Shown: positions 1 to 64,000 of the stretch, piece by piece
Position numbering within the stretch: position 1 is the first letter of the stretch
Layout: each line of letters opens with the position of its first letter
NCBI RefSeq assembly: GCF_964204645.1
Contig: NC_134032.1
Coordinates: forward strand, 2,938,175-3,002,174
DNA: 64,000 bases
Reading direction: 5' to 3'
DNA from: Tubulanus polymorphus
Lineage: Eukaryota; Animalia; Nemertea
The notes under the pieces: generated by a model
The model's input: only the letters and a program-made list of their open reading frames with translations
Databases searched by the model: none
Told to the model about the DNA's origin: nothing
Position numbers and translations under genes: made by a program

Positions 1-1
1 T

Positions 2-595
2 GATGAAAATATTGCTAGAACAATTCAAACTCAATACAATCAAGGATTTTCATTATTATATGATTATATTGATAAATTTAAAACTGTAACTATTAATGCA
101 AATGATGAAATAATTAATGAGAATATTAACTTCCCTAGAAGATCTATTAAAGGTATATTAATATTTTTTACCATTGGAACGTATACTAATGGCGCAATAA
201 ATGTTGACAATTATTATAATCCTGAAATAACAAAAGTAGAAATAACTATCGAAGGAATAGCGAATAAAATATTTTGTCAAGGAATGAGAATGATAGATCA
301 ATGGCCAGAAATTAGAAAACATTTTATGAATGAAAAAGTAAAATCATTTGAAAATTGTAATATTAATCAAATTGATTATTATACCGGTAATAAATATGCA
401 TTATGGTTAGATTTTAGAACAACAGAAGATAATTCATTACATGGTTCTGGAAAAAAACTACAGAACACTAAAGATGGAATACAATTATTCATGAAAAAGA
501 ATAAAGGAATCAAAAATTTTAAAATGCACATTTATATTATATCTGACGCACAATTAAATATTGTAAATTCACAATTAGATAGTATTCAATATTAG
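2..595 (+). CDS. Polinton/Maverick major capsid protein, C-terminal part (5' end lies outside the window)
   Basis: Frame is open from base 2 (DENIARTIQ...PRRSIKGILIFF...NPEITKVEITIEG...KYALWLDFRTTEDNSLHGSG...HIYIISDAQLNI*). It resembles invertebrate Polinton capsid proteins from recall and lies directly upstream of integrase and ATPase. Confidence 0.65.
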   Translation, partial: DENIARTIQTQYNQGFSLLYDYIDKFKTVTINANDEIINENINFPRRSIKGILIFFTIGTYTNGAINVDNYYNPEITKVEITIEGIANKIFCQGMRMIDQWPEIRKHFMNEKVKSFENCNINQIDYYTGNKYALWLDFRTTEDNSLHGSGKKLQNTKDGIQLFMKKNKGIKNFKMHIYIISDAQLNIVNSQLDSIQY

Positions 596-625
596 AAATA
601 TAAAGTTAAAATTAAGGATATATAA

Positions 626-1753
626 ATGAGTGGTAAAAAAACTCCTAATACTAAAGAACAATATTTAAGAAATTTATATTACAACCCTGAGAGTTCGGTT
701 GCTTATTCTTCTACTAAAAATATATGGCGTAAAGTAAAACAAGATAAATTAGATAAGATAATCCCACAAAATTTAGTTAAATATAAAGATATAAATGAAT
801 TTATGTTAGAACAACCAACATATACAACACATAAAAAAATTGTTAGAAAATATAAAACTCGTAAAACTATGGTAAGTTATGTAGATCAACAGTGGCAAGG
901 AGATTTAATTGATATGAAAAATGTTAAGAAAGATAATGATGATTATTGGTGGTTATTAAATATAATTGATATTTTTAGTCGTTATGTATGGAGCTTCCCA
1001 CTTTATAGAAAAGATGCTGCACAAACATCACATGTTTTAAGAAAATTTCTTTCAGGTGGTAAACTAAAACCAGAAAAAATTCAATTTGATGATGGAAAAG
1101 AGTTTGATAATTCACTTGTTCATGAACTCTTAGATAATCATAATATTAAATATTTTTCAACAAAATCAGATAAAAAAGCAGCAGTTGTTGAACGATTTAA
1201 TAGAACATTAAGAACAAGAATGTGGAAATATTTTACAGCAAATAATACTTTTAAATGGATTGATGTTTTACCAAAATTGATAGAAGGATATAATAATTCT
1301 TATCATTCTTCTATTGGAATGAAACCTATTGATGCTAGAAAATCTGAAAATGCTGAAATTGTTTGGAATAATTTATATGGAGCATTTCTTGTTGATGATT
1401 TTGGTGAACCTAAATTTAAAGTTGGTCAAAATGTTAGAATTTCTAAGTATAAAAAGATATTTGATAAAGGATACGATCGAAATTTTACTAGAGAAATATA
1501 TAAAATAAAAAAGGTAATAACAACAAAACCATATGTTTATAAATTAGAAGATTTAGATGGTGAAGAAGTTGATGGCTACTTTAACGAAAAAGAATTAAGT
1601 TTAACTACTGAAAATCTAGAACAAGAATATAAAATTGAAAAAGTATTAAAAACAAAAACTGTTAAAAGAAAAAAATATTCTTTAGTAAAATGGGTTGGAT
1701 GGCCAGATAAATTTAATGAATGGATATTATCAAGTAAAATTAAAAATATATAA
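626..1753 (+). CDS. Retroviral-like (rve) DDE integrase with C-terminal chromodomain, Polinton type
   Basis: WQGDLIDM / IIDIFSRY / QFDDGKEF / VERFNRTL catalytic motifs; C-terminal YKIEKVL...LVKWVGWPDKFNEWI chromodomain. Confidence 0.95.
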   Translation: MSGKKTPNTKEQYLRNLYYNPESSVAYSSTKNIWRKVKQDKLDKIIPQNLVKYKDINEFMLEQPTYTTHKKIVRKYKTRKTMVSYVDQQWQGDLIDMKNVKKDNDDYWWLLNIIDIFSRYVWSFPLYRKDAAQTSHVLRKFLSGGKLKPEKIQFDDGKEFDNSLVHELLDNHNIKYFSTKSDKKAAVVERFNRTLRTRMWKYFTANNTFKWIDVLPKLIEGYNNSYHSSIGMKPIDARKSENAEIVWNNLYGAFLVDDFGEPKFKVGQNVRISKYKKIFDKGYDRNFTREIYKIKKVITTKPYVYKLEDLDGEEVDGYFNEKELSLTTENLEQEYKIEKVLKTKTVKRKKYSLVKWVGWPDKFNEWILSSKIKNI

Positions 1754-2362
1754 ATGAATAAGGAATTATTCATATTTGAGCCTCATAATATGTTAATTTC
1801 TGGTGTAACAAATTGTGGAAAAACTTATTTTATATTACATTTATTAGAAACTGTTTATGAAAACTATTTTGATAATATAGTATTATTTTGTCCAACATAT
1901 GAATTTAATCAAACTTATGATAAAAATATTACTAGGAATAATAAATTTATTATATTAGATCCTAAAACAGTAAAAGAAAATTTAGATAATTGTATAAAAA
2001 TAGCAATTGATATTTATAAAGGATCAAATACATTATTTATCATAGATGATTGTGCTAATCTACATGATTCAAAAGTTAGAGAAAGTGAGTTATGTTATTT
2101 AGCTTTTTCTGGCAGACATTTTGGGATAACAACTTGGGTTTTAAATCAAAAATATAATTCAATTGTTAAAGACTTTAGAGAAAACATTAGATTTCTAGTT
2201 TTATTCTACAATAAAGATAGAAAATCGATGAAAAATGCACTTGAGGAAAATGATATTATTCCACATGATTTACATAATGAATATATGGATAAGTTGAAAA
2301 ATGTTAAAAGATCAAAATTACTATTTAGATTACAACACCCATTTAAATATGAATTTATTTAA
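1754..2362 (+). CDS. FtsK/A32-like genome-packaging ATPase (Polinton)
   Basis: Walker A GVTNCGKT, Walker B LFIIDD, GRH...Q motif; starts immediately after the integrase stop (TAAATG). Confidence 0.9.
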   Translation: MNKELFIFEPHNMLISGVTNCGKTYFILHLLETVYENYFDNIVLFCPTYEFNQTYDKNITRNNKFIILDPKTVKENLDNCIKIAIDIYKGSNTLFIIDDCANLHDSKVRESELCYLAFSGRHFGITTWVLNQKYNSIVKDFRENIRFLVLFYNKDRKSMKNALEENDIIPHDLHNEYMDKLKNVKRSKLLFRLQHPFKYEFI

Positions 2363-2720
2363 ATTCAACTGGCTTGTTAATCTAGTTGAATTCTAGTTAT
2401 TGGTAGTTGTAACAAAAATCAAATAGATTTAACAATATTTTAACTAGCTTGTTAATCTAGTTTAATTCTAGTTGAATTCTAGTTGTTAGTAGTTGAAACA
2501 AAAATCAACTAGATTTAACAAGAAATAAACAAAAACAACAATATTTCAACTAGCTTGTTAATCTAGTTACATTCTAGTTACATTCTAGTTGAATTCTAGT
2601 TGTCAGTAGTTGAAACAAAAATCAACTAGATTTAACAAGAAATAAACAAAAACACTAATATTTCAACTAGCTTGTTAATCTAGTTGAATTCTAGTTACAT
2701 TCTAGTTAAATTCTAGTTGC
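2363..2720. repeat. Intergenic degenerate tandem repeat within Polinton 1 (about 4 units built on CAACTAG/CTAGTT)
   Basis: Recurring aactagcttgttaatctagtt...gaattctagtt...aacaaaaatcaactagatttaaca. Confidence 0.85.
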
Positions 2721-2752
2721 AACATCACACAATTAATTTTTTTGTTATATAA

Positions 2753-3343
2753 ATGGTAGGTGAAAAGAAAATAAAATCTAAAAATGGTGATGTTCCAATT
2801 GAAAAAACTTTAGATGATTTAGGAATAACAGAAACAAAATTAACTCCAGATGATGGTGCTTTAAATAATGTTACAACAAATAATAATCATGAATATTATC
2901 TTTATTGTAAACATCAATTAGAAATATTAATAGCATCTGGAAAATGTAAAAATTTTGTCGGTAAAAATTTAACTTATAATGAATTAGACACAATGAAATC
3001 AGATGAAATTATTAGATTATTTAAGATTTATGAAGCCGCGAGAACAGCTAGAATTAATGACGCGATATCAGAAAATGTAGTAAAAGGTTATAGTAAATTA
3101 TGTAATTATATACTACCAATTGAAGATGAAAATAGATTATATTCCGATTTAAAAAATGACTATTTAGTTATGGCTGAATTAAATAAATGGATTTGATATT
3201 TATCATTTCAATTAGGTGGATTTATGACATTATTATCAACTGGGGTTATAACATTTTCAAATATTGAAAGTAAACATATTTCTATAATAAATGAGCGAGG
3301 TGAAAGAAGTGAAGAAAAAACCGAGAACTCAGAAACAAATTGA
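2753..3343 (+). pseudogene. Polinton accessory ORF with one premature TGA (3194-3196) and a hydrophobic C-terminal segment
   Basis: Frame continues past the stop as YLSFQLGGFMTLLSTGVITFSN... to TGA at 3341-3343 (196 codons). Confidence 0.55.
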
Positions 3344-3641
3344 ATGGTCTCGACAATTAGGAATTAAATCACAAGAATATAAAAAAGCTGTAAAAGAAAA
3401 AATAAGTAATAAAAATGTTAATAAAAATGGTGAAAATATTATTTCTACTCCTTCTGATAGTAGAATATTTGATAAATATTTATATTTTACAGTTGGATTT
3501 GTAATTGTATTCATTTTGATTGGGTGTAATTGGTATAAGAAATCAAATTAAATTCATGATATTAGTAATTCTGAACCAACTGCTATCAAAAATGAAAGTA
3601 CTTCTGAAATTTCAAAATTGACAATAAAAAAAATGGATTAA
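3291..3641 (+). pseudogene. Small basic, single-TM Polinton accessory ORF, possibly with a premature TAA at 3549-3551
   Basis: Basic N-terminus, TM-like YLYFTVGFVIVFILIG; frame continues to ...KKMD* at 3641. Confidence 0.45.
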
Positions 3642-3704
3642 TATTTTAGAAAAAAAGCAAAAAAATAATTGAATATCACCATGTGGGTGTCGTACGGCAC
3701 CATC

Positions 3705-4400
3705 TCACTGCGGAGCAATTAAATTGTCTAGATAAGTCATTTCGGATTCCTCAACGTATCGTTCATTATTTGGATTATTGTTCCATTGATCAATAAATTT
3801 CTTTGCTTTTGTTAACTGTTCTGAATATAACTGTAAATCTAGTTTATTAGATTTGGTTTGATTTTCTTTCTTTTCTAAAGGTCTTAAATTTTTCCAACCC
3901 CAAATAAGTTTTTTATCGTATTCATCATTCATGTTAAATTTAGATATTGGTAACACGTGATCAATATGGTAATAATCCCCATAATTATCTATATTCATTT
4001 TATCATCGAATTGAAATATAATCCATGATTTGAGAAATTCATCTGAACAACCCAACAAATTAGTTAATGTTTCTGAATGTGTTTCTTTGTTGAATAATTG
4101 TGTTAATCTAGTCCTTAAGCATTGTTTCAATCTAAAATTAAGATCTGTTTGATATCTTTCTCTCATATATTCTGCCATATAATAATTATAATGTTCTATA
4201 TTATCTTCTCGATATTGTTTGGTGTATAGTTTAGCACAAGTTTTACAACAATTTTGAAAACCATCTTTGCTAATCTTACGCTTACTAAATTCTGTTATAG
4301 CTAATTTATCTAATTCACATTTAGAACACTTCTTGTAGTATATGTTTATAACGCCAGTGTTATTTGTAATATTGATAATTTGTGGTTGTTCTGGTTCCAT
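3705..4400 (-). CDS. HNH-family endonuclease with N-terminal CxxC...CxxC zinc finger
   Basis: KKCSKC...CCKTC; YHIDHVLP...WKNLRPLEKKENQTKSNK, typical of viral HNH nucleases. Confidence 0.8.
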   Translation of the reverse strand: MEPEQPQIINITNNTGVINIYYKKCSKCELDKLAITEFSKRKISKDGFQNCCKTCAKLYTKQYREDNIEHYNYYMAEYMRERYQTDLNFRLKQCLRTRLTQLFNKETHSETLTNLLGCSDEFLKSWIIFQFDDKMNIDNYGDYYHIDHVLPISKFNMNDEYDKKLIWGWKNLRPLEKKENQTKSNKLDLQLYSEQLTKAKKFIDQWNNNPNNERYVEESEMTYLDNLIAPQ

Positions 4401-4557
4401 TTATTAGGAAAAAAAATTACTTGTGGTGATGAGTATGAAAAAAATAATTGAATATCTCACTACTTTTGTCTATCTATGTGGAGCAATTAAATTGTCCAGA
4501 TAAGTCATTTCGGATTCTAGATATTCATTATTTTTATTAATTTATTTTTTTTTAAAT

Positions 4558-4884
4558 TTAATCAACAATTTCTAAATCATGATGGCCATCTTCATTTTTT
4601 CCATGATAGATTATTTTAAATCCTTCTAAATCTTTTAATTCCTCTATACTCAATGAAACCCATTTATCAGGTAAAAATACTTTAAATTCTCGTGATGTAC
4701 TAACATTACAGTAGCTTAAATTAGCTGATACTTTCTCTCCATATTTAGTTTTTATCTTTTCTAATTTCAATATTTTATGTTCAATTTCTTTTGTAACATC
4801 AACTAACTTTTTTATTTCAAATTGTTTTTTTGCTGGTTTTATTCTGTTATTTATTGTTGCTAAGAATGCTTTTCTATCTCCCAT
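4558..4884 (-). CDS. Polinton hypothetical protein (108 aa)
   Basis: Intact ORF sharing a 5' leader and TAAATG start with its neighbours. Confidence 0.6.
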   Translation of the reverse strand: MGDRKAFLATINNRIKPAKKQFEIKKLVDVTKEIEHKILKLEKIKTKYGEKVSANLSYCNVSTSREFKVFLPDKWVSLSIEELKDLEGFKIIYHGKNEDGHHDLEIVD

Positions 4885-5124
4885 TTATAAGGAAAACAAA
4901 TTACTTGTGGTGATGAGTGGGGACGCGCACTCACTGTTTATGTGTGTCACAATTTTACTACGTAATATTTCTAAAATTTCAATTGTATCTTTTATTTCTA
5001 GTGAATCAATATAATTTCTAACATTTTCAATGTAAGGTTTATCGATGTATTTTTTACAATATTGACAATAATATTGATTTTTATTGACATTATTGTTTTC
5101 TGTCTGGAACTCATTCTCCCCCAT
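4885..5124 (-). CDS. Polinton hypothetical protein (79 aa, one CxxC)
   Basis: Intact ORF with the shared leader and TAAATG start. Confidence 0.5.
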   Translation of the reverse strand: MGENEFQTENNNVNKNQYYCQYCKKYIDKPYIENVRNYIDSLEIKDTIEILEILRSKIVTHINSECASPLITTSNLFSL

Positions 5125-6580
5125 TTATTAGGGAAAAAAATTACTTGTGGTGATGAGTGGGGTGTCTCGCCCTCGCGCCCTCTGGCCTGAAACCCCACTT
5201 TTCTAATTACTAATATTCTGACTTGGTTGAGAATTATTATTATAGAGCCAAGTGACTTGTCAAATTTCACGCTCCAACACTCACCTATCAATAGTGAGTT
5301 AAGTGTAAGATTTTGATTGGCACTTTCATCTAGGCGTGTCATAGATTTGCAGGTATTGTTGTCGGTACGAACTGTGGTAATAATTATTTTACCACGGTTC
5401 CCTCTGAGAGGGCTGGCCACTTAAAGGTGATATCTGACATCAATGTGTTTCATGTAAACGTAGTACCGGTAACAGTCTAAATTTGAAGGAGAAACACACG
5501 TTCGGATTTTAAGATAAATAATAATCCGTTAGTAAAGAAATTAACGTTTAGGCAATATAGAAATTATATGTAATCTAAAAACTCTGCTGATCAGCTGGAT
5601 GTCGAATTGGTGACGAGTTTTATACAGTTGAATTCATACCACAGAATACGATTTAGACCGGACCTCGTGCCAGTTCCAACCACAGAATAGTCCGTTCAAA
5701 AATTTGGATCGGACCTGGGTTCGCTCTTTTAGGTCCGTCAAAAACCGGTCTAAAATGGAAAAGGCAAATTCGGAATGGATTGTTTGCTCGTGTAAACGCT
5801 TGGTCTGGTCAAACTGGACCGGACCAAGTTTAGGCCGGTCTTAACGATGTCGAGTGAACACCCCTTTAAACTTCACTCGGGGTAGACTATCTTGCAAGTC
5901 TCAACTTTACCGAAGTATAAGACATGTATGGCTCTCATTCGTATGACAATATGTATGGTTTTTAATTTATTTGTTTGTAGAACAATTCAAATTACTTTCG
6001 GGAATAGCATAATCGTCGAGCAGTGAATAAATATTGAACACAAAGATTCGGTAATTATCGAGAAACGAGGCACTTCTTAAGTAGATTTTTGTCGGGGATA
6101 TTTCGCTTCATCTCCTTAACACATACGTCGAGTGTGTCATTTGCAAAAATGGGCAGTCTGAATAGACCATGAATAGACCAGGGTTAAATGGACGGGCGGA
6201 CGTCTCTAATAAACGCGACGTGGATACTTAAAGGTGTCTTTTTCCGAACCGAATCTGACTTACTGACAGTAATTAATAAATGGCTCAAGTCTGTTAGGCC
6301 ACACAGAAATACACTAGTTTCTCATCACATTCTGTTTTGTGACGAGGGCAGGCGAATTCTATTTATTGTTTTTTTTTTTTCAAATAAAAAGTTGAAATAA
6401 AAAGCTCAACCTGAGACTTATAGAGCAGACGCGGGAGGGAAGTTTTTTTCCCGAATGACAAAAACAAATACCAGTAATGCAAGTAAATAAAGTAAGTTTA
6501 AATAAAGCAAGTAATATGCATAAAATCTTTTTGTTCATGCCTTTAACCAAGTCCACTAGCCGCTCATAAAAAACCCTTAC

Positions 6581-6762
6581 CAGGGACTACGTTTGACTAT
6601 AAACTCCCGTTGAACTCTATTTTCAGCCAAATAGCTAGCAACCTCATGCGACGTAATTATCTCATTCAAGACTTCATTGGCCGATGTAAAAGTAGTTATT
6701 TTATACTAGTTATTTGGCTGAAAATAGAGTTCAACGGGAGTTTATAGTCAAACGTAGTCCCT
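6581..6762. mobile_element. MITE with ~55 bp terminal inverted repeats
   Basis: agggactacgtttgactataaactcccgttgaactctattttcagccaaata ... tatttggctgaaaatagagttcaacgggagtttatagtcaaacgtagtccct. Confidence 0.8.
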
Positions 6763-6764
6763 CG

Positions 6765-8010
6765 CTCAAAATAGTAAAACGCTCAAAAACGAAATACTCC
6801 GTCTTAGCGCGGTAAGATTTGTTTCTGCGCGCCCGCAAAAACAAACTTTAAGCGCAAAACGGAATATAACGTTTTTCGCGCTAAAACTTTGTTTTTCGCG
6901 GTCGTCAAGTAACGCAAAAAAAAACATATATTTAGATAATTTACGCGCGCTACTATGATGTCACGCTGTCGCCATCTATTAGATTAAACGGTAACTTAAG
7001 AAATGATTAATCTATGTAGTTGTATTAATTGATTTCAAAGAAAAACTCACTTGATTCAAGTTTACGACCCCTTGATGAATAAATATATGCATATATCGTT
7101 TGTTATTATCGTCTTCGATTGATCACAATACAATGAAGTTTTATTGTTGAAAATACCGATAGTTGAATATGATTGACCGGCAACCAGTCTAGCCCCATTA
7201 TATATTGATAACGTAGGCACACCAGCCAACACACAACCATATTAATAACGCGTGGTAGTTATTAATGTATGTTAACATATCGTATCGGTTTTTACGGTGT
7301 CACAAAACCTTTCAAAATACTAAGAAAAATATCGGCATAACTTTCTGCTAGTTTTCTACCTTAAATACAGATATTTATCTTCATTTCTGAAAGATTCATT
7401 TTCTGAGAGACATTTCTAGCAGAACATTGAATTGGAATCTGCAGCACTTGGTACGAACGTGTTAGATATAAATACCGTGCACGTTATATTAAAGTTAAAA
7501 AAAAACAATTCCCATATTAGACCATGCGTTAGATTTGTAGATACAGAATTAATAAAAATAAATGAAATTTGACGTTGTTTGTTTGTTTACATTGCTTTAC
7601 GTCGTTTAGATCTCTATTTGTCCTATGACTAACCCTATTGAACATTTGCAATGTTTCACCAGTTGGGTTAAATAGTAGGGTTAGATTGAAAAAGCTATTT
7701 TCAGATTGTTCTACCAGTTCCAAATTATATTCAAATCGTATGGTAATTAGGGGTGGGACTAGGTAGATCTAACAAGTTATCACATAGAAACTGTTTGATC
7801 TAATAGATGGCGACAGCATACCTGCAGGCGTAATATTTTTTAAGTTCACGACCGCTGGCGATTAAAAAAAATATTCGGATTATTTCGTTTTTGCGCGTTA
7901 TAAGTTTGTTTTTGCGCAGTAATATTTGTTTTTGCGCGGTCAGATTTGTTTTTGCGCGTTTTCGTGGAGGACGAAAAAAAATTTTACATGTCCCGAATCA
8001 GCCACCATAG
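6765..8010. mobile_element. Non-autonomous DNA-transposon remnant with inverted subterminal repeats
   Basis: gcgcaaaa-type repeats at ~6780-6920 mirrored by tttgtttttgcgcg repeats at ~7885-7960. Confidence 0.45.
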
Positions 8011-8238
8011 CTCGACCGATAGGTCGACACATATAAAAGGCAAGCGTAGCATTTTGATTCACTATGACCAGACTTTATCACAAGAGGGCCTAAGTAATCT
8101 AAATCCGTATAATCGAAATATGGGACCGATACTACTCGACTGCTAGAACCGATACTACTCGATTGCTAGGCAAAGGCAGATGTAGTGGAAGGTTGACCCT
8201 GAATACACTAGCATTTAAAACATGGATTTAATTACGTT

Positions 8239-8505
8239 TTAACGCGCTGTCTGAGATCTGGAATTCAATAACGAGTTCGTACATCGGCGATGGTAGCATT
8301 TACACGTAGATGAAAATTCAAGAATGTGATTTCGAAAACACCAAATCCACAAATTTGTGATACTTTGGCAACGAAATAGGATAGGTCTCTTTGCCAAATC
8401 AGAAATGTCAGCATCGTCGATTCTGCCGTTTGAATGTACTATTCCATCGTCACCGATACATAACTGTAAGTTTTCAGTCAATCTATCAGTAACTGGATAA
8501 CTCAA
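8239..8505 (-). mobile_element. BEL/Pao LTR-retrotransposon pol fragment
   Basis: LQLCIGDDGIVHSNGRIDDADISDLAKRPILF fits the RNaseH-integrase linker pattern of Pao elements. Confidence 0.6.
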
Positions 8506-8793
8506 TTATGTAAGAAAACCATTATCCCAATATCCGAGTAAAAGATCGAAAGTATATGTATTTGATGATGTTGTGATAATATATGGATTCGGGAGTCAAA
8601 AAATCCAGTTCAAAGTTCAGTGAAAATGAACTAATTTTGACAACGGATGACCTACTGCTCTTCACGCCATCTGGCGGGATAGCTGGTTTTGCGGGTTGTT
8701 AGATATTTGTATTAGGGGAAACCTGCTATGCATGCTGATGCTAGTTTTTAGAAGTAGGCATTGCATAATCGGAAGTCAAAGTATTCGTATCTC

Positions 8794-9967
8794 CTATTGA
8801 ATTTTATTACATGGATCAGTATTGTAGTAGAACAGTTTTATAAATTGTCTTCTAAAAACTTGTAACGTACCGAAATATATGAAAAAGTTTACGCAGAACA
8901 AGACGTTTCGAAATCCGTAGAATATTCCTTCGAATTCACGCCACAAAACTATTAGGTAAAACGTTCTAGTAGGGGATCCGTAAAATTAATACGATGGTTT
9001 ATCCAGATCACATACATGAGTTATCGTTGAAGTTATGCGTGAATTTAGTGACAGTGTTGGGTAGAACACAAATTATATAGACTAAAATGACAACTAGAAG
9101 TGTTTTACTGGTCGATGACATGGTAGATTTCTAAGCACGTGATGAACCAGTTAGGATTGATGCTATGATGACCGCAATGGCCGGAAATATCTCCTGAAAG
9201 AATACGCTTGCCATTGTTATAATGACATAATGAAATTGGTTCATCCTATCAGACTGCTTGCAACTGAATTGAGTGAAGGTTTCGTTATATCTACGAACCG
9301 CATTGCGATAAATGTAGATGATTTTACTTGAAGAATCGAGGTTTATGATACAGGAAAACACTATGACACCACATACTATGACGACACGCCGCTTGTAGGT
9401 GAAATATCTCATATGAAAGAATGGAAAACGTATAGAAACAAATCTTTCAACAGCAATTGCTAAGACTATGTAGTGTGATACTGCTATTGCTTGGTTGTAA
9501 GATATGTTAACCAACAAAAATTTTGGAATGAATTTGTTAGGAATGTACTGAAAATAATAATAGAAATGGTACAATGATGATGAACACAGTTTGCCATGTT
9601 TCGACAATGTCATATAGTTATCTCCACATATTTTCGGGTAAAATTGGAATTTAACCAGGATGTATTTCAAATACTATGGAAAGTTGCTCAGCTTGATAAA
9701 TAAAACAATTTGTTCCGAAAACGCGAGAGTTATGAGATAGGGGAACGTGTAAGGAACAGTCTGGTATCTGCGACATTTTATCAGTAGAATTATTGTCAGA
9801 AAGTTGAACACACTTCCGAGTGGAAACACTAACAAAGTAAATGCGTAGAAGTTGAGAAGATAAGCGCATCTAGTAAAACTTCTAAAGGCTGTAATAAAGG
9901 CTGGTGTCCTAGCAGCGTATGACAGTCGCTGGGTTTTAGTAACGGCGATGATAGTAACATTATTCAT
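8794..9967 (-). pseudogene. Intronless rhodopsin-type GPCR pseudogene
   Basis: TM1 GSVFN, TM2 YLITLAFSE, TM3 AIAVERF...FP, TM5 FQEIFP, TM7 VNFFIY. Split by frameshifts (first near 9680) and a stop at 9131. Confidence 0.8.
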
Positions 9968-10909
9968 TGATGATACCAGCCGTTTAGAATCCGAATGCTA
10001 CTCAGTGAACTGCGCAGAAACGCACACGATGCACCCGTCTATCAACTGTTATCATTTCTCAACAACCGATATGAAATTACAGTTGAGATGCTCGACATCA
10101 AACTCACCGTATATAATTATGGATAAAACGGCACTTCTAATATTACTCACTCTGATCGCTCTTTCAATCTCAAACGAAGGTTTCAGTTCTCATAATAAAC
10201 TCCTTTTAAATTGTCAGTACGCTAGGACTCATAACCTAACTATGCGCAGTGATTCGTGTTATATTTTATTTTCGGACGAAGAAACAAATCTTTAGTACTA
10301 CGTGTCATAGCAATGTTGTCGGATTTTCTATTGCAAATTTTGTTTAAATTTTAATCCATGTGTCCGTAAATAAACACAAAAATTATATTGTTATTGTTTG
10401 AAACAGTAAAGCACGTAGGCCTTAAAGTAGCACAACTCAATAAACACTTCAAGCGGCCAAACGCTCTCAGATCACCCGCGGTATCGGAAATACTGAATCC
10501 GAATATCAACTAATATCCTAATACTAGTTCAGTCAAAAGTGTTGTGTAATGGATAGATTATGTATTTGTAAGATAGCTTACACTTCGATTGTATAAGATG
10601 GTTACAAATTCCTAAACGAAATCAAACTTGATAAATTTAGATTTAGGTTAAATTTTCCTTTCAGCTATCTCCGCGTTTGTTCGGCCATGTGATCGTTGTG
10701 CTATCACCGAGCCGTCCGAGTTCAGGAAACACCGACAGTTGCTTCGTTAGATTCCTCTCACGTGACTCCATTTTATCGCTACGCACGTGTTATGAACCGT
10801 GATACATTCTGCAAACATGTGCAGGAAATATCAGTTTATCAATTAACAAACAGAGTCCACCGTTGTTTAGGGGAAGGACCGTCTGAACCATACTTGAAAT
10901 CAGGCATTG

Positions 10910-11851
10910 TTATTTCTCTGAACTCATACAGCCAATCTTCGCATAGAAATATACGCGAATTTCTCGTCCCAGTAATAGGAATATGTAAAAATTAATCACA
11001 TAATTACAGATTTGAAACGGTGTAAAAATGTCATTAAGAAAATCTCTCTGTTCTACCGAGATTGGTAAATATGTAGTAATAGTGGACGGAAGAGTGAACA
11101 TTGCAAAAGCGAGTGAAACTGTTACAAGCGTTATCGTTGTACGTTTTGATTTGGTTGTTTTCTGATCGGACGAAAGCATTTTTGAACCTCTGAATAACTG
11201 AATGATTATTACAGAATTTGATGTTAGAATCAAAATCAAAGGTAGAATGTTTACGTAGACAACGATCAGAGAGAAATATGTTATTTGCTCAAATGATTCC
11301 CCGAAACATCCTAAAAACTGGTCGATGTAATGCATCGACAAAACAGGCGTGAGATATAGAACCAGTAAATTCACTGCAGTTATTATCAATATAGTAAATC
11401 TAGCGAATCTCGGTGAACATATCAAACGAGTTGTGAACGGGAAGAGCACAATCGCCGCACGTTCTTGAGATATCGCTACTATTAACCACGAACTATTGCT
11501 GCATGCAAGAATCATTAAAAATTCATATATTTGACAACTGATCAGTGAATTCATCATGAATATAGGACCGTCTTTAACTTGATAGAGAACAAACTGTAAA
11601 ACGGGCATCAGAGTGAAATTGATACAATCACAAGCAGACAAAGCGATCAAGTAGTTAGCGTACGATAAACTACGGAATCTGCGACTAATAATTATCAGGA
11701 AAGTAGCCGAATTTCCGAATGCTCCTAACAGGAACCAGACGGGCAAAATGACCAGTGACACAGTACGGTAGACTCCAGACCTGTTCACTACAGACATGAG
11801 AACGATGTAACCAAGATAAGGTCGACCAATTTGCATCTGAGAAGAATTCAT
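10910..11851 (-). CDS. Intronless rhodopsin-type (class A) GPCR, 313 aa
   Basis: Seven hydrophobic segments; GN (TM1), LSACD (TM2), ISQERA (DRY-like), TLP (TM6), INFYIF (TM7). Confidence 0.9.
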   Translation of the reverse strand: MNSSQMQIGRPYLGYIVLMSVVNRSGVYRTVSLVILPVWFLLGAFGNSATFLIIISRRFRSLSYANYLIALSACDCINFTLMPVLQFVLYQVKDGPIFMMNSLISCQIYEFLMILACSNSSWLIVAISQERAAIVLFPFTTRLICSPRFARFTILIITAVNLLVLYLTPVLSMHYIDQFLGCFGESFEQITYFSLIVVYVNILPLILILTSNSVIIIQLFRGSKMLSSDQKTTKSKRTTITLVTVSLAFAMFTLPSTITTYLPISVEQRDFLNDIFTPFQICNYVINFYIFLLLGREIRVYFYAKIGCMSSEK

Positions 11852-11880
11852 GATTCACGCGGATCAAATGATGGTGTATT

Positions 11881-12085
11881 ACTATCTGAGAGTGTACTCA
11901 CAGTCTGAGAGCTGTACTGGTGTCTGAGAGTGTGCTGCTGACTGTCTGAGAGTGTGCTGCCTGTCCGATAGTGTACTGTCTGTCTGAGATTGTACTGACT
12001 GTCTGAGAGTGTGCTGACTGTCTGAGTGTGCTGCCTGTCTGATAGTGTCTGTCTTAGAGTGTACTGACTGTCTGAGAGCTGTACT
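11881..12085. repeat. Minisatellite (ctgtctgagagtgt(a/g)ctg-like unit, ~20 bp)
   Basis: Directly visible tandem units. Confidence 0.85.
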
Positions 12086-12139
12086 GGCCGTGCCTTCAAT
12101 CGGACCAAACTTTGTCCCGACTTTTCGATAGCTGAAGTG

Positions 12140-12260
12140 GAGAGCTGGACTGAAAATCAAGCGGCCAGGAGTAAGTACAGAACCGAGTCGATGACGATAC
12201 CACCTGGGTCTCGTTCGAAGAAGGCAAGCGTGCTAACCCGTAGACCAATCGAACCAGCCC
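12140..12260 (-). mobile_element. tRNA-derived SINE head (degenerate)
   Basis: gggctggttcgattggtctacgggttagcacgcttgcc... has an A-box-like start; B box is degraded. Confidence 0.4.
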
Positions 12261-13100
12261 AAGTCCGATAGATATGAGCTTCTAGTTGTCCGTCGATTTA
12301 CATTTTTACTTTAATAAGATCACTTTTAATAGTGACGGCATTCATAATCAAGATACCTTTCGACCATCTTCGCCCAACCTTCTTTGCTTTTATTCGGATT
12401 GAGAAGATTGCGATTTTGAATTTTATAACCGTTTTCATTTAGGGCTCATTCCCGCAGACTACGGATCAACGTGGCTTAACTTCACTAGACCGTTTACAAT
12501 GGTGAGTCTATTTGGTAGTTAGCAGCTTTTCAATGTAAATTGATTAACTGGTTATATATATATTCAAAAAACCGTATCAATGTTGATTTCGATGGCTTTA
12601 TCAGGCGCCCTCGAGGGGTCCACTTAACTAGACATGGGAAAAATGAATTACGACATTTTAGCTAGATAAATTTTGCCACCAAGACTTTTCAGAGACAAAT
12701 ATTTTGTCAATGATTCTTACAAACTAGTTCATTCATTCCATTCATTGAAATACTCCAGCACATTAGCATTCGCTAGTATTGTTGGAGCGTGCGCGTCTGT
12801 GTTAAATAATAATAATAATAATAAATTTATTTCCACAATAAAATTACAACATGTCATAAAGAGATATACAAATATGAAATGTTTTAATATAATGTGGAGG
12901 AGATTAGATGAAGCCAATGAAGGCTTAATCTCTAATCTCTAATCTCCTAGCATACACCGATTCACTCAACTCATACACACATGCAGTCATACACCTTCAC
13001 CCAACATGCACCCACACACGTAGTCACTCAGGCGGTCAATCACACTATCTTTCATTCACTATTACAATCTGGTAATAGATGACAGATACAGACAGATTAA

Positions 13101-16026
13101 TTACAAATTCATTAGATACAATTTAAGTTTTCTTTTGAAAGTATCTATACACGACAGTTGTTTTAAACTTTTTGGCAAATTATTCCAGACAACAGGACCA
13201 GAAATTTTTACTGTGAATTGTGTTTTGTTAGTCCGAAATCTGGCAACACGAAAAGAATTCATATTTCTGGTTGAATACGAGTGTATATCAACATTCTTTT
13301 TGAAATACCGATTAAAGGAATTTGGCAATTTTGAATTATTGAATTTGAACATAAATAGACTTAATTGAAATTTTGTAATATGTCTAAATTTTAGGATATT
13401 AAATTTCTTGAAGATAGGGTCAGTGTGTTCTAGGAAATGAGACTTATTAACTATTCTTACTGCTCTTTTTTTGTAGTAAAATTAGTGGATTAAGCTTGTT
13501 TGCATAATTACTTCCCCAGATTAAATTACAATATTGTAAATGAAGATAAACAAAACTATAATAAAGGGTAATAAGGATATTTGATGGGAAATGCTTTTTT
13601 AATCTGGTTAAAATTCCAATGGAGCGTGACACTTTACTGCAGACATATTTGATATGGACATCCCAATTTAATTTGTCATCTATAAAAAGACCAAGAAAAT
13701 TCGTACTATGTACACGTTTGATTAATTCTCCATTTAACCATATGGAAGAATTAAAGTGATCTACACGACCAAAAATCATAAAGTGGCATTTCGCAATATC
13801 TATTGAAAGTTTGTTTACTTGATACCAGATGCCAAGTTTCGCCAGTTCAGAATTTACTATGGAAACCAATTCTTTGATATTAGAGTTACTATAAAAACAA
13901 TTCGTGTCATCGGCAAAGAGGATAAAATGGAGTAATTTGGACGCATTAACGCAATCGTTAACGTATAATAAAAAGAGCAAAGGGCCTAGAATAGAACCCT
14001 GGGGTACACCAATTGATACATTTAATGGAGACGATAAGGTATTGTTGAAACTTAAAACTTGACTCCTGTCAGTCAGGTAGCTTTTAAAGCAATCATGAGG
14101 AACACCTCGGATTCCGTAATAATCAAGCTTCATTAACAAAATGTCATGGTTAACGGTGTCGAATGTCTTAGACAGGTCCAAGAATAATCCAATAGTAATA
14201 TTCTTATTTTCCAAGGCTTCAGAAAGATTATCAACAACCTTGGTTAATGCCAAATCTGTTGAATGTTTTGAACGAAAGCCAAACTGGTCGGGAATTACAA
14301 TATCCTGTTTGTTACAAAAGGAAACCAATCTGTTGTAAACTAGTTTTTCCAGAATTTTTGAGAAGCTAGGAAGCAAAGATATGGGTCGATAATTATTTAA
14401 AGAATAAGGGGCTCCGGATTTAAACAAAGGACAAACTTTCGCAATTTTGAGTTCATTGGGAACTATTCCAGTCTGAAGACTACGGTTAAAGATATGGGAT
14501 AAAGGGAACTTAATGATGTCAATCACCTGTTTTATAACAAAAATACTCAAACCATCGACACCGGCACTCTTCTTTAAGGGGAAACCCGAGACCACATCAC
14601 TTATTTCATGAGGTGAAGTCGGAAAGAGAAATAGACTTTCATTGACACGTTTATTCATATATTGATGAAAGGATTGTCCTGTATCAGGGATTTGAGAAGC
14701 AAGCCTTTCACCAATATTTGCAAAAAAATTGTTAAACTCGTTGGCGATGTTTATATTACCAGAAATAACACGTTGATCAGAAGTAAAAGAATTAGGCATT
14801 TTAGAAAAAATGTTTCTACCTAAAACTGTGTTCAACAGTTTCCACTTTTCTTTCATATCATTTCCAGCAGCGAGCAATTTTTCAGAATAATAATTAGATT
14901 CGGCTTTGTTAATAAGCTTTGAAATGAGATTTTTGTACGAGTTGTATTTTGATTTTATTTTTTCTGAACGTGTTCTAATAAATTTCCTATAAAGGTTGTT
15001 TTTTGTTTTAATTGCTGCGATAATACCAGGAGTTATCCATGGTTTATGGAATGAGGGATTAATATGATTAACTGGTACCAGAGGAAAAACTTGATTGAAA
15101 ACTAAAGAAACTTTTTCAATGAAAGTAGTGTAAGCAACTGAGGGATTATCAGATGAATACACTTCACTCCAGTTAATATTCATTAGTAATCTGTTGAAAT
15201 TAGAAATATTGCGCTGCGAGAAAATTCTAGTTTTAAAAGGTTGTCTGTCAGACAGAGGCTGATCACCACTGCATATAGTAAATATTGGGTAATGATCCGA
15301 AAGGTCGGTCATAAAAATCCCAGATTTGTGAACATGTCGCAAATCGTTACAAAAAATATTGTCAATTAAGGATGTCGAGTCACAAGTTACTCGAGTTGGC
15401 TTGTCAATCAAAGGTGAAAAAGAATGAGAAAATAAAGATTCGAGAAATATTTCAGTATGTTTGTGCGTATCATATTTCATGAGATCTATATTAAAGTCCC
15501 CCACCAGGTAGCAAAGTTTGTTCTCGCGAGTAATTTCTGCCGTTAAAACTTCAAATTCATCTTGAAAAGTTGGTAATTTTCCTCCTGGAGGTCTATATAT
15601 TACTCCAATAATAATATTGGATTTTTTATCTAAAACAATTTCGATGAATAAAGATTCGAAAGTATGATTCCTAGTTGATAAGTCTGTCCGTACTTTGAAA
15701 TTGAAATTTTCCTTTAGGAAGAGAGCTACGCCGCCACCAAGTTGACCATTGGCGCGGGATTTAAAAATACTCGTGTAACCGTTAATTCTATACAAATTAG
15801 AATTAGAATTATTTGAATTAGTCCAAGTCTCGGTCAAACCAATGACCGAAAATTGACCATTACAACAATTCAAAAAATCAGTTAAACTGTCAAAATTTTT
15901 GTTGACACTTCTGATGTTATGAGAAATGATGGATAGACTTCCCCGTTCAAGAGGAGAATCCTCGTCAACATTAAAGTACAAACAACTGTTGTTTGTACAA
16001 GGTATATCAGTTACTGAGCTTTTCAT
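13101..16026 (-). CDS. LINE ORF2: AP endonuclease plus reverse transcriptase, one +1 frameshift in an A-run near 13470
   Basis: HNIRS, LTETW, GDFN, SDH (APE); YRPISLL, FLDLSKTFD, GVPQGSILGP, FADD (RT). C-terminus resumes in the frame ending at 13101. Confidence 0.92.
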
Positions 16027-16051
16027 ACAAATAACAAGTCATGGTGTTTGA

Positions 16052-17116
16052 CTAATATTCAACGTATTGTTTTTTCCTGGTTTTTTCTATTGAAGGTGGT
16101 GTTCCGGATAGTGATCTATCCTTTCGTTTTGCCGAGGTCGGTGTGCAGAAAGCATCACTAGTGACGCCATCTATTGCCTCGCAAAAGTGTTTAAGCAATG
16201 CAAGCTTGCCGGTTTCACTGAGGTGAATACCACTTTTATCGGTCGGCGAATAAAAGTGGTCCAAAGCTTTACCAGACGGTTTAAGTTTCAATATAGTGTC
16301 ATTATCAATAAACATGATATTCTGTTCCGCGCATAGTTTCCCGATATGGTTGTTAACTGCTATTGCAAGGCTGTTGTACTCTTTTACGTTGTTGGAGTTA
16401 CCTTTTCTTGGAATGATACTAGAGAAGTGAATCTGGGCTTCATTGAAATGTTCCGTTGTTTTGGCCATGGCTAAGGACAGATTCACCACTACAGTGTCAC
16501 TGTCATTTTTGTTGTTACTTATATCGTTTGTACCTAAGTGGAGAATAACGTCAGTAATCGACGATCGATCTAGAATCTGATTGTCAGCTTTATTCAGAAG
16601 CGATGAAATCTTTTCACCGCTAGCACCAGGCTGGCAAATAACCGTGCCATTCGGAAACTCGAAGTCACGGAGGTTAGAATCACCGATTACTAATACATTA
16701 TTTGTAATAGTATTGGACAGCGGTTCGATTGACGTTTTCTCGCAATAGTCACGCGCTTCGTTGGATATCGTGTCGCTCAGAGTCACGGTACAATCACGAG
16801 CTTTATGTTCTGCGGCGCCACATTTGAAACACTTAAATCGTGACGGACAGTCAGCTGAGCGATGATCGCCAAGGCAATGTTGACACCCTATACCCTCACA
16901 GTACACTCTTACGCGGAATCCATCGATTGATGTGAAGTTTGGAATAACTTTATTAACTTGTTTCAATTTCAAATATCTGGTCCCAGTATATATTTGAGTG
17001 TCCCTTATCACGCCTTTTTTTACCGATCCTTCAACATAATCACCATTATTTTTAATAAAGTTGACAATGGTCAGATCCGACATCTCATACGGAGCATCGA
17101 CTATTTTCACAGACAA
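16052..17116 (-). CDS. LINE ORF1: RRM-like region, two CCHC zinc knuckles and SGNH/GDSL esterase (no ATG at the 5' end, likely truncated)
   Basis: CQHCLGDHRSADC, CFKCGAAEHKARDC; VIGDSN, HLGTND, GIHLS. Confidence 0.85.
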   Translation of the reverse strand: MSVKIVDAPYEMSDLTIVNFIKNNGDYVEGSVKKGVIRDTQIYTGTRYLKLKQVNKVIPNFTSIDGFRVRVYCEGIGCQHCLGDHRSADCPSRFKCFKCGAAEHKARDCTVTLSDTISNEARDYCEKTSIEPLSNTITNNVLVIGDSNLRDFEFPNGTVICQPGASGEKISSLLNKADNQILDRSSITDVILHLGTNDISNNKNDSDTVVVNLSLAMAKTTEHFNEAQIHFSSIIPRKGNSNNVKEYNSLAIAVNNHIGKLCAEQNIMFIDNDTILKLKPSGKALDHFYSPTDKSGIHLSETGKLALLKHFCEAIDGVTSDAFCTPTSAKRKDRSLSGTPPSIEKTRKKQYVEY

Positions 17117-17149
17117 AAGGAAAAAGAGGAAGGAAAAGAATGTGCATAG

Positions 17150-19039
17150 AAAATCTGATTAATAATAATGATAAAAGAGATAATGAACAATATCTTTAAA
17201 AACACTCAACAGGATTTCGGAATAAATCTAGGGTTGTGCCACAGATACCAACTTCCTGAAGGATTTGGGTGACTGGGCATTAACAACTGATGCAGAGAGA
17301 TTATTCAATTGGGCTTTGGAAATAGTTTTTGTGCGTATAGCAGTGTTTGTAGTTTCCTGAATGATTAGAAACGACGCTATTTTCAAAAATCTTATAATGG
17401 GAATAATTTATGCTTTTGATTATGTGGTCGGAAGGCGTCCATTATCGTATTCGAACATAAATTCATTGAGGAATAGGAAGTTTTGACAATTTTACGTCGA
17501 GCCATTTTTACTACCGGCCACACCTGCCAGGAATGAAACGGGGTATATTCCTGAAATAGGATAACGAAACCAACAGATATATTAGATGTATTGGATACAG
17601 GTTGATTCTCTTTTTTAATCGATGTGCTGGACACTTCGGTTTCTTTTTGGATCCGATAAAAACCATCCTGGACAAGGAAGTGACCTAAATGGGGAAATTT
17701 TTGTCCGTTGCCTAATCTAATGCCGACAACTTTACCCCGGAGAGTGGGACATCATACTACTCCGGAACCTAGCTCAATTGTCTTTCTCGTGCACATGACG
17801 TCGTGGTTTGTTCGCCAAGCAGTCGTGGATACTTGTCATACTATCTTGAGATAACTACATATAATAACAAGACCCGATAATCAACATACTTGGTTATTTA
17901 TGACCATGACCATAGGGAGAAACTGACCCCAGCCAGATACGTGTGAAATTTGGCCCATGTCAATTGAAAAGGGCACAGTATTCACCGATTCGCATTCACA
18001 CGAAGATTCATAATTTGGCACGTGCCTGGTCTTACGTTTTGGTCGGACTATATTCTTCCCGTTTCAAACAGGCATGTGTCCGGCACCTCCACGCCCGGGC
18101 GCATTTCAGAAATTATCGGTGATTGCAATGAATAATGGGTTTATCTGTAAATATTATGCATCAATTTGTTCAGTAAGGAATTTGCATTCAGAAATAAATC
18201 ATGATGTGGCATAGATTTGTTTGTGTTTTTCATCTATCAGCGAAAGTTTACCTAGCATACGTTCGCGTAATGCTGAAAAATCTGCTTTTATGCCCCGTCA
18301 CGTGGTGGCACCTACTGCATTTTGATATGCTAATGAGCAGGTGATGACGTAACTGTAACGTTTCCGAGCGTCCGGTGAGCTGATTTTTAAGCATTACACG
18401 AGCGTATGCTGAGTATGCTGAGTAAACTATCGCTCATAAATAAAAACAAAAACACATTTAGTAGAAATTGTTGATTATTTCTGAATGCAAATCCCTCACT
18501 GAACGTCTTTCGGAGAGCAGGTGTGATAGACAGTAACTGTTTATTCTATTGGAAGTCTGTTCTAATCATCAGTTTTGATACCCAGGTTTATCTTGAATTT
18601 ATTATCTTCTTGTATTTTAGTAACTAAGTCGGTTTGTTCCTTATTTTCTCGAAAATGTATCCTTTTGCTGGAGCTCAGTTTCCTTTGGTCTCTTGGTACA
18701 GGCAGCACCCTCGCTCTTCGGTGTTGTCATATCGCGGAAAGACGGAAACGCGGAATTTTCCAAAAACGCGGAATTTCTTCATTTTTACTTTAAATAGAAA
18801 ACGGGTTTTCCCACGGGGATACCCGTGCCTAATATAAACATATTATCCGCAATTGCAAGTAGTCGCAGAATGTAATATGTGGTTACTTCTGATTTAAAAC
18901 GATATAGAATGACATATGTGTAAATATTGAGGAAAAATCCAGTGCTCCAAATTGCAGGTAAACAGTAAACATACACGATTACGATGTTAAAGATGACCTT
19001 ATTCAATGAACAGTGTTGTTCAACTGTAGAATTTTCCAT
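17150..19039 (-). pseudogene. Fragmented GPCR pseudogene interrupted by insertions
   Basis: 19039-18830 encodes MENSTV...GFFLN...LLAIADN (TM1-2). ~17580-17520 encodes VILFQEY, similar to the TM5 FFQEIFP of the 9 kb paralog. Confidence 0.5.
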
Positions 19040-20730
19040 CGTGCCATTTGAGCCGTTTCTTATTGTCGTCCTTGGCAGTAACATAACTGGCGAGAGAGAT
19101 TTTACGGCATTAAGAAATAATCGCTGAATGCTATGGTAACAGATTCTCAATAGATTAATGATGCTGTCGGGCACTACGTAGAGTTACATTTGAATACTGC
19201 GCTGGCATTACACTTTCAGAAGTATATTATGAAGTAATCAATAACACTGCTTCTATTTGAATCACATTTTACTAATAGAAGGAACATAACATTGCGTAAG
19301 TTTTGTTTGACAAATTGAATAAAAAAATTAGTCATAAACATAATCCATTTAGAGTATATGAATACTAGCACAACCCGTCCACGGGAGGGTTTAGATACGA
19401 GCTATAGCTACCCGTTACCTCAGAGGAGATTTGCTAAAATATTGTTAGCGGAGGATTCGGGATTTCGGTTAGGTGTGGACAAAGCAGTTTTTGGTCTGGG
19501 AGTTCCCCCGAAATTCTTTTGAATATAAGATGCGCCTGAGCGGTGTTGTCATATCGCGGAATCACGGAATCGCAGCATTTTCCAACAACACGGAATTTCT
19601 GCATTTCCACTATACATAATAACCGTGTTTTTCCGCGGGATATCCCTTGTTGGACCAGGCACCGGACGCTTGTTTTCATAACCTATACCTGGTAGGCCTA
19701 TGTGATAATCTATTACCATCGTCACTCAACAAATTAATGATACTTCCAAACGAAAAAATGGAGAACCTACGTGGGCAATTAATCTATCAACATTGACTGC
19801 TGAACCAATCACAGTAATTTGTGCATCGGGCCTGTACTCAAGGCAGTGCGTCGGGTGAGACCACATATACGAGTTCTGTGAATGTTACCATTAATAAACC
19901 TTTATACTAATTCAATAAATGCTGCATTGTGAAATAGATATAAAAACGATGGTTATTAAAACTGCACTGTTTCACTGGTCGTATTATGACCAAACGAGGT
20001 ACGTTTTCATACGGTCAAGAGAAATTATCCCAAAATGAACGATGTCAGACGAAAACAGATACACATTATGCATATTCTGGCTTTGGACTTTTAATGCGTG
20101 TAAATTGTGATTGATGCGGGGGTGGTGTATCTAGAAGAGCTAATAAAAGTTGAATGATGTTAAAGATTATATATAAAATGGTATCTTTTTGCAACTCCGT
20201 TATTCTTGAAGCGAAAGCTGTTACTTAGTTGATTCCGTTATTCTTGAAGAGAAAGCTGTTACTTAGTTGATTCTCCGCGTTGATTCCTTGAGTCTAAATA
20301 CGTATTATCGGTACTAGACGGCGGTTGCTATTGAAATAATATTCATGGAATCGCGGTACATGTTTGGTAGTAGCACATTTCATGTTTGCAGCCATCTGAA
20401 ACTACGACCCAAGCTAGAGCGACTGTGCTCAAATCTACTTGAGATCGCAAAAAGTCGATTGACATCGATAACCGGAGTTTGCTCTGGTGCCTATCTCTTT
20501 GTCCGACTACATTCTGACTGCAGATGAACGGTATCATAGAACAACAATGTCAGATTGCGTGCTTAATAGTGTGATTCGAAGCTAACTCAGTGCATCGATT
20601 GGTCAGGTGCCTTGACCGACACAGGGCATCCCCGCGGGAAAACATGGTTACTATTTATAGTGAGAGTGAAGAAAATCCGTGTTTTTAAAAAACTCCGCGA
20701 TTCAGTTATTCCGCGATATGACAACACCGG
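18719..20730. repeat. Three dispersed copies of a ~110 bp repeat (18719-18828 +, 19542-19650 +, 20620-20730 -)
   Basis: Each begins cggtgttgtcatatcgcggaa; the first copy interrupts the GPCR pseudogene. Confidence 0.8.
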
Positions 20731-21649
20731 CGCCTCAGATGCATCTCTGACACGGTTGGAGTCCAAAACCATGGACTCCAAAAACCAAGAGATTGTGTCG
20801 TGAGGAGGTGTTGCACATGCTAGAAGTGCACCCCTGCATCTGCTGCTGATGGAAATATTGTCGTTTCATTAAATCTGAAATGAGCCACTTCTCCGCTGAA
20901 TATAGGGTTGCCATGACATAGAATAATTTGGAAAACCTTACAAAATAACGAAGGTTGAACCTTTCAAAGGCATGAATTTGAAAATTTGAACGCCTTTATT
21001 CTCCAGGTCAATCATTCTCATTCATGGAAAAACCACTTCTATTTTTTGCAAATTCCCATGTAATGATCCATGTAGGAAGTACATGAAAAAAAACTGAATT
21101 TCCCGTACAATTAAAGCATACGGGTTAACAGGCATGCAGAATAACATTTTTCCTCGTGTCTTTCCGAGCCTGCAATCGGACTTCGTGGAATAATTCATCT
21201 GCCCCATCGTGTTGAATTTGTATAATATTGCTATCAATCTTTCTGCTGGGAGTTCGATTATCTTTTTGAACCAATTACTTTGAATTGCATTACTAAAACC
21301 GTATGAAACCCGTATGAAAGTGGTAAGAAAAATAAATTCAAAAAGAATGAATGCGTGTGTCACTGAGACAGGTTATTCATAGTATTACTGTTTCAGTCCC
21401 CTCGCCGTTACGTATCTCCTGCAGTGAAATATAACCCAGTTCACCAATTTGGACACCGTGATATCGTCCAGTTTCTTAACGAAGATGGCGGGACCCAAGG
21501 CGTAATTGGGAGAATTCGCGGCGATTTGTGAAGTTGTTGGCAACAACATAATTTTCGTTAATAAAGCGTGATTTAAATAGTTTGTAGGATCGGTGTTTTG
21601 GGTTTTGAGTGGTTAATTTCTTTGGGCCATATGGATGAATAACGGGCTT

Positions 21650-21935
21650 TCATTTTAGATTGCAGTAGATTAATAGTTGATTGAACCAAACACCTGAGAG
21701 GTCGAGGCATTCTTGAAGTGAGTGGAGATTTGTGCACCAGTTATGGGTAGAGTGCATAGACATTAGGTTTTCAAGATATGCTTTATATACCATAGTCGAA
21801 GCGTCTATTTTAGAAATGCGCAGCCAGTATTTGACCATAGTGGCAAGAAGGTTATAAGTAGAGGGAACTGTCCCAGATCACCGCGAACAGCTGCATTAAC
21901 AGAGCGTTTCTTTACCCCGAGTAGAGACTTGCCAT
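21650..21935 (-). mobile_element. LINE (RTE-X-like) ORF2 C-terminal fragment
   Basis: SVNAAVRGDLGQFP...MVKYWLRI...VYKAY. Confidence 0.6.
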
Positions 21936-22856
21936 ATTTGATGAAAGATTTTTCACAGGGTAGATGGTTACATAATATCGTAAAAGTGAGATGGTTGTAT
22001 TACGCAGGGGATTGGTTACATTCAGGCATCACTTGCCAGATCATTCATTCAATGAAAATGTCCGAAGCTACGATCAAGTTACCGACCGATGGTAATTCAT
22101 TCATCATAAAAGGGAAACCTATGCAATAGAAGTAATGGTCATAGAATCTTATAGAGCCAATATTCATGTGATGCCATGGTTATAAAAAGGCGGGACCGCG
22201 ACGAGTGAGGGTTCGGGGAAGCGGACGAACCCCCTGAAATTTTTCAAAATTAACATATATTTTTCATGTTTTTTTTGGAAATGATAAGCCTTAGCTTCGT
22301 TTCTCATCTTCTTCTAATGGACCAAATTTCAGCTATTCCGACCGTACCAACTATAAGTGGATGATAGATGTGAGTATATTTCGCAAGATTCCTGATAATT
22401 AATTAGTGCCAAATTGTGTCAACCATAAAGTAACTTCATTTCTCTAATGGTAGATAGCTACCATGAATAATACTTTATTCGTATCAAATAAATTAACCAA
22501 ACGCGCGAGACTCCGTGCAAACAGTATGATACCATCAATCCTATATGGCGAATAGTTTGACAGTATCTCTAATGAATGGTGAATAGCTATCACCTGTAAG
22601 ACTTGTAAATAAGACGTTTTGTAACCACACGGATCTCTTTCTCGTGAAATTAACTTATTGATTCATCAGAGAATGCAGCCAGTCCAAGCAGCGGAGACGA
22701 TCATCCATTAATCTTACATGCAAATATCAGGATTAAGATTTGGATGCTAATTTGATTTGCTAGAATTTGATGGCAAACAAGAGATTACAAAAGGATATAA
22801 CACTTAGAAGTTTCTAATAGATTTGTAACTCATAACGTGCAACTTGTTGATACGAG

Positions 22857-23809
22857 ATGAATTATACTGAGATGCACTTAGTTGGACGACCTTACAGCAG
22901 TTACATCGTTCTAATGACATTGGTGAACAAGTCTGGCACCTACCGTACAGTTTCATTGGTCATACTGCTTGTCATGTTCTTGTTTGGAGCGTTTGGAAAT
23001 TCGGCTACATTCCTGATAATGATAAGTCGCAGATTCCACCGTTTATCTTACGCTAACTACCTGATCGCTTTGTCTATCAGTGATTTAGTGTTCTGTGTCT
23101 GTTTTACGCTGATGCCTATTTTACAGTTTGTTCTCTTTAGTCTAAATACTGGTCAAATAATCTTGGTAGATTCACTGATCAGTTGTCAAATATACGAATT
23201 CTTGATAAATTCGATGGGCGCCAATAGTGCCTGGTTAATAGTAGCGATATCTCTAGAACGTGCGGCAGTTGTTCTCTTCCCGTTCACATCTCGTTTGATA
23301 TCTACGTCACCCAGATTTGCCCGATGCGTTGTTGCTTTTATGTCCACAATAAATGCATTCGTAATTGGTGTTCATCCTGTAGCAACAATGACATTTGTTT
23401 ATCCTTTCGGATGTTACTACAAGTCTTCGGACCAAACCTTACTTTTTATGATATGTGTAATATACGTTTTTCTTGTACCGTTAACTTTCAAATAATATCA
23501 AATTCTGTCATAATAATTCAGTTATTCAGGGGTTCAAAAATGGTTTCGTCCGATCAGAAAACTACAAAATCAAAACGTACAACAATAATGCTTCTAACAG
23601 TTTCACTCGCATTTGCAATTTTTACACTGCCAAACTCTCTGGTCGTACTTTTACCAATCTCACCGGAACATACAGACTTCCTCATAGATATTTCCTCCCA
23701 GTTCGAATCGTGTAATTATGTCGTCAATTTCTACATATACCTTTTACTGGGACAAGAAATTCGTGAATATTTCTGTATGAAAATCCGCTGTAGAAATTCA
23801 TTGAAATAA
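22857..23809 (+). pseudogene. GPCR paralog of 10910-11851 with one frameshift near 23490
   Basis: Near-identical blocks (GAFGNSATFL, SNSVIIIQLFRGSKM.SSDQKTTKSKRTTI) split over two frames. May be a sequencing error. Confidence 0.85.
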
Positions 23810-25620
23810 CCATCGATTTCAAGTTTTGATTTATTCAGCGAATATAATATTACGCTTTAAAACAGTTTCATGAATTCTTCGTCAAGCTAATAATTACTGT
23901 ACCGACCAACGGCCCCTATATGACCTTATTTCTTATGATACACGCGCGTTCCTCTCTCATTCCATAACCAACCTCCACTTTAAAATCGTATATTGCCTGC
24001 CTATAGTCCGTTCAGTCGGTTTTCCAGACTCGAAGTGTCTGGTCCGGTATACGGAAGAAATGACCCGAGAAAAAATGTCCCCAGAAAAAATAACAATAAA
24101 AATAACAACAATATTTTAACATTTGATTACAAATAATAGCTCTACTTTGATTTGATCATTTGTATTATAAATGTAACATCTCAAATTTGACGTATCATGT
24201 AATGAGTTCATATGATCTCAATAAGCATATTTAATGCCAAAATTCTAGGCCTATAATTCTCGTGGTCACTCAATGCATTTTTATGGTTAGTGTTTATGCT
24301 AACAAGTTTGTTCTCTGGTATTATTTTGAGGTGAAATTGACTTTCAGTTTCAAACACTGGAGTCCTCTGATCGGGACAAAAGCTGTTGGTATTCAGTTCT
24401 GTAATACCACAGGCACTTGAATATGGGCTTTGATAATGGATAAATATTTGATAATTTACCAGCGATACGTTAATCCTACTTCGATAGATCCACCATGTTT
24501 GATAATGAATTTACCCATGATGCAATGCGCACCCGTCGTTTAACTATACTATACAGAAAGGCTGGAAACGATGCTATATCCGTAATGCTTAAATCTACCC
24601 GCAGTTGTCGGGACAGCGGTGACGTCACAACCCACCGAAGAGCCATGTCGATGATGTCCGATTGCGACTTCGGGAAAGTTCGGGATTGTTCGGACCTCAT
24701 CGGATTACAGGAAATATGGCGCGCTGATTGGGAACACAGCTGGGATATTTTACCACGTAATTTTACTGCTTTTACGCATGTTTGAAGGCCTTTAAAAGGA
24801 AAGTACACATAGTTATTGCTGATGACTTGCCTAGTTGTTTATTTTCCCATTTATTCTTATCATGGGATGGAGGGGGTGCCGTCAAAACTTGTAGAGTGCA
24901 GTACCACCGAGCCAGCAGCATGAGGGATTCGATGGCATATTTGTCCATAATACTAATAGTCCTTTAGTTTCAAGTAATAATTCATAATGTTGGTTCTCTC
25001 ACATTCCAGTAGGCCTTTACATGCCCATTTCTTGAATTCGGCTGATACTTTCCACGAATGTTCGACTTTTGGCCTGGTGTATTAAAACGCTGATTCTGGT
25101 TTGAGCTTGCCTTATAGAAGATGGACCCACATCTTTTTTGCCGAGTTCTTATCAAATTTAGTTTGGTTTTTCTTGCATTGTCCATTTTCGGAATTGGTTT
25201 CGTATCAACTTTTCAAAAGTTTCACTGTACCCATGTAGACTGAGCGGGGTAGTCTTAGTGTATTAAGTGCATTTACTAATGCGTTAGTGAGGTTTGGCCA
25301 GGTTTATAATGTTTCAAACAATTCATTACATTGTTTATGAGAATGGGCTTGTGAGCTACCCATTGAAGACTAGGTCACAGGCAGTTGCTGTTATTGCATT
25401 CACTTTTCCGTTTTTGAGATTTTGCAAGGTGTGTTAATGTTTCATTACCACACTGGGCTTGTAATGGGCTTGTGATCTCTCTATAGAAGGCTGGGTCTGT
25501 GTACTTGCTGTTATTGCATTCACTTTTCCATATTTGAGATTTGGCCATGTGCTTATTGGTTTTTAAAAACATTGACTCGTTAATGCTGTGTCTCGTTTCC
25601 ATATGAGAAATTGCTGAAAT

Positions 25621-26305
25621 ATGCTTAATCAACAACAATCAAACATCATTTTCTTAGCTACCGCTGGCCATAGCCTGTGTATTCTTGGTCAAGCAGGTAC
25701 TGGCAAGTCGTTTTGTTTGCACCATATATATAAAACCATGCGTAGAAATGGTAAGGTGGAATCAGTTTGTGCGAGTACTGGCATAGCATGCCTCCAGCTC
25801 TAGCAATATGAATGCAAAGACTTTACATAATTGGAGTGGTATTCAAGATGGACGATATTCGAAATCTGAATTATTTCATCGGTTTTTACATGATTCTTCA
25901 TTATCCAATGTAAAGTCTGCTATATCTGAGACAGAGGTTTTGATCATTGATGAAATCTCGATGATATCCCGTCATGTTTTCGAACAGGTGGAGTATGTTT
26001 GTCGGTTAGTTCGTAATAATGATAGTAATTTTGGAGGATTGCAAGTTATTCTTAGTGGTGACTTCTTTCAGCTCCCACTTTTTCCAAATCCATCCTGTTA
26101 TGATGACGATAAATACTGCTTTATGAGTGATGTTTTCAAATTCCATCACGTATGTATTTTGGAGCAAGTAGTTCGTCAAAGTGAAATGAGAAACAGAATT
26201 CAATTAGATTCATTACCTGGAGAAATTAAAATCTACAAGTCATCCAATGAATTTGGTTCACTATCAGACATCAATTCACTTTCAGCTATTCAGAATCTAT
26301 ATTAA
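25621..26305 (+). pseudogene. PIF1-family (SF1B) helicase remnant
   Basis: GQAGTGKS, ASTGIA, VLIIDEISM, FGGLQVILSGDFFQLP, LEQVVRQ; stop and frameshift at ~25803, then truncated. Confidence 0.85.
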
Positions 26306-26579
26306 CGGAAACGTATTTGGAACCTTACACGTCTCTATCTAAAAAATACGGATTGCAGTAAATCCCAATGCATTTCAGTAAACCACACCAATCGGTTACT
26401 TGGTTTTCCATGAGGGAATAATAGCACATGAAAAACACCTCAATGTTACAATACGGGTTTCGGCAAATCTCATGAAATTCAGTATCTCCGGCCAATCAGT
26501 AACTTAGAATGCGACAATATTGTCAGTACAGCTATAAAACCATTGCACACTGTTGCTGACTGAAAGTATCGAGATGTCA

Positions 26580-27790
26580 GCATGAACGCACGAAGATTCA
26601 ACGCGGCATCCGTCGAGAAACTGTATAAGTCGGCCTACAGGGTCAAATATTATTTGGAAGACACTCTGCCGGAGGAAACTCTTCGCTTTCTAGAAAAGGG
26701 CTTTTAACGTCAGTTATGTATTGATACAATTTTAACGTCAGCAAGACATTAAATTTGTCGGTTATTATATCTACCACAGCTGCATAAATGGGGCCCAACA
26801 CAACGATTAAAGTTGGACCACACCTGTCGACGTCACTGAATATATTCATGACAACAGTTGCAGCATCGGGGGCGGGCAAAAGTATTGCCTTCGACAAGTT
26901 AATGAAACCGGCCTTTAATACTTTTTAGGCTGCGAAACACGAGTCTCTGCAAGTCACCAACAACGTTCCGGCGGTTATGGAATTATAACATCGGACGAAG
27001 GAGGACGAATCCTTAAAGCAATCATCCAAAAACAAAGCAAAGGGGAGTCTGAGCAAGCTCTATTTTGTTAACTATTGGGGGGAGGAGGCGGCGAAGGAGA
27101 TGCCGTTAATCTATCATCAGGACAACGTGGATTTGACAAAACGGTCAAAATAGTTTCTCCATGCACATGATAACTTAGCCAGACACCTAGCTGACTGAAT
27201 TGGTGCAGATTCAAGGAACGGCAGATGGTTTTTATGACAGGTTTATTTGTATGGTGTGCAAGCCAAAATATTTTGCGGCCGAAATAAACAACGAAAACGC
27301 CGCTCTTTTTATAAAGCTGATGTCATTAATGATAAATACGATATAATATACAATACGCACAGCCGGCCGAGGGTTTACACCCTCGATGCAGCAGCATCGA
27401 CAATGTACACTACCCTCAAAAACAACTTTGCTGCATATATGGCTGCAAAATATGCATCCGACTCATCAGACGATAAGTACAATTATTTCTTTAATGACAG
27501 TTCACGTTATGTATTGATACAATTTGCAGGCAATCTAACGTGTTACGTTACATTGTTTCAGACGATGAAATGGCGATACTGATACCTAAATGGAAACTCC
27601 TAAAATGGAGGCATCGCTGATGTCCACGAAAGATCCGATGCACGTGGTTAAACTTGTAGCAGTGCTCCATGTGTTTTGTACGGCACGAACTGGAGTTGAC
27701 ATCCCACTAGTCTTTAATGAACAGATGTGGAGCGTAGCAACGTCATTACTGCATGGCTCTAAAAAGCAAAAGGCAGTGTTCACAGAGGTA
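26580..27790 (+). pseudogene. Decayed P-loop ATPase/helicase resembling the DUF3987/YfjI family
   Basis: VGPHLSTSLNIFMTTVAASGAGKSIAFDKLMKPAF at ~26810-26915; later STKDPMHVVKLVAVLHVF flanked by ag/gt splice-like sites. Family assigned from recall. Confidence 0.45.
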
Positions 27791-28619
27791 TGTACACACA
27801 CAAAGTATATATGTACCTATTTGTTGTCAGTGATTTTTAAAGTTTCTATACTAACCGTTTCATTTACTTCCAGACAGTATCTTCCCTTTCCAAGGCCACG
27901 ATCAATGAATGCGCCTCGTGTTTTTACTAACCAACAGAAGGTGGTTAATGTCATTTTGTAAAGTGACAGCCCGATTATACCTGTAAGAGCTATACAGAAG
28001 AGAATTCGAGGTAATACAGCACTCACACTTAAAAGTAAGCAATTGTTTTCATACTCCATGCTAATCATTTCAGAATAGATTATGTTATAGATATTCATGT
28101 TAAATACCTTTCGCATTGCGGTCGAATTGTCGATCATTTGTGAACAGATGCGCTTTGGCAAGTGGGAGAGGTTAAAATGCGGCCGAACATTTCGCGAGGT
28201 ATGCTACAAGCCACACCCCGACAGTTTCGATGCTACCCACGCCGCTGTATTAAATACAAACTTCAACCACGAACGGTATAGAGAACGTTTCAACAACTTC
28301 GGAAATACAGAGCAATCACTAAAACAAATCGCTGCAGATGACATTTGGAACTGAAATCATGCAACGAAATTTCGATTAGTGTTCTTACATAAATCACAAA
28401 GTACAGCACAGAAGGGGAAGTACGAATGTTATGTTACAACTGGTTTATTCTATACCTTACACGGAATATCCTTCGACCTACAACAATGACCACAGTAAGG
28501 GTTCAACACCACACGATCCTGCTGTAAAAAATTAGTAGGTTATCAATAAATAGTCAGCGAGTCGAAGATGACAGAAGCGGTCGTCTATAACCAATTACAG
28601 TACACTCACCGTTCGATCA

Positions 28620-28790
28620 CGCAGACGCTGTCCACGACGTCTACACTAAAATCAAAGTCTACTATAGCCCCGTACATACACCCATTCACGCTGACGCTGC
28701 CCACGATGTATACACTAAAATCAAAGTCTACTAAAACACAGTAAGGTATCAGGCTACCGTTGTCACACTAAAATCCAAAATGTACTATAA
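28620..28790. repeat. Short degenerate tandem repeat (tacactaaaatcaaagtctacta)
   Basis: Two clear copies plus one degenerate copy. Confidence 0.6.
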
Positions 28791-30079
28791 CCTCAGAGTT
28801 ACATTTAGTCTACTATGTACACGATTTGGTGGCGCTACTAAGCTAAATTCAATTCAATGACAATGAGACTTTATTTATGTGTCACAAAATCAACATTCTC
28901 CATTCTCATGATTTTAACTAATAAACATGCTCCTTAATGACACCTAAACTACAGTCGTACCGAATAGGTTTTCATCCACATCCCATTCAACCAGGAATTC
29001 GTGCATAAATACGACATTACACCACAAAAAGCTTCCCGAACGAGAAACTTATATCTTAATCTGTTTTCTAGCATCATTTTCATCATTTCCTTTCAGCCGC
29101 CATGACGAAATAAGGTTTGTTCTGGCAATTTGAAAATGACCGAATCCACTCCGCGGCATCCTCACCTGCCAGGATCTGAACCCCGCCTGCCGAAGCTTCG
29201 GTGTTTGGTGTGAAACTAGAAAGGATTCGCCATTGAAAATTCATAAATTGACTAGTGCTTTAATTGGCGACTTCAATATGTCAAAAACAATTGCTGGTGT
29301 GCATTTGACCATACTGTACCGATACACCGGGTCGCGAAATGAAAATCTGTTGGACCGCGGATTCATCTGCCCCGTTTAATGTCAGACTAAAAAGGATTCA
29401 CCAATGCAAAATTATGAATTGACCACACTGACCAATTCAAACTTTTCGAATATTGGAAAGATTTGATTTCGGCTAAAAAGGATTTCATCAACGCAAATTC
29501 AAAAGTTGACCACCCCTGATTACCACAAATGATAAATTTTCAAACCTTCGCGTCCGATGTCAAATTCGATGGGCTCGTTGCATTGTCAATCCTTGAACTG
29601 GCCAGCAGTACGTAACTACATAACTTAAAATGGTTTTTTCACATCTGGGCCTCATTCACTTGCCGCCGTGCCTTAATGTCAGATGTAGGCCTATCGTGTT
29701 ACATAGTAAAGCTAACACCGGTACATAAACTTTTTATAGCTTTACTCGAATTATCTGAACACAACAGAACTTGCAACAAAACTCAGAATGAATGAAAATG
29801 TTATTTTTTCCGTCCTAAGGCCACAGCTTTAGCCTTTCTCATTGGCCTATTAATTTGTTGTTCGAATGAAGTCAATTGACTTTATTCGATCATGGTGTTT
29901 ATTTATACGACCTTGATTCAATTTCAATTTATTTTATTTTATCCAGTAAAAGTAATTAATTTCCGGTTTACAAAACTAGGCCCTAGTATCACCACCTACA
30001 GTTTAATGCATTGATGTTTTTTTACGAAAACACGAGTTTGTCCTTCGTACTACCTTCTTCCTATTACTGGCCAACTTCA

Positions 30080-30235
30080 TCATGTTGAAGATTTTTGCCA
30101 GGTACGGACTTTTGTTGGATCAGTGAGTCGACGAGCACTGATATGTGGCTTACCTGTATAACATGGTTTCACAAGGATTCGAACCCAACCTCTCGGTTGT
30201 GAGCCTAACACCTTATCCACTACGCCACCATTCCA
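30080..30235 (-). mobile_element. tRNA-derived SINE
   Basis: A box TGGCGTAGTGG and B box GGTTCGAATCC followed by a non-tRNA body; no clean acceptor stem. Confidence 0.65.
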
Positions 30236-31599
30236 CAGGACAGGACAATTGTCTTTTTGATAAATAGCGCCATCTACTGACATTTTTACGCGTTGATGTC
30301 ATTTTCAAGAACACAAGAAGTTTGTCATTTTGGCGGGGATGGCCGCCTATAGTCGACACCGCGTTGCATCGTGGAAAAGACTAAGGGAATACTACAGAAA
30401 ACGTAGACGAATCTGTTGTTGGAAAACGTCCAATCTGCGCTGCTGCCGTTGTTGCTGATCAAAGAATCACGGCTATTGCAACGGCCGAGCATAACGACTA
30501 AAAATCTCTATGTGGATTCTGTTTTCTGAACATGAAACTCTCGTAATTTGCATTCATTTGTAATCAATTAGGTATTCTTTACCAACGTTATCTCCTCTTT
30601 GTGAAAATATAAATCAGCTTTAAATGTATATTATATTGAAATATTAATATTGCATAGGGGATACTTATTTTCACGAAATTTTGGGGCGGGAGTATGTCGT
30701 TACGTTTTAGTTTGATTTGTATGTATTATATTTCGTAAGCATGTATAATCGTTCAGTATTGAGTTTTGTGTAAATTTAGCGGTTGAAATCCTACAGTCAC
30801 GGTGCCTCAATAAATGGGTCCGATTTTTTGAGTACTGGGCTCACATGTAATGTAATGAGAGAGAAATAAACTACTGTTCGAAAATTGGGGTATACAGTCC
30901 TCGTCAGTCTCTACAACTGCAGTATGTTTTACATGTTCACACATCGTTGACAAAATGGAGGGTCCATATCGATTTATCGATGGAGACAATAAGAAAATAC
31001 CAGATCCAACCGTTGACTGCAGTGTTTGTTCAGATATTACGCCATGTCTGATAGATGACATCCCTCTCGCACTGCACGTCGGCCTTTACATGGTCTCAGG
31101 TTGATCGAAGCCATGGCTGTGCCACTGACTATTGATTCAACAATCCCATCCTACCGAGCTACCTGAACATCAACTTGCTGAAATATTTTCAGCAGTCTAA
31201 ACGCTACTGTGATTACTGATACGAATACAATCCATGAAGAGACAACTGAGTTTATTTTTCCAGAACTGAATGCGAATTACAAAAACATGTAGTTTTGAAT
31301 TGTTAAAATCAAATAAGTCTAATGGAATAGTCAAAACACATGTTGATGATATCCACACCGAGAGCGATTGTACGCATACAAAGGGTTATTTCAAAGAAGA
31401 TATGAACACTCAGTACTTTTATCAACAAAGCAGTCGAACACGAAACCTCTGGTCGTCAATTTTCGTTCTTCTTCGCCTGCAGCCGTGGCGCACACTGAGA
31501 CTTCTTTTCTTGTCAAAACAATACGCGCCAGAAGAGGATTACAGAATCGCTAGCTGCCTAAGTGATGATATATTCTTTACAAATTCTATTTCATTTTTA

Positions 31600-32640
31600 C
31601 ATTCTATTTCATTAACTAATTTCTCAATGCTTTAACTACTATACATTTGAAACATACAGCTTAATCTTTTTTCAATATATATTTATTATTTTTTTCATAT
31701 TCGATATGTTTAACTGTTTGATAATGTTTTGATTCATGTGATCTTAAATATTTGCCTCCACAATAACAATACACTTTCTCATTAGGATTGAATTTTCTAA
31801 TTTCATCACCTAAATTACATTGAACTGCAGCATCTTTGAATGATTTTTCGTTATCTAATTCACATTGAATACCAATATTTGATGAATTTTCATTATAGAT
31901 AATTTGTTTATTATCAAAATTGAAATAATATCATTGTCTCTTTTCAATTCTTAAGTTAATCAAATCATTGTAATCTTTAGAAAGTATTACATCACTTTTT
32001 CTTTCATTGAAAGGTGTTTTAAGAATATTTATTATGTTTTCATCTAAAGTTACTTTAAATTTTAAAACTGTATTGAATATTTTTAGATTTTTGATTCCAT
32101 TATCAAAAGTATCTACTAGTTCAGTAATTAAATATGTTTCATTTGATGATATTTGATTAATCATAGTAATGTTATCAATTTTATAATGTCTTGCTGACAC
32201 TAAATTTGTTTCTGAAATATAATTTCTAATGTTAAACTGTGAAAATAATTTATTGGTTTCATTGATTTCGATTTGGGTTGTTCTTCTTCTGTCTTCATTT
32301 ATATAACAAAACTTTTATTAAAACTCATTCAAATATAATTATTCACTGTTTTAAATATAAATTATTTCACTCACACTTTATTCACACTTTTAATGTTTAA
32401 AAATCTAACTGTTACAAATATAAATATTAAAATATGTTTAAAATATAAACTATTTCACTCCCACTTTACTCACGCTTTTATATTCGTTAAATTATCCATT
32501 TATTTTACTTATATTTTTATTCGAAATCTGTTAAAATATGAATTATTTCTCACACTTTACTCACACTTTTGTAATGAACATATAAATGATTTTAAAATAT
32601 ATGAAATTCATGTAAATAATGTTCATTAATATGAAATTAT
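31600..32640 (-). mobile_element. AT-rich Polinton-like remnant with a decayed ORF (ATG 32298) containing a C2H2-like finger
   Basis: tttgttatataaATG start matches the context at 2741-2755; KCYCCGGKYLRSHESKHYQTVKH; composition like the nearby pPolB. Confidence 0.5.
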
Positions 32641-33054
32641 TAGGAGTATATAGGAATATGTTGTTTCAGGTCAAAGGTTGAAGGGGAGAGTGTGCTCGAA
32701 GTCGGTGAAGAAAATCTTGGAGAAGAGAAATTAATTTTGATGAATTTGTTCGGTTTGTTTCACAGAACTAAAATGCACTGATTACTTTTTTTGTTTTGTA
32801 AATGTTCGGCCAGGTCGTCGAGGTCGACGGGAGTAGGTTGCGCTTAGATGCCGTAACGGCGTTGAACCCGGGATAGTAGGTCCTTATAGCTGCCGATAAA
32901 TCCAGTCCACGAACGCGCGTGCCAAAACAAAATCTTTAAAACAGGTGAAAATTAAGATCAAGATGAGCCAAGAGGTTTGTCTGTATGTCAGTGAGACTGA
33001 GACTCATTACCATCGCGCATTAGACCTGTTCGGTCTTTATATGCAAATAAGTAT

Positions 33055-33715
33055 GGGACCATTCATTTATTACGTACGCATCAAAATCCGATTTTTTAAC
33101 CCCCCTCCCCCTGTACGCATGCATACTTTTCCCAATACCCCCCCCCCTTTGTACGTACATTTTTCGTTATAGTGTACTTTCAGAATTAAACGCCGTAATG
33201 ATGATGATCGAGCCAGTTACGATAGTACTACTCACCCGGATCGTCGTCACTAATGAAGCGGGTGTTCATAAACCACGGAATTAAAAGACATACAACAACA
33301 AACAATTAAAATAAAATCAATGCATTCAATGCGTTCTTATTTGCATTCAACATTAATTACAACAATCGTCACAGAATCGATAGACTTGTTGCCTACGGTT
33401 TGTGTTGACTCGTTCGTTCTATTCATTGATGATATCGGCCGTACTCTGCCCATTCTCGTAGCTTTCCTATATGTTCCTATTCTTTGTTAGGTATCACGCT
33501 TAACTCAAAACCCGCTTTAGACGGAAGCTGGAAGATCGTTTACTGACAGTGACGCTTGAAATAGAATTACCCCCCCCCCCCCCACCAAGCGTACGTACAG
33601 GTACACGATCATTGAATTACCCCCCCCCCTCTCCATTCGTACATAACTGTACGCATTTGAACGGATCCCCTCCTCCCCCCCCCCCCCAACGTGCATACGT
33701 AATAAATGAATGGGC
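33055..33715. mobile_element. MITE / non-autonomous TIR element that truncates the pPolB intein
   Basis: TIRs ccattcatttattacgtacgca / tgcatacgtaataaatgaatgg; internal poly-C and cgtac repeats. Confidence 0.75.
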
Positions 33716-33719
33716 GCAC

Positions 33720-34212
33720 ATAATTTCTCATAATTTCAAATCTTGATTACATAAATACCAACAACATTTTGTACAATTAACATATTTATAAACACCTGCT
33801 GAACCATCACCCATAATCACCCTATTATAAATATTATAAATTATTTCATCAAATGACTTATGATTCATTCTTCGATAAAATCTTTTATGTAGTAATTCAT
33901 CTCCAATTTTTATATCGGTTGGTTTTATTTTATCACCATTTTGTTAACTAAACTATGATCTTCAGTAACACCTACAAACCCTAATTTAGGTCTAACTGTA
34001 TAAATATTTTTATTTGTTTTATGTCTAAATATATTCTTTGATTTTTTCCATCCATTTCTTGTCCAAACATCCAATGATCAATTTATTTGTATGAATTCTT
34101 TTTCACCATATAAAATATAAAATTCATTTTGTTTTGGAATTATTTCTGAAATTCTTCTAATTAATATTTGGTTATTGTATCTTAATAATATTGGGGTATC
34201 AGCTGTTACAGA
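33720..34212 (-). other. Intein (Hint N-terminal blocks plus start of a LAGLIDADG endonuclease), 3'-truncated and decayed
   Basis: YVD|SVTADTPILLR...IRRISEI (block A); VWTRNGW; IYTVR...VGVTEDHSL (block B TxxH); IKPTDIKIGDELLH; MGDGSAGVY...WYLCNQDL. Confidence 0.85.
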
Positions 34213-36100
34213 ATCAACATATTATATTTCAATATGCTTTTCCCCAAAAAGTGGTTGTAAAACATTATGATAAAAATGATACATTAATAATTTTGATATT
34301 TCTAAAACAGTTGGACCAATGAATATAGGTTTATTAAATTTCATTGACGTTCTTTTTAATTTTACCGCGGTTAAATAATCTTCAAATCTTTTATTTCCTT
34401 AATGTCTTGGACTTGATTGTAAATGTCTCAATCGTTCAGAATTATTTACTAGTTCAATATCATTTCTATTTCGAATATCCTCGCAAGTTTTTCAATAAAA
34501 ACTACTATTCATTAATTTGGAGAAATCTTTTTCAAAATCTGTTTTAAAGATGGTTCTCTGTTGAGTATTAAAATCTGTATATTTTTCTAACCACTTCGAT
34601 TGATTAAATTCAATATATCTATGTACTTTCTTTAATTCCATTCCTTGTTTTAAATAAACATCTAACATTCTATAATGAACAATATAATTGTATTTATTAT
34701 TTTGAGTAAGTATTAATTTTTCTGTAAAAACATGATCTTTCGGTTTTATTTTCTTCTGGTATTCACTTAAATAACTATCATCTACGGCTAAATGTTCTGG
34801 GCAATATGGTAAGTTTCTTGTTTTAAACATTATGTTATCAGGATATTCTAAATCAACTACAAAGAAATAACCAATTGGTGCTTCATCTTTTAAACCCATA
34901 ATTGCACTTTCCCAATCAGTTTTATCATCATTTTCAACTTCTGTTAATATCAAATTTTCATATGGTTGAGGTTGCATCATTGCCCAACCATATAGATTAT
35001 TTGCATCAATATACAATAATTTGTATTCATCATTTGCTTTAAAATGTCCCATAACACCACTAATTCCACCTCTAATTGATTTTTCAAATAATAAAACCAT
35101 GTCTGGTTCTTTTAATAAATCTAATTCTACATTTGTATATTTTAAACCACATTGCCAGGTTAAACCAGGACTTGAATAACAATAACAGGGATCAACATTA
35201 AAATGATTTAAATTAACTTCTCTAAATTTTATCATACAATCTGATTTTAAAAATAAATCTACTAAATCACCATGATTTTTTATCTTAAAATGATTCCAAA
35301 TATTCAATGTTCTATGAAACACTTCATCTTTCACATACTCCTCTTTTAAATGATCATAAAATTGTTCCTTTAATAATTCTGTTACATAAAAATCATCATG
35401 TGTTTTATAAAATGAATAAGGAATTGCGCCTTTATATCTCGATAATTTTAAATCTTGTTCATTTGGATAATAATATCGAGTTAGTATAAAATCATTATCA
35501 ACTAAACTTTTTGCTAAATTATCTAATGAACTTGCTAGAAATCTATAAGAATCTAAAAACCTAATGCAACCAAATTGAAATGAAATATAATTTTCAGATG
35601 TCTTAGCTAATAGTTTAAAATCATATATTCTTACATTTGCTTCATTCATAGCATTAAATTCTTCTATTTCTTGATTAATTGCGCCCAATTTTCCTGATAA
35701 TTGTTTAATAAATAGATGGGTATCATAGCCTGATAAATTATGAAATAATATTGGTGCGAAATTAACTTTCTTAGCTTGAAAATTCCAAGCTTCATGAGCA
35801 GCTCCACAATATTTTGAATTTAAATGATCGTGATCTCTAACTTGTTTAACAAATGAATAAAAACGTTTTTCACAGTAACAACAATGAGTTGGATAATTAA
35901 AATCAATTTCATCTTCTTTTGTCATAACTATTCTTTTATTTTTGTTCAATAATTTTGCAAAATCATTTTCTATTTCAACTATTTTATTACAGAATTCATT
36001 TACTACATCTTCACCTCTAAAAGAAACATATTGACTTTCATACAATTTAGGATAACTCGATTTTATATGACTTCCATAAGCAGCAGCTCTTTGATGAACT
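33720..36100 (-). pseudogene. Polinton protein-primed family B DNA polymerase (pPolB) pseudogene containing an intein
   Basis: EndoVII-like CCYC...RDHDH...GAAH; exonuclease FHNLSGYD and RFLDS; motif A LYIDANNLYGWAM; motif B KLMNSSFY*KT; KPIFIGPTVLEISKLLMY; motif C YVD followed by intein sequence. Confidence 0.92.
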
Positions 36101-36189
36101 TTTTAAATTGTATTTATAATTGGTTATGAATTATATCTTCATTTAGTTCATTTCCTTTATCCATTGATTTTAAAAAAAAGCTTTTTATT

Positions 36190-37930
36190 TAACAATAATA
36201 ATAATAATCAGCAGGAATACAATAGGGCTTCTGCGAAGGCAGCAGAAACCCTAATAATAATCAACAGAATTACAATAGGGTTCCTGCGAAAGCAGCAGAA
36301 ACCCTAATAATAATAATGAATATAGCAGCAAGCAGCGATAACGGGTTTCTGCCTTTCTGGATAGAATGTCGTTCAGGGAAACGAGCAAAGATTTCACACG
36401 AAATCAGTTCGTGACATTCCGTTTTTTGAAAGAGTGCCACCTAGGGGTCAACTCACAACATGGATATGTTGACCCACATGTGCTACTACGCGCAAAGTAC
36501 TAATGTGCCAGATTTTGGGGGAAATAACATCGAGAAGAACGGAGCTACGGTGTTTTTACCATTCGCTAGTGACAGTTTCAGCGCATATTCGGTTATTATT
36601 GGTTCCGAAAAAAGTCGACCAGATAAGAAAACCGAATTTGGCCCAAAGCACAAATTTGGCCTATAGGGTAAACTATGCAGGAGGGAAGGCCTAGTATTAC
36701 TATAAGTAGAGGAGTGACAAGTCAGTCTGATAAGTCAAGCGATCAGATGGGGACTACAATTCACATATGAAATTGATGTCCAATAACCATTATAAAAACA
36801 TAATCACGAACGGTACCAGCACTCCCCATTACTAACTGTCACTGGTCTCTGGCTAGCAATCATTCTTTATCGGTGCAGTGGGTAGGCATTTTCAACTGAC
36901 TTTGTTCTTCTATGACATTACCATCGCCGCTGCGTCACGATGTGATGTACATGTACAAGGGACCTCCAATTTGTAATGTATGTGATGTATAAACTGACTT
37001 TAGACCATTTAATATCGACGATAACAAGGTATCACCGACGCTGACATTTTCTGACGCTAACTAGTATGACCCGCCTTTTGGACCGGACCAATTCAATTCA
37101 ATTAAGAAAACGCGTACCGGTACAATGAATAAATAAACGGCTGTTGATTTTTCGAAGTATTGATATCCACGAACAAAACTATACTATTATAGAATGTTTA
37201 AAAGGGACTACTTTTAATAACAGTATGAATAAACTTACTTCACAAACAAGGAAGTACATTTTTAACTTGTGAATGGTCGAACTCCGGTTATTCACAGTAA
37301 CCTGTGATTTGGATATTCTCGGAGCCTTCCTTCTTTATTTATTTATGAAATGACGTCTAAAAATTTCAGATTCGCGCCAGTGTGCGCGCCATGATTGATG
37401 ATTGCTATTTCCACCGGTGTTATCTTTAAGTAACTTCAAGTTTAAAATAGGAAGCACAGTACATCCATAGAACCTGCGCGCAGCAAGAGACTGTTATATT
37501 ATTATCAGAGTTTAACATTTCGTTTCAAAGTTGTTAGTGGTCAAATCTAATAGAAGATGATATTTATGTGACGAAACTTAGTGGAAAATATGTTAAAATA
37601 ATAATCAGCAGGAATCCAATAGGGTTTCTGCCGAGGCAGCAGAAACCCTAATAATAATAATAACCAGCAGGAATACAATAGGGTTTCTGCGAAGGCAGCA
37701 TAAACACTAATAAACACGCGAATCTCAATAGGGTTTTCTGTGATGTAACAGAAAACCGTAATAATAATTATGCGAATGTCAATAGGGTTTTCTGTGAAGA
37801 AACAAAACAAACCCTAATATTAATCAGTACAATAACAATAGGGTTTCTGCGAAGGCAGCAGAAACCCTAATAGTAATCACGCGAATATTGATAGGGTTTT
37901 CTGTGAAGTAACAGAAAACCCTAATTATAA
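36190..37930. repeat. Hairpin-containing ~45-50 bp tandem repeats (36190-36320 and 37595-37930) flanking a Helentron/DINE-like insert
   Basis: Unit aatagggtttctgc(n)gcagaaaccctaataat. The atagc(a/t)gc...aagcagcgataacggg end at 36322 recurs at ~48127. Confidence 0.65.
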
Positions 37931-40822
37931 TAATAACGGTTCCCTTGAGATATTTTAAGTGTAAATCCAAGTGTATGTTTCAACAAATAAACTGTTTCAG
38001 TATTATACGTATTATGGGTGGTGATAAATAATTCATTTTTATGTCGCTGATGTCTACTACTCTCTATAATATTTAGTAAGCCATCCACTTAGAATCCAAC
38101 TGCTGCAGGTCATCTGATCAGGTGGACCATAAAATCATCAGGTGAAAGATAATATTTACCTTAATCGATTCGAATAGCCTACAGCAACAGTGACTGATGC
38201 TGGGATTAAGTAAACATATCAGTGTTTTTCTGCATATGGTGTTAGGCTCCCTGTGCTACTGATTATAGAAAAACCGAATCACTCGATATGAATAGCAAAT
38301 TTCCTCGTCGATTCACGCTGAGTATTCATCGAGCAATTAATTGTGGACATTGGAATCTGAGGATGAAACAGGTGACTTATATTGAAAATTTAGCTTAAAT
38401 TGTTTGCAACGGTTTATTGTTTGATGTTGGTCTTTTAACTCTGCATAAAATTATTTACCAAATTCCATCTACGTATATAATTCAAGTGATGCGTGTTGAT
38501 TTGTGATTTTTATTACAAGCACAATTTCGGCGGATGAATTATTTTCAATCAAACGAATTTCCGTGTGTTAAAGAGGACAACTAAATAATGACAACTGAGA
38601 AACTTTTCTCGACTTTTAAAATGTATCACTCATGTCATTATCGTAAGCATATTTAGAGTTTCTGCAAAATACTCTGTTTTATTGCTAAGTAAGGCCCCGC
38701 AGTTAATATGAAAGGTTAGATTTTAACAGTTTCGGGATAATTTAAACCCCATCCTCAGCGAAACTAAAATGGTATAATAATGAATTCACTAATTAAGACA
38801 TATAGTTGTTTCAATTCAAACTGACCACGGAATGCAGCAATGTCACATACATGTAATAAAATCAAATAAAATCTGAATCATAAAATATGTTGCTATTTTG
38901 AATACATGTCATGTCTATCACTGCCTGTCTTATGTGGCTGGGGATTTGTATGTAACACTCATCACTAACGTTGTGTTCACCATGCATTGCTACTAGCGAC
39001 TGGAAATTGGAGAAAATCAATAGGACCACCACTTGGGCTAATCGATTGACGATGAATATTTATTGAGCAGAAATATTAGTTCCCGGACTCTTAAGTGGAA
39101 CAGGTGACGGAATCCAGACAAAAACATCCACAACCACCGCTCCGATCCAGACGTAAATCCATAGTGCAGTAGAATGTAGCTCCTCTAGTTTTCCAGAGTT
39201 CCACTCTAGCTGATAAGTCGTTTGGGGAAACTAGCTGATTTCTTCTGTAGACATTCTTCTTAAGCTTCAGGTAATGGGAATTGTGCCCGGTACAACCACC
39301 AGTTTAATGACACTTAATTCAGATAATTTTAAGTGGTCACCATAGAATATTCCAATCAGAACTCACAGCAGCTACTCGTCAAGCTTTCGTTTACGAGATA
39401 TGTGTATTTTCTCGACTTATTGAATATTGCTTGTTTGGTAGAAATGCCCTTTAGTAAGAACCTAAAAAAACACCATTACATTAAAGATGCTGCATTTATA
39501 CATTATTCACTACAGACTATAGGACATCTTGAAAGGAAAATTCCAATCAAGTAATCTCAGTGTTCTCCATCTATTTAATTAAGGGTGATGAACCTGCCCT
39601 TTTGGAATAAATAAAAATAATTAAAACAAGAGGACTTCAAAGTCCTGAGGTTCGAAGAAGAAAAGTGTGATGTATAAGATATAAATTACATAAAAGAAAG
39701 GCAAATTATGAAAAAGGAAATTAAAAATCAATAGAGAAGTTTGCTTAGAAAAATTCAATTTGTTTGCCGTTTGCATTGCGCACGTCGTAATGCTATTGTT
39801 TACATCTGACGTCATCAATAAAATGCCTGCCTCTCAATCACCATAATTGGTTTACACTAAAAATGCGCTTACTTGAAAAACTATGCTATGTATCAATCTG
39901 GAATTTTCGGTACAATATCCGATGCGAAATACCTTGCTTTGAAGGTTTATTTGGTGTAAATCGGATCCAAAATGTTTCTAATATTTTGTTCATTACTTTT
40001 GAAGTGGTCTGTGGACCTATTTCATTGAGTCGTATCACGCCAACTGAAAAAAAAATCTTCCGATCCTGTCACGTGACTTCATGACTGCAACTTGACGAAA
40101 GCTTAGGTTCTCATTCTTCGAACCGATAAAATGTATGATAATGAATCATGAACACTGGCAGTGATATGTACGGTTTCTCTCATTATGTAGCATTCGTCAT
40201 ATTTCATCAAATAAGCAGGAATTTTCGATCAAATACCACGTTGTTTCATTTTTAACCAGTTGTTGGAATTAATTTTCGAATTACTGAAATATTCGTTGCC
40301 AAAACAAACATCATGCATTGAAAAGCAAACGATGAGCACTTGGTATTTCGAAGTACTTTGTCGTTATAAAATAACAAAGCCTGTGCACTACTGACGTGAC
40401 TAAAGCATTGGTGGACATCGCGCGGACAAAGTGAGTAATTTGACAATATGATTTTACGACCAACCAGCGTGGACCGTTGACTGGTTTGGGTTTATATTGG
40501 GGGCTGCCTAATTTTGTGCATCATTTTTAGGGAAAGACTATGATTTTGGGGGTATTTAAATACATATTACCCGGTATCCAGCCTTTTTGTTTGCACGACA
40601 ATTAGTTAGACCGGTCTAAATGGGTCCGCACCATGTCCGGTCTAAAATCTGAGTGTGGGTTCACACACGTCTTGCGAAATTGGCTACGAATTGTTATGAC
40701 TTGGCTCGCTAGATGTCATGATGTAATATATGAAATACCAACAGTTACTTCATGTACGGTCATAAATGAAGAAATCCCACACTTCGAATTAAATTATACT
40801 GATAGAATTTGTTATTTTGAAA

Positions 40823-40864
40823 CCACAACGTTTCGGCTGTTGACTAACAGCCATCATGAGGTGG
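40823..40864 (-). ncRNA. Degenerate type I hammerhead ribozyme (core CUCAUGA instead of CUGAUGA)
   Basis: ccac-CTCATGA-t-ggctgtt-agtc-aacagcc-GAAACGTT-gtgg. Confidence 0.55.
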
Positions 40865-40983
40865 AATAATTTCTTCATTTATCTACTGAGTACACGGATG
40901 ATAGTGTTTATTCGACGACTATGTACGATCATGGTTCCTTTTCTTTATTTGCATTTACTACTATATCTCTTCATTACTCTCAC

Positions 40984-40988
<5 letters not shown>

Positions 40989-41061
<73 letters not shown>

Positions 41062-41616
41062 TCTCCCTCTCTCCCTCTCTCCCTCTCTCCCTCTCTCCCT
41101 CTCTCCCTCTCTCCCTCTCTCCCTCTCTCCCTCTCTCCCTCTCTCCCTCTCTCCCTCTCTCCCTCTCTCCCTCTCTCCCTCTCTCCCTCTCTCCCTCTCT
41201 CCCTCTCTCCCTCTCTCCCTCTCTCCCTCTCTCCCTCTCTCCCTCTCTCCCTCTCTCCCTCTCTCCCTCTCCCCCTCTCCCCCTCTCCCCCTCTCCCCCT
41301 CTCCCCCTCTCCCCCTCTCCCCCTCTCCCCCTCTCTCCCTCTCTCCCTCTCTCCCTCTCTCCCTCTCTCCCTCTCTCCCTCTCTCCCTCTCTCCCTCTCT
41401 CCCTCTCTCCCTCTCTCCCTCTCTCCCTCTCTCCCTCTCTCCCTCTCTCCCTCTCTCCCTCTCTCCCTCTCTCCCTCTCTCCCTCTCTCCCTCTCTCCCT
41501 CTCTCCCTCTCTCCCTCTCTCCCTCTCTCCCTCTCTCCCTCTCTCCCTCTCTCCCTCTCTCCCTCTCTCCCTCCCTCCCTCCCTCCCTCCCTCCCTCTCT
41601 CTCTCTCTCTCTCTCT
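40989..41616. repeat. Compound CT-rich microsatellite: (CT)n followed by (CCCTCTCT)n
   Basis: Directly visible ~630 bp pure pyrimidine tract. Confidence 0.98.
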
Positions 41617-41864
41617 TCACGTACTCCAAAGCCAAAACCTAAAACAAATGTTCTTATTTCCTACATTCCTCATTTTCCTGAGACATTATCTTCATTTTAC
41701 TCCCTCCGGACCTGTGCTAACCATTCCATAATTAGTCCCTCCATACATTTCAGTCATAGCAACTAAATGCTTTTCTCCCTTGTAACATGAGCCATTTCCC
41801 TTCAGTGAGCGCACAAGCACACATCTAGTGTCAGCTATCGTGTTCACACCGTACACTATGGAAG

Positions 41865-43554
41865 ACCTCAGACGACATTCGAGATATGAGATGCAACATA
41901 TGAGATACGACATACGACTTATTAACAGTACGGGTGTCCGTCCGCTAGCGCCACCTCAGTGTATGTTTTTTCTTTAAATAATTACTGCATATAAATCGTT
42001 TAACTGTGACGCGTGGTCATCGTCAATTATAAGAAAACCAACATAGTCAACCTTTTATTCAAACCAGATATCTTTTGGATAATGGATACAATGTGAACAC
42101 CCTGGACACAATGTGAACACCCTGGACTAGCCTCGCCGGTTGTTCTCTCTCGACCTGCGGGCGACGAAGTTTTTCATTAAAATCACAAAACTAAAAAAGT
42201 ACCAAAGTTCTTTGTGCTAGTTCTTGTCATCCTTGGTCTGAAAACGACCAGGTGTTCAGGGGCGCGGGTTCCGGTAACTCACTGCCTGTATGGCTACTGT
42301 TCACCGCCTAGTTCCTCAGTAGACCGGCCCTCTTGTGCCCCTCCTCCGCTGTTTAACACAATTTACAATTGTATCAAATACCCCTGAGTTCTTGAATCCC
42401 AAACAACCCGGGAACCCGTACGTCGTCTGGTCTTTCCATATGCAGTAGAACTCAGCAGCGCTCTCTCTCAATTGTAGGCTTGAAATCCCTAGCTAAATAT
42501 CACCCTATCGAGCTACCGCGGCAGACTGATGAGTCCACTAGACCAGCCGTTGAGGTCGAGACTAGCCAGTTTTCGTATCTAACAGTCATGGCAGTATGCG
42601 GCACTGTCTTTCTATAATATGGGTAGGTGCGATTGCTGCAAATTGAAACTAAAAACAAGACATGACGGCACAGCCATAGTAGACAGCCATAGTCTGTGGT
42701 CTTCCCCTGAAAATGTGTTCAATTTATATACATCCCGTGTATTCTGAGGGCTTTTTGGTTATCTTTCTGTTCTGACATCTTTCATGAAAACGGGCCAACG
42801 GCTGAATAACTTTTATAACCGGAGAATCCAATTTAAGATCATTCTCATCAATTATCATGGTCAGTTTTGAAACTGATTGACAAAACTACAGGAACCACAT
42901 AAATAATTCTACAGCATAACACAACACCTCTTACATTTATAAAGATAAGAGATCCATGGAAATATCAAGTAAAATGTTTCTAGACAGGGAATTAGCGGAA
43001 CTCCAGAACTTTGCTGTTATGGTGCGTTTGCACCCGTCGCAAAAAAAACATCGCGATAAACAAACGTCAGCTGGACTCTTATAATGCCAGGATCTGGGAG
43101 TGATACAGTGGAACTCCATTCTTATATCTAATGAATAATTCATTCAATATATTAATGTTATGTTAGTATTTTTAATTCATACCCATTTTTCAATTCATTC
43201 GTTGAAATTCATAGTATGTTATGTACACTAAACAAATTCCCTGTGTCGGACTTTTTTTAAAACTCTGCGGTCATATTCATAATATATGCATACATAAGAT
43301 AAAAACACACTACGTACAAATTAAGATAATTTAAAATCATTTCGTTTTAAACGTTTTTCGCATGTTGATATTCATAGTTTATGTTTATATAATATACGCC
43401 ACTGCCTGTGCACGTTTTGTATGCAGAAGTGTTGAAAAACATACACTGAGGTGGCGCTAGCGGGCGGACCCCCGTACTGTAAATAAGTCGTATATCGTAT
43501 GTTGCATCTAATATCTCGTATGTTATATCTCATATCCCGAATGTCGTCTGAGGT
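41865..43554. mobile_element. Non-autonomous TIR element (~1.7 kb, ~105-120 bp imperfect TIRs)
   Basis: acctcagacgacattcg...cgctagcgccacctcagtgtatgttttt mirrored at 43435-43554. Confidence 0.75.
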
Positions 43555-43844
43555 TAATGACAGAGGTTAACTTTCATATACTATGCTCACACAGTGTATT
43601 GCAAACAATGAATTTATTTGTATGATAGGTTGATTATTCAAAGATATGGTGGATACATTTTCAATGCATATGAAATTACAAAATCCCATGAATCGACAGA
43701 TTACTGCACGTATTTTGAATAAAATTTCTATTCAAATCCGCTTTTAAATAGGTTTAGATTATATTAGAATTTTGATTGTAGTTTTATCAGTAGTTTAGTT
43801 CTGGCAGTTGCAGTTATCGTGTGCTCCGAGACTGACGTATAAAA

Positions 43845-46315
43845 ATGTGAGTTTTACAGGAGGTCCTTTTGGATAGTAACATATACTCCAATAGGTTAAT
43901 CAAATCACCAAAATTTTATTTGCAATAATAATACTAAAAACTTTCGTGCAATGTTCTTGTAGATTTCTTCATTACTTTCAGGAAGTAACTATAGTTGAAA
44001 GTTACTTTTTATTTTACAGGAATTTCATAGGACTATTCTATCGTTTCTTTTACATTTGTTTGTTGTGTTTATTGTGGAAATTTGGTAAGTCTTCTCATGT
44101 TTTGCTTTACCGCACGTCTTTTGGAGCTTCGTTTACGCAGATTTTCAACCTATTCCATCGTTGTTGTTTAAACCTCACGGGACCGCAGTCTTTAAAGTAT
44201 TGCCCGTGCACTGTTAGCCGCAAGCAGGACTCCATCCCGTTTGCCACTCACGAGTTTTATCGAATGTTCGTTTATATGAATACGATCGAAAACTGAATAA
44301 CATTGCACAGGTTATAATGCAGTGATGCATTTACTGGAACTTCTATTACAGATACCGTAATTTCTATCAGCGTTGAGGAAAGAAGCTTGGACCAGTTTGG
44401 CCATATGATGAAAGAATTGACAAAAAGACCGGTATCAGATTTCAACGAATACGGCAACTATTGCGGGAAGGGAGGTAGTGGGCGTGTCCTTGATCAGATT
44501 GACAGGTATTTAGCACCCAACAGCTATATGCGATAACAATACCTTGCAATAAACCTACCCCAAATTTCTATGCATTTAAAGCCATTGCAATGCAAGAGAC
44601 AAATACGTGTATTTCAATCTATAACTATGCAATAGACAATCTTCAATGTTTAACCGGAGTTAATTATTGTTGTTGACCTTTTTACTTAACTTGAAAACTC
44701 AATATCCAATATCCTTAGATCAGAACCAACTTAGATTTTACAGGTCCTGTGTTGTAAACGGTTATAGAACCAAAGCATAATTCCACTGGCCTAATGCTGT
44801 TAGAATCTAGTAGAACCTGAATGAGTTAAGACTGGTCTCAAGTTGTTAGGTTTGGTTATGGAACCGACATTCTCTTTATTAGGTTTTAAGTTGTTAACTG
44901 GTAAAAGTACCAAAGCATCTCATTAATTGTGGGTTTGTTTTATTCAATACATTAATATCATTTTATTGACAGGTCAAATTTATCACATGAAATTCGAGCT
45001 TTAAATCCCGTGCTATTTTTCTAAAGGTGCTGTAAAGTGCACGATGATTGTTACGGTCGTATTAGCAACAACGAATGTAAAAGCAAGAGTTTTTGGGACA
45101 TTCTGTTTACTTCAGTTTATCTGAATAGATACGCGTGGAAAATGCAAAATGGCGCGATCATTTGCGGTACGTATATCCAACCACAGATATCTTAACGTCG
45201 ATAGTGCCGATCACTTAAACCCGAATGTTGCACTTAGCGTTTTGAATTTACGTACTTTACTCAAATTCAATATAAGATAAGTACCGACGTTTACACGGTA
45301 CTTTTGAGGAGAACATTGACAACACAATCTGAGACCGTGTTGCAAAGATGGTACAAAATCCAACATTGAAAATAAAAGCAGCCTGAACCCTTTCGCTGGG
45401 TACTATTTGAATAATCCACGAGCAATAAATCTGTGTTTATGTTGATTTTGATTTCAAAATGAATTCATACGGTTTTTTGATGAAGAAAGACTCATCAAAC
45501 TAGTATCGGTTATGATGCTAGTTGTAAGAGCTTTAAACGACGATAAAATGTTTGGTACACAAAGCTTGAACATCAAGGTAACCAGTGACTTAGATCTCGA
45601 TGTCAATTTTAGTTCACGTCTTTGTTTACATAAATTAGTAGTTTGATAATAATAGAAAACATTGTAAGCACTTTCTATGAGATAGAGCATTGCAACGACT
45701 GTAAGACATCCGTAAAGCATACTGATGACGTTTTAGCAGCCAGGTGGCTAGTTTATCATCTAGGGGAAATTAGGTTAATAGGTCAAGTGTCACGTGTCAG
45801 GGGACATCGCCGATATCTATCGGATTACATCGTCACAACCCAAATGATATCGCCAATGAAAGGGCGAAGCAGATGATATGAAATTCGACACGTCAAAAAG
45901 TGCATTGTGTCGTTGAGCTAATAGATTATTCGGCGTTTGTAATTAAGCTCACGAGATCTTATGATTAATTCCATATTTAGAGCATTTTGTTTTTGTGAAG
46001 ATTGTTTTGAGTTAAGTCTAAACGTCGAGATGACTAAGTAATGATGATGTCGTGACGTCGAATGAAGTATTACCTGGAAAATATTGAGAACGCTTTAAGT
46101 CGTAACAGTACTCTGTGAATGTGTTTATCAATTCGATAATTAAAAATATATGTATATCATATTTTTTACTAGAATCAAGAAATAACAGATGTGATATGGT
46201 ACTGTGCCAATGCGACAAGACTGCCGCCGAGTGCTTCAAGAAAAACTTACGATTTTACAACCCGGCCAGAAAATCGTCGAGTCATTTGGATAAATTCATC
46301 CACGCGTTCTACTAA
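43845..46315 (+). CDS. Secreted phospholipase A2 (group I/II/X-like). Coding exons 43845-43846, 44020-44084, 44352-44505, 45027-45166, 46173-46315
   Basis: GT-AG introns with consistent phases; hydrophobic signal peptide; Ca-loop YGNYCGKGGSG; DRCCKVHDDCY catalytic His-Asp; LCQCDKTAAECF. Confidence 0.92.
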
Positions 46316-47500
46316 AATGATGACTTATTTACGTCAAAAATGTAATATTTTGCCATAAATACATATTGAGTCTATGTCACCAGGTCATCATTAAACGTTT
46401 GTTTGCGTCTCTAGGATCTTTCAATTTGTGCTTGTCTATAAGTTACCTCGGTGAAGTTAGTTACTTGTTCCTTTATCGTCCATTTCTATCGGAGCATCCA
46501 CTACCTTATCGGTCATATAATTTCCATCAACGTCGATGAAGTTAATAGACACTCTATTAATATCTAATCCCGATAATTTCAGAGTCTTTTTACTTTCCAA
46601 ATTCGCTGTTGTTATCACAGTCTTTTGCTGTTATTTGAACAGAGTAAATTAAACTTACATCCATTTTGTGCCTCATCGCCTCGAAAACTTGCTGGTGAGA
46701 TAATTTTCTTTCACTTGCTAACTCCTGTAATCCAAATTGAATGGACATGTCCCTTGTTAATCCACTCATATTTATTATCTTGATATAAATGGTTGAATCT
46801 AGACGTTATAGATAGATGCAAACTGACCAGATAATAGATTTACGACGGAGAGCTCCCTAAGCACGGCTGCTCATATCCGCCATGATAGATCGATGTTCCA
46901 AGGTTGTGAACGGGCGGAGGAGATAAAAAAGGATGAAGGATACTACGGGTCTCACGAAGAACCGAACTTCCATATCCCATTTCACTTCGTCTCAGTAGCA
47001 GACGCTCTTCTCTCAGCTGTGACGTAGTCCGGTCATCAACGTTAGCTGTGATGATACTAAACTGATATCCTAGTAGAAGAATGGAAGTATTGTATATTCG
47101 GTGGTGCTGTGATAATGCAGGCATTCGGGAGTTTGAAAATCATGTTCAAAATGTATCGAAAAATAACTAAATTTTGCAACGGACGACCTACAGCTCATCG
47201 CATCACCTGGTCGTATATGGTTTTACTGAATCCACGGGTCAAAATTGTTACAATGTCTCTTAAAAACGTTTAACTGGTATTTCTTGCGTTTAATCTCGTA
47301 GAAAAATGAAGGAATCGTAGGTAAGTGTGAAGAAAAACCATTAAAGAAACACTTTTCCGTGTTGCGACGATAAATAATAAACAAAATGTTGATATATACA
47401 AGCCATCAAGAATTGTGCCGTCACTCTTATAATAAATTACTTTATTTGTCTCTCTGTTCTTGATGGCGTATATAAATGTCACATCATTTTGTTAACTCAG

Positions 47501-47544
47501 TATTCCTGACGATGACAATTAGGACATAGTCGAAACGTTGAATA
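47501..47544 (+). ncRNA. Minimal type I hammerhead ribozyme (Penelope/retrozyme-like)
   Basis: tattc-CTGACGA-t-gac...gtc-GAAACGTT-gaata; stem I tattc/gaata, palindromic stem III AACGTT. Confidence 0.65.
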
Positions 47545-50340
47545 AACTACACTAGCTCAAGGAAACATTTCAGACTCTTTTTATTCTAAGTGTGCAGGGA
47601 TTTTATATCATCTTTACAACAGAGTGTTTTATCAATGGTTATAATGAGGACAACATCTCATTATTCCTGAAAATGACTATTAGAATATTGTCGAATGAAT
47701 TGTTAGCTATCAGGAAACTTGTCGGTTTTCATCTTTCGTCAGATCACTATAGTATTTATTCTCTGTGAATAAATTATGTTTTAGGTATAGACAAATATGA
47801 AATATCCATGTCTTTTTGTGCGTAGAAATGTGAGAAAAGTGGAAAATGGAAAATGTGAAATTTTCAGAATATTGCATCCCATCCCTGATATGTGTCAAAG
47901 TTCGATGCTTTTAAGAGCTCGACCAAGAATTAAATGTAATAAAGGGAAAAGAAAGTTAAACAGGAACGAAATTTTATTGAAGAGCTAAGATATTGTGAAG
48001 TCATTAATCCGAAATAGTAATGGGCAATGCTAAATTCTACAACTAGTTCCAAACCCGGCATAAGCACGCTTATATTTAGTTGGATTTAGCACTGGCTATA
48101 TATAATTCGCATTAATATCATAAATATAGCTGCCAAGCAGCGATAACGGGTTTTTTTCTAAAGCCATTCAGAATGATGGGAATTGTAGTAAATTGAAATA
48201 TCGATACATAGAATAAAATGCATTGACAGATTCGAACCTAATATGCAACCACTGTGTAAACGTCAAATATGATTCAGCTTTGAAACCGAACATACGCGGA
48301 CGTACAATCACAAATATTAATTTATTTGACCAGGCATTTATTTTGGCATTCAAACATCATGATACTGTATTATCACCATGCTCAAAAATGGATCTGTCCT
48401 ATTAAGAACTCATCTTAAGCACCTGCTGAGTCGATAGATTGAGTGAATTTACAGATAAGAACGTACTATGATTTAGAATAGATTTAAGAAGTTAATGTTT
48501 TTATTGAAATATTTGAATAAATACATATATTGTAGTGTAGATTCAATCAATAAATTATGAATTGATCTGGTCTGGGTTTTCGGCTGATGTTGATTTTGGC
48601 TTTTATGGATTACAAATTCTATAGTGATAAACAATTGATACCTGCAACATGTGTGTAAATCAAACCTATTCCACTAGTTGCGTGTGTTTCCTAATAAACG
48701 GGAGAGTCACTCTTGATCCGAGTTATTAGAAAAATAATGTTCATTTAGTTATAGAAATTCATTGCCTTTTTGGAAATTCTGTAATTATATTTGTTCTGTC
48801 CTAATTTGTATTACTGTATGAACCAATGATATGCTTTGTAAATATGATGTAATAAAATAAATTTGAATTTGAATTAAATTTGAACATGAGAATCAAACAT
48901 AACTTGTGTTTTTTCAACTTGTCTTTTGTTAACAGTTCCAGAGTTTCAATTACAATCAAATCCAAATTTGGCTAAAAAAGTACATGGGACTAAATGAAAT
49001 GAACCGTTAGTTACTGCAAACCTATTCCAGTGTTATGTCGATCGTGTTGAATCACTTTCCTTGAGTTGAAAGAATCAGATCTTCTATGGTGCAACATCGG
49101 TCGAAGAGAGATATCTTGGTGTTGACTGTCCTTGGCCATCTAACTTCATGCGTTTGACGTTGGAATCAGCATCATACCCACAGTACATGTATACAGTAAT
49201 CAAACTTTCACCGATGTTAGATATTTGAATAAACGTTGGGCTTATTTCAGTATTCTAAAGCAGGAAATAATAAGCCCAATAAATAGGCCCTATTCCCATT
49301 GGAACAATTGTATAATGCGTACAGCAGCACTTATCAGTCAAGTATGGAGAAATCGGTATACCAAACCTACGAACAGCAAAATGTACAGGCCTCCAATGAT
49401 TTCTGGTATACAAGCCGTGACCATATGAACGTTTTGGTTTGACTATTAATGTCAGCAGGTCAGAGAAGGCCTGGTCAAATTTAATCACATGGCTCAAATC
49501 AATTAGCCTTTCTGCGTGTGAATACTTCACTGTATTGTTTTAAAAATAGACCTATCGAGTGAATTAGTACAAAGACTGAATTAGACTTTAGGCTAGTCCT
49601 GACCAAATCCTATGCATGTTATAATTGCACCAGTTATAGTAAAATCACTGTAGGGCCGACGAGAGGGAAAAAGTTGTGTTTGTAGTACATAGGCATGGTA
49701 GGCTTGTCGTACTCACTTAATACTTAAAATGCTGTCGTTACCTGTGCGTGACTGTACGATGATTTCTACAGGTTGGCCGTATGTGAGTACGTTGACGCTC
49801 AGACTTGCAATATTGGGATTCGAAACCAAACGAAAAAAAATCCAGTTGTAGTCCAGTGATTTACCCACGGTGCCACAGAACGTAACTGCAGGGTGGATGA
49901 AATTTGATTTACGAATAGCCTAGCCTCACCTAACCCAAACTCTATTCTTTTACGCATGCGCGTTTGCAGATTAAAGGAACTCACATACAACGTTTTTAGG
50001 GAACTTACGTACGGCGTTTTTAGGGAACTCACGTTCGGTTAACCTGTCGATATCACCGTACAGCAACGTACGCATAACAACTTCGTACTTAAAAAATGGT
50101 ATTGGCTACTATATAATAGGCCTCGGTAGGCTTTCTTAGCTTCCACACTTCACAACCGAACCAACTGACCAACCAGTATATTTATTCCCAGTACGCACCA
50201 ACCGGCAGAGGCCTAACACTGTTTGTCAACCGTGTGTACCGTAGTAGGCTATCGATAATCACCTGATACTTTTGTGTCGTTCGTTTTCTCTCTACATGTT
50301 GTCACTATGGTACCACAGTGGAGTGAGGGGAGGAGGGGGG

Positions 50341-50490
50341 ATGACGTCATACCGGAAGTGACGTAATCCAAGATGGCGACCGGAAGTGACGTAATCCAAG
50401 ATGGTGACCGGAAGTGACGTAATCCAAGATGGCGACCGGAAGTGGCGGTTAAAATTCAAATTTCAAATTTTTGGCGGGAAAATTCAAAAT
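50341..50490 (+). promoter_or_regulatory. Left terminal motif array: 3 x 28 bp CCGGAAGTGACGTAATCCAAGATGGCGA plus E2F/CHR-like site
   Basis: ETS (CCGGAAGT), CRE (TGACGT), YY1 (AAGATGGCG); ttttggcgggaaaattcaaa. The repeats are seen directly; function is inferred. Confidence 0.65.
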
Positions 50491-50790
50491 TTTTCCGTTA
50501 AATCCAAATCAAATTATTGACAACGAATCCAAATCAATTTATTGGCGGTTTTAAATCCAAATTGGTATGATTGAATCCTAGATGGCGCTTACGCATTCCT
50601 ATGCGTGTTTATGGGAAGAGTTGAATCCTAGATGGCGCTATTACGAGATCCTATGTGTACGTGGAGGTGAGGGGGAAGTGAAGTTAAATCCTAGATGGCG
50701 CTTTTCCCTGAGTACGGGCAAATTCGAGACATAGAAAACCAAAAATTAAAAAAAACAATGTAAAACAATAAAAAAACATTTTATTCACCG

Positions 50791-51354
50791 TTAAAATTTA
50801 CAGTTTAAACACGGTTTAAATCCGAATTCCTTGGCGCACGAGACGTGAATATAAGCGTCGCAGCAGTCTGTCTTTTGTTTAGTTATTTCCAAACACACTA
50901 AACACGTGTTGATGCCACAAAATAAAGTTATGCAGTTATAACAAAAGTTTTCTTCATACCCTTCACACGTTTTAAGTTCGCTTAAACAGGGCCAGCATAT
51001 AGTTTTATCACAACAATGAAGCAAATCCTCTTGCGCGTGACAACGATAACAGTCTTTTTTCGCGATATGTTTGATAATCCTAAAATGTGCCATGCAATTC
51101 TCGATAGGACATTCGAAATCATGTTGAACGCCTAACCATCGAGCGTTCACTAGCCAGCAATCTTCACAAATCGGTTTCCTGCAACACGTCGTTACTCGAA
51201 AACTACCGTATGTAATTGTCGTATTACAATATTTGCAAATCGCAAATCCGGTAGACCAGTCGATATCTTCAAAGTCGACATGATTTATTTCATGTTCCGT
51301 GGTAGTTGATTTTTTTAGGAAAATGTTTTCCACGGTAAAAAAATCGCCAGACAT
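50791..51354 (-). CDS. Cys-rich protein with three tandem RING-like zinc fingers (left arm copy, intact)
   Basis: CKYC..CC..CEDC..CPIENC; CYRC..CC..CWPC..CYNC; CLVC..CC..HVSC..CLNC. AATAAA follows the stop. Confidence 0.75.
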   Translation of the reverse strand: MSGDFFTVENIFLKKSTTTEHEINHVDFEDIDWSTGFAICKYCNTTITYGSFRVTTCCRKPICEDCWLVNARWLGVQHDFECPIENCMAHFRIIKHIAKKDCYRCHAQEDLLHCCDKTICWPCLSELKTCEGYEENFCYNCITLFCGINTCLVCLEITKQKTDCCDAYIHVSCAKEFGFKPCLNCKF

Positions 51355-51758
51355 TTTCGTAAATCACGTCTCGTTTATGCGAGTGTAAACAAAGCGAGTG
51401 CGCAGTTAAATCCTAGATGGCGCTAGTCCGTAATCCTATACAGATGCGTGCGCATGCGTGCGTTTGTGTGTACGTGTGTAAGCGAGTGACGTCATCCTAG
51501 ATGACGCCATGATTACATAATCCTATGCGAGAGCGTGTATAGAGAGGGAGCGGGGTAAAATCCAAGATGGCGTCTTTTAACGGCTATTGTGAAATCATGA
51601 ACGAGTTTGGGCGAAATATATTTCGCAACAACAAGTGAAACCGTAAATCGTGTTCGGGCAAGTCATTTTCTGACAATAACAACGCCATGTAAATCCATAA
51701 ACTAATCATTCTGCTCAGAGACTTTGAACCGTCAACATCATACAACATCATCGTAATA

Positions 51759-52568
51759 ATGGATTCGGCCAGCGGACAAAGTACCTTAGAAATATCTAAT
51801 ACACCAATTAAAGCAAAGTCATCGCTTCAATCTAGAAAAAGAAAACACCCCTCGCTGAAACTCGACTTTAGTAAGTTTCTACTTATTTCCCGTATTCGAA
51901 ACCGTCAAATATTAAGACATACGTATACTGATATATGATATTTTATTGTTCTTTTAGGTTCGATCGTTAATGACAACGCTGTCGCCGGTCCGTCGAAAAG
52001 TGCGAACTTGCGTAACACCTGGAACAATGACCCCGAACCCCATTATCTAGGATCTCTTGTTTACGCGAGTGCGAAAACGTGGCAGGGGGTAAAACGTGTA
52101 GATTTACGGTCGTACGAATGCTGTGAACGAAGAAAACAACTGTATCCCACTAAAAACGGTATTTCGCTCGATATCCAAGAGTGGGTGCATATAGATTTTT
52201 TTAAATCCGATATCGAACACGAAATTGCGCGCGTTAAAGAAGATATCGAATACGTGGGTGTAATGACTGTTGGTCGTACGAACTTTATCAAAATATATAG
52301 GTCTAGTCACGATCATCGTATTTACGTAGATATCCGAAAATACGATCTATTCGATGAACCTCTCGGTGTTTCCCCGACTAGATGCGGTGTAAAACTAACA
52401 TTGGAACAATGGAAAAAATTGAAAGACATTAATTTTACAGAAGATATATCCGAACTGGCTAATATGAGACCGTGCTGGTACGATTCGAGTCACTCGAATC
52501 AGAAATACAGGTGCCCGTACTGCGCAAAAGACACAAGCGGGGTTAGAAAGCACCTGAATACGGTATAA
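51759..52568 (+). CDS. Spliced tandem-PC4 (ssDNA-binding) protein, 240 aa. Exons 51759-51870 and 51958-52568
   Basis: 87 bp GTAAGT...TTTTAG intron joins an ATG exon (NLS-like RKRKHP) in frame. Two PC4 repeats (VDLRSY...PTKNGISLDIQEW; VDIRKY...PTRCGVKLTLEQW); C-terminal C..H..CxxC. Confidence 0.85.
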
Positions 52569-53266
52569 TGATAACCCAAGTATAATTAAAGTGATTTAAA
52601 ACCGCTCTGACCAAAAGAGGATTAACTAAAGTAGTGAGTTTCTATCTTTTACGAATTTTTATACGTAGCGACTCATTCGTCATCTACCGGATTGTATAAT
52701 TAAAAGCCATAACCCGTGTATATGTATAATATTTTTGGAAAAAAAAATTTATGTTTTTTAGATGAACGAGTAAATAATAAACTTGCAATGTATATAATAT
52801 TTCATATATGTTTCATTTTATTCGGATTTACTCTATAATAATCAAGCATTTTGTCGTTGGCCAGACCCCTTGATACAATATATCATCTATGAACGTAATT
52901 AAGTAATTGATAAACAAATACCATTGACCCATGGTTAGCATCTACCATCTAAAATATCTGGTCAGTACCCTCGATGATATGTGATGGAATATGCAGGATA
53001 AAAATTACGCAATTAAGTAATTGAGAAACAAATACCATCGACCCATGGTTAGCATCTGCCGATTAAGTTATTTAGATCAGAGACACAACCGCGATGGGGG
53101 GAAATTAAGTATGAGCAAACCAACTATAGTATACCCCATTTCGGGTGTGTTGGTTGTTTGTTGATTGACTGACGCGATTAAGCTGTTTGGAAAACCTAGA
53201 CTAGTAACAGATGGTTTTCTACGACGAGTTTATAGAAATATAATTTAGAAATAATACATAATAGTT

Positions 53267-53720
53267 TATTATAGAAGCTTAAAATATTTCACGATAAATT
53301 TTTCTTTTACAAAATAATCATTATCATTAGTTTTATTTGACAATAGTTTCGTAATATCGCGTACATCGTTACCGTGACATAGGTGCAATAGTACAAATAT
53401 TGCGTAATAACAGAAATACATCGGATAATTCGTTTTGATACATCTTATTATTATATTTCCAATCTATACAATTTTCATCCAAGTATATTTCTAACATTTA
53501 TCACAAGTTCCGGGTTGTTGCCCGAACGAATCAAAAATAACCGATTCCGTATTCGTTTATATATACAGTTAGCCAATGTTCACCCGGTTCGTCGTAATTG
53601 TCAGTGTTTACTATAAAACCCAGCGGGACGCTGGTTTATATCTGGTAGTCGATCGCATGGAAAAACGCCAAAGAAAGACGCTTTTAGATATTCCTCTAGT
53701 ATAACTATTAACATATCGCA
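53267..53720 (-). pseudogene. Second (inverted) copy of the adenain-like protease pseudogene
   Basis: Reverse complement of 56260-56707 with the same frameshift at gctgggttttatag. Confidence 0.85.
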
Positions 53721-55744
53721 AGCGAATTTATTAACGTTACAATCTCATGGATGAATCGAAAAAACTATTACTTTACTTTACTTTTGCTTTATTTGACAAA
53801 CTCTTGGTCTTAATACAAAGACAATTCGAGTGATACAGTATACATAAAAATAAATACATTATATATAGGACGCACAGTAGATAGATACATAATTACACAT
53901 TGATTTTAATGTGAGCTATCAATTGAAAAGTTTCAAAATTCTTCCAACAAAAATACACAGTTTACGGAGTTCGGCTACATCTTTAGTTTGCATTAATAAT
54001 TTTTATCTGAAAATGTTGGGGGTTCGTATAAAATCTCCTGTCTAGGTATAACTCCCTTCTATCATTTAGATATATACAGTTGAAAAGGTAATGAAATTCG
54101 TCCCCAATTCCATTATCACACAATTTACATATTCTTTCAGCACGCTCTACATTATTCCATCGGCCAGTTTCTATTGGGAGCTTATGGTTTGCAGGACGGA
54201 ATTTAGTTAAATTAATTATGAGGTTATCTGAAAGATCAGAGACTAGATGGTTACGGGGCTTGACTCAATGCCACGCGCTTGGACATGTTCTAATGTTATG
54301 TATTGTATACAAAGTGTTGACAAGCTCAATTTATACAGCATTGTAGCCCTCCGGCATTTTCAAAGTTTTAGATGATTTATCAGTAGAAATACTCTTATAT
54401 TGCGCATCCTAGTGCGTTAGTGTTTAAGTGATTTTAGTGTTTTAGTGTCGAATATGTAAAACCGCAGTTTATTGGATTTCGAGTTGTAAGCATTTCCCGA
54501 TAACTTACATTAATTATAATGCAGAATTCTTTATTTCCAGTTAACGAGGTTTAACAATTTTTCAGTTTAAAAAAAATATGGTTTGGACTTTTTTAATAGG
54601 AAAATACTAACAGGTTTGATGAAAAAATAGAAAATGGGATTTCCGGTTTTATCATTTTTCAGTATATGGCGTTTTAGTAGGATGATGATTTTAAATTTTC
54701 AATAAACGCGGTATAACAATTTTTAGGTTTTTGAAAATATGGTTCCAAAGTCTTGTATACACAAGAGATTTTAAACAACGAAACTACACACACATGTAAC
54801 TAAATCACTTTAGTCTTTCCAAATATAGAGAAATAACAGACAAAAATATGTATATGTATATACCTTATCTTTTTTTCGCATCGCTTTTTCTTTGTTACAA
54901 AATTCCCAATTTTTAAAAACTTTTCTTAAATATTTATGTTTTTTAAACATATTTTCTCAAATTCCCCATACTTTTACATCGCAATATTATATCGAGATTT
55001 TCTACATTTCATGCATTTTACAGCTAGACCTTGGTAAATTTATAAAGATTTGGTACGTTAAATAACGCAGCAGGTAAACATTTCAATTGTATTACTTCGT
55101 TATGCGTAAATGTTTCGCGTCATCTTCGTACAATATATGACTGCTATCGGCAGAAATATGGTAAATTAGGAATTAACATATCTTAAGTTAGCTTCACTTT
55201 TTAGCAACGGACTTTTGCGCGTTGCCAATTTTACAAAAACTGAAAATTCAAACGATTGAATTTATGTGTTAATACCAGTTTATTTTACGTCTTAATCAGT
55301 TGGATAGCAGGCATAGAGTGTTATGATAATTAGTTACAGTATACACAGAATAGAATCGAATATTATACTACTTGATTACTCATACTTCATCAGATCGTAA
55401 CTGAGATTGTCCTACAATGACTTTTCTTTAACTATATACTCGTTAACTGGAAATAAAGAATTCTGCATTATAATTAATGTAAGTTATCGGGAAATGCTTA
55501 CAACTCGAAATCTAATAAACTGCGGTTTTACATATTCGACACTAAAACACTAAAATCACTTAAACACTAACGCACTAGGATGCGCATTATAAGAGTATTT
55601 CTACTGATAAATCATCTTAAACTTTGAAAATGCCGGAGGGCTACAATGCTGTATAAATTGAGCTTGTCAACACTTTGTATACAATACATAACATTAGAAC
55701 ATGTCCAAGCGCGTGGCATTGAGTCAAGCCCCGTAACCATCTAG

Positions 55745-56210
55745 TCTCCGATCTTTCAGATAACCTCATAATTAATTTAACTAAATTCCGTCCTGCAAAC
55801 CATAAGCTCCCAATAGAAACTGGCCGATGGAATAATGTAGAGCGTGCTGAAAGAATATGTAAATTGTGTAATAATGGAATTGGGGACGAATTTCATTACC
55901 TTTTCAACTGTATATATTTAAATGATAGAAGGGAGTTATATCTAGACAAGAGATTTTATACGAACCCCCAACATTTTCAGATAAAAATTATTATTGCAAA
56001 CTAAAGATGTAGCCGAACTCCGTAAACTGTGTATTTTTGTTGGAAGAATTTTGAAACTTTTCAATTGATAGCTCACATTAAAATCAATGTGTAATTATGT
56101 ATCTATCTACTGTGCGTCCTATATATAATGTATTTATTTTTATGTATACTGTATCACTCGAATTGTCTTTGTATTAAGACCAAGAGTTTGTCAAAAGTAA
56201 AGTAAAGTAA
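55745..56210 (+). mobile_element. LINE 3' end (RTE-X-like CCHC tail) with (AAAGT)n tail; inverted copy at ~53770-54245
   Basis: LTKFRPANHKLPIETGRWNNVERAERICKLCNNGIGDEFHYLFNC. Confidence 0.8.
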
Positions 56211-56259
56211 TAGTTTTTTCGATTCATCCATGAGATTGTAACGTTAATAAATTCGCTTG

Positions 56260-56707
56260 CGATATGTTAATAGTTATACTAGAGGAATATCTAAAAGCGT
56301 CTTTCTTTGGCGTTTTTCCATGCGATTGACTACCAGATATAAACCAGCGTCCCGCTGGGTTTTATAGTAAACACTGACAATTACGACGAACCGGGTGAAC
56401 ATTGGCTAACTGTATATATAAACGAATACGGAATCGGTTATTTTTGATTCGTTCGGGCAACAACCCGGAACTTGTGATAAATGTTAGAAAATATACTTGG
56501 ATGAAAATTGTATAGATTGGAAATATAATAATAAGATGTATCAAAACGTATTATCCGATGTATTTCTGTTATTACGCAATATTTGTACTATTGCACCTAT
56601 GTCACGGTAACGATGTACGCGATATTACGAAACTATTGTCAAACAAAACTACTGATAATGATTATTTTGTGAAAAAATGCATCGTGAAATATTTTAAGCT
56701 TCTATAA
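56260..56707 (+). pseudogene. Polinton adenain-like cysteine protease pseudogene
   Basis: FFGVFPCD.LP...P.GF/IVNTDNYDEPGEHWLTVYI...YF/DSFGQQP...YNNKMYQNVLSDV; frameshifted. Confidence 0.85.
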
Positions 56708-56935
56708 TAAAACTAAAATGTATATGGATTTAGTCGTTTTTTAAATTCTACAAAATCACTGAGGAAAAAAGTTTTGTTAAAACTTGGAGAAAAAACTGAA
56801 GCAAAAAGCGCGGCAAGGCAAATTAACACTGGCTCTTTCTTGAAAATTGAAGTGGTCCTGAAAAGGACCTTTTGAGGAAGGGGTCAGTGTCCGAGTTCGT
56901 CGTCGTCGTATTCTTCGGCAGTGTTGTCATCAACA

Positions 56936-57277
56936 TCATCGACGTTGCTGCTGCTGTTGTTGCCGTCTCTGGTGACGGCGGCGCCGGTTTCGTCGCATTC
57001 TCTGTTCTTCTTTGCGTATATGCTCTGCAAACATGCGTGCCCAACGCACAAAATTTCTGCAGAACGGACACAAAAATACATCATTAGCGTCTTCACCCCC
57101 CAGTTCAAGGTTTCATCGTATTATGGCGGAGACGCAGCTTCCACACGTCAAGTTTCTGTATTGACACTGGCTACATAGTAGCCAGCACCGCTGCCCGGAC
57201 GTGAAGCATATGCCGCACTCGAGCACTGCATCGGCATCATCCGGAATCTCAAACCAACGTGCTCCAATCACAGACAT
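56936..57277 (-). pseudogene. RING-finger protein with Arg/Gln-rich tail; internal TGA at 57115-57113
   Basis: MSVIGARW...ECGICF...CSQC...CGSC...IR*NLEL...CPFCR...RRNRRRRHQRRQQQQQQRR*. Confidence 0.7.
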
Positions 57278-58094
57278 GTTGGAAATGATTTGTCCTAAAA
57301 CTACCCCCTTATTTATGGGTCTAAGTCAGACGACTAATTAGTTGATTAATTCTTATAGTCTTACAGTTTACTCAAAGTATTTGAGGATTCTATCACATAT
57401 AATTAACGGTGTTTTTGATACTCTGGTCTATTATCACCCAGCATATAAGACCATCTGTTCGGTTTTATCTAAACAACCTAATTACCTCAGCGCTATGAGC
57501 ACTAAAAATGTTCGACGAATTATTGCTAGTGTAATTGGTTTGAAACCTATTTTCCCATCGCGGACGTGTCTCCGATCTAAATTACTTAATTGCCTTCGTC
57601 TTCCACATATGATTAACGGTGTTTGGATACTATCGACCCATCTGCTACTGGTAATTGGTTTTGCTCACACCTATTTTCCCCAATCGTGGTCATGTATTGA
57701 TCTAAATCAATTAATTGCCTTCTTTGTCGGATATATCGTATCATGGGTCTGGATAGCAACGAAATGCTAGATTAACGTACTGTTAAATCAGAATAAGTCA
57801 AAAATGAAATCTTTTATTCAATTAATGTTTTATTTAGTCCTAAAAAACATAAATAGTTTTATAAATATTGTAGATAAAACCATAAATTTCATAAAAGATA
57901 GAAATGCACTACTTTAGTTAATCCTCTTTGGTTAGAGCGGATCTTAATGAAGTCCTGGATTAGTCATTTCGGATACTTATTTCTATCTGAGAGTTTAACG
58001 CAAACTAACGTATATAAATTGATGTATTTTTTTTACATATTTGTTCGGTTATGATATAAATATTATCTAATTAATATCTTTTAAACTACTTTAA

Positions 58095-58922
58095 TTATAC
58101 TTGGGTGATCATTACACCGTATTCAGGTGTTTTTCGTACTCCAGAAGTGTCTTTTGCGCAGTACGGACACCTGTATTCCTGATTCGAGTGACTCGAATCA
58201 TACCAACAGGGCGTCATATTGGCTAGTTCGGGTATATCGTCATTAAAATTAATGTCTTTCAATTTTTTCCATTGTTCCAATGTTAGTTTTACACCGCATC
58301 TAGTCGGGGAAACACCGAGAGGTTCATCGAATAGATCGTATTTTCGGATATCTACGTAAATACGATGATCGTGACTAGACCTATATATTTTGATAAAGTT
58401 CGTACGACCAACAGTCATTACACCCACGTATTCGATATCTTCTTTAACGCGCGCAATTTCGTGTTCGATATCGGATTTACAAAAATCTATATGCACCCAC
58501 TCTTGGAGATCGAGCGAAATACCGTTTTTAGTAGGATACAGTTGTTTTCTTCGTTCACAGCACTCGTACGACCGTAAATCTACACGTTTTACCCCCCGCC
58601 ACGTTTTCGCACTCGCGTAAACAAGAGATCCTAGATAATGGGGTTCGGGGTCATTGTTCCAGGTGTTACGCAAGTTCGCACTTTTCGACGGGCCGGGGAC
58701 AGCGTTGTCATTAACGATCGAACCTAAAAGAACAATAAAATATCATATATCAGTATACGTATGTCTTAATATTTGACGGTTTCGAATACGGGAAATAAAT
58801 AGAAACTTACTAAAGTCGAGTTTCAGCGAGGGGTGTTTTCTTTTTCTAGATTGAAGCGATGACTTTGCTTTAATTGGTGTATTAGATATTTCTAAAATAC
58901 TTTGTCCGCTGGCCGAATCCAT
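58095..58922 (-). CDS. Spliced tandem-PC4 protein, right arm copy. Exons 58922-58811 and 58723-58095
   Basis: Same intron as the left copy; C-terminus differs by a 1 nt indel (…RKTPEYGVMITQV*). Confidence 0.85.
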
Positions 58923-59320
58923 TATTACGATGATGATGTTGACGGTTCAAAGTCTCTGAGCAGAATGACTAAATTATGGATTTGCAACGCGTTTTTATTG
59001 TCAGAAAATGACTTGCCCGAACTCGTTTTACGGTTTTACATGTTGTTACGAAATATGTTCGCCTAAACTTGTCTATGATTTCACAATAGCCGTCAAAAGA
59101 AGCCATCTTGGATTTTACCCCGCTCCCCTCTATATACACGCTCTCGCATAGGATTATGTAATCATGGCGTCATCTAGGATGACGTCACTCGCTTACACAC
59201 GTACACACAAACGCACGCATGCGCACGAATCTGTATAGGATTACGGACTAGCGCCATCTAGGATTTAAACTACGCACTCGCTTTGTTTACACTCGCATAA
59301 ACGAGACGTGATTTACGAAA

Positions 59321-59884
59321 ATTTCTGACGATTTTTTTACCGTGGAAAACATTTTCCTAAAAAAATCAACTACCACGGAACATGAAATAAATCATGTCGA
59401 CTTTGAAGATATCGACTGGTCTACCGGATTTGCGATTTGCAAAAATTGTAATACGACAATTACATACGGTAGTTTTCGAGTAACGACGTGTTGCAGGAAA
59501 CCGATTTGTGAAGATTGCTGGCTAGTGAACGCTCGATGGTTAGGCGTTCAACATGATTTCGAATGTCCTATCGAGAATTGCATGGCACATTTTAGGATTA
59601 TCAAACATATCGCGAAAAAAGACTGTTATCGTTGTCACGCGCAAGAGGATTTGCTTCATTGTTGTGATAAAACTATATGCTGGCCCTGTTTAAGCGAACT
59701 TAAAACGTATGAAGGGTATGAAGAAAACTTTTGTTATAACTGCATAACTTTATTTTGTGGCATCAACACGTGTTTAGTGTGTTTGGAAATAACTAAACAA
59801 AAGACAGACTGCTGCGACGCTTATATTCACGTCTCGTGCGCCAAGGAATTCGGATTTAAACCGTGTTTAAACTGTAAATTTTAA
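59321..59884 (+). pseudogene. Triple RING-like protein, right arm copy with lost start codon (ATG>ATT)
   Basis: aaaATTtctgac versus aaaATGtctggc in the left arm; one Cys>Tyr change. Confidence 0.7.
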
Positions 59885-60189
59885 CGGTGAATAAAATGTT
59901 TTTCTATTGTTTTACATTAATTTGTTTTACATTTGTTTTTTGAATTTTTGGTTTACTTCGTTTCACCCGTACTCGGGATTCCTTGGAAAAGCGCCATCTA
60001 GGATTTACTCCTCCCCCTCCTCACACACTCACACACGCTTAGAATCTCGTAATAGTGGCGCCATCTATGATTTATTCATACCAATAAATAAAATTGGATT
60101 GAACGCCGCTAATAAATAAAATTGGATTTAACATCATCAATAAATTGATTTGGATTGGTTGTCAATAATTTGATTTGGATTTAACGGAA

Positions 60190-60390
60190 AAATTTTGAAT
60201 TTTCCCGCCAAAAATTTGAAATTTAACCGCCACTTTCGGTCGCCATCTTGGATTACGTCACTTCCGGTCACCATCTTGGATTACGTCACTTCCGGTCACC
60301 ATCTTGGATTATGTCACTTCCGGTCGCCATCTTGGATTACGTCACTTCCGGTCGCCATCTTGGATTACGTCACTCCCGGTATGACGTCAT
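60190..60390 (-). promoter_or_regulatory. Right terminal motif array: 5 x 28 bp unit plus E2F/CHR-like site
   Basis: Five units at 60240-60379; tttgaattttcccgccaaaa at ~60194. Confidence 0.65.
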
Positions 60391-61301
60391 CCCCCCTCCC
60401 CCTCCTCCCCTCACTCCACTGTGGTACCATAGTGACAACATGTAACTACTTCTCTGAGACGAACGTAATTCTGCACCGTAATTCTAGAAGCCCTCCGCGA
60501 CTCAACGACCTTGATTTAAACTTGATCAATTCAAATTCTGTTTATTGACGCTTTTGGTTACATGAACTGATCAGCAATATACTTAAATGAAATAACCGGA
60601 ATAACAAGAAATCAAAAATATTAAAGAGGTAACAAACAAATGCCCGTAAACCTGTCAGACACGCGAACGCCGGACTCGTAAACTATTGGACTCGGACTAA
60701 ATTCATAAAATTGACTTTGAAATTGATTGTGGAGAAGAGAGGGAATAATTCGATAGCTCTTCCTCATAAAGAAGAGAGAAATTTCGGAAAGAAAACACAA
60801 CATGGCTACTAATTGAACGGAGCCAAATTTCCGATGTTTACGGCTCGACAGTGCCTTTATAACGTGGATCACGAAGGTACAGAGCCGCAACTTTCAGCGA
60901 CCTTGACACCAAACACGTGAACTTTCTGTGCGCGAATGTTGTTATGACGTCATAATACTCTAAATAAACAACACCGCGCGGTCTCGCGATACGCGCGTGG
61001 AAGGATCTAAAATCTATTCTGCGATGTATTTAAAATAATATTTATAAAAGAATTCATTTAAAGACTATAATTAACATATAAAACATAAAATTAATTGAAA
61101 GCAACATCGCTGGAAGATTAGTTTTAAAAATTTGATCGGTGTCAATCATCAATTACCGCTAGTCAAAATGGCGGCCGTCATGATAAACAAGACGGAGAAT
61201 TTTCTTTAACTGACTGGATCTGGTATAAAATGTAGTATTTCACATCACAAATGGCCCAAGTCCGTTTAAAAGAATAACTGTACCGCACTCAAGGCACCAA
61301 G

Positions 61302-62142
61302 CAGGGGCGGATCCAGGGGGATGGGTAGACAGTATTGGAAGGAAATTGAAGGGCACCTTTCTGATCTTAGGGCACACCCAGTATCCAGGTCAATGCGAGC
61401 GCCGAAGGCGCGAAGTCCTTGGAGGGGGGTCCGGGGCCCACCCCCAGAAAATTTTGAAAATATGGTACCATTTAAAGGCTTTTAGAGGGCTTCTAGAGGC
61501 TAGCAGAGCAATCCAGAATAAACGAATTCGAGACAAGATTTCAACATATGCGGATAAAAAATGAAGCTGGCGAACCCATGAAAGAATGGTTGTCGCCAAC
61601 TTCGCCTAGTGCCCCTATAATCTTTAAAAGTGCCCCTTAACAATTACACAGAATACGGCTAAGTGCCCCTTCATTGTTAACAATCGGCAAAAATTGCCTC
61701 GTCTTCACATTTATCCTCATGTCGTGTGCCATCTTCCAAACCAAAAGTGCCCCTAAAATTTTAAAAATTAGGCAAAAAATGCACTTTTCTTCAACATTTT
61801 CCGCGTATAGTGCCCTCTTCTAAAGTACGAGTGCCCCTTTAGCCCTCCCTGAAAAGGCAAGGGCAACGTGCCCTTATCTAAAGCATGAGTGCCCCTTGCA
61901 AAAGGAAAGTGCCCTATTTAATTTATCATGATTAAAGGCTTTACAAATATGATTATCTCTCTTCACTTTCTCGGCAGCAGTATTTACCGATTAATTTTAT
62001 AATTATGCCCGGATTACGGACAAGGAATTAGCGGTTGCTGAAATAATGCCGTCAAAAATATTGCCGGTGAAATTTCGAAGGGCACTTAACAATTCTAGAC
62101 CGTATTGGGCAATACGGCTAATACGGTCTGGATCCGCCCCTG
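61302..62142. mobile_element. MITE with 15 bp TIRs and an apparent 5 bp TSD (CCAAG)
   Basis: ccaag|caggggcggatccag ... ctggatccgcccctg|ccaag; internal gtgccc repeats. Confidence 0.8.
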
Positions 62143-64000
62143 CCAAGGTTGGAATATAGCTATGGATCATGATAAAATAGTGCGCTACGACCGATAAAAT
62201 ATCAGCTGTCGGTACTCGGTCATGCCATGTTACAGGCACTCTTCTGTCGCATCGAATCGGAACCTGATTCCCGAAGCAGCCAAGGTCCTAACGAGAAGAA
62301 TAAACGAAACAAATGTAAGTGTCCTGCACTCAATTCTACGGTGTCTAATTATCTTCAAGTGTCTACTCCATCCACACTTTAATGTAGTCTACAAAAACAT
62401 GGACAAGCGATACTTTAGATTAGGTTCTCATCAAAGAATCTACTGGGGGTTGAGTGAACTTGTAGGTAGTGTACTCACTGCTACTTATCTTATTTTTAGG
62501 AAACATTTTTGACAGACCACCTATCCACTAGTGAATGATTTTTCCATGGACCCGAAAAGTAGGCCTAGGCCTCTTAGAGTCATAAGAAGGTAGGCTATTG
62601 ATCTCATTTATTTACATAACTATGAAGTCTTCAAATAAATTTCCACATGCAATTTTTTTATTTCAAAGGCAATGTTAATTTAGAGGTCAACTTGTGACTA
62701 GAAAAGCCAGGTTTACAGGATTGGAGATGATAAAAAGTGAGTAGGCCTCACTGACTGAATGGTAAATATATCATCATGTAGTCATCGCTGCTGTATTGAA
62801 TCATTTAACTTTCAGCAATCAATTGATTTTTTTGTTTGCTTTTATTCATCTTTAGGTGATGCAGATATCAAGTACAAGGACATGAAGTTGAATCTTTAAA
62901 CTGGGGATTGTCAAGATTTTACTTGTTTCCATCTTTTCACTTAGATGTTTGAATAAATCTAAACATATAAAAGAGCTTTTTCTTGTGCGTATTCCTGAAG
63001 TCGTCAATTCCTATTCATGCCTACTAACAGAAGAAAATAAGAGAAGCTTTGTCCACACTTGCATCTTATACCGAGGTTATGCGTCTACACTAAGCTCGAA
63101 ACACGGGTTGTATGCAAAAAGCCAGGTTTTTGAAAAAGGAGTTATATAACCTATTGAGAATTGAACCTATGTTCACGAAAAACTCTACAGATGTGGATTC
63201 AGTTACTGGAGCTAAATTAAGTGTAGATGCAGCCCTGCAAACGCTGGGTTTATATGAACCCGCATACTTTGAAACCCGGGTTCAACGAGCTGTAGACGTG
63301 GTAATATATATCGCAGTCAGAAAAAGAAGCAAATTGAAAGTACATCAATCTTTTATTTCCAACCTAAAACAATGAGACAGAAGGTTTGAATGCAACAAGC
63401 TATTTGAGCAATTGCGGTTACTAATTTGTAAAATGTATTGATATGATATGGATGGCCAACTGCTGAATTCCATGGGTACCATCAGAACCAAATGCACGCT
63501 ACTTGCCATCTACCTGAAATAAACAAATGTCAATATTATGTTATAAACAAATGAATATGAAAAAAATGCAAATTTCTGCTTGATACAACTTACATTTGAA
63601 TGGGAAACATCGGTTATAAAATATCTGCTATGTCTGACAAATAACTGACGAATCCTACAAAACAAAAAAATATATTATCTTTAAAATAAAATTTACAATT
63701 TCAAAGATTTTTGGCAATCTTCCAATACAATATACATAGGTCCCTAGTAGGCCTACGCTAAACACTTACTGAGCCAGACAGCCTGATATCCTTTCAAACA
63801 AAACTGAATTCGACATTAGATGTGAGATGCGTGAAAATGAGCCATAGGCTGGTTTTCCACGAGAAACAGATCAATCAAATTTATTTCCCTTTAGCCGTTT
63901 CCACAACAAGGGTGCGGCACTGTTGGACAGGACAGACACACATTTCCGAGTCTGTATTAATCAATTGTTTACTGTGACTGCGCAGTAATTAGTCAGAATT

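Follow-up and report, generated by a model that had tools for sequence, protein, structure and literature searches.

The window, by which we mean the whole 64-kb stretch of DNA analysed, carries a fragment of a Polinton-type protein-primed DNA polymerase that runs directly into the start of an intein (Table 1). The fragment, delimited by tblastn with P0002 and P0003, ends at the Tyr-x-Asp of polymerase motif C, lacks the N-terminal third of the protein and contains three stops near its end. These two full-length relatives span 36123-34210 at 64-65% identity, the alignment ending at 34210. Over residues 200-536, the window polymerase is 66-67% identical to its top protein-primed polymerase (pPolB) matches. 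The 536-aa window polymerase ORF has no Pfam match; intact relatives match PF03175.

Table 1. Features located in the window, in order of position
Feature	Position	Strand	Basis or remark
Open frame, no family match given	2-595		
rve integrase with chromodomain	626-1753		
A32 packaging ATPase	1754-2362		
Unknown ORF	2753-3196		
HNH-like ORF	3705-4400	-	Pfam E 0.086 only
Rhodopsin-type GPCR gene	10910-11854	-	
LINE: ORF2 endonuclease/RT; ORF1 with zinc knuckle and GDSL-esterase domain	13447-17158	-	
Rhodopsin-type GPCR gene, related, inverted, apparently frameshifted	about 22851-23809	+	
MITE-like element, 27-nt terminal inverted repeats	33054-33718	.	arms 33054-33080 and 33692-33718
Remainder of N-terminal Hint part and start of LAGLIDADG domain, past the frameshift	33725-33946	-	P0007 similarity; intact-intein profile
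Intein N-terminal splicing region	33937-34212	-	TIGR01445; intact-intein profile
Polinton-type protein-primed DNA polymerase fragment (N-extein)	34213-36123	-	tblastn with P0002/P0003

Read in the polymerase frame, the translation is ...KHIEI(stop)YVD/SVTADTPILLRYNNQILIRRISEI...VWTRNGW...IYTVRPKLGFVGVTEDHSLV, where the slash marks the junction and the first serine of the insert lies at 34212. The continuation of motif C in the window is SVTADTPILLRY...VTEDHSLV, where the nearest polymerases, P0002-P0004 (66-67%), which are intein-free, have YFD/TDSYILKIKT; the TDS is missing after the YVD of the window copy. A 94-residue piece (34212-33931) matches the intein_Nterm model TIGR01445 with an E-value of 7.8e-6 and 26.8 bits, above the curated cutoff of 24.5. 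Block A is present as SVTADTP at 34212 and block B as the TEDH of VTEDH, at 33966-33955. An earlier note on this DNA had proposed, from the letters alone, that YVD is followed by an intein start instead of TDS, and a match to a Hint or intein model had been called for; the translation and the TIGR01445 match confirm that the window holds a Ser-start intein N-terminus directly after the motif-C Asp.

Beyond a frameshift near 33943, the insert continues in a second frame, whose translation over 33943-33731 is IKPTDIKIGDELLH...MGDGSAGVY...WYLCNQDL. This second piece is 51% identical to residues 1275-1359 of P0007, with a 14-residue gap; the corresponding 14-codon gap, near 33820, deletes most of the first LAGLIDADG helix and leaves MGDG at 33814-33803. 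A profile of 346 positions, built from the five intact Polinton inteins described below and run on the six-frame translation of the window, finds the first piece at positions 1-92 (iE 1.5e-32) and the second at positions 90-178 (iE 1.6e-14), its six remaining matches having iE values of at least 0.12. The window intein spans only profile positions 1-178 of 346, and the C-terminal half has no significant profile match anywhere in the 64 kb. Other searches with these pieces gave little: neither matches an intein family in Pfam, the second has no NCBIfam match, the 94-aa piece has three chance-level matches only among PDB sequences (E 0.53), and a word-based protein search with it gave one match among 29 candidates.

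The window copy is a dead relic. Its stops are at 34494-92, 34401-399, 34224-22, 34080-78, the last of these within the intein N-terminal region, and 33730-28; the block F Asp, the terminal Asn and the +1 residue are not in this incomplete copy. The broken end of the intein is adjoined by a MITE-like element with arms that are 89% complementary, and read joints skip 33081-33692 inside this element. That the copy is dead had been claimed before, and the stops, the frameshift and the missing C-terminal half uphold it; the MITE adjoins the break, its causal role being a supposition of that claim. The window copy would have decayed and lost its C-terminal half after the arrival of the intein.

The remainder of the window is varied. 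In positions 1-5200 lies the end of a distinct Polinton-like gene block, most of which is open. The polymerase/intein fragment is just 2.4 kb long and the integrase and A32 ATPase lie 31 kb away from it; this integrase/ATPase block may belong to another element. A minisatellite family with 53-59-nt units (36199-36335 and 37596-37934) lies immediately upstream of the polymerase fragment; 40924-41700 is a long CT-rich microsatellite. A palindrome of about 10 kb occupies 50329-60402; its arms are 90-100% complementary, each carries a PC4-domain ORF (E 5.6e-14) and a Cys-rich ORF, and 28-nt tandem repeats are present at both ends.

Intact relatives and predicted splicing

A polymerase search found 1107 proteins, and motif C was classified in the best 120 of them: an intein starts at motif C in 4, motif C is empty in 93, and 23 are truncated or carry a variant missed by the pattern. 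Two further carriers, P0307 and P0311, were added by a search with the intein region of P0007, whose best 120 matches comprise 6 protein-primed polymerases and 114 members of PF00136 (RNA-primed PolB). With the window piece as query, an exhaustive search yielded 969 representatives; the top one, P0122 (65%), is a fragment with the same polymerase-intein junction.

Five carriers are intact, with inteins of 354 (P0007), 346 (P0013), 337 (P0115), 339 (P0307) and 350 aa (P0311). Every one of them has Ser1 (in an SV start), VDVTEDH, VYD, a terminal Asn and TDS from position +1, so that the search suggested earlier for intact copies ending in Asn, then TDS and resumed polymerase sequence, has found them; intein-free alleles, also sought, exist in P0002-P0004 and in the non-carriers of the P0013 family. 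The penultimate residue is His in three of the five, Ser in P0007 and Lys in P0311. Two LAGLIDADG motifs, GF[FL]x[GA]DG and GF[YF]x[AG]DG, are kept in all five inteins, and LAGLIDADG_3 (PF14528) is above cutoff in each; Intein_splicing (PF14890) gives E-values of 2e-9 to 1e-5 over the five and passes its cutoff in one. The polymerase of P0311 matches PF03175 with an E-value of 9e-32. An Endonuclease_7-type domain in the relatives is separate from the intein, far upstream.

The ten PDB entries that best match an AlphaFold model of the P0007 region (pLDDT 63.5, pTM 0.59) are inteins with an endonuclease, and I-DmoI comes next. TliVMA is the best (E 5e-13), and PhoVMA, PI-PkoII (2cw7), PI-PfuI, PI-SceI and mini-inteins are also matched. 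When sequences were compared, the intact-intein profile found PI-PkoII as its best PDB match (E 6.4e-9). A Hint fold is predicted with moderate confidence for the intein of P0007, which was modelled in place of the window copy. By its sequence features, the family answers to a canonical (class 1) intein with a LAGLIDADG domain, for which splicing is predicted.

Splicing would follow the standard route, with Ser1, the TEDH of block B, the Asp of block F, the terminal Asn and the +1 Thr as participants. The attack of Ser1, helped by block B, would be followed by transfer to the +1 Thr and by cyclization of the Asn, and the Asp-Thr-Asp-Ser of motif C would be restored; the steps assigned to Ser1, block B, the +1 residue and Asn are established intein chemistry. 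Splicing would be obligatory, for the insert interrupts the catalytic motif: an unspliced polymerase is left without this motif, so that splicing should be selected for as long as the element replicates.

For the context of the intact carriers, 200 loci were fetched from IMG/VR and JGI metagenomes, including the best 80 of 306 from one IMG/VR scan and the best 80 of 85 from JGI metagenomes; none of the 200 contained a pPolB at an E-value of 1e-4. P0013 had no match in plasmids. Among 151 further cluster members, seven mimivirus-cluster proteins are the only ones to match the intein profile.

Probable homing versus inheritance alone

P0013 stands for a family of 136 sequences. We read 40 of these and list 15; the ENA contigs that bear them are between 57 kb and 1.0 Mb long. 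Seven of the 15 listed members are carriers, six are empty at the site and two are fragments without intein. In the 12 members that were aligned, exteins are 94-99.7% identical and inteins 96-99%, and all five aligned non-carriers have a gap of 346 columns exactly between D and T/C. Seven carriers were compared with four non-carriers of one type, P0280 and P0278, of another type, being left out. The fixed differences occupy 10 columns of the 1191-residue extein, and all 10 fall within -7..+44 of the site (-7, -6, -2, +3, +4, +8, +9, +23, +39 and +44). Differences bunched in the flanks are as homing, with co-conversion by a related donor, would leave them, and co-conversion of flanks in homing is described as an established mechanism in the accessible text of PMC10710043. 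The compared members are near-copies, so the signature may record one event; a similar flank pattern would arise if the empty copies had been selected for target escape.

During homing, the LAGLIDADG domain would cut the DNA of an empty motif C, and repair off a carrier would copy the intein and some flank. Empty targets would be offered by further Polintons within the nucleus or by co-infecting elements. We consider it highly probable that the window holds the broken N-terminal half of a LAGLIDADG intein, which splits motif C of a Polinton polymerase between its Asp and Thr in a probably animal genome, and that the relatives of this intein, which are predicted to splice, have likely spread by homing.

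It is improbable, in our judgement, that a true intein was gained once, long ago, and has since only been inherited or lost, its endonuclease no longer homing. Such a history would suit the rarity of carriers (the 4 in the best 120 polymerase matches) and the similar identities of inteins and exteins within the polymerase class of the window (47 vs 45, 44 vs 43, 44 vs 40 and 76 vs 80%); these near-equal values fit long vertical residence with losses, and equally repeated homing. P0115 with P0307, and the window with P0007, also pair up, in part, in both the intein and the polymerase trees. Yet in the P0013 family exteins that are 97-99% identical either have or lack the intein and diverge in its flanks only, both LAGLIDADG motifs are retained in the five intact inteins, and P0311 calls for a jump between unalignable polymerase classes. 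The P0311 intein shares 40-46% identity with the other four, whereas the N-extein of P0311 cannot be aligned with theirs (E 0.38-2.0): an alignable intein on an unalignable polymerase requires a lateral jump. P0311 is probably of the Alpha class, and the class of the window probably Beta.

The polymerase tree requires 6 changes for 7 carriers over 45 rows. With 32 rows, 5 changes are required for 6 carriers, and a single carrier clade is rejected by an AU test (p 2.5e-60) from which P0311, a long branch, was left out. The window polymerase groups with three intein-free proteins (100/100) and the window intein with P0007 (100/96).

Spread by homing, the reading we prefer, can be carried further. 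The intein would still be homing among Polintons of animal germlines, would have jumped between two deep classes via the motif-C target that they share, and would be driving escape at motif C; we advance this tentatively, with somewhat more doubt than belief. Among the intein-free polymerases around P0013 (the P0012-P0085 group), DCDS, DTDG or DTDA replaces DTDS in 32 of the 42 that are readable, 17 more of this group being truncated or unread; in the other groups, motif C departs from DTDS in 3 of 56. These variants, which are found in related copies, may represent escape from the homing site.

Proposed origin of the intein and probable identity of the host

Giant-virus PolBs carry inteins at the same place, which we take to be the one labelled pol-c. 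The intein of the Acanthamoeba mimivirus polymerase (P0363), for instance, lies after the Asp of YxD and before TDS, starts with Ser, has TEDH, ends in Asn and bears a LAGLIDADG domain; the P0115 intein is 43% identical to the mimivirus intein. The difference is that the giant-virus inteins sit in RNA-primed PolBs, whereas those of Polintons sit in the protein-primed polymerase of an integrating element and form a clade of their own. Two intein trees were built, in which the window intein was entered with X at its breaks and fills 42% of the columns. The first, a quick one with 67 rows, leaves out 45 of 111 full-length inteins; the second, with 58 rows (LG+G4), was obtained after dropping nine (two long branches, one of odd composition and six near-duplicates). 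The six Polinton inteins stand on one branch among the RNA-primed PolB inteins in both, with SH-aLRT support of 100 in the first and 100/99 in the second. We classed the non-Polinton rows as giant-virus-type on the strength of their Pfam domains and of some names (P0363, mimivirus; P0396, Mimiviridae ChoanoV1); one match among the RNA-primed PolB inteins is filed under an archaeon.

The trees are unrooted, and the Polinton clade is nested with 67 rows under midpoint rooting and sister to the rest with 58 rows. As they have no outgroup, we infer the direction of transfer from diversity, which is far greater among the inteins of RNA-primed PolBs. We propose that the Polinton inteins would have a single origin in the pol-c intein pool of giant-virus RNA-primed PolBs, aided by the conserved motif-C target, and that movement among Polinton lineages, with gains and precise losses, would have followed entry. 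The link to giant-virus PolB inteins drawn in the earlier note is thus supported by the intein trees. Its suggestion of an invasion from a large DNA virus holds as to giant-virus-type kinship, with the direction inferred as above; it does not hold as a one-off event, for the family extends across several Polinton lineages.

Four sequencing runs of one organism contain 16-19% of the sampled window words. One of them, the whole-genome run X5, covers all 30 bins of the window, flanks included, with a depth of 217-232 inside the intein, a mean of 350 over the extein and 7-16 in the lowest bins. This contrast indicates a multi-copy family, the intein depth matching about two-thirds of the extein depth. 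Contigs from three runs cross the polymerase-intein junction: X1 (34081-34478, gapless), X2 and X3. In run X3, the contig depth summed over 33708-36274 exceeds that of low flanking bins about 100-fold, a larger ratio than in X5; a sum of this kind does not give a copy number. Reads differ from the window at four of its stops in 182/188, 364/372, 217/222 and 200/203 cases and at the frameshift in 129/190, so these breaks are largely private to the window copy. Since only 329 of 16,655 X5 reads are at least 99% alike to the window, the sequenced organism may be a relative of the window's species.

The host is likely an animal, to judge from the neighbouring GPCR genes (the one that was scanned matches 7tm_1 with an E-value of 1.5e-14, and all 17 PDB matches are GPCRs), from the LINE, and from Lamellibrachia satsuma, a named member of the same polymerase class whose cluster representative is intein-free. 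The earlier claim of an intein inside an animal genome stands as far as the GPCR genes and the LINE of the window carry it; it has to be amended in that the intein lies in a virus-like element and not in a host gene. It is very unlikely that the element lies outside any animal nuclear genome and is a contaminant, or results from chimeric assembly with protist or free-virus DNA. P0007, P0115, P0307 and P0311 are indeed on short contigs (5-13 kb), and adintovirus sequences are known contaminants of some datasets, according to the accessible text of PMC8502044. However, the window copy is decayed and incomplete, and adjoins a MITE in 64 kb that also hold two GPCR genes and a LINE; X5, a single whole-genome run, covers all 30 bins including the flanks; and a polymerase of the same class bears the name of L. 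satsuma, even if its cluster representative is intein-free. Finally, a chance recombination of giant-virus polymerase DNA into one dead Polinton, with no role in splicing, has a negligible probability: RNA-primed PolBs (PF00136) do make up 114 of the best 120 matches to the intact intein region, but the insert starts exactly at Ser1 without giant-virus extein, in several lineages open full-length polymerases have the intein at this site, each Polinton intein finds its closest relatives among the others, and the intact carriers refute this reading unless all of them are assembly artefacts.

Relation to known inteins and Polintons

According to a 2021 review, in its accessible text, inteins are absent from metazoan genomes (PMC8529194), and a eukaryote-wide survey, as far as its text was available, places them only in fungi, some protists, algal plastids and large DNA viruses (PMC5784728). 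Inteins are known from Iridoviridae (PMC12220804 and PMC5784728, accessible parts), and inteins in viruses of animals are therefore not new. The closest eukaryotic parallel is provided by the endogenous giant-virus polymerase inteins of Klebsormidium, Tetrabaena and a labyrinthulomycete (PMC10710043, main text), which also lie in viral-type polymerases on nuclear scaffolds of eukaryotes. The hosts in that case are algae and a protist, whereas the Polinton element is present in multiple copies, in which occupied alleles coexist with empty ones; metazoa, animal or polinton are not mentioned in that main text.

Polintons or Mavericks (adintoviruses), with Alpha and Beta classes of PolB, are described in PMC8502044; they share with the present elements a protein-primed PolB, and PF03175 is matched by the intact relatives. 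The word intein has 0 occurrences in the accessible text of that paper. Endonuclease domains inside Polinton polymerases are on record, in the form of HNH and VSR domains in pPolBs (PMC10748475). Those inserts have no described splicing domain in the accessible text, in which both 'hint' and 'intein' have 0 occurrences, whereas the Polinton intein family combines a complete Hint domain and a LAGLIDADG domain at the catalytic motif. One sentence in PMC11071308 suggests that the endonuclease inserts of Polinton polymerases stem from intein invasions. Within the text available, this is the nearest published statement, and its source describes HNH/VSR domains without inteins. No report of a Hint-domain intein in a Polinton polymerase was found in the literature searched, mostly open-access main text; the texts without one, in their accessible parts, include PMC3671162, PMC5718144, PMC5871332, PMC13768754 and bioRxiv 10.1101/299784. 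We regard the family as canonical inteins with an endonuclease domain, for which the host protein is of a new kind and the host genome likely so.

If this is correct, the rule that metazoans lack inteins would have an exception in the multi-copy family of animal Polintons, by way of a virus-like element and not of a host gene, and this family would include the first true intein found in a protein-primed polymerase, as far as the literature shows. It would also be direct genetic proof of a cell that housed both Polintons and polymerase genes of giant-virus type; in animals, the Polinton-like viruses associated with insect poxviruses (PMC11296320, accessible text) are an earlier example of residence alongside large DNA viruses. 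The intein origin suggested for inserts in Polinton polymerases (PMC11071308, in the sentence cited above) would become testable. As a single family has both occupied and empty alleles, sequence comparison would allow homing, co-conversion and target escape to be measured. Motif-C inserts of 350 residues would, moreover, disrupt alignments and annotation of Polinton polymerases. Related inteins with a Ser start also occur in other proteins of about 1500 aa, after LTDQD or TEGD (P0142, P0161, P0162, P0165 and others). By their motifs, these proteins may be type II topoisomerases.

Follow-up and report, generated by a model that had tools for sequence, protein, structure and literature searches.

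The window, which is the whole 64,000-nucleotide stretch of Tubulanus polymorphus DNA analyzed here, contains a host high-copy repeat interrupted by one insertion of 10.2 kb (50294-60450) with terminal inverted repeats, as indicated by self-BLAST and by alignment of its arms (Table 1). Both arms contain two genes, one triple-RING-like (RING3) and the other encoding a double PC4, together with a broken protease of Polinton type and a stretch of LINE-like sequence; a third, broken RING-like gene is present in the right arm only. This gene order is the one given in the original prediction and is recovered by Pfam for PC4, by the cysteine pattern for the RING-like genes and by six-frame pieces for the protease. 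Self-BLAST delineates outer inverted arms (50293-52601/58079-60444; 90.7% identity, gaps included) and inner inverted arms (53254-54548/55439-56723; 97.5%, with 18 substitutions in 1283 aligned bases), linked by weaker inverted matches of 69-86% that reach 53126/57532. Hence, the predicted palindrome stands, although a single long, imperfect inverted repeat with a diverged bubble describes it better than two nested repeats do. Its arms of 4.3 and 5.0 kb make up 91% of the element and enclose a spacer of 0.9 kb.

Table 1. Features of the palindromic element and its target site (window coordinates)
Feature	Position	Strand	Basis
Left target duplicate TCTCT	50289..50293	+	Empty-site joint
Left arm, type A, 4255 bp	50294..54548	.	
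28-bp tandem repeats, 3.4 copies, with CCGGAAGT, TGACGT and AAGATGGC motifs	50351..50444	+	TRF
RING3, arm A, 187 aa, Cys-rich, three clusters, open	50791..51354	-	ORF
Double-PC4 gene, arm A, one predicted GT..AG intron, frameshifted near C-terminus	51762..52568	+	PF02229, PDB PC4
Arm-A bubble lacking a RING gene; its short repeats match those of arm B at 69-86%	52602..53253	.	
Polinton/adenain-type cysteine protease remnant, arm A, frameshifted	53272..53744	-	Six-frame pieces
LINE-like 3' piece, arm A, upstream of protease, with C-terminal frame, AATAAA and short tail repeat	53770..54264	-	
Non-coding spacer, 890 bp; later part includes piece of another repeat	54549..55438	.	
Right arm, type B, 5012 bp	55439..60450	.	
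Mirror copy of LINE-like piece, arm B	55723..56210	+	
Mirror copy of broken protease, arm B	56234..56707	+	Six-frame pieces
Histone mRNA 3' stem-loop, then CAAGAAAG downstream element	56829..56874	-	Rfam RF00032, pattern
Single RING-like gene confined to arm B, with an internal stop and a tail in two frames (Arg/Gln-rich or acidic)	56884..57283	-	
Arm-B bubble with short repeats and a promoter region	57330..58079	.	
Double-PC4 gene, arm B, exon 2 open to C-terminus of RefSeq homologues	58095..58919	-	
RING3, arm B, start codon lost, frame otherwise open	59321..59884	+	
28-bp tandem repeats, 5.4 copies	60231..60380	-	TRF
Terminal AGTAGT motif, arm B end reading ACTACT	60445..60450	-	Sequence comparison, published end motif
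Right target duplicate TCTCT	60451..60455	+	Empty-site joint

Empty-site reads unite the two flanks (joint 50288->60451, 133 reads, with 5 letters that could belong to either flank), and because they give TCTCT as the exact duplicated target the element starts at 50294. The empty-site comparison proposed with the original prediction thus returns a single insertion; the imperfect 6-bp duplication (tctctc/tctctg) that had been suggested is out of register. The duplication is 5 bp, as against the 6 bp usual for Polinton/Maverick elements (5-8 bp is also given); an original duplication of 6 bp, shortened by the loss of a few bases at the left junction, would be consistent with this. Comparison of the ends bears out that AGTAGT reads inward at the right and is absent at the left of this copy; the left end is indeed short, by 7 bases rather than the predicted 6. 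The right terminus matches the (AGT)2//(ACT)2 motif published for Maverick ends (PMC8097293) and occurs in a second context as well (joint 60450->58140, 14 reads). The first 60 terminal bases contain no strong DNA hairpin (-2.6 kcal/mol). The tandem repeats close to the ends carry CCGGAAGT, TGACGT and AAGATGGC, which we take to be ETS-, CRE- and YY1-like motifs respectively; the element has 8 copies of CCGGAAGT and the other 54 kb of the window none. The motif-less left end, the 5-bp duplication and the lack of a mobility gene that would fix the class might suggest an assembly artefact, a pair of independent insertions placed head to head, or a foldback element that belongs to a different transposon class and has captured Polinton pieces. 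This group of readings is very improbable: an artefact is ruled out by the multi-copy occurrence of arm-specific sequences in reads of other runs from other individuals, and two independent insertions by the empty allele, which joins both flanks at one target, while the Maverick motif of the right terminus and the protease remnant speak against a foldback element.

The RING3 protein is RING-like by its cysteine pattern and by weak Atlas leads to viral RING clusters (0.85-0.90) only: it has no Pfam match, word searches and a search among 1.84 billion representatives recovered no homologue, and a single-sequence structure prediction was unusable (mean pLDDT 34). The double-PC4 gene contains two Pfam PF02229 stretches (E 5.6e-14 and 1.4e-14) and matches PC4 in the PDB; its RefSeq homologues are spliced, and spliceosomal splice sites are visible in its sequence. 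T. polymorphus has 8 annotated double-PC4 loci, falling into three clusters at 95, 85 and 67% identity, and none of the 4 viral-contig and 589 metagenome pattern matches was confirmed as a relative. The terminal gene pairs had been described as largely intact, a description that needs qualifying in view of the lost start of the right RING3, the frameshift near the end of the left PC4 gene and the internal stop of the single RING-like gene. However, the description of the cargo as only regulatory is too strong, since two dead protease copies and the LINE-like pieces are also present. The protease pieces, which we take from their motifs to be of the Polinton/adenain-type cysteine protease, have the same main out-of-frame splits in both arms. 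The 34-aa middle piece of the arm-B copy has the ASFV S273R protease as its sole, weak PDB match (E 0.66) and weak Atlas leads to Peptidase_C5/C48 clusters (0.81-0.92); the pieces have no Pfam match and the C-terminal one matched unrelated proteins only. Reference Polinton proteases sought via the other integrase of the window gave 0 confirmed among 10 matches, and a PHROGs search returned nothing useful. The adjoining piece, presumably LINE-derived by its motif, has no Pfam match and a CpG o/e of 0.79, against 1.2-2.2 in the neighboring genes of the element.

As predicted, the element has no detectable polymerase, integrase or ATPase. It contains no long ORF for a protein-primed PolB, and tblastn with the pPolB-like protein found elsewhere in the window finds nothing; a retrovirus-like integrase was recovered neither by the ORF survey nor by tblastn, and the best tblastn score for a packaging ATPase was E 0.79. 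Similarly, the ORF survey leaves no unexplained long ORF for a capsid, the longest stop-free stretch in 54250-55730 being 78 codons. No helper was found: the two other Polinton-like remains of the window have no meaningful match to the element.

The single RING-like gene matches Pfam RING_XB3-XBAT31 at E 0.006, which falls short of the cut-off, and no homologue of it was found. It corresponds to the predicted "RING-Arg" gene, whose arginine-rich run comes after the internal stop and is perhaps not the genuine tail. A histone-type mRNA 3' stem-loop, the only Rfam match of the window (RF00032; 35.4 bits against a gathering score of 34, E 1.4e-6), follows a stop codon of this gene at a distance of about 10 nt. 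The combined pattern of hairpin and downstream element, the latter built on an HDE consensus whose pairing to the host U7 is putative, gave 1 match here against 0 in 100 shuffles. The stem forms in both the MFE and the centroid structures, with a z of only -1.7. No histone gene precedes it, as the upstream frames give the RING-like protein and no histone family in Pfam. This signal did not figure in the original prediction. The same 43-bp signal is repeated at higher copy number with flanks that no longer align, as expected if it were conserved in a sister subfamily. The combined pattern has 0 matches in viral contigs; a hairpin-only match there lies inside a phage ORF and is taken as chance. 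In metagenomes two matches were recovered; each follows an ORF that does not encode a histone, and neither has a visible Polinton context. Judging from the signal itself, the arm-B RING-like message would be non-polyadenylated, ending about 5 nt past the hairpin, and handled by SLBP and U7, and hence tied to S phase, although this copy of the gene is itself broken.

The two arms differ very unevenly along their length. Substitutions between them amount to 0.9% in the terminus, 0.7% in RING3, 1.6% in the 5' part of PC4, 1.8% in the protease and 1.1% in the LINE-like piece with its upstream region, but reach 12.8% in the sub-terminal region and 11.8% in the 3' part of PC4. The last 50 compared PC4 codons show 10 silent against 5 replacement differences, pointing to an old divergence under selection, and RING3 shows 0 silent against 4 replacement differences, which appear recent and unselected. 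A fresh copy-back of one end is ruled out by the 69-86% bubble and by one whole gene differing between the arms. These observations bear on the possibility of a true satellite or defective-interfering genome that arose by copy-back in extrachromosomal replication, was packaged in the particles of a helper and was kept by selection for the modulation of helper or host by its RING and PC4 products. The two-armed symmetry, the conserved ends with dense transcription-factor-like repeats, the multi-copy state (see below) and the RING3 and PC4 frames open in at least one arm would suit such a genome; nevertheless we consider it improbable, given the nature of the arms, the RING3 differences that are all replacements, a lost start codon, and a PC4 gene without confirmed relatives in viral or metagenome contigs. 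A related proposal is somewhat less doubtful but still rather unlikely, namely a helper-dependent satellite of an animal Polinton virus that consists almost entirely of paired gene-bearing arms and whose ubiquitin-ligase-like and PC4 regulators would include one expressed through SLBP/U7, timing the activity of the satellite to host S phase.

The abundance of the element was estimated from the depth of the public DNA run X5, with both arms summed. The depth is 139 for the ends, 129 for RING3, 137 for the 5' part of PC4, 99 for the protease and 90 for the LINE-like piece, and 57 and 65-69 for the parts specific to arms A and B, the arm-B bin including partial reads that match the stem-loop alone. 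With a genome of 313-358 Mb assumed for the host (PMC8468679) one copy corresponds to a depth of 5.4-6.2, giving estimates of ~21-26 for the ends and 9-13 for either type of arm. Ends, RING and PC4 are thus at ~1:1:1 and each arm-specific part at about half, which indicates a family of roughly ten two-armed elements, with the pairing of A and B arms and the absence of a core in other copies inferred from short-read depth. The accounting is unclean in two respects: the 3' part of PC4 sums to 200 where ~130 would be expected, and a further rearranged arm is revealed by a frequent joint to 57259, with 28 reads in X5 and a depth of 463 in X1. The spacer, at a depth of 29, reaches half the value expected of a single centre common to all copies, its first ~500 bp being present at ~5 copies, and an X1 contig, of whose 653 letters 481 align, departs from it beyond 55050, suggesting that other copies have other centres, possibly with a core. 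It is possible, though less probable than not, that the family is an autonomous one with very long gene-bearing TIRs of 4-5 kb, most copies keeping pPolB and integrase between their arms, and that this copy lost its core after insertion, the core-less form never having moved. In addition to these spacer observations, a dead protease alone would presumably not block transposition, and butterfly Polintons carry adenain and hexon in their ~2-kb TIRs, according to a preprint (bioRxiv 10.1101/2025.02.07.637071). Against this, the first 500 bp of the non-coding spacer are themselves multi-copy, X1 contains a joint (55201->55541) that connects the spacer with the right inner arm at a depth of 91, with only 30 letters on the short side, and most arms seem to enter the same protease and LINE-like piece (90-99 of ~130).

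With moderate confidence we therefore favor the reading of the palindrome as the insertion of a multi-copy, non-autonomous Polinton/Maverick derivative, with no core gene found, that would be copied and integrated by the enzymes of a helper Polinton. A contig of run X2 that bridges the left inner arm and the spacer (54236-54731) is in keeping with this reading. Its apparent loss of the core together with its multi-copy state implies that it probably moved in trans. The right terminal motif, the protease remnant and the silent-biased PC4 divergence support the Polinton origin and long gene-bearing TIRs of the original prediction; the two options offered there, a core-lost Polinton and a helper-replicated satellite, are not mutually exclusive. 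The ancestor might have possessed long TIRs with the RING-like/PC4 pair, probably reaching towards the protease, whose arms diverged under selection. The protease would then have broken and a LINE-like piece inserted beside it. In the general picture of protein-primed replicons, the arms pair as a panhandle during strand-displacement replication. Template switching or gene conversion in this state is a likely means by which the lesions could have been transferred from arm to arm, and such copying would produce the patchwork of 1-2% and 12-30% divergence. Subsequently the core may have been lost with the ends still working in cis, the family spreading to roughly ten copies, and this copy would finally have undergone neutral decay in place.

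Polinton replication is unobserved in the literature examined, and the patchwork of homogenized and diverged arms, including pseudogene lesions apparently copied across them, provides natural material on which conversion between arms can be tested. A family that proves core-less and mobile would also delimit which cis sequences suffice when movement is driven in trans; the histone-type 3' end, if used, would put a mobile-element gene on the histone-message processing pathway and suggest a way of coupling element expression to S phase.

Defective-interfering and copy-back viral genomes, and the inverted-repeat-derived minigenomes of adenoviruses, are symmetric, keep cis-acting ends and lose replication genes. 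The present element shares these three properties, but it is integrated with a target duplication and its arms are in part of ancient divergence. With animal Polinton/Maverick elements (adintoviruses) it shares an (AGT)2 terminus on the right, TIRs, a target duplication, a putative adenain-type protease remnant and accessory genes near the ends. Unlike these, which are 13-25 kb long with reported TIRs of 46-1447 bp in vertebrates or 100-1500 bp (PMC8097293; bioRxiv 10.1101/2023.08.22.554363; PMC8502044), it measures 10.2 kb, consists largely of its arms and has no pPolB, integrase or ATPase that could be found; further, its PC4 gene is spliced, whereas intact vertebrate Polinton core genes are intronless. 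Neither a core-less palindromic Polinton nor a Polinton or virus with a gene ending in a histone stem-loop appears in the titles and abstract openings searched; accounts of long-TIR, non-autonomous Polintons may exist in Repbase, Kapitonov and Jurka 2006 and Pritham 2007. The layout is not as novel as the original prediction implied: long gene-bearing TIRs and mobile polB-less Polintons with LINE or LTR cargo are already known from the preprint (bioRxiv 10.1101/2025.02.07.637071), and the present copy is a decaying one. Duplication of the protease and other genes in long TIRs, LINE cargo, polymerase loss and apparent mobility are common to the preprint elements and the present one. Those elements keep canonical Polinton proteins, in contrast to the lack of any working core gene found here, and the 91% arm content, the patchwork of old and new divergence and the single histone-type 3' end set the present element apart from them. 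The 3' end of replication-dependent histone mRNAs is specified by a hairpin and an HDE, with SLBP and the U7 snRNP (PMC2995043). The signal of the element resembles these in its hairpin above the Rfam cut-off, the purine-rich element about ten bases further on and its position just behind a stop codon, and differs in that it is known from sequence alone and follows a RING-like gene within a mobile element.

Self-comparison of the window recovered two pairs of inverted matches in the Polinton-like insertion, 50293-52601 with 58079-60444 and 53254-54548 with 55439-56723, and a weaker inverted similarity (69-86%) that covers most of the gap between them, reaching 53126/57532. Thus, the element is one long imperfect palindrome of 10157 bp, with 7860 bp in detectable inverted alignments. 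The right arm (arm B) is longer than the left (arm A) mainly because it carries a RING-like gene, together with flanking sequence, that the left arm lacks.

Features of the window and of the palindromic element
Feature	Position	Strand	Description
AT-rich remains of another Polinton-like element	626-4884		Open integrase+chromo ORF (rve E 3e-10), A32-type ATPase ORF (E 8e-13), smaller ORFs; without meaningful similarity to the palindrome
Several frames, presumably GPCR-like	9131-11854, 18785-19183, 22851-23809		10892-11851 and 22857-23824 are inverted copies (74%)
Near-complete element, taken to be a LINE	13101-17158		863-aa frame, presumably endonuclease/RT-like; 368-aa frame upstream
PIF1-like helicase piece	25787-26305		Pfam E 8e-16; possibly from a Helitron
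Second AT-rich block	31900-37950		536-aa frame, no Pfam match, by motif presumably Polinton pPolB-like; 53-59 bp repeats at 36199-36314 and 37597-37931
(CTCTCCCT)n array	40989-41616		78 copies
Flanking repeat	47500-50288, 60451-62450		One repeat; depth up to about 1200, order of 100-200 copies
Arm A	50294-54548		4255 bp
AGATGGCG, presumably YY1-like	50351-50444, 60231-60380, promoters		13 occurrences in element, 6 in other 54 kb
CCGGAAGT, presumably ETS-like, in the same repeats and promoters			8 occurrences in element, 0 in other 54 kb
Small palindrome	52358-52373		Locally flipped in reads; depth in X1 similar to that of the mid-PC4/RING joint
Spacer	54549-55438		890 bp
Arm B	55439-60450		5012 bp
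Histone3 (Rfam)	56829-56874	-	35.4 bits (cut-off 34), E 1.4e-6; only Rfam match in window
Single RING-like gene	56884-57283	-	Arm B only

Each arm carries a double-PC4 gene and RING3, the triple-RING-like gene for a 187-aa Cys-rich protein. The former gives two PF02229 matches, and its alignment matches solved PC4 domains. Three of 43 candidate relatives were confirmed, all annotated Tubulanus polymorphus proteins (95, 85 and 67% identity) whose clusters comprise eight annotated loci; these show related subfamilies. The loci at 67% identity include LOC141905512, LOC141908872, LOC141910291 and LOC141906229. The relatives come from spliced genes, and GT..AG sites occur in the window at the corresponding place. 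For the 187-aa protein, sequence search found no homologue, Pfam gave no match and structure prediction no usable fold; its putative RING identity comes from the spacing of its Cys residues and from Atlas leads to clusters of viral RING proteins (0.85-0.90). The original prediction described these terminal gene pairs as largely intact, but they are not wholly so: the right RING3 is missing its start codon, and the left PC4 carries a frameshift close to its end. The protease, which we recognise by its motifs as presumably that of a Polinton, is split into out-of-frame pieces, in the same way in the two arms. A 34-aa piece has ASFV S273R as its sole and weak PDB match (E 0.66), there are weak Atlas leads to Peptidase_C5/C48 clusters, and the C-terminal piece has no relevant database match. 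The adjacent LINE-like piece, without Pfam match, we take to be a LINE. Neither the ORF listing nor a tblastn search that used core proteins from the other Polinton-like remains in the window found a pPolB, integrase or ATPase remnant within the element, in agreement with the absences first reported for it.

Substitutions between the arms are unevenly spread. The termini (0.9%), RING3 (0.7%), the PC4 5' part (1.6%), the protease (1.8%) and the LINE-like piece with its upstream stretch (1.1%) are nearly identical, and the sub-terminal block (12.8%), the PC4 3' part (11.8%) and, to a lesser degree, the shared promoter (5.5%) are diverged. In the last 50 compared codons of the diverged PC4 block there are 10 silent and 5 replacement differences, and in RING3 0 silent and 4 replacement differences, both being small numbers. 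This combination suggests that the arms separated long ago under selection, later had one block after another overwritten, and have drifted in this copy since then. As the protease lesions and the LINE-like piece are common to both arms, the arm-to-arm copying postdates the death of the protease. Template switching or conversion while the arms are paired in strand-displacement replication would be the simplest cause of the patchwork; alternatively, the arms could have been homogenised by chromosomal break repair.

The right end of the element reads AGTAGT inward, the most frequent end motif in vertebrate Mavericks according to the available text of PMC8097293. The left end is seven bases short, bearing out the earlier observation that it lacks these bases. 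Both flanks are part of a host repeat present in many copies, with a depth mostly of 400-1200 in run X5 vs about 15-100 within the element, and the empty site is therefore seen in other copies of that repeat. Among the matches listed, the joint of 50288 with 60451 is supported by 133 reads and is ambiguous over five letters, which fit either side; a further 351 reads connect 50293 with 60477 across a few intervening letters. A target duplication, proposed as a possible imperfect 6-bp one (tctctc/tctctg), is indeed present, but by the empty-site reads the exact duplication is the 5-bp TCTCT, with the element starting at 50294; one small post-insertion deletion across the left junction would reconcile a 6-bp duplication with these ends. 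An assembly artefact and two independent insertions had been named as contrary outcomes; neither is supported: the empty-site reads connect both flanks in one joint, and sequence specific to each arm is present in other individuals as well. That the element is an artefact or belongs to another class altogether we consider very improbable. Among the matches listed, 14 reads join the right terminus to 58140, showing that this end also occurs in another context, either a sister-copy insertion or a tandem form.

Depth in X5, summed over both arms, is similar for the ends (139), PC4 5' (137) and RING3 (129) and lower for the protease (99) and the LINE-like piece (90); arm-A-only sequence has a depth of 57 and arm-B-only sequence one of 65-69. 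The genome measures 313-358 Mb by flow cytometry (PMC8468679, available text), and one copy corresponds to a depth of 5.4-6.2, provided that X5 is of this species and all its reads are host. On that premise there are about 21-26 ends, 9-13 copies per arm type and about 5 spacers. The near 1:1:1 ratio of ends, RING3 and PC4 places the gene pair on almost every end of the family, and the majority of arms seem to continue into the protease. A contig of depth 280 in X1 probably crosses the arm-A/protease junction, judging from the distances of two variants to its ends. In agreement with this, among the matches listed, an X2 contig spans the left inner arm and spacer (54236-54731), and an X1 joint links the spacer to the right inner arm with just 30 letters on its short side. 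Less in keeping with a simple layout, the depth over the spacer's first part (29) is half of that expected, and among the matches listed an X1 contig departs from the spacer after 55050. Short reads cover junctions, and arm pairing and the content between arms lie beyond their reach. PC4 3' is out of line with the other terminal parts (200). A joint from mid-PC4 to 57259 is common among the matches listed (28 reads in X5, depth 463 in X1), indicating a further rearranged arm.

This joint (57259 / 58406 / 52275) connects the middle of PC4, through 22 extra bases, with the start of the single RING-like gene, and is frequent among the best matches of all four runs but X3. Together with the local flip of the small palindrome it suggests a rearranged sister subfamily.

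A multi-copy element without a detected mobility gene points to movement in trans, and we slightly favour a non-autonomous Polinton derivative moved in this way. An autonomous family with long TIRs, of which this copy would represent a one-off loss of the core, is a possible but weaker reading, and a true satellite virus is improbable.

Loose read ends at 56827-56869 led to examination of that region for RNA signals. The single RING-like gene has an acidic-tail frame, and the Histone3 match starts about ten bases past the stop of that frame, in the same orientation; this gene is convergent with the protease and is broken in this copy. Downstream of the hairpin lies CAAGAAAG, which we take to be an HDE; the pattern matches 0 times in 100 shuffles, and the hairpin alone folds no better than shuffles (z -1.7). 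Among the matches listed, 107 and 129 reads match the 43-base signal and then continue into other sequence on either side, where, by eye, short stretches are common to them and to the flanks in the window. On account of these stretches a diverged sister subfamily seems likelier as their source than a host histone gene; if so, the signal would be conserved while its flanks diverge. Possibly, the stem-loop was captured from a histone locus. Hairpin and HDE form the SLBP/U7 processing signal of replication-dependent histone messages (PMC2995043, available text). In metagenomes the stem-loop+HDE pattern matches twice, each time 110-190 bases past a non-histone ORF: one encodes a 651-aa orphan (L002:1633-1670), the other a 154-aa GDSL-like protein (E 9e-6; L003:58-97). 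Titles and abstract openings in the literature yielded no histone-type 3' signal on Polinton-like elements.

In the available text of the respective sources, TIRs measure 46-1447 bp in intact vertebrate Mavericks (PMC8097293) and generally 100-1500 bp in Polintons (bioRxiv 10.1101/2023.08.22.554363), butterfly Polintons hold hexon and adenain inside TIRs of about 2 kb, and Polintons that lack polB and carry a LINE or LTR cargo appear still mobile (both 10.1101/2025.02.07.637071, 2026 preprint version); the accessible parts of PMC11131425, PMC6431247, PMC3014272, PMC8502044 and PMC13525598 contain nothing closer. The present element does not qualify as an autonomous Polinton, has part of the Polinton cis features, and appears to behave as a non-autonomous derivative. 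Compared with the described Polintons, its arms are longer and its gene loss goes further, and it additionally possesses a predicted histone-type 3' signal.
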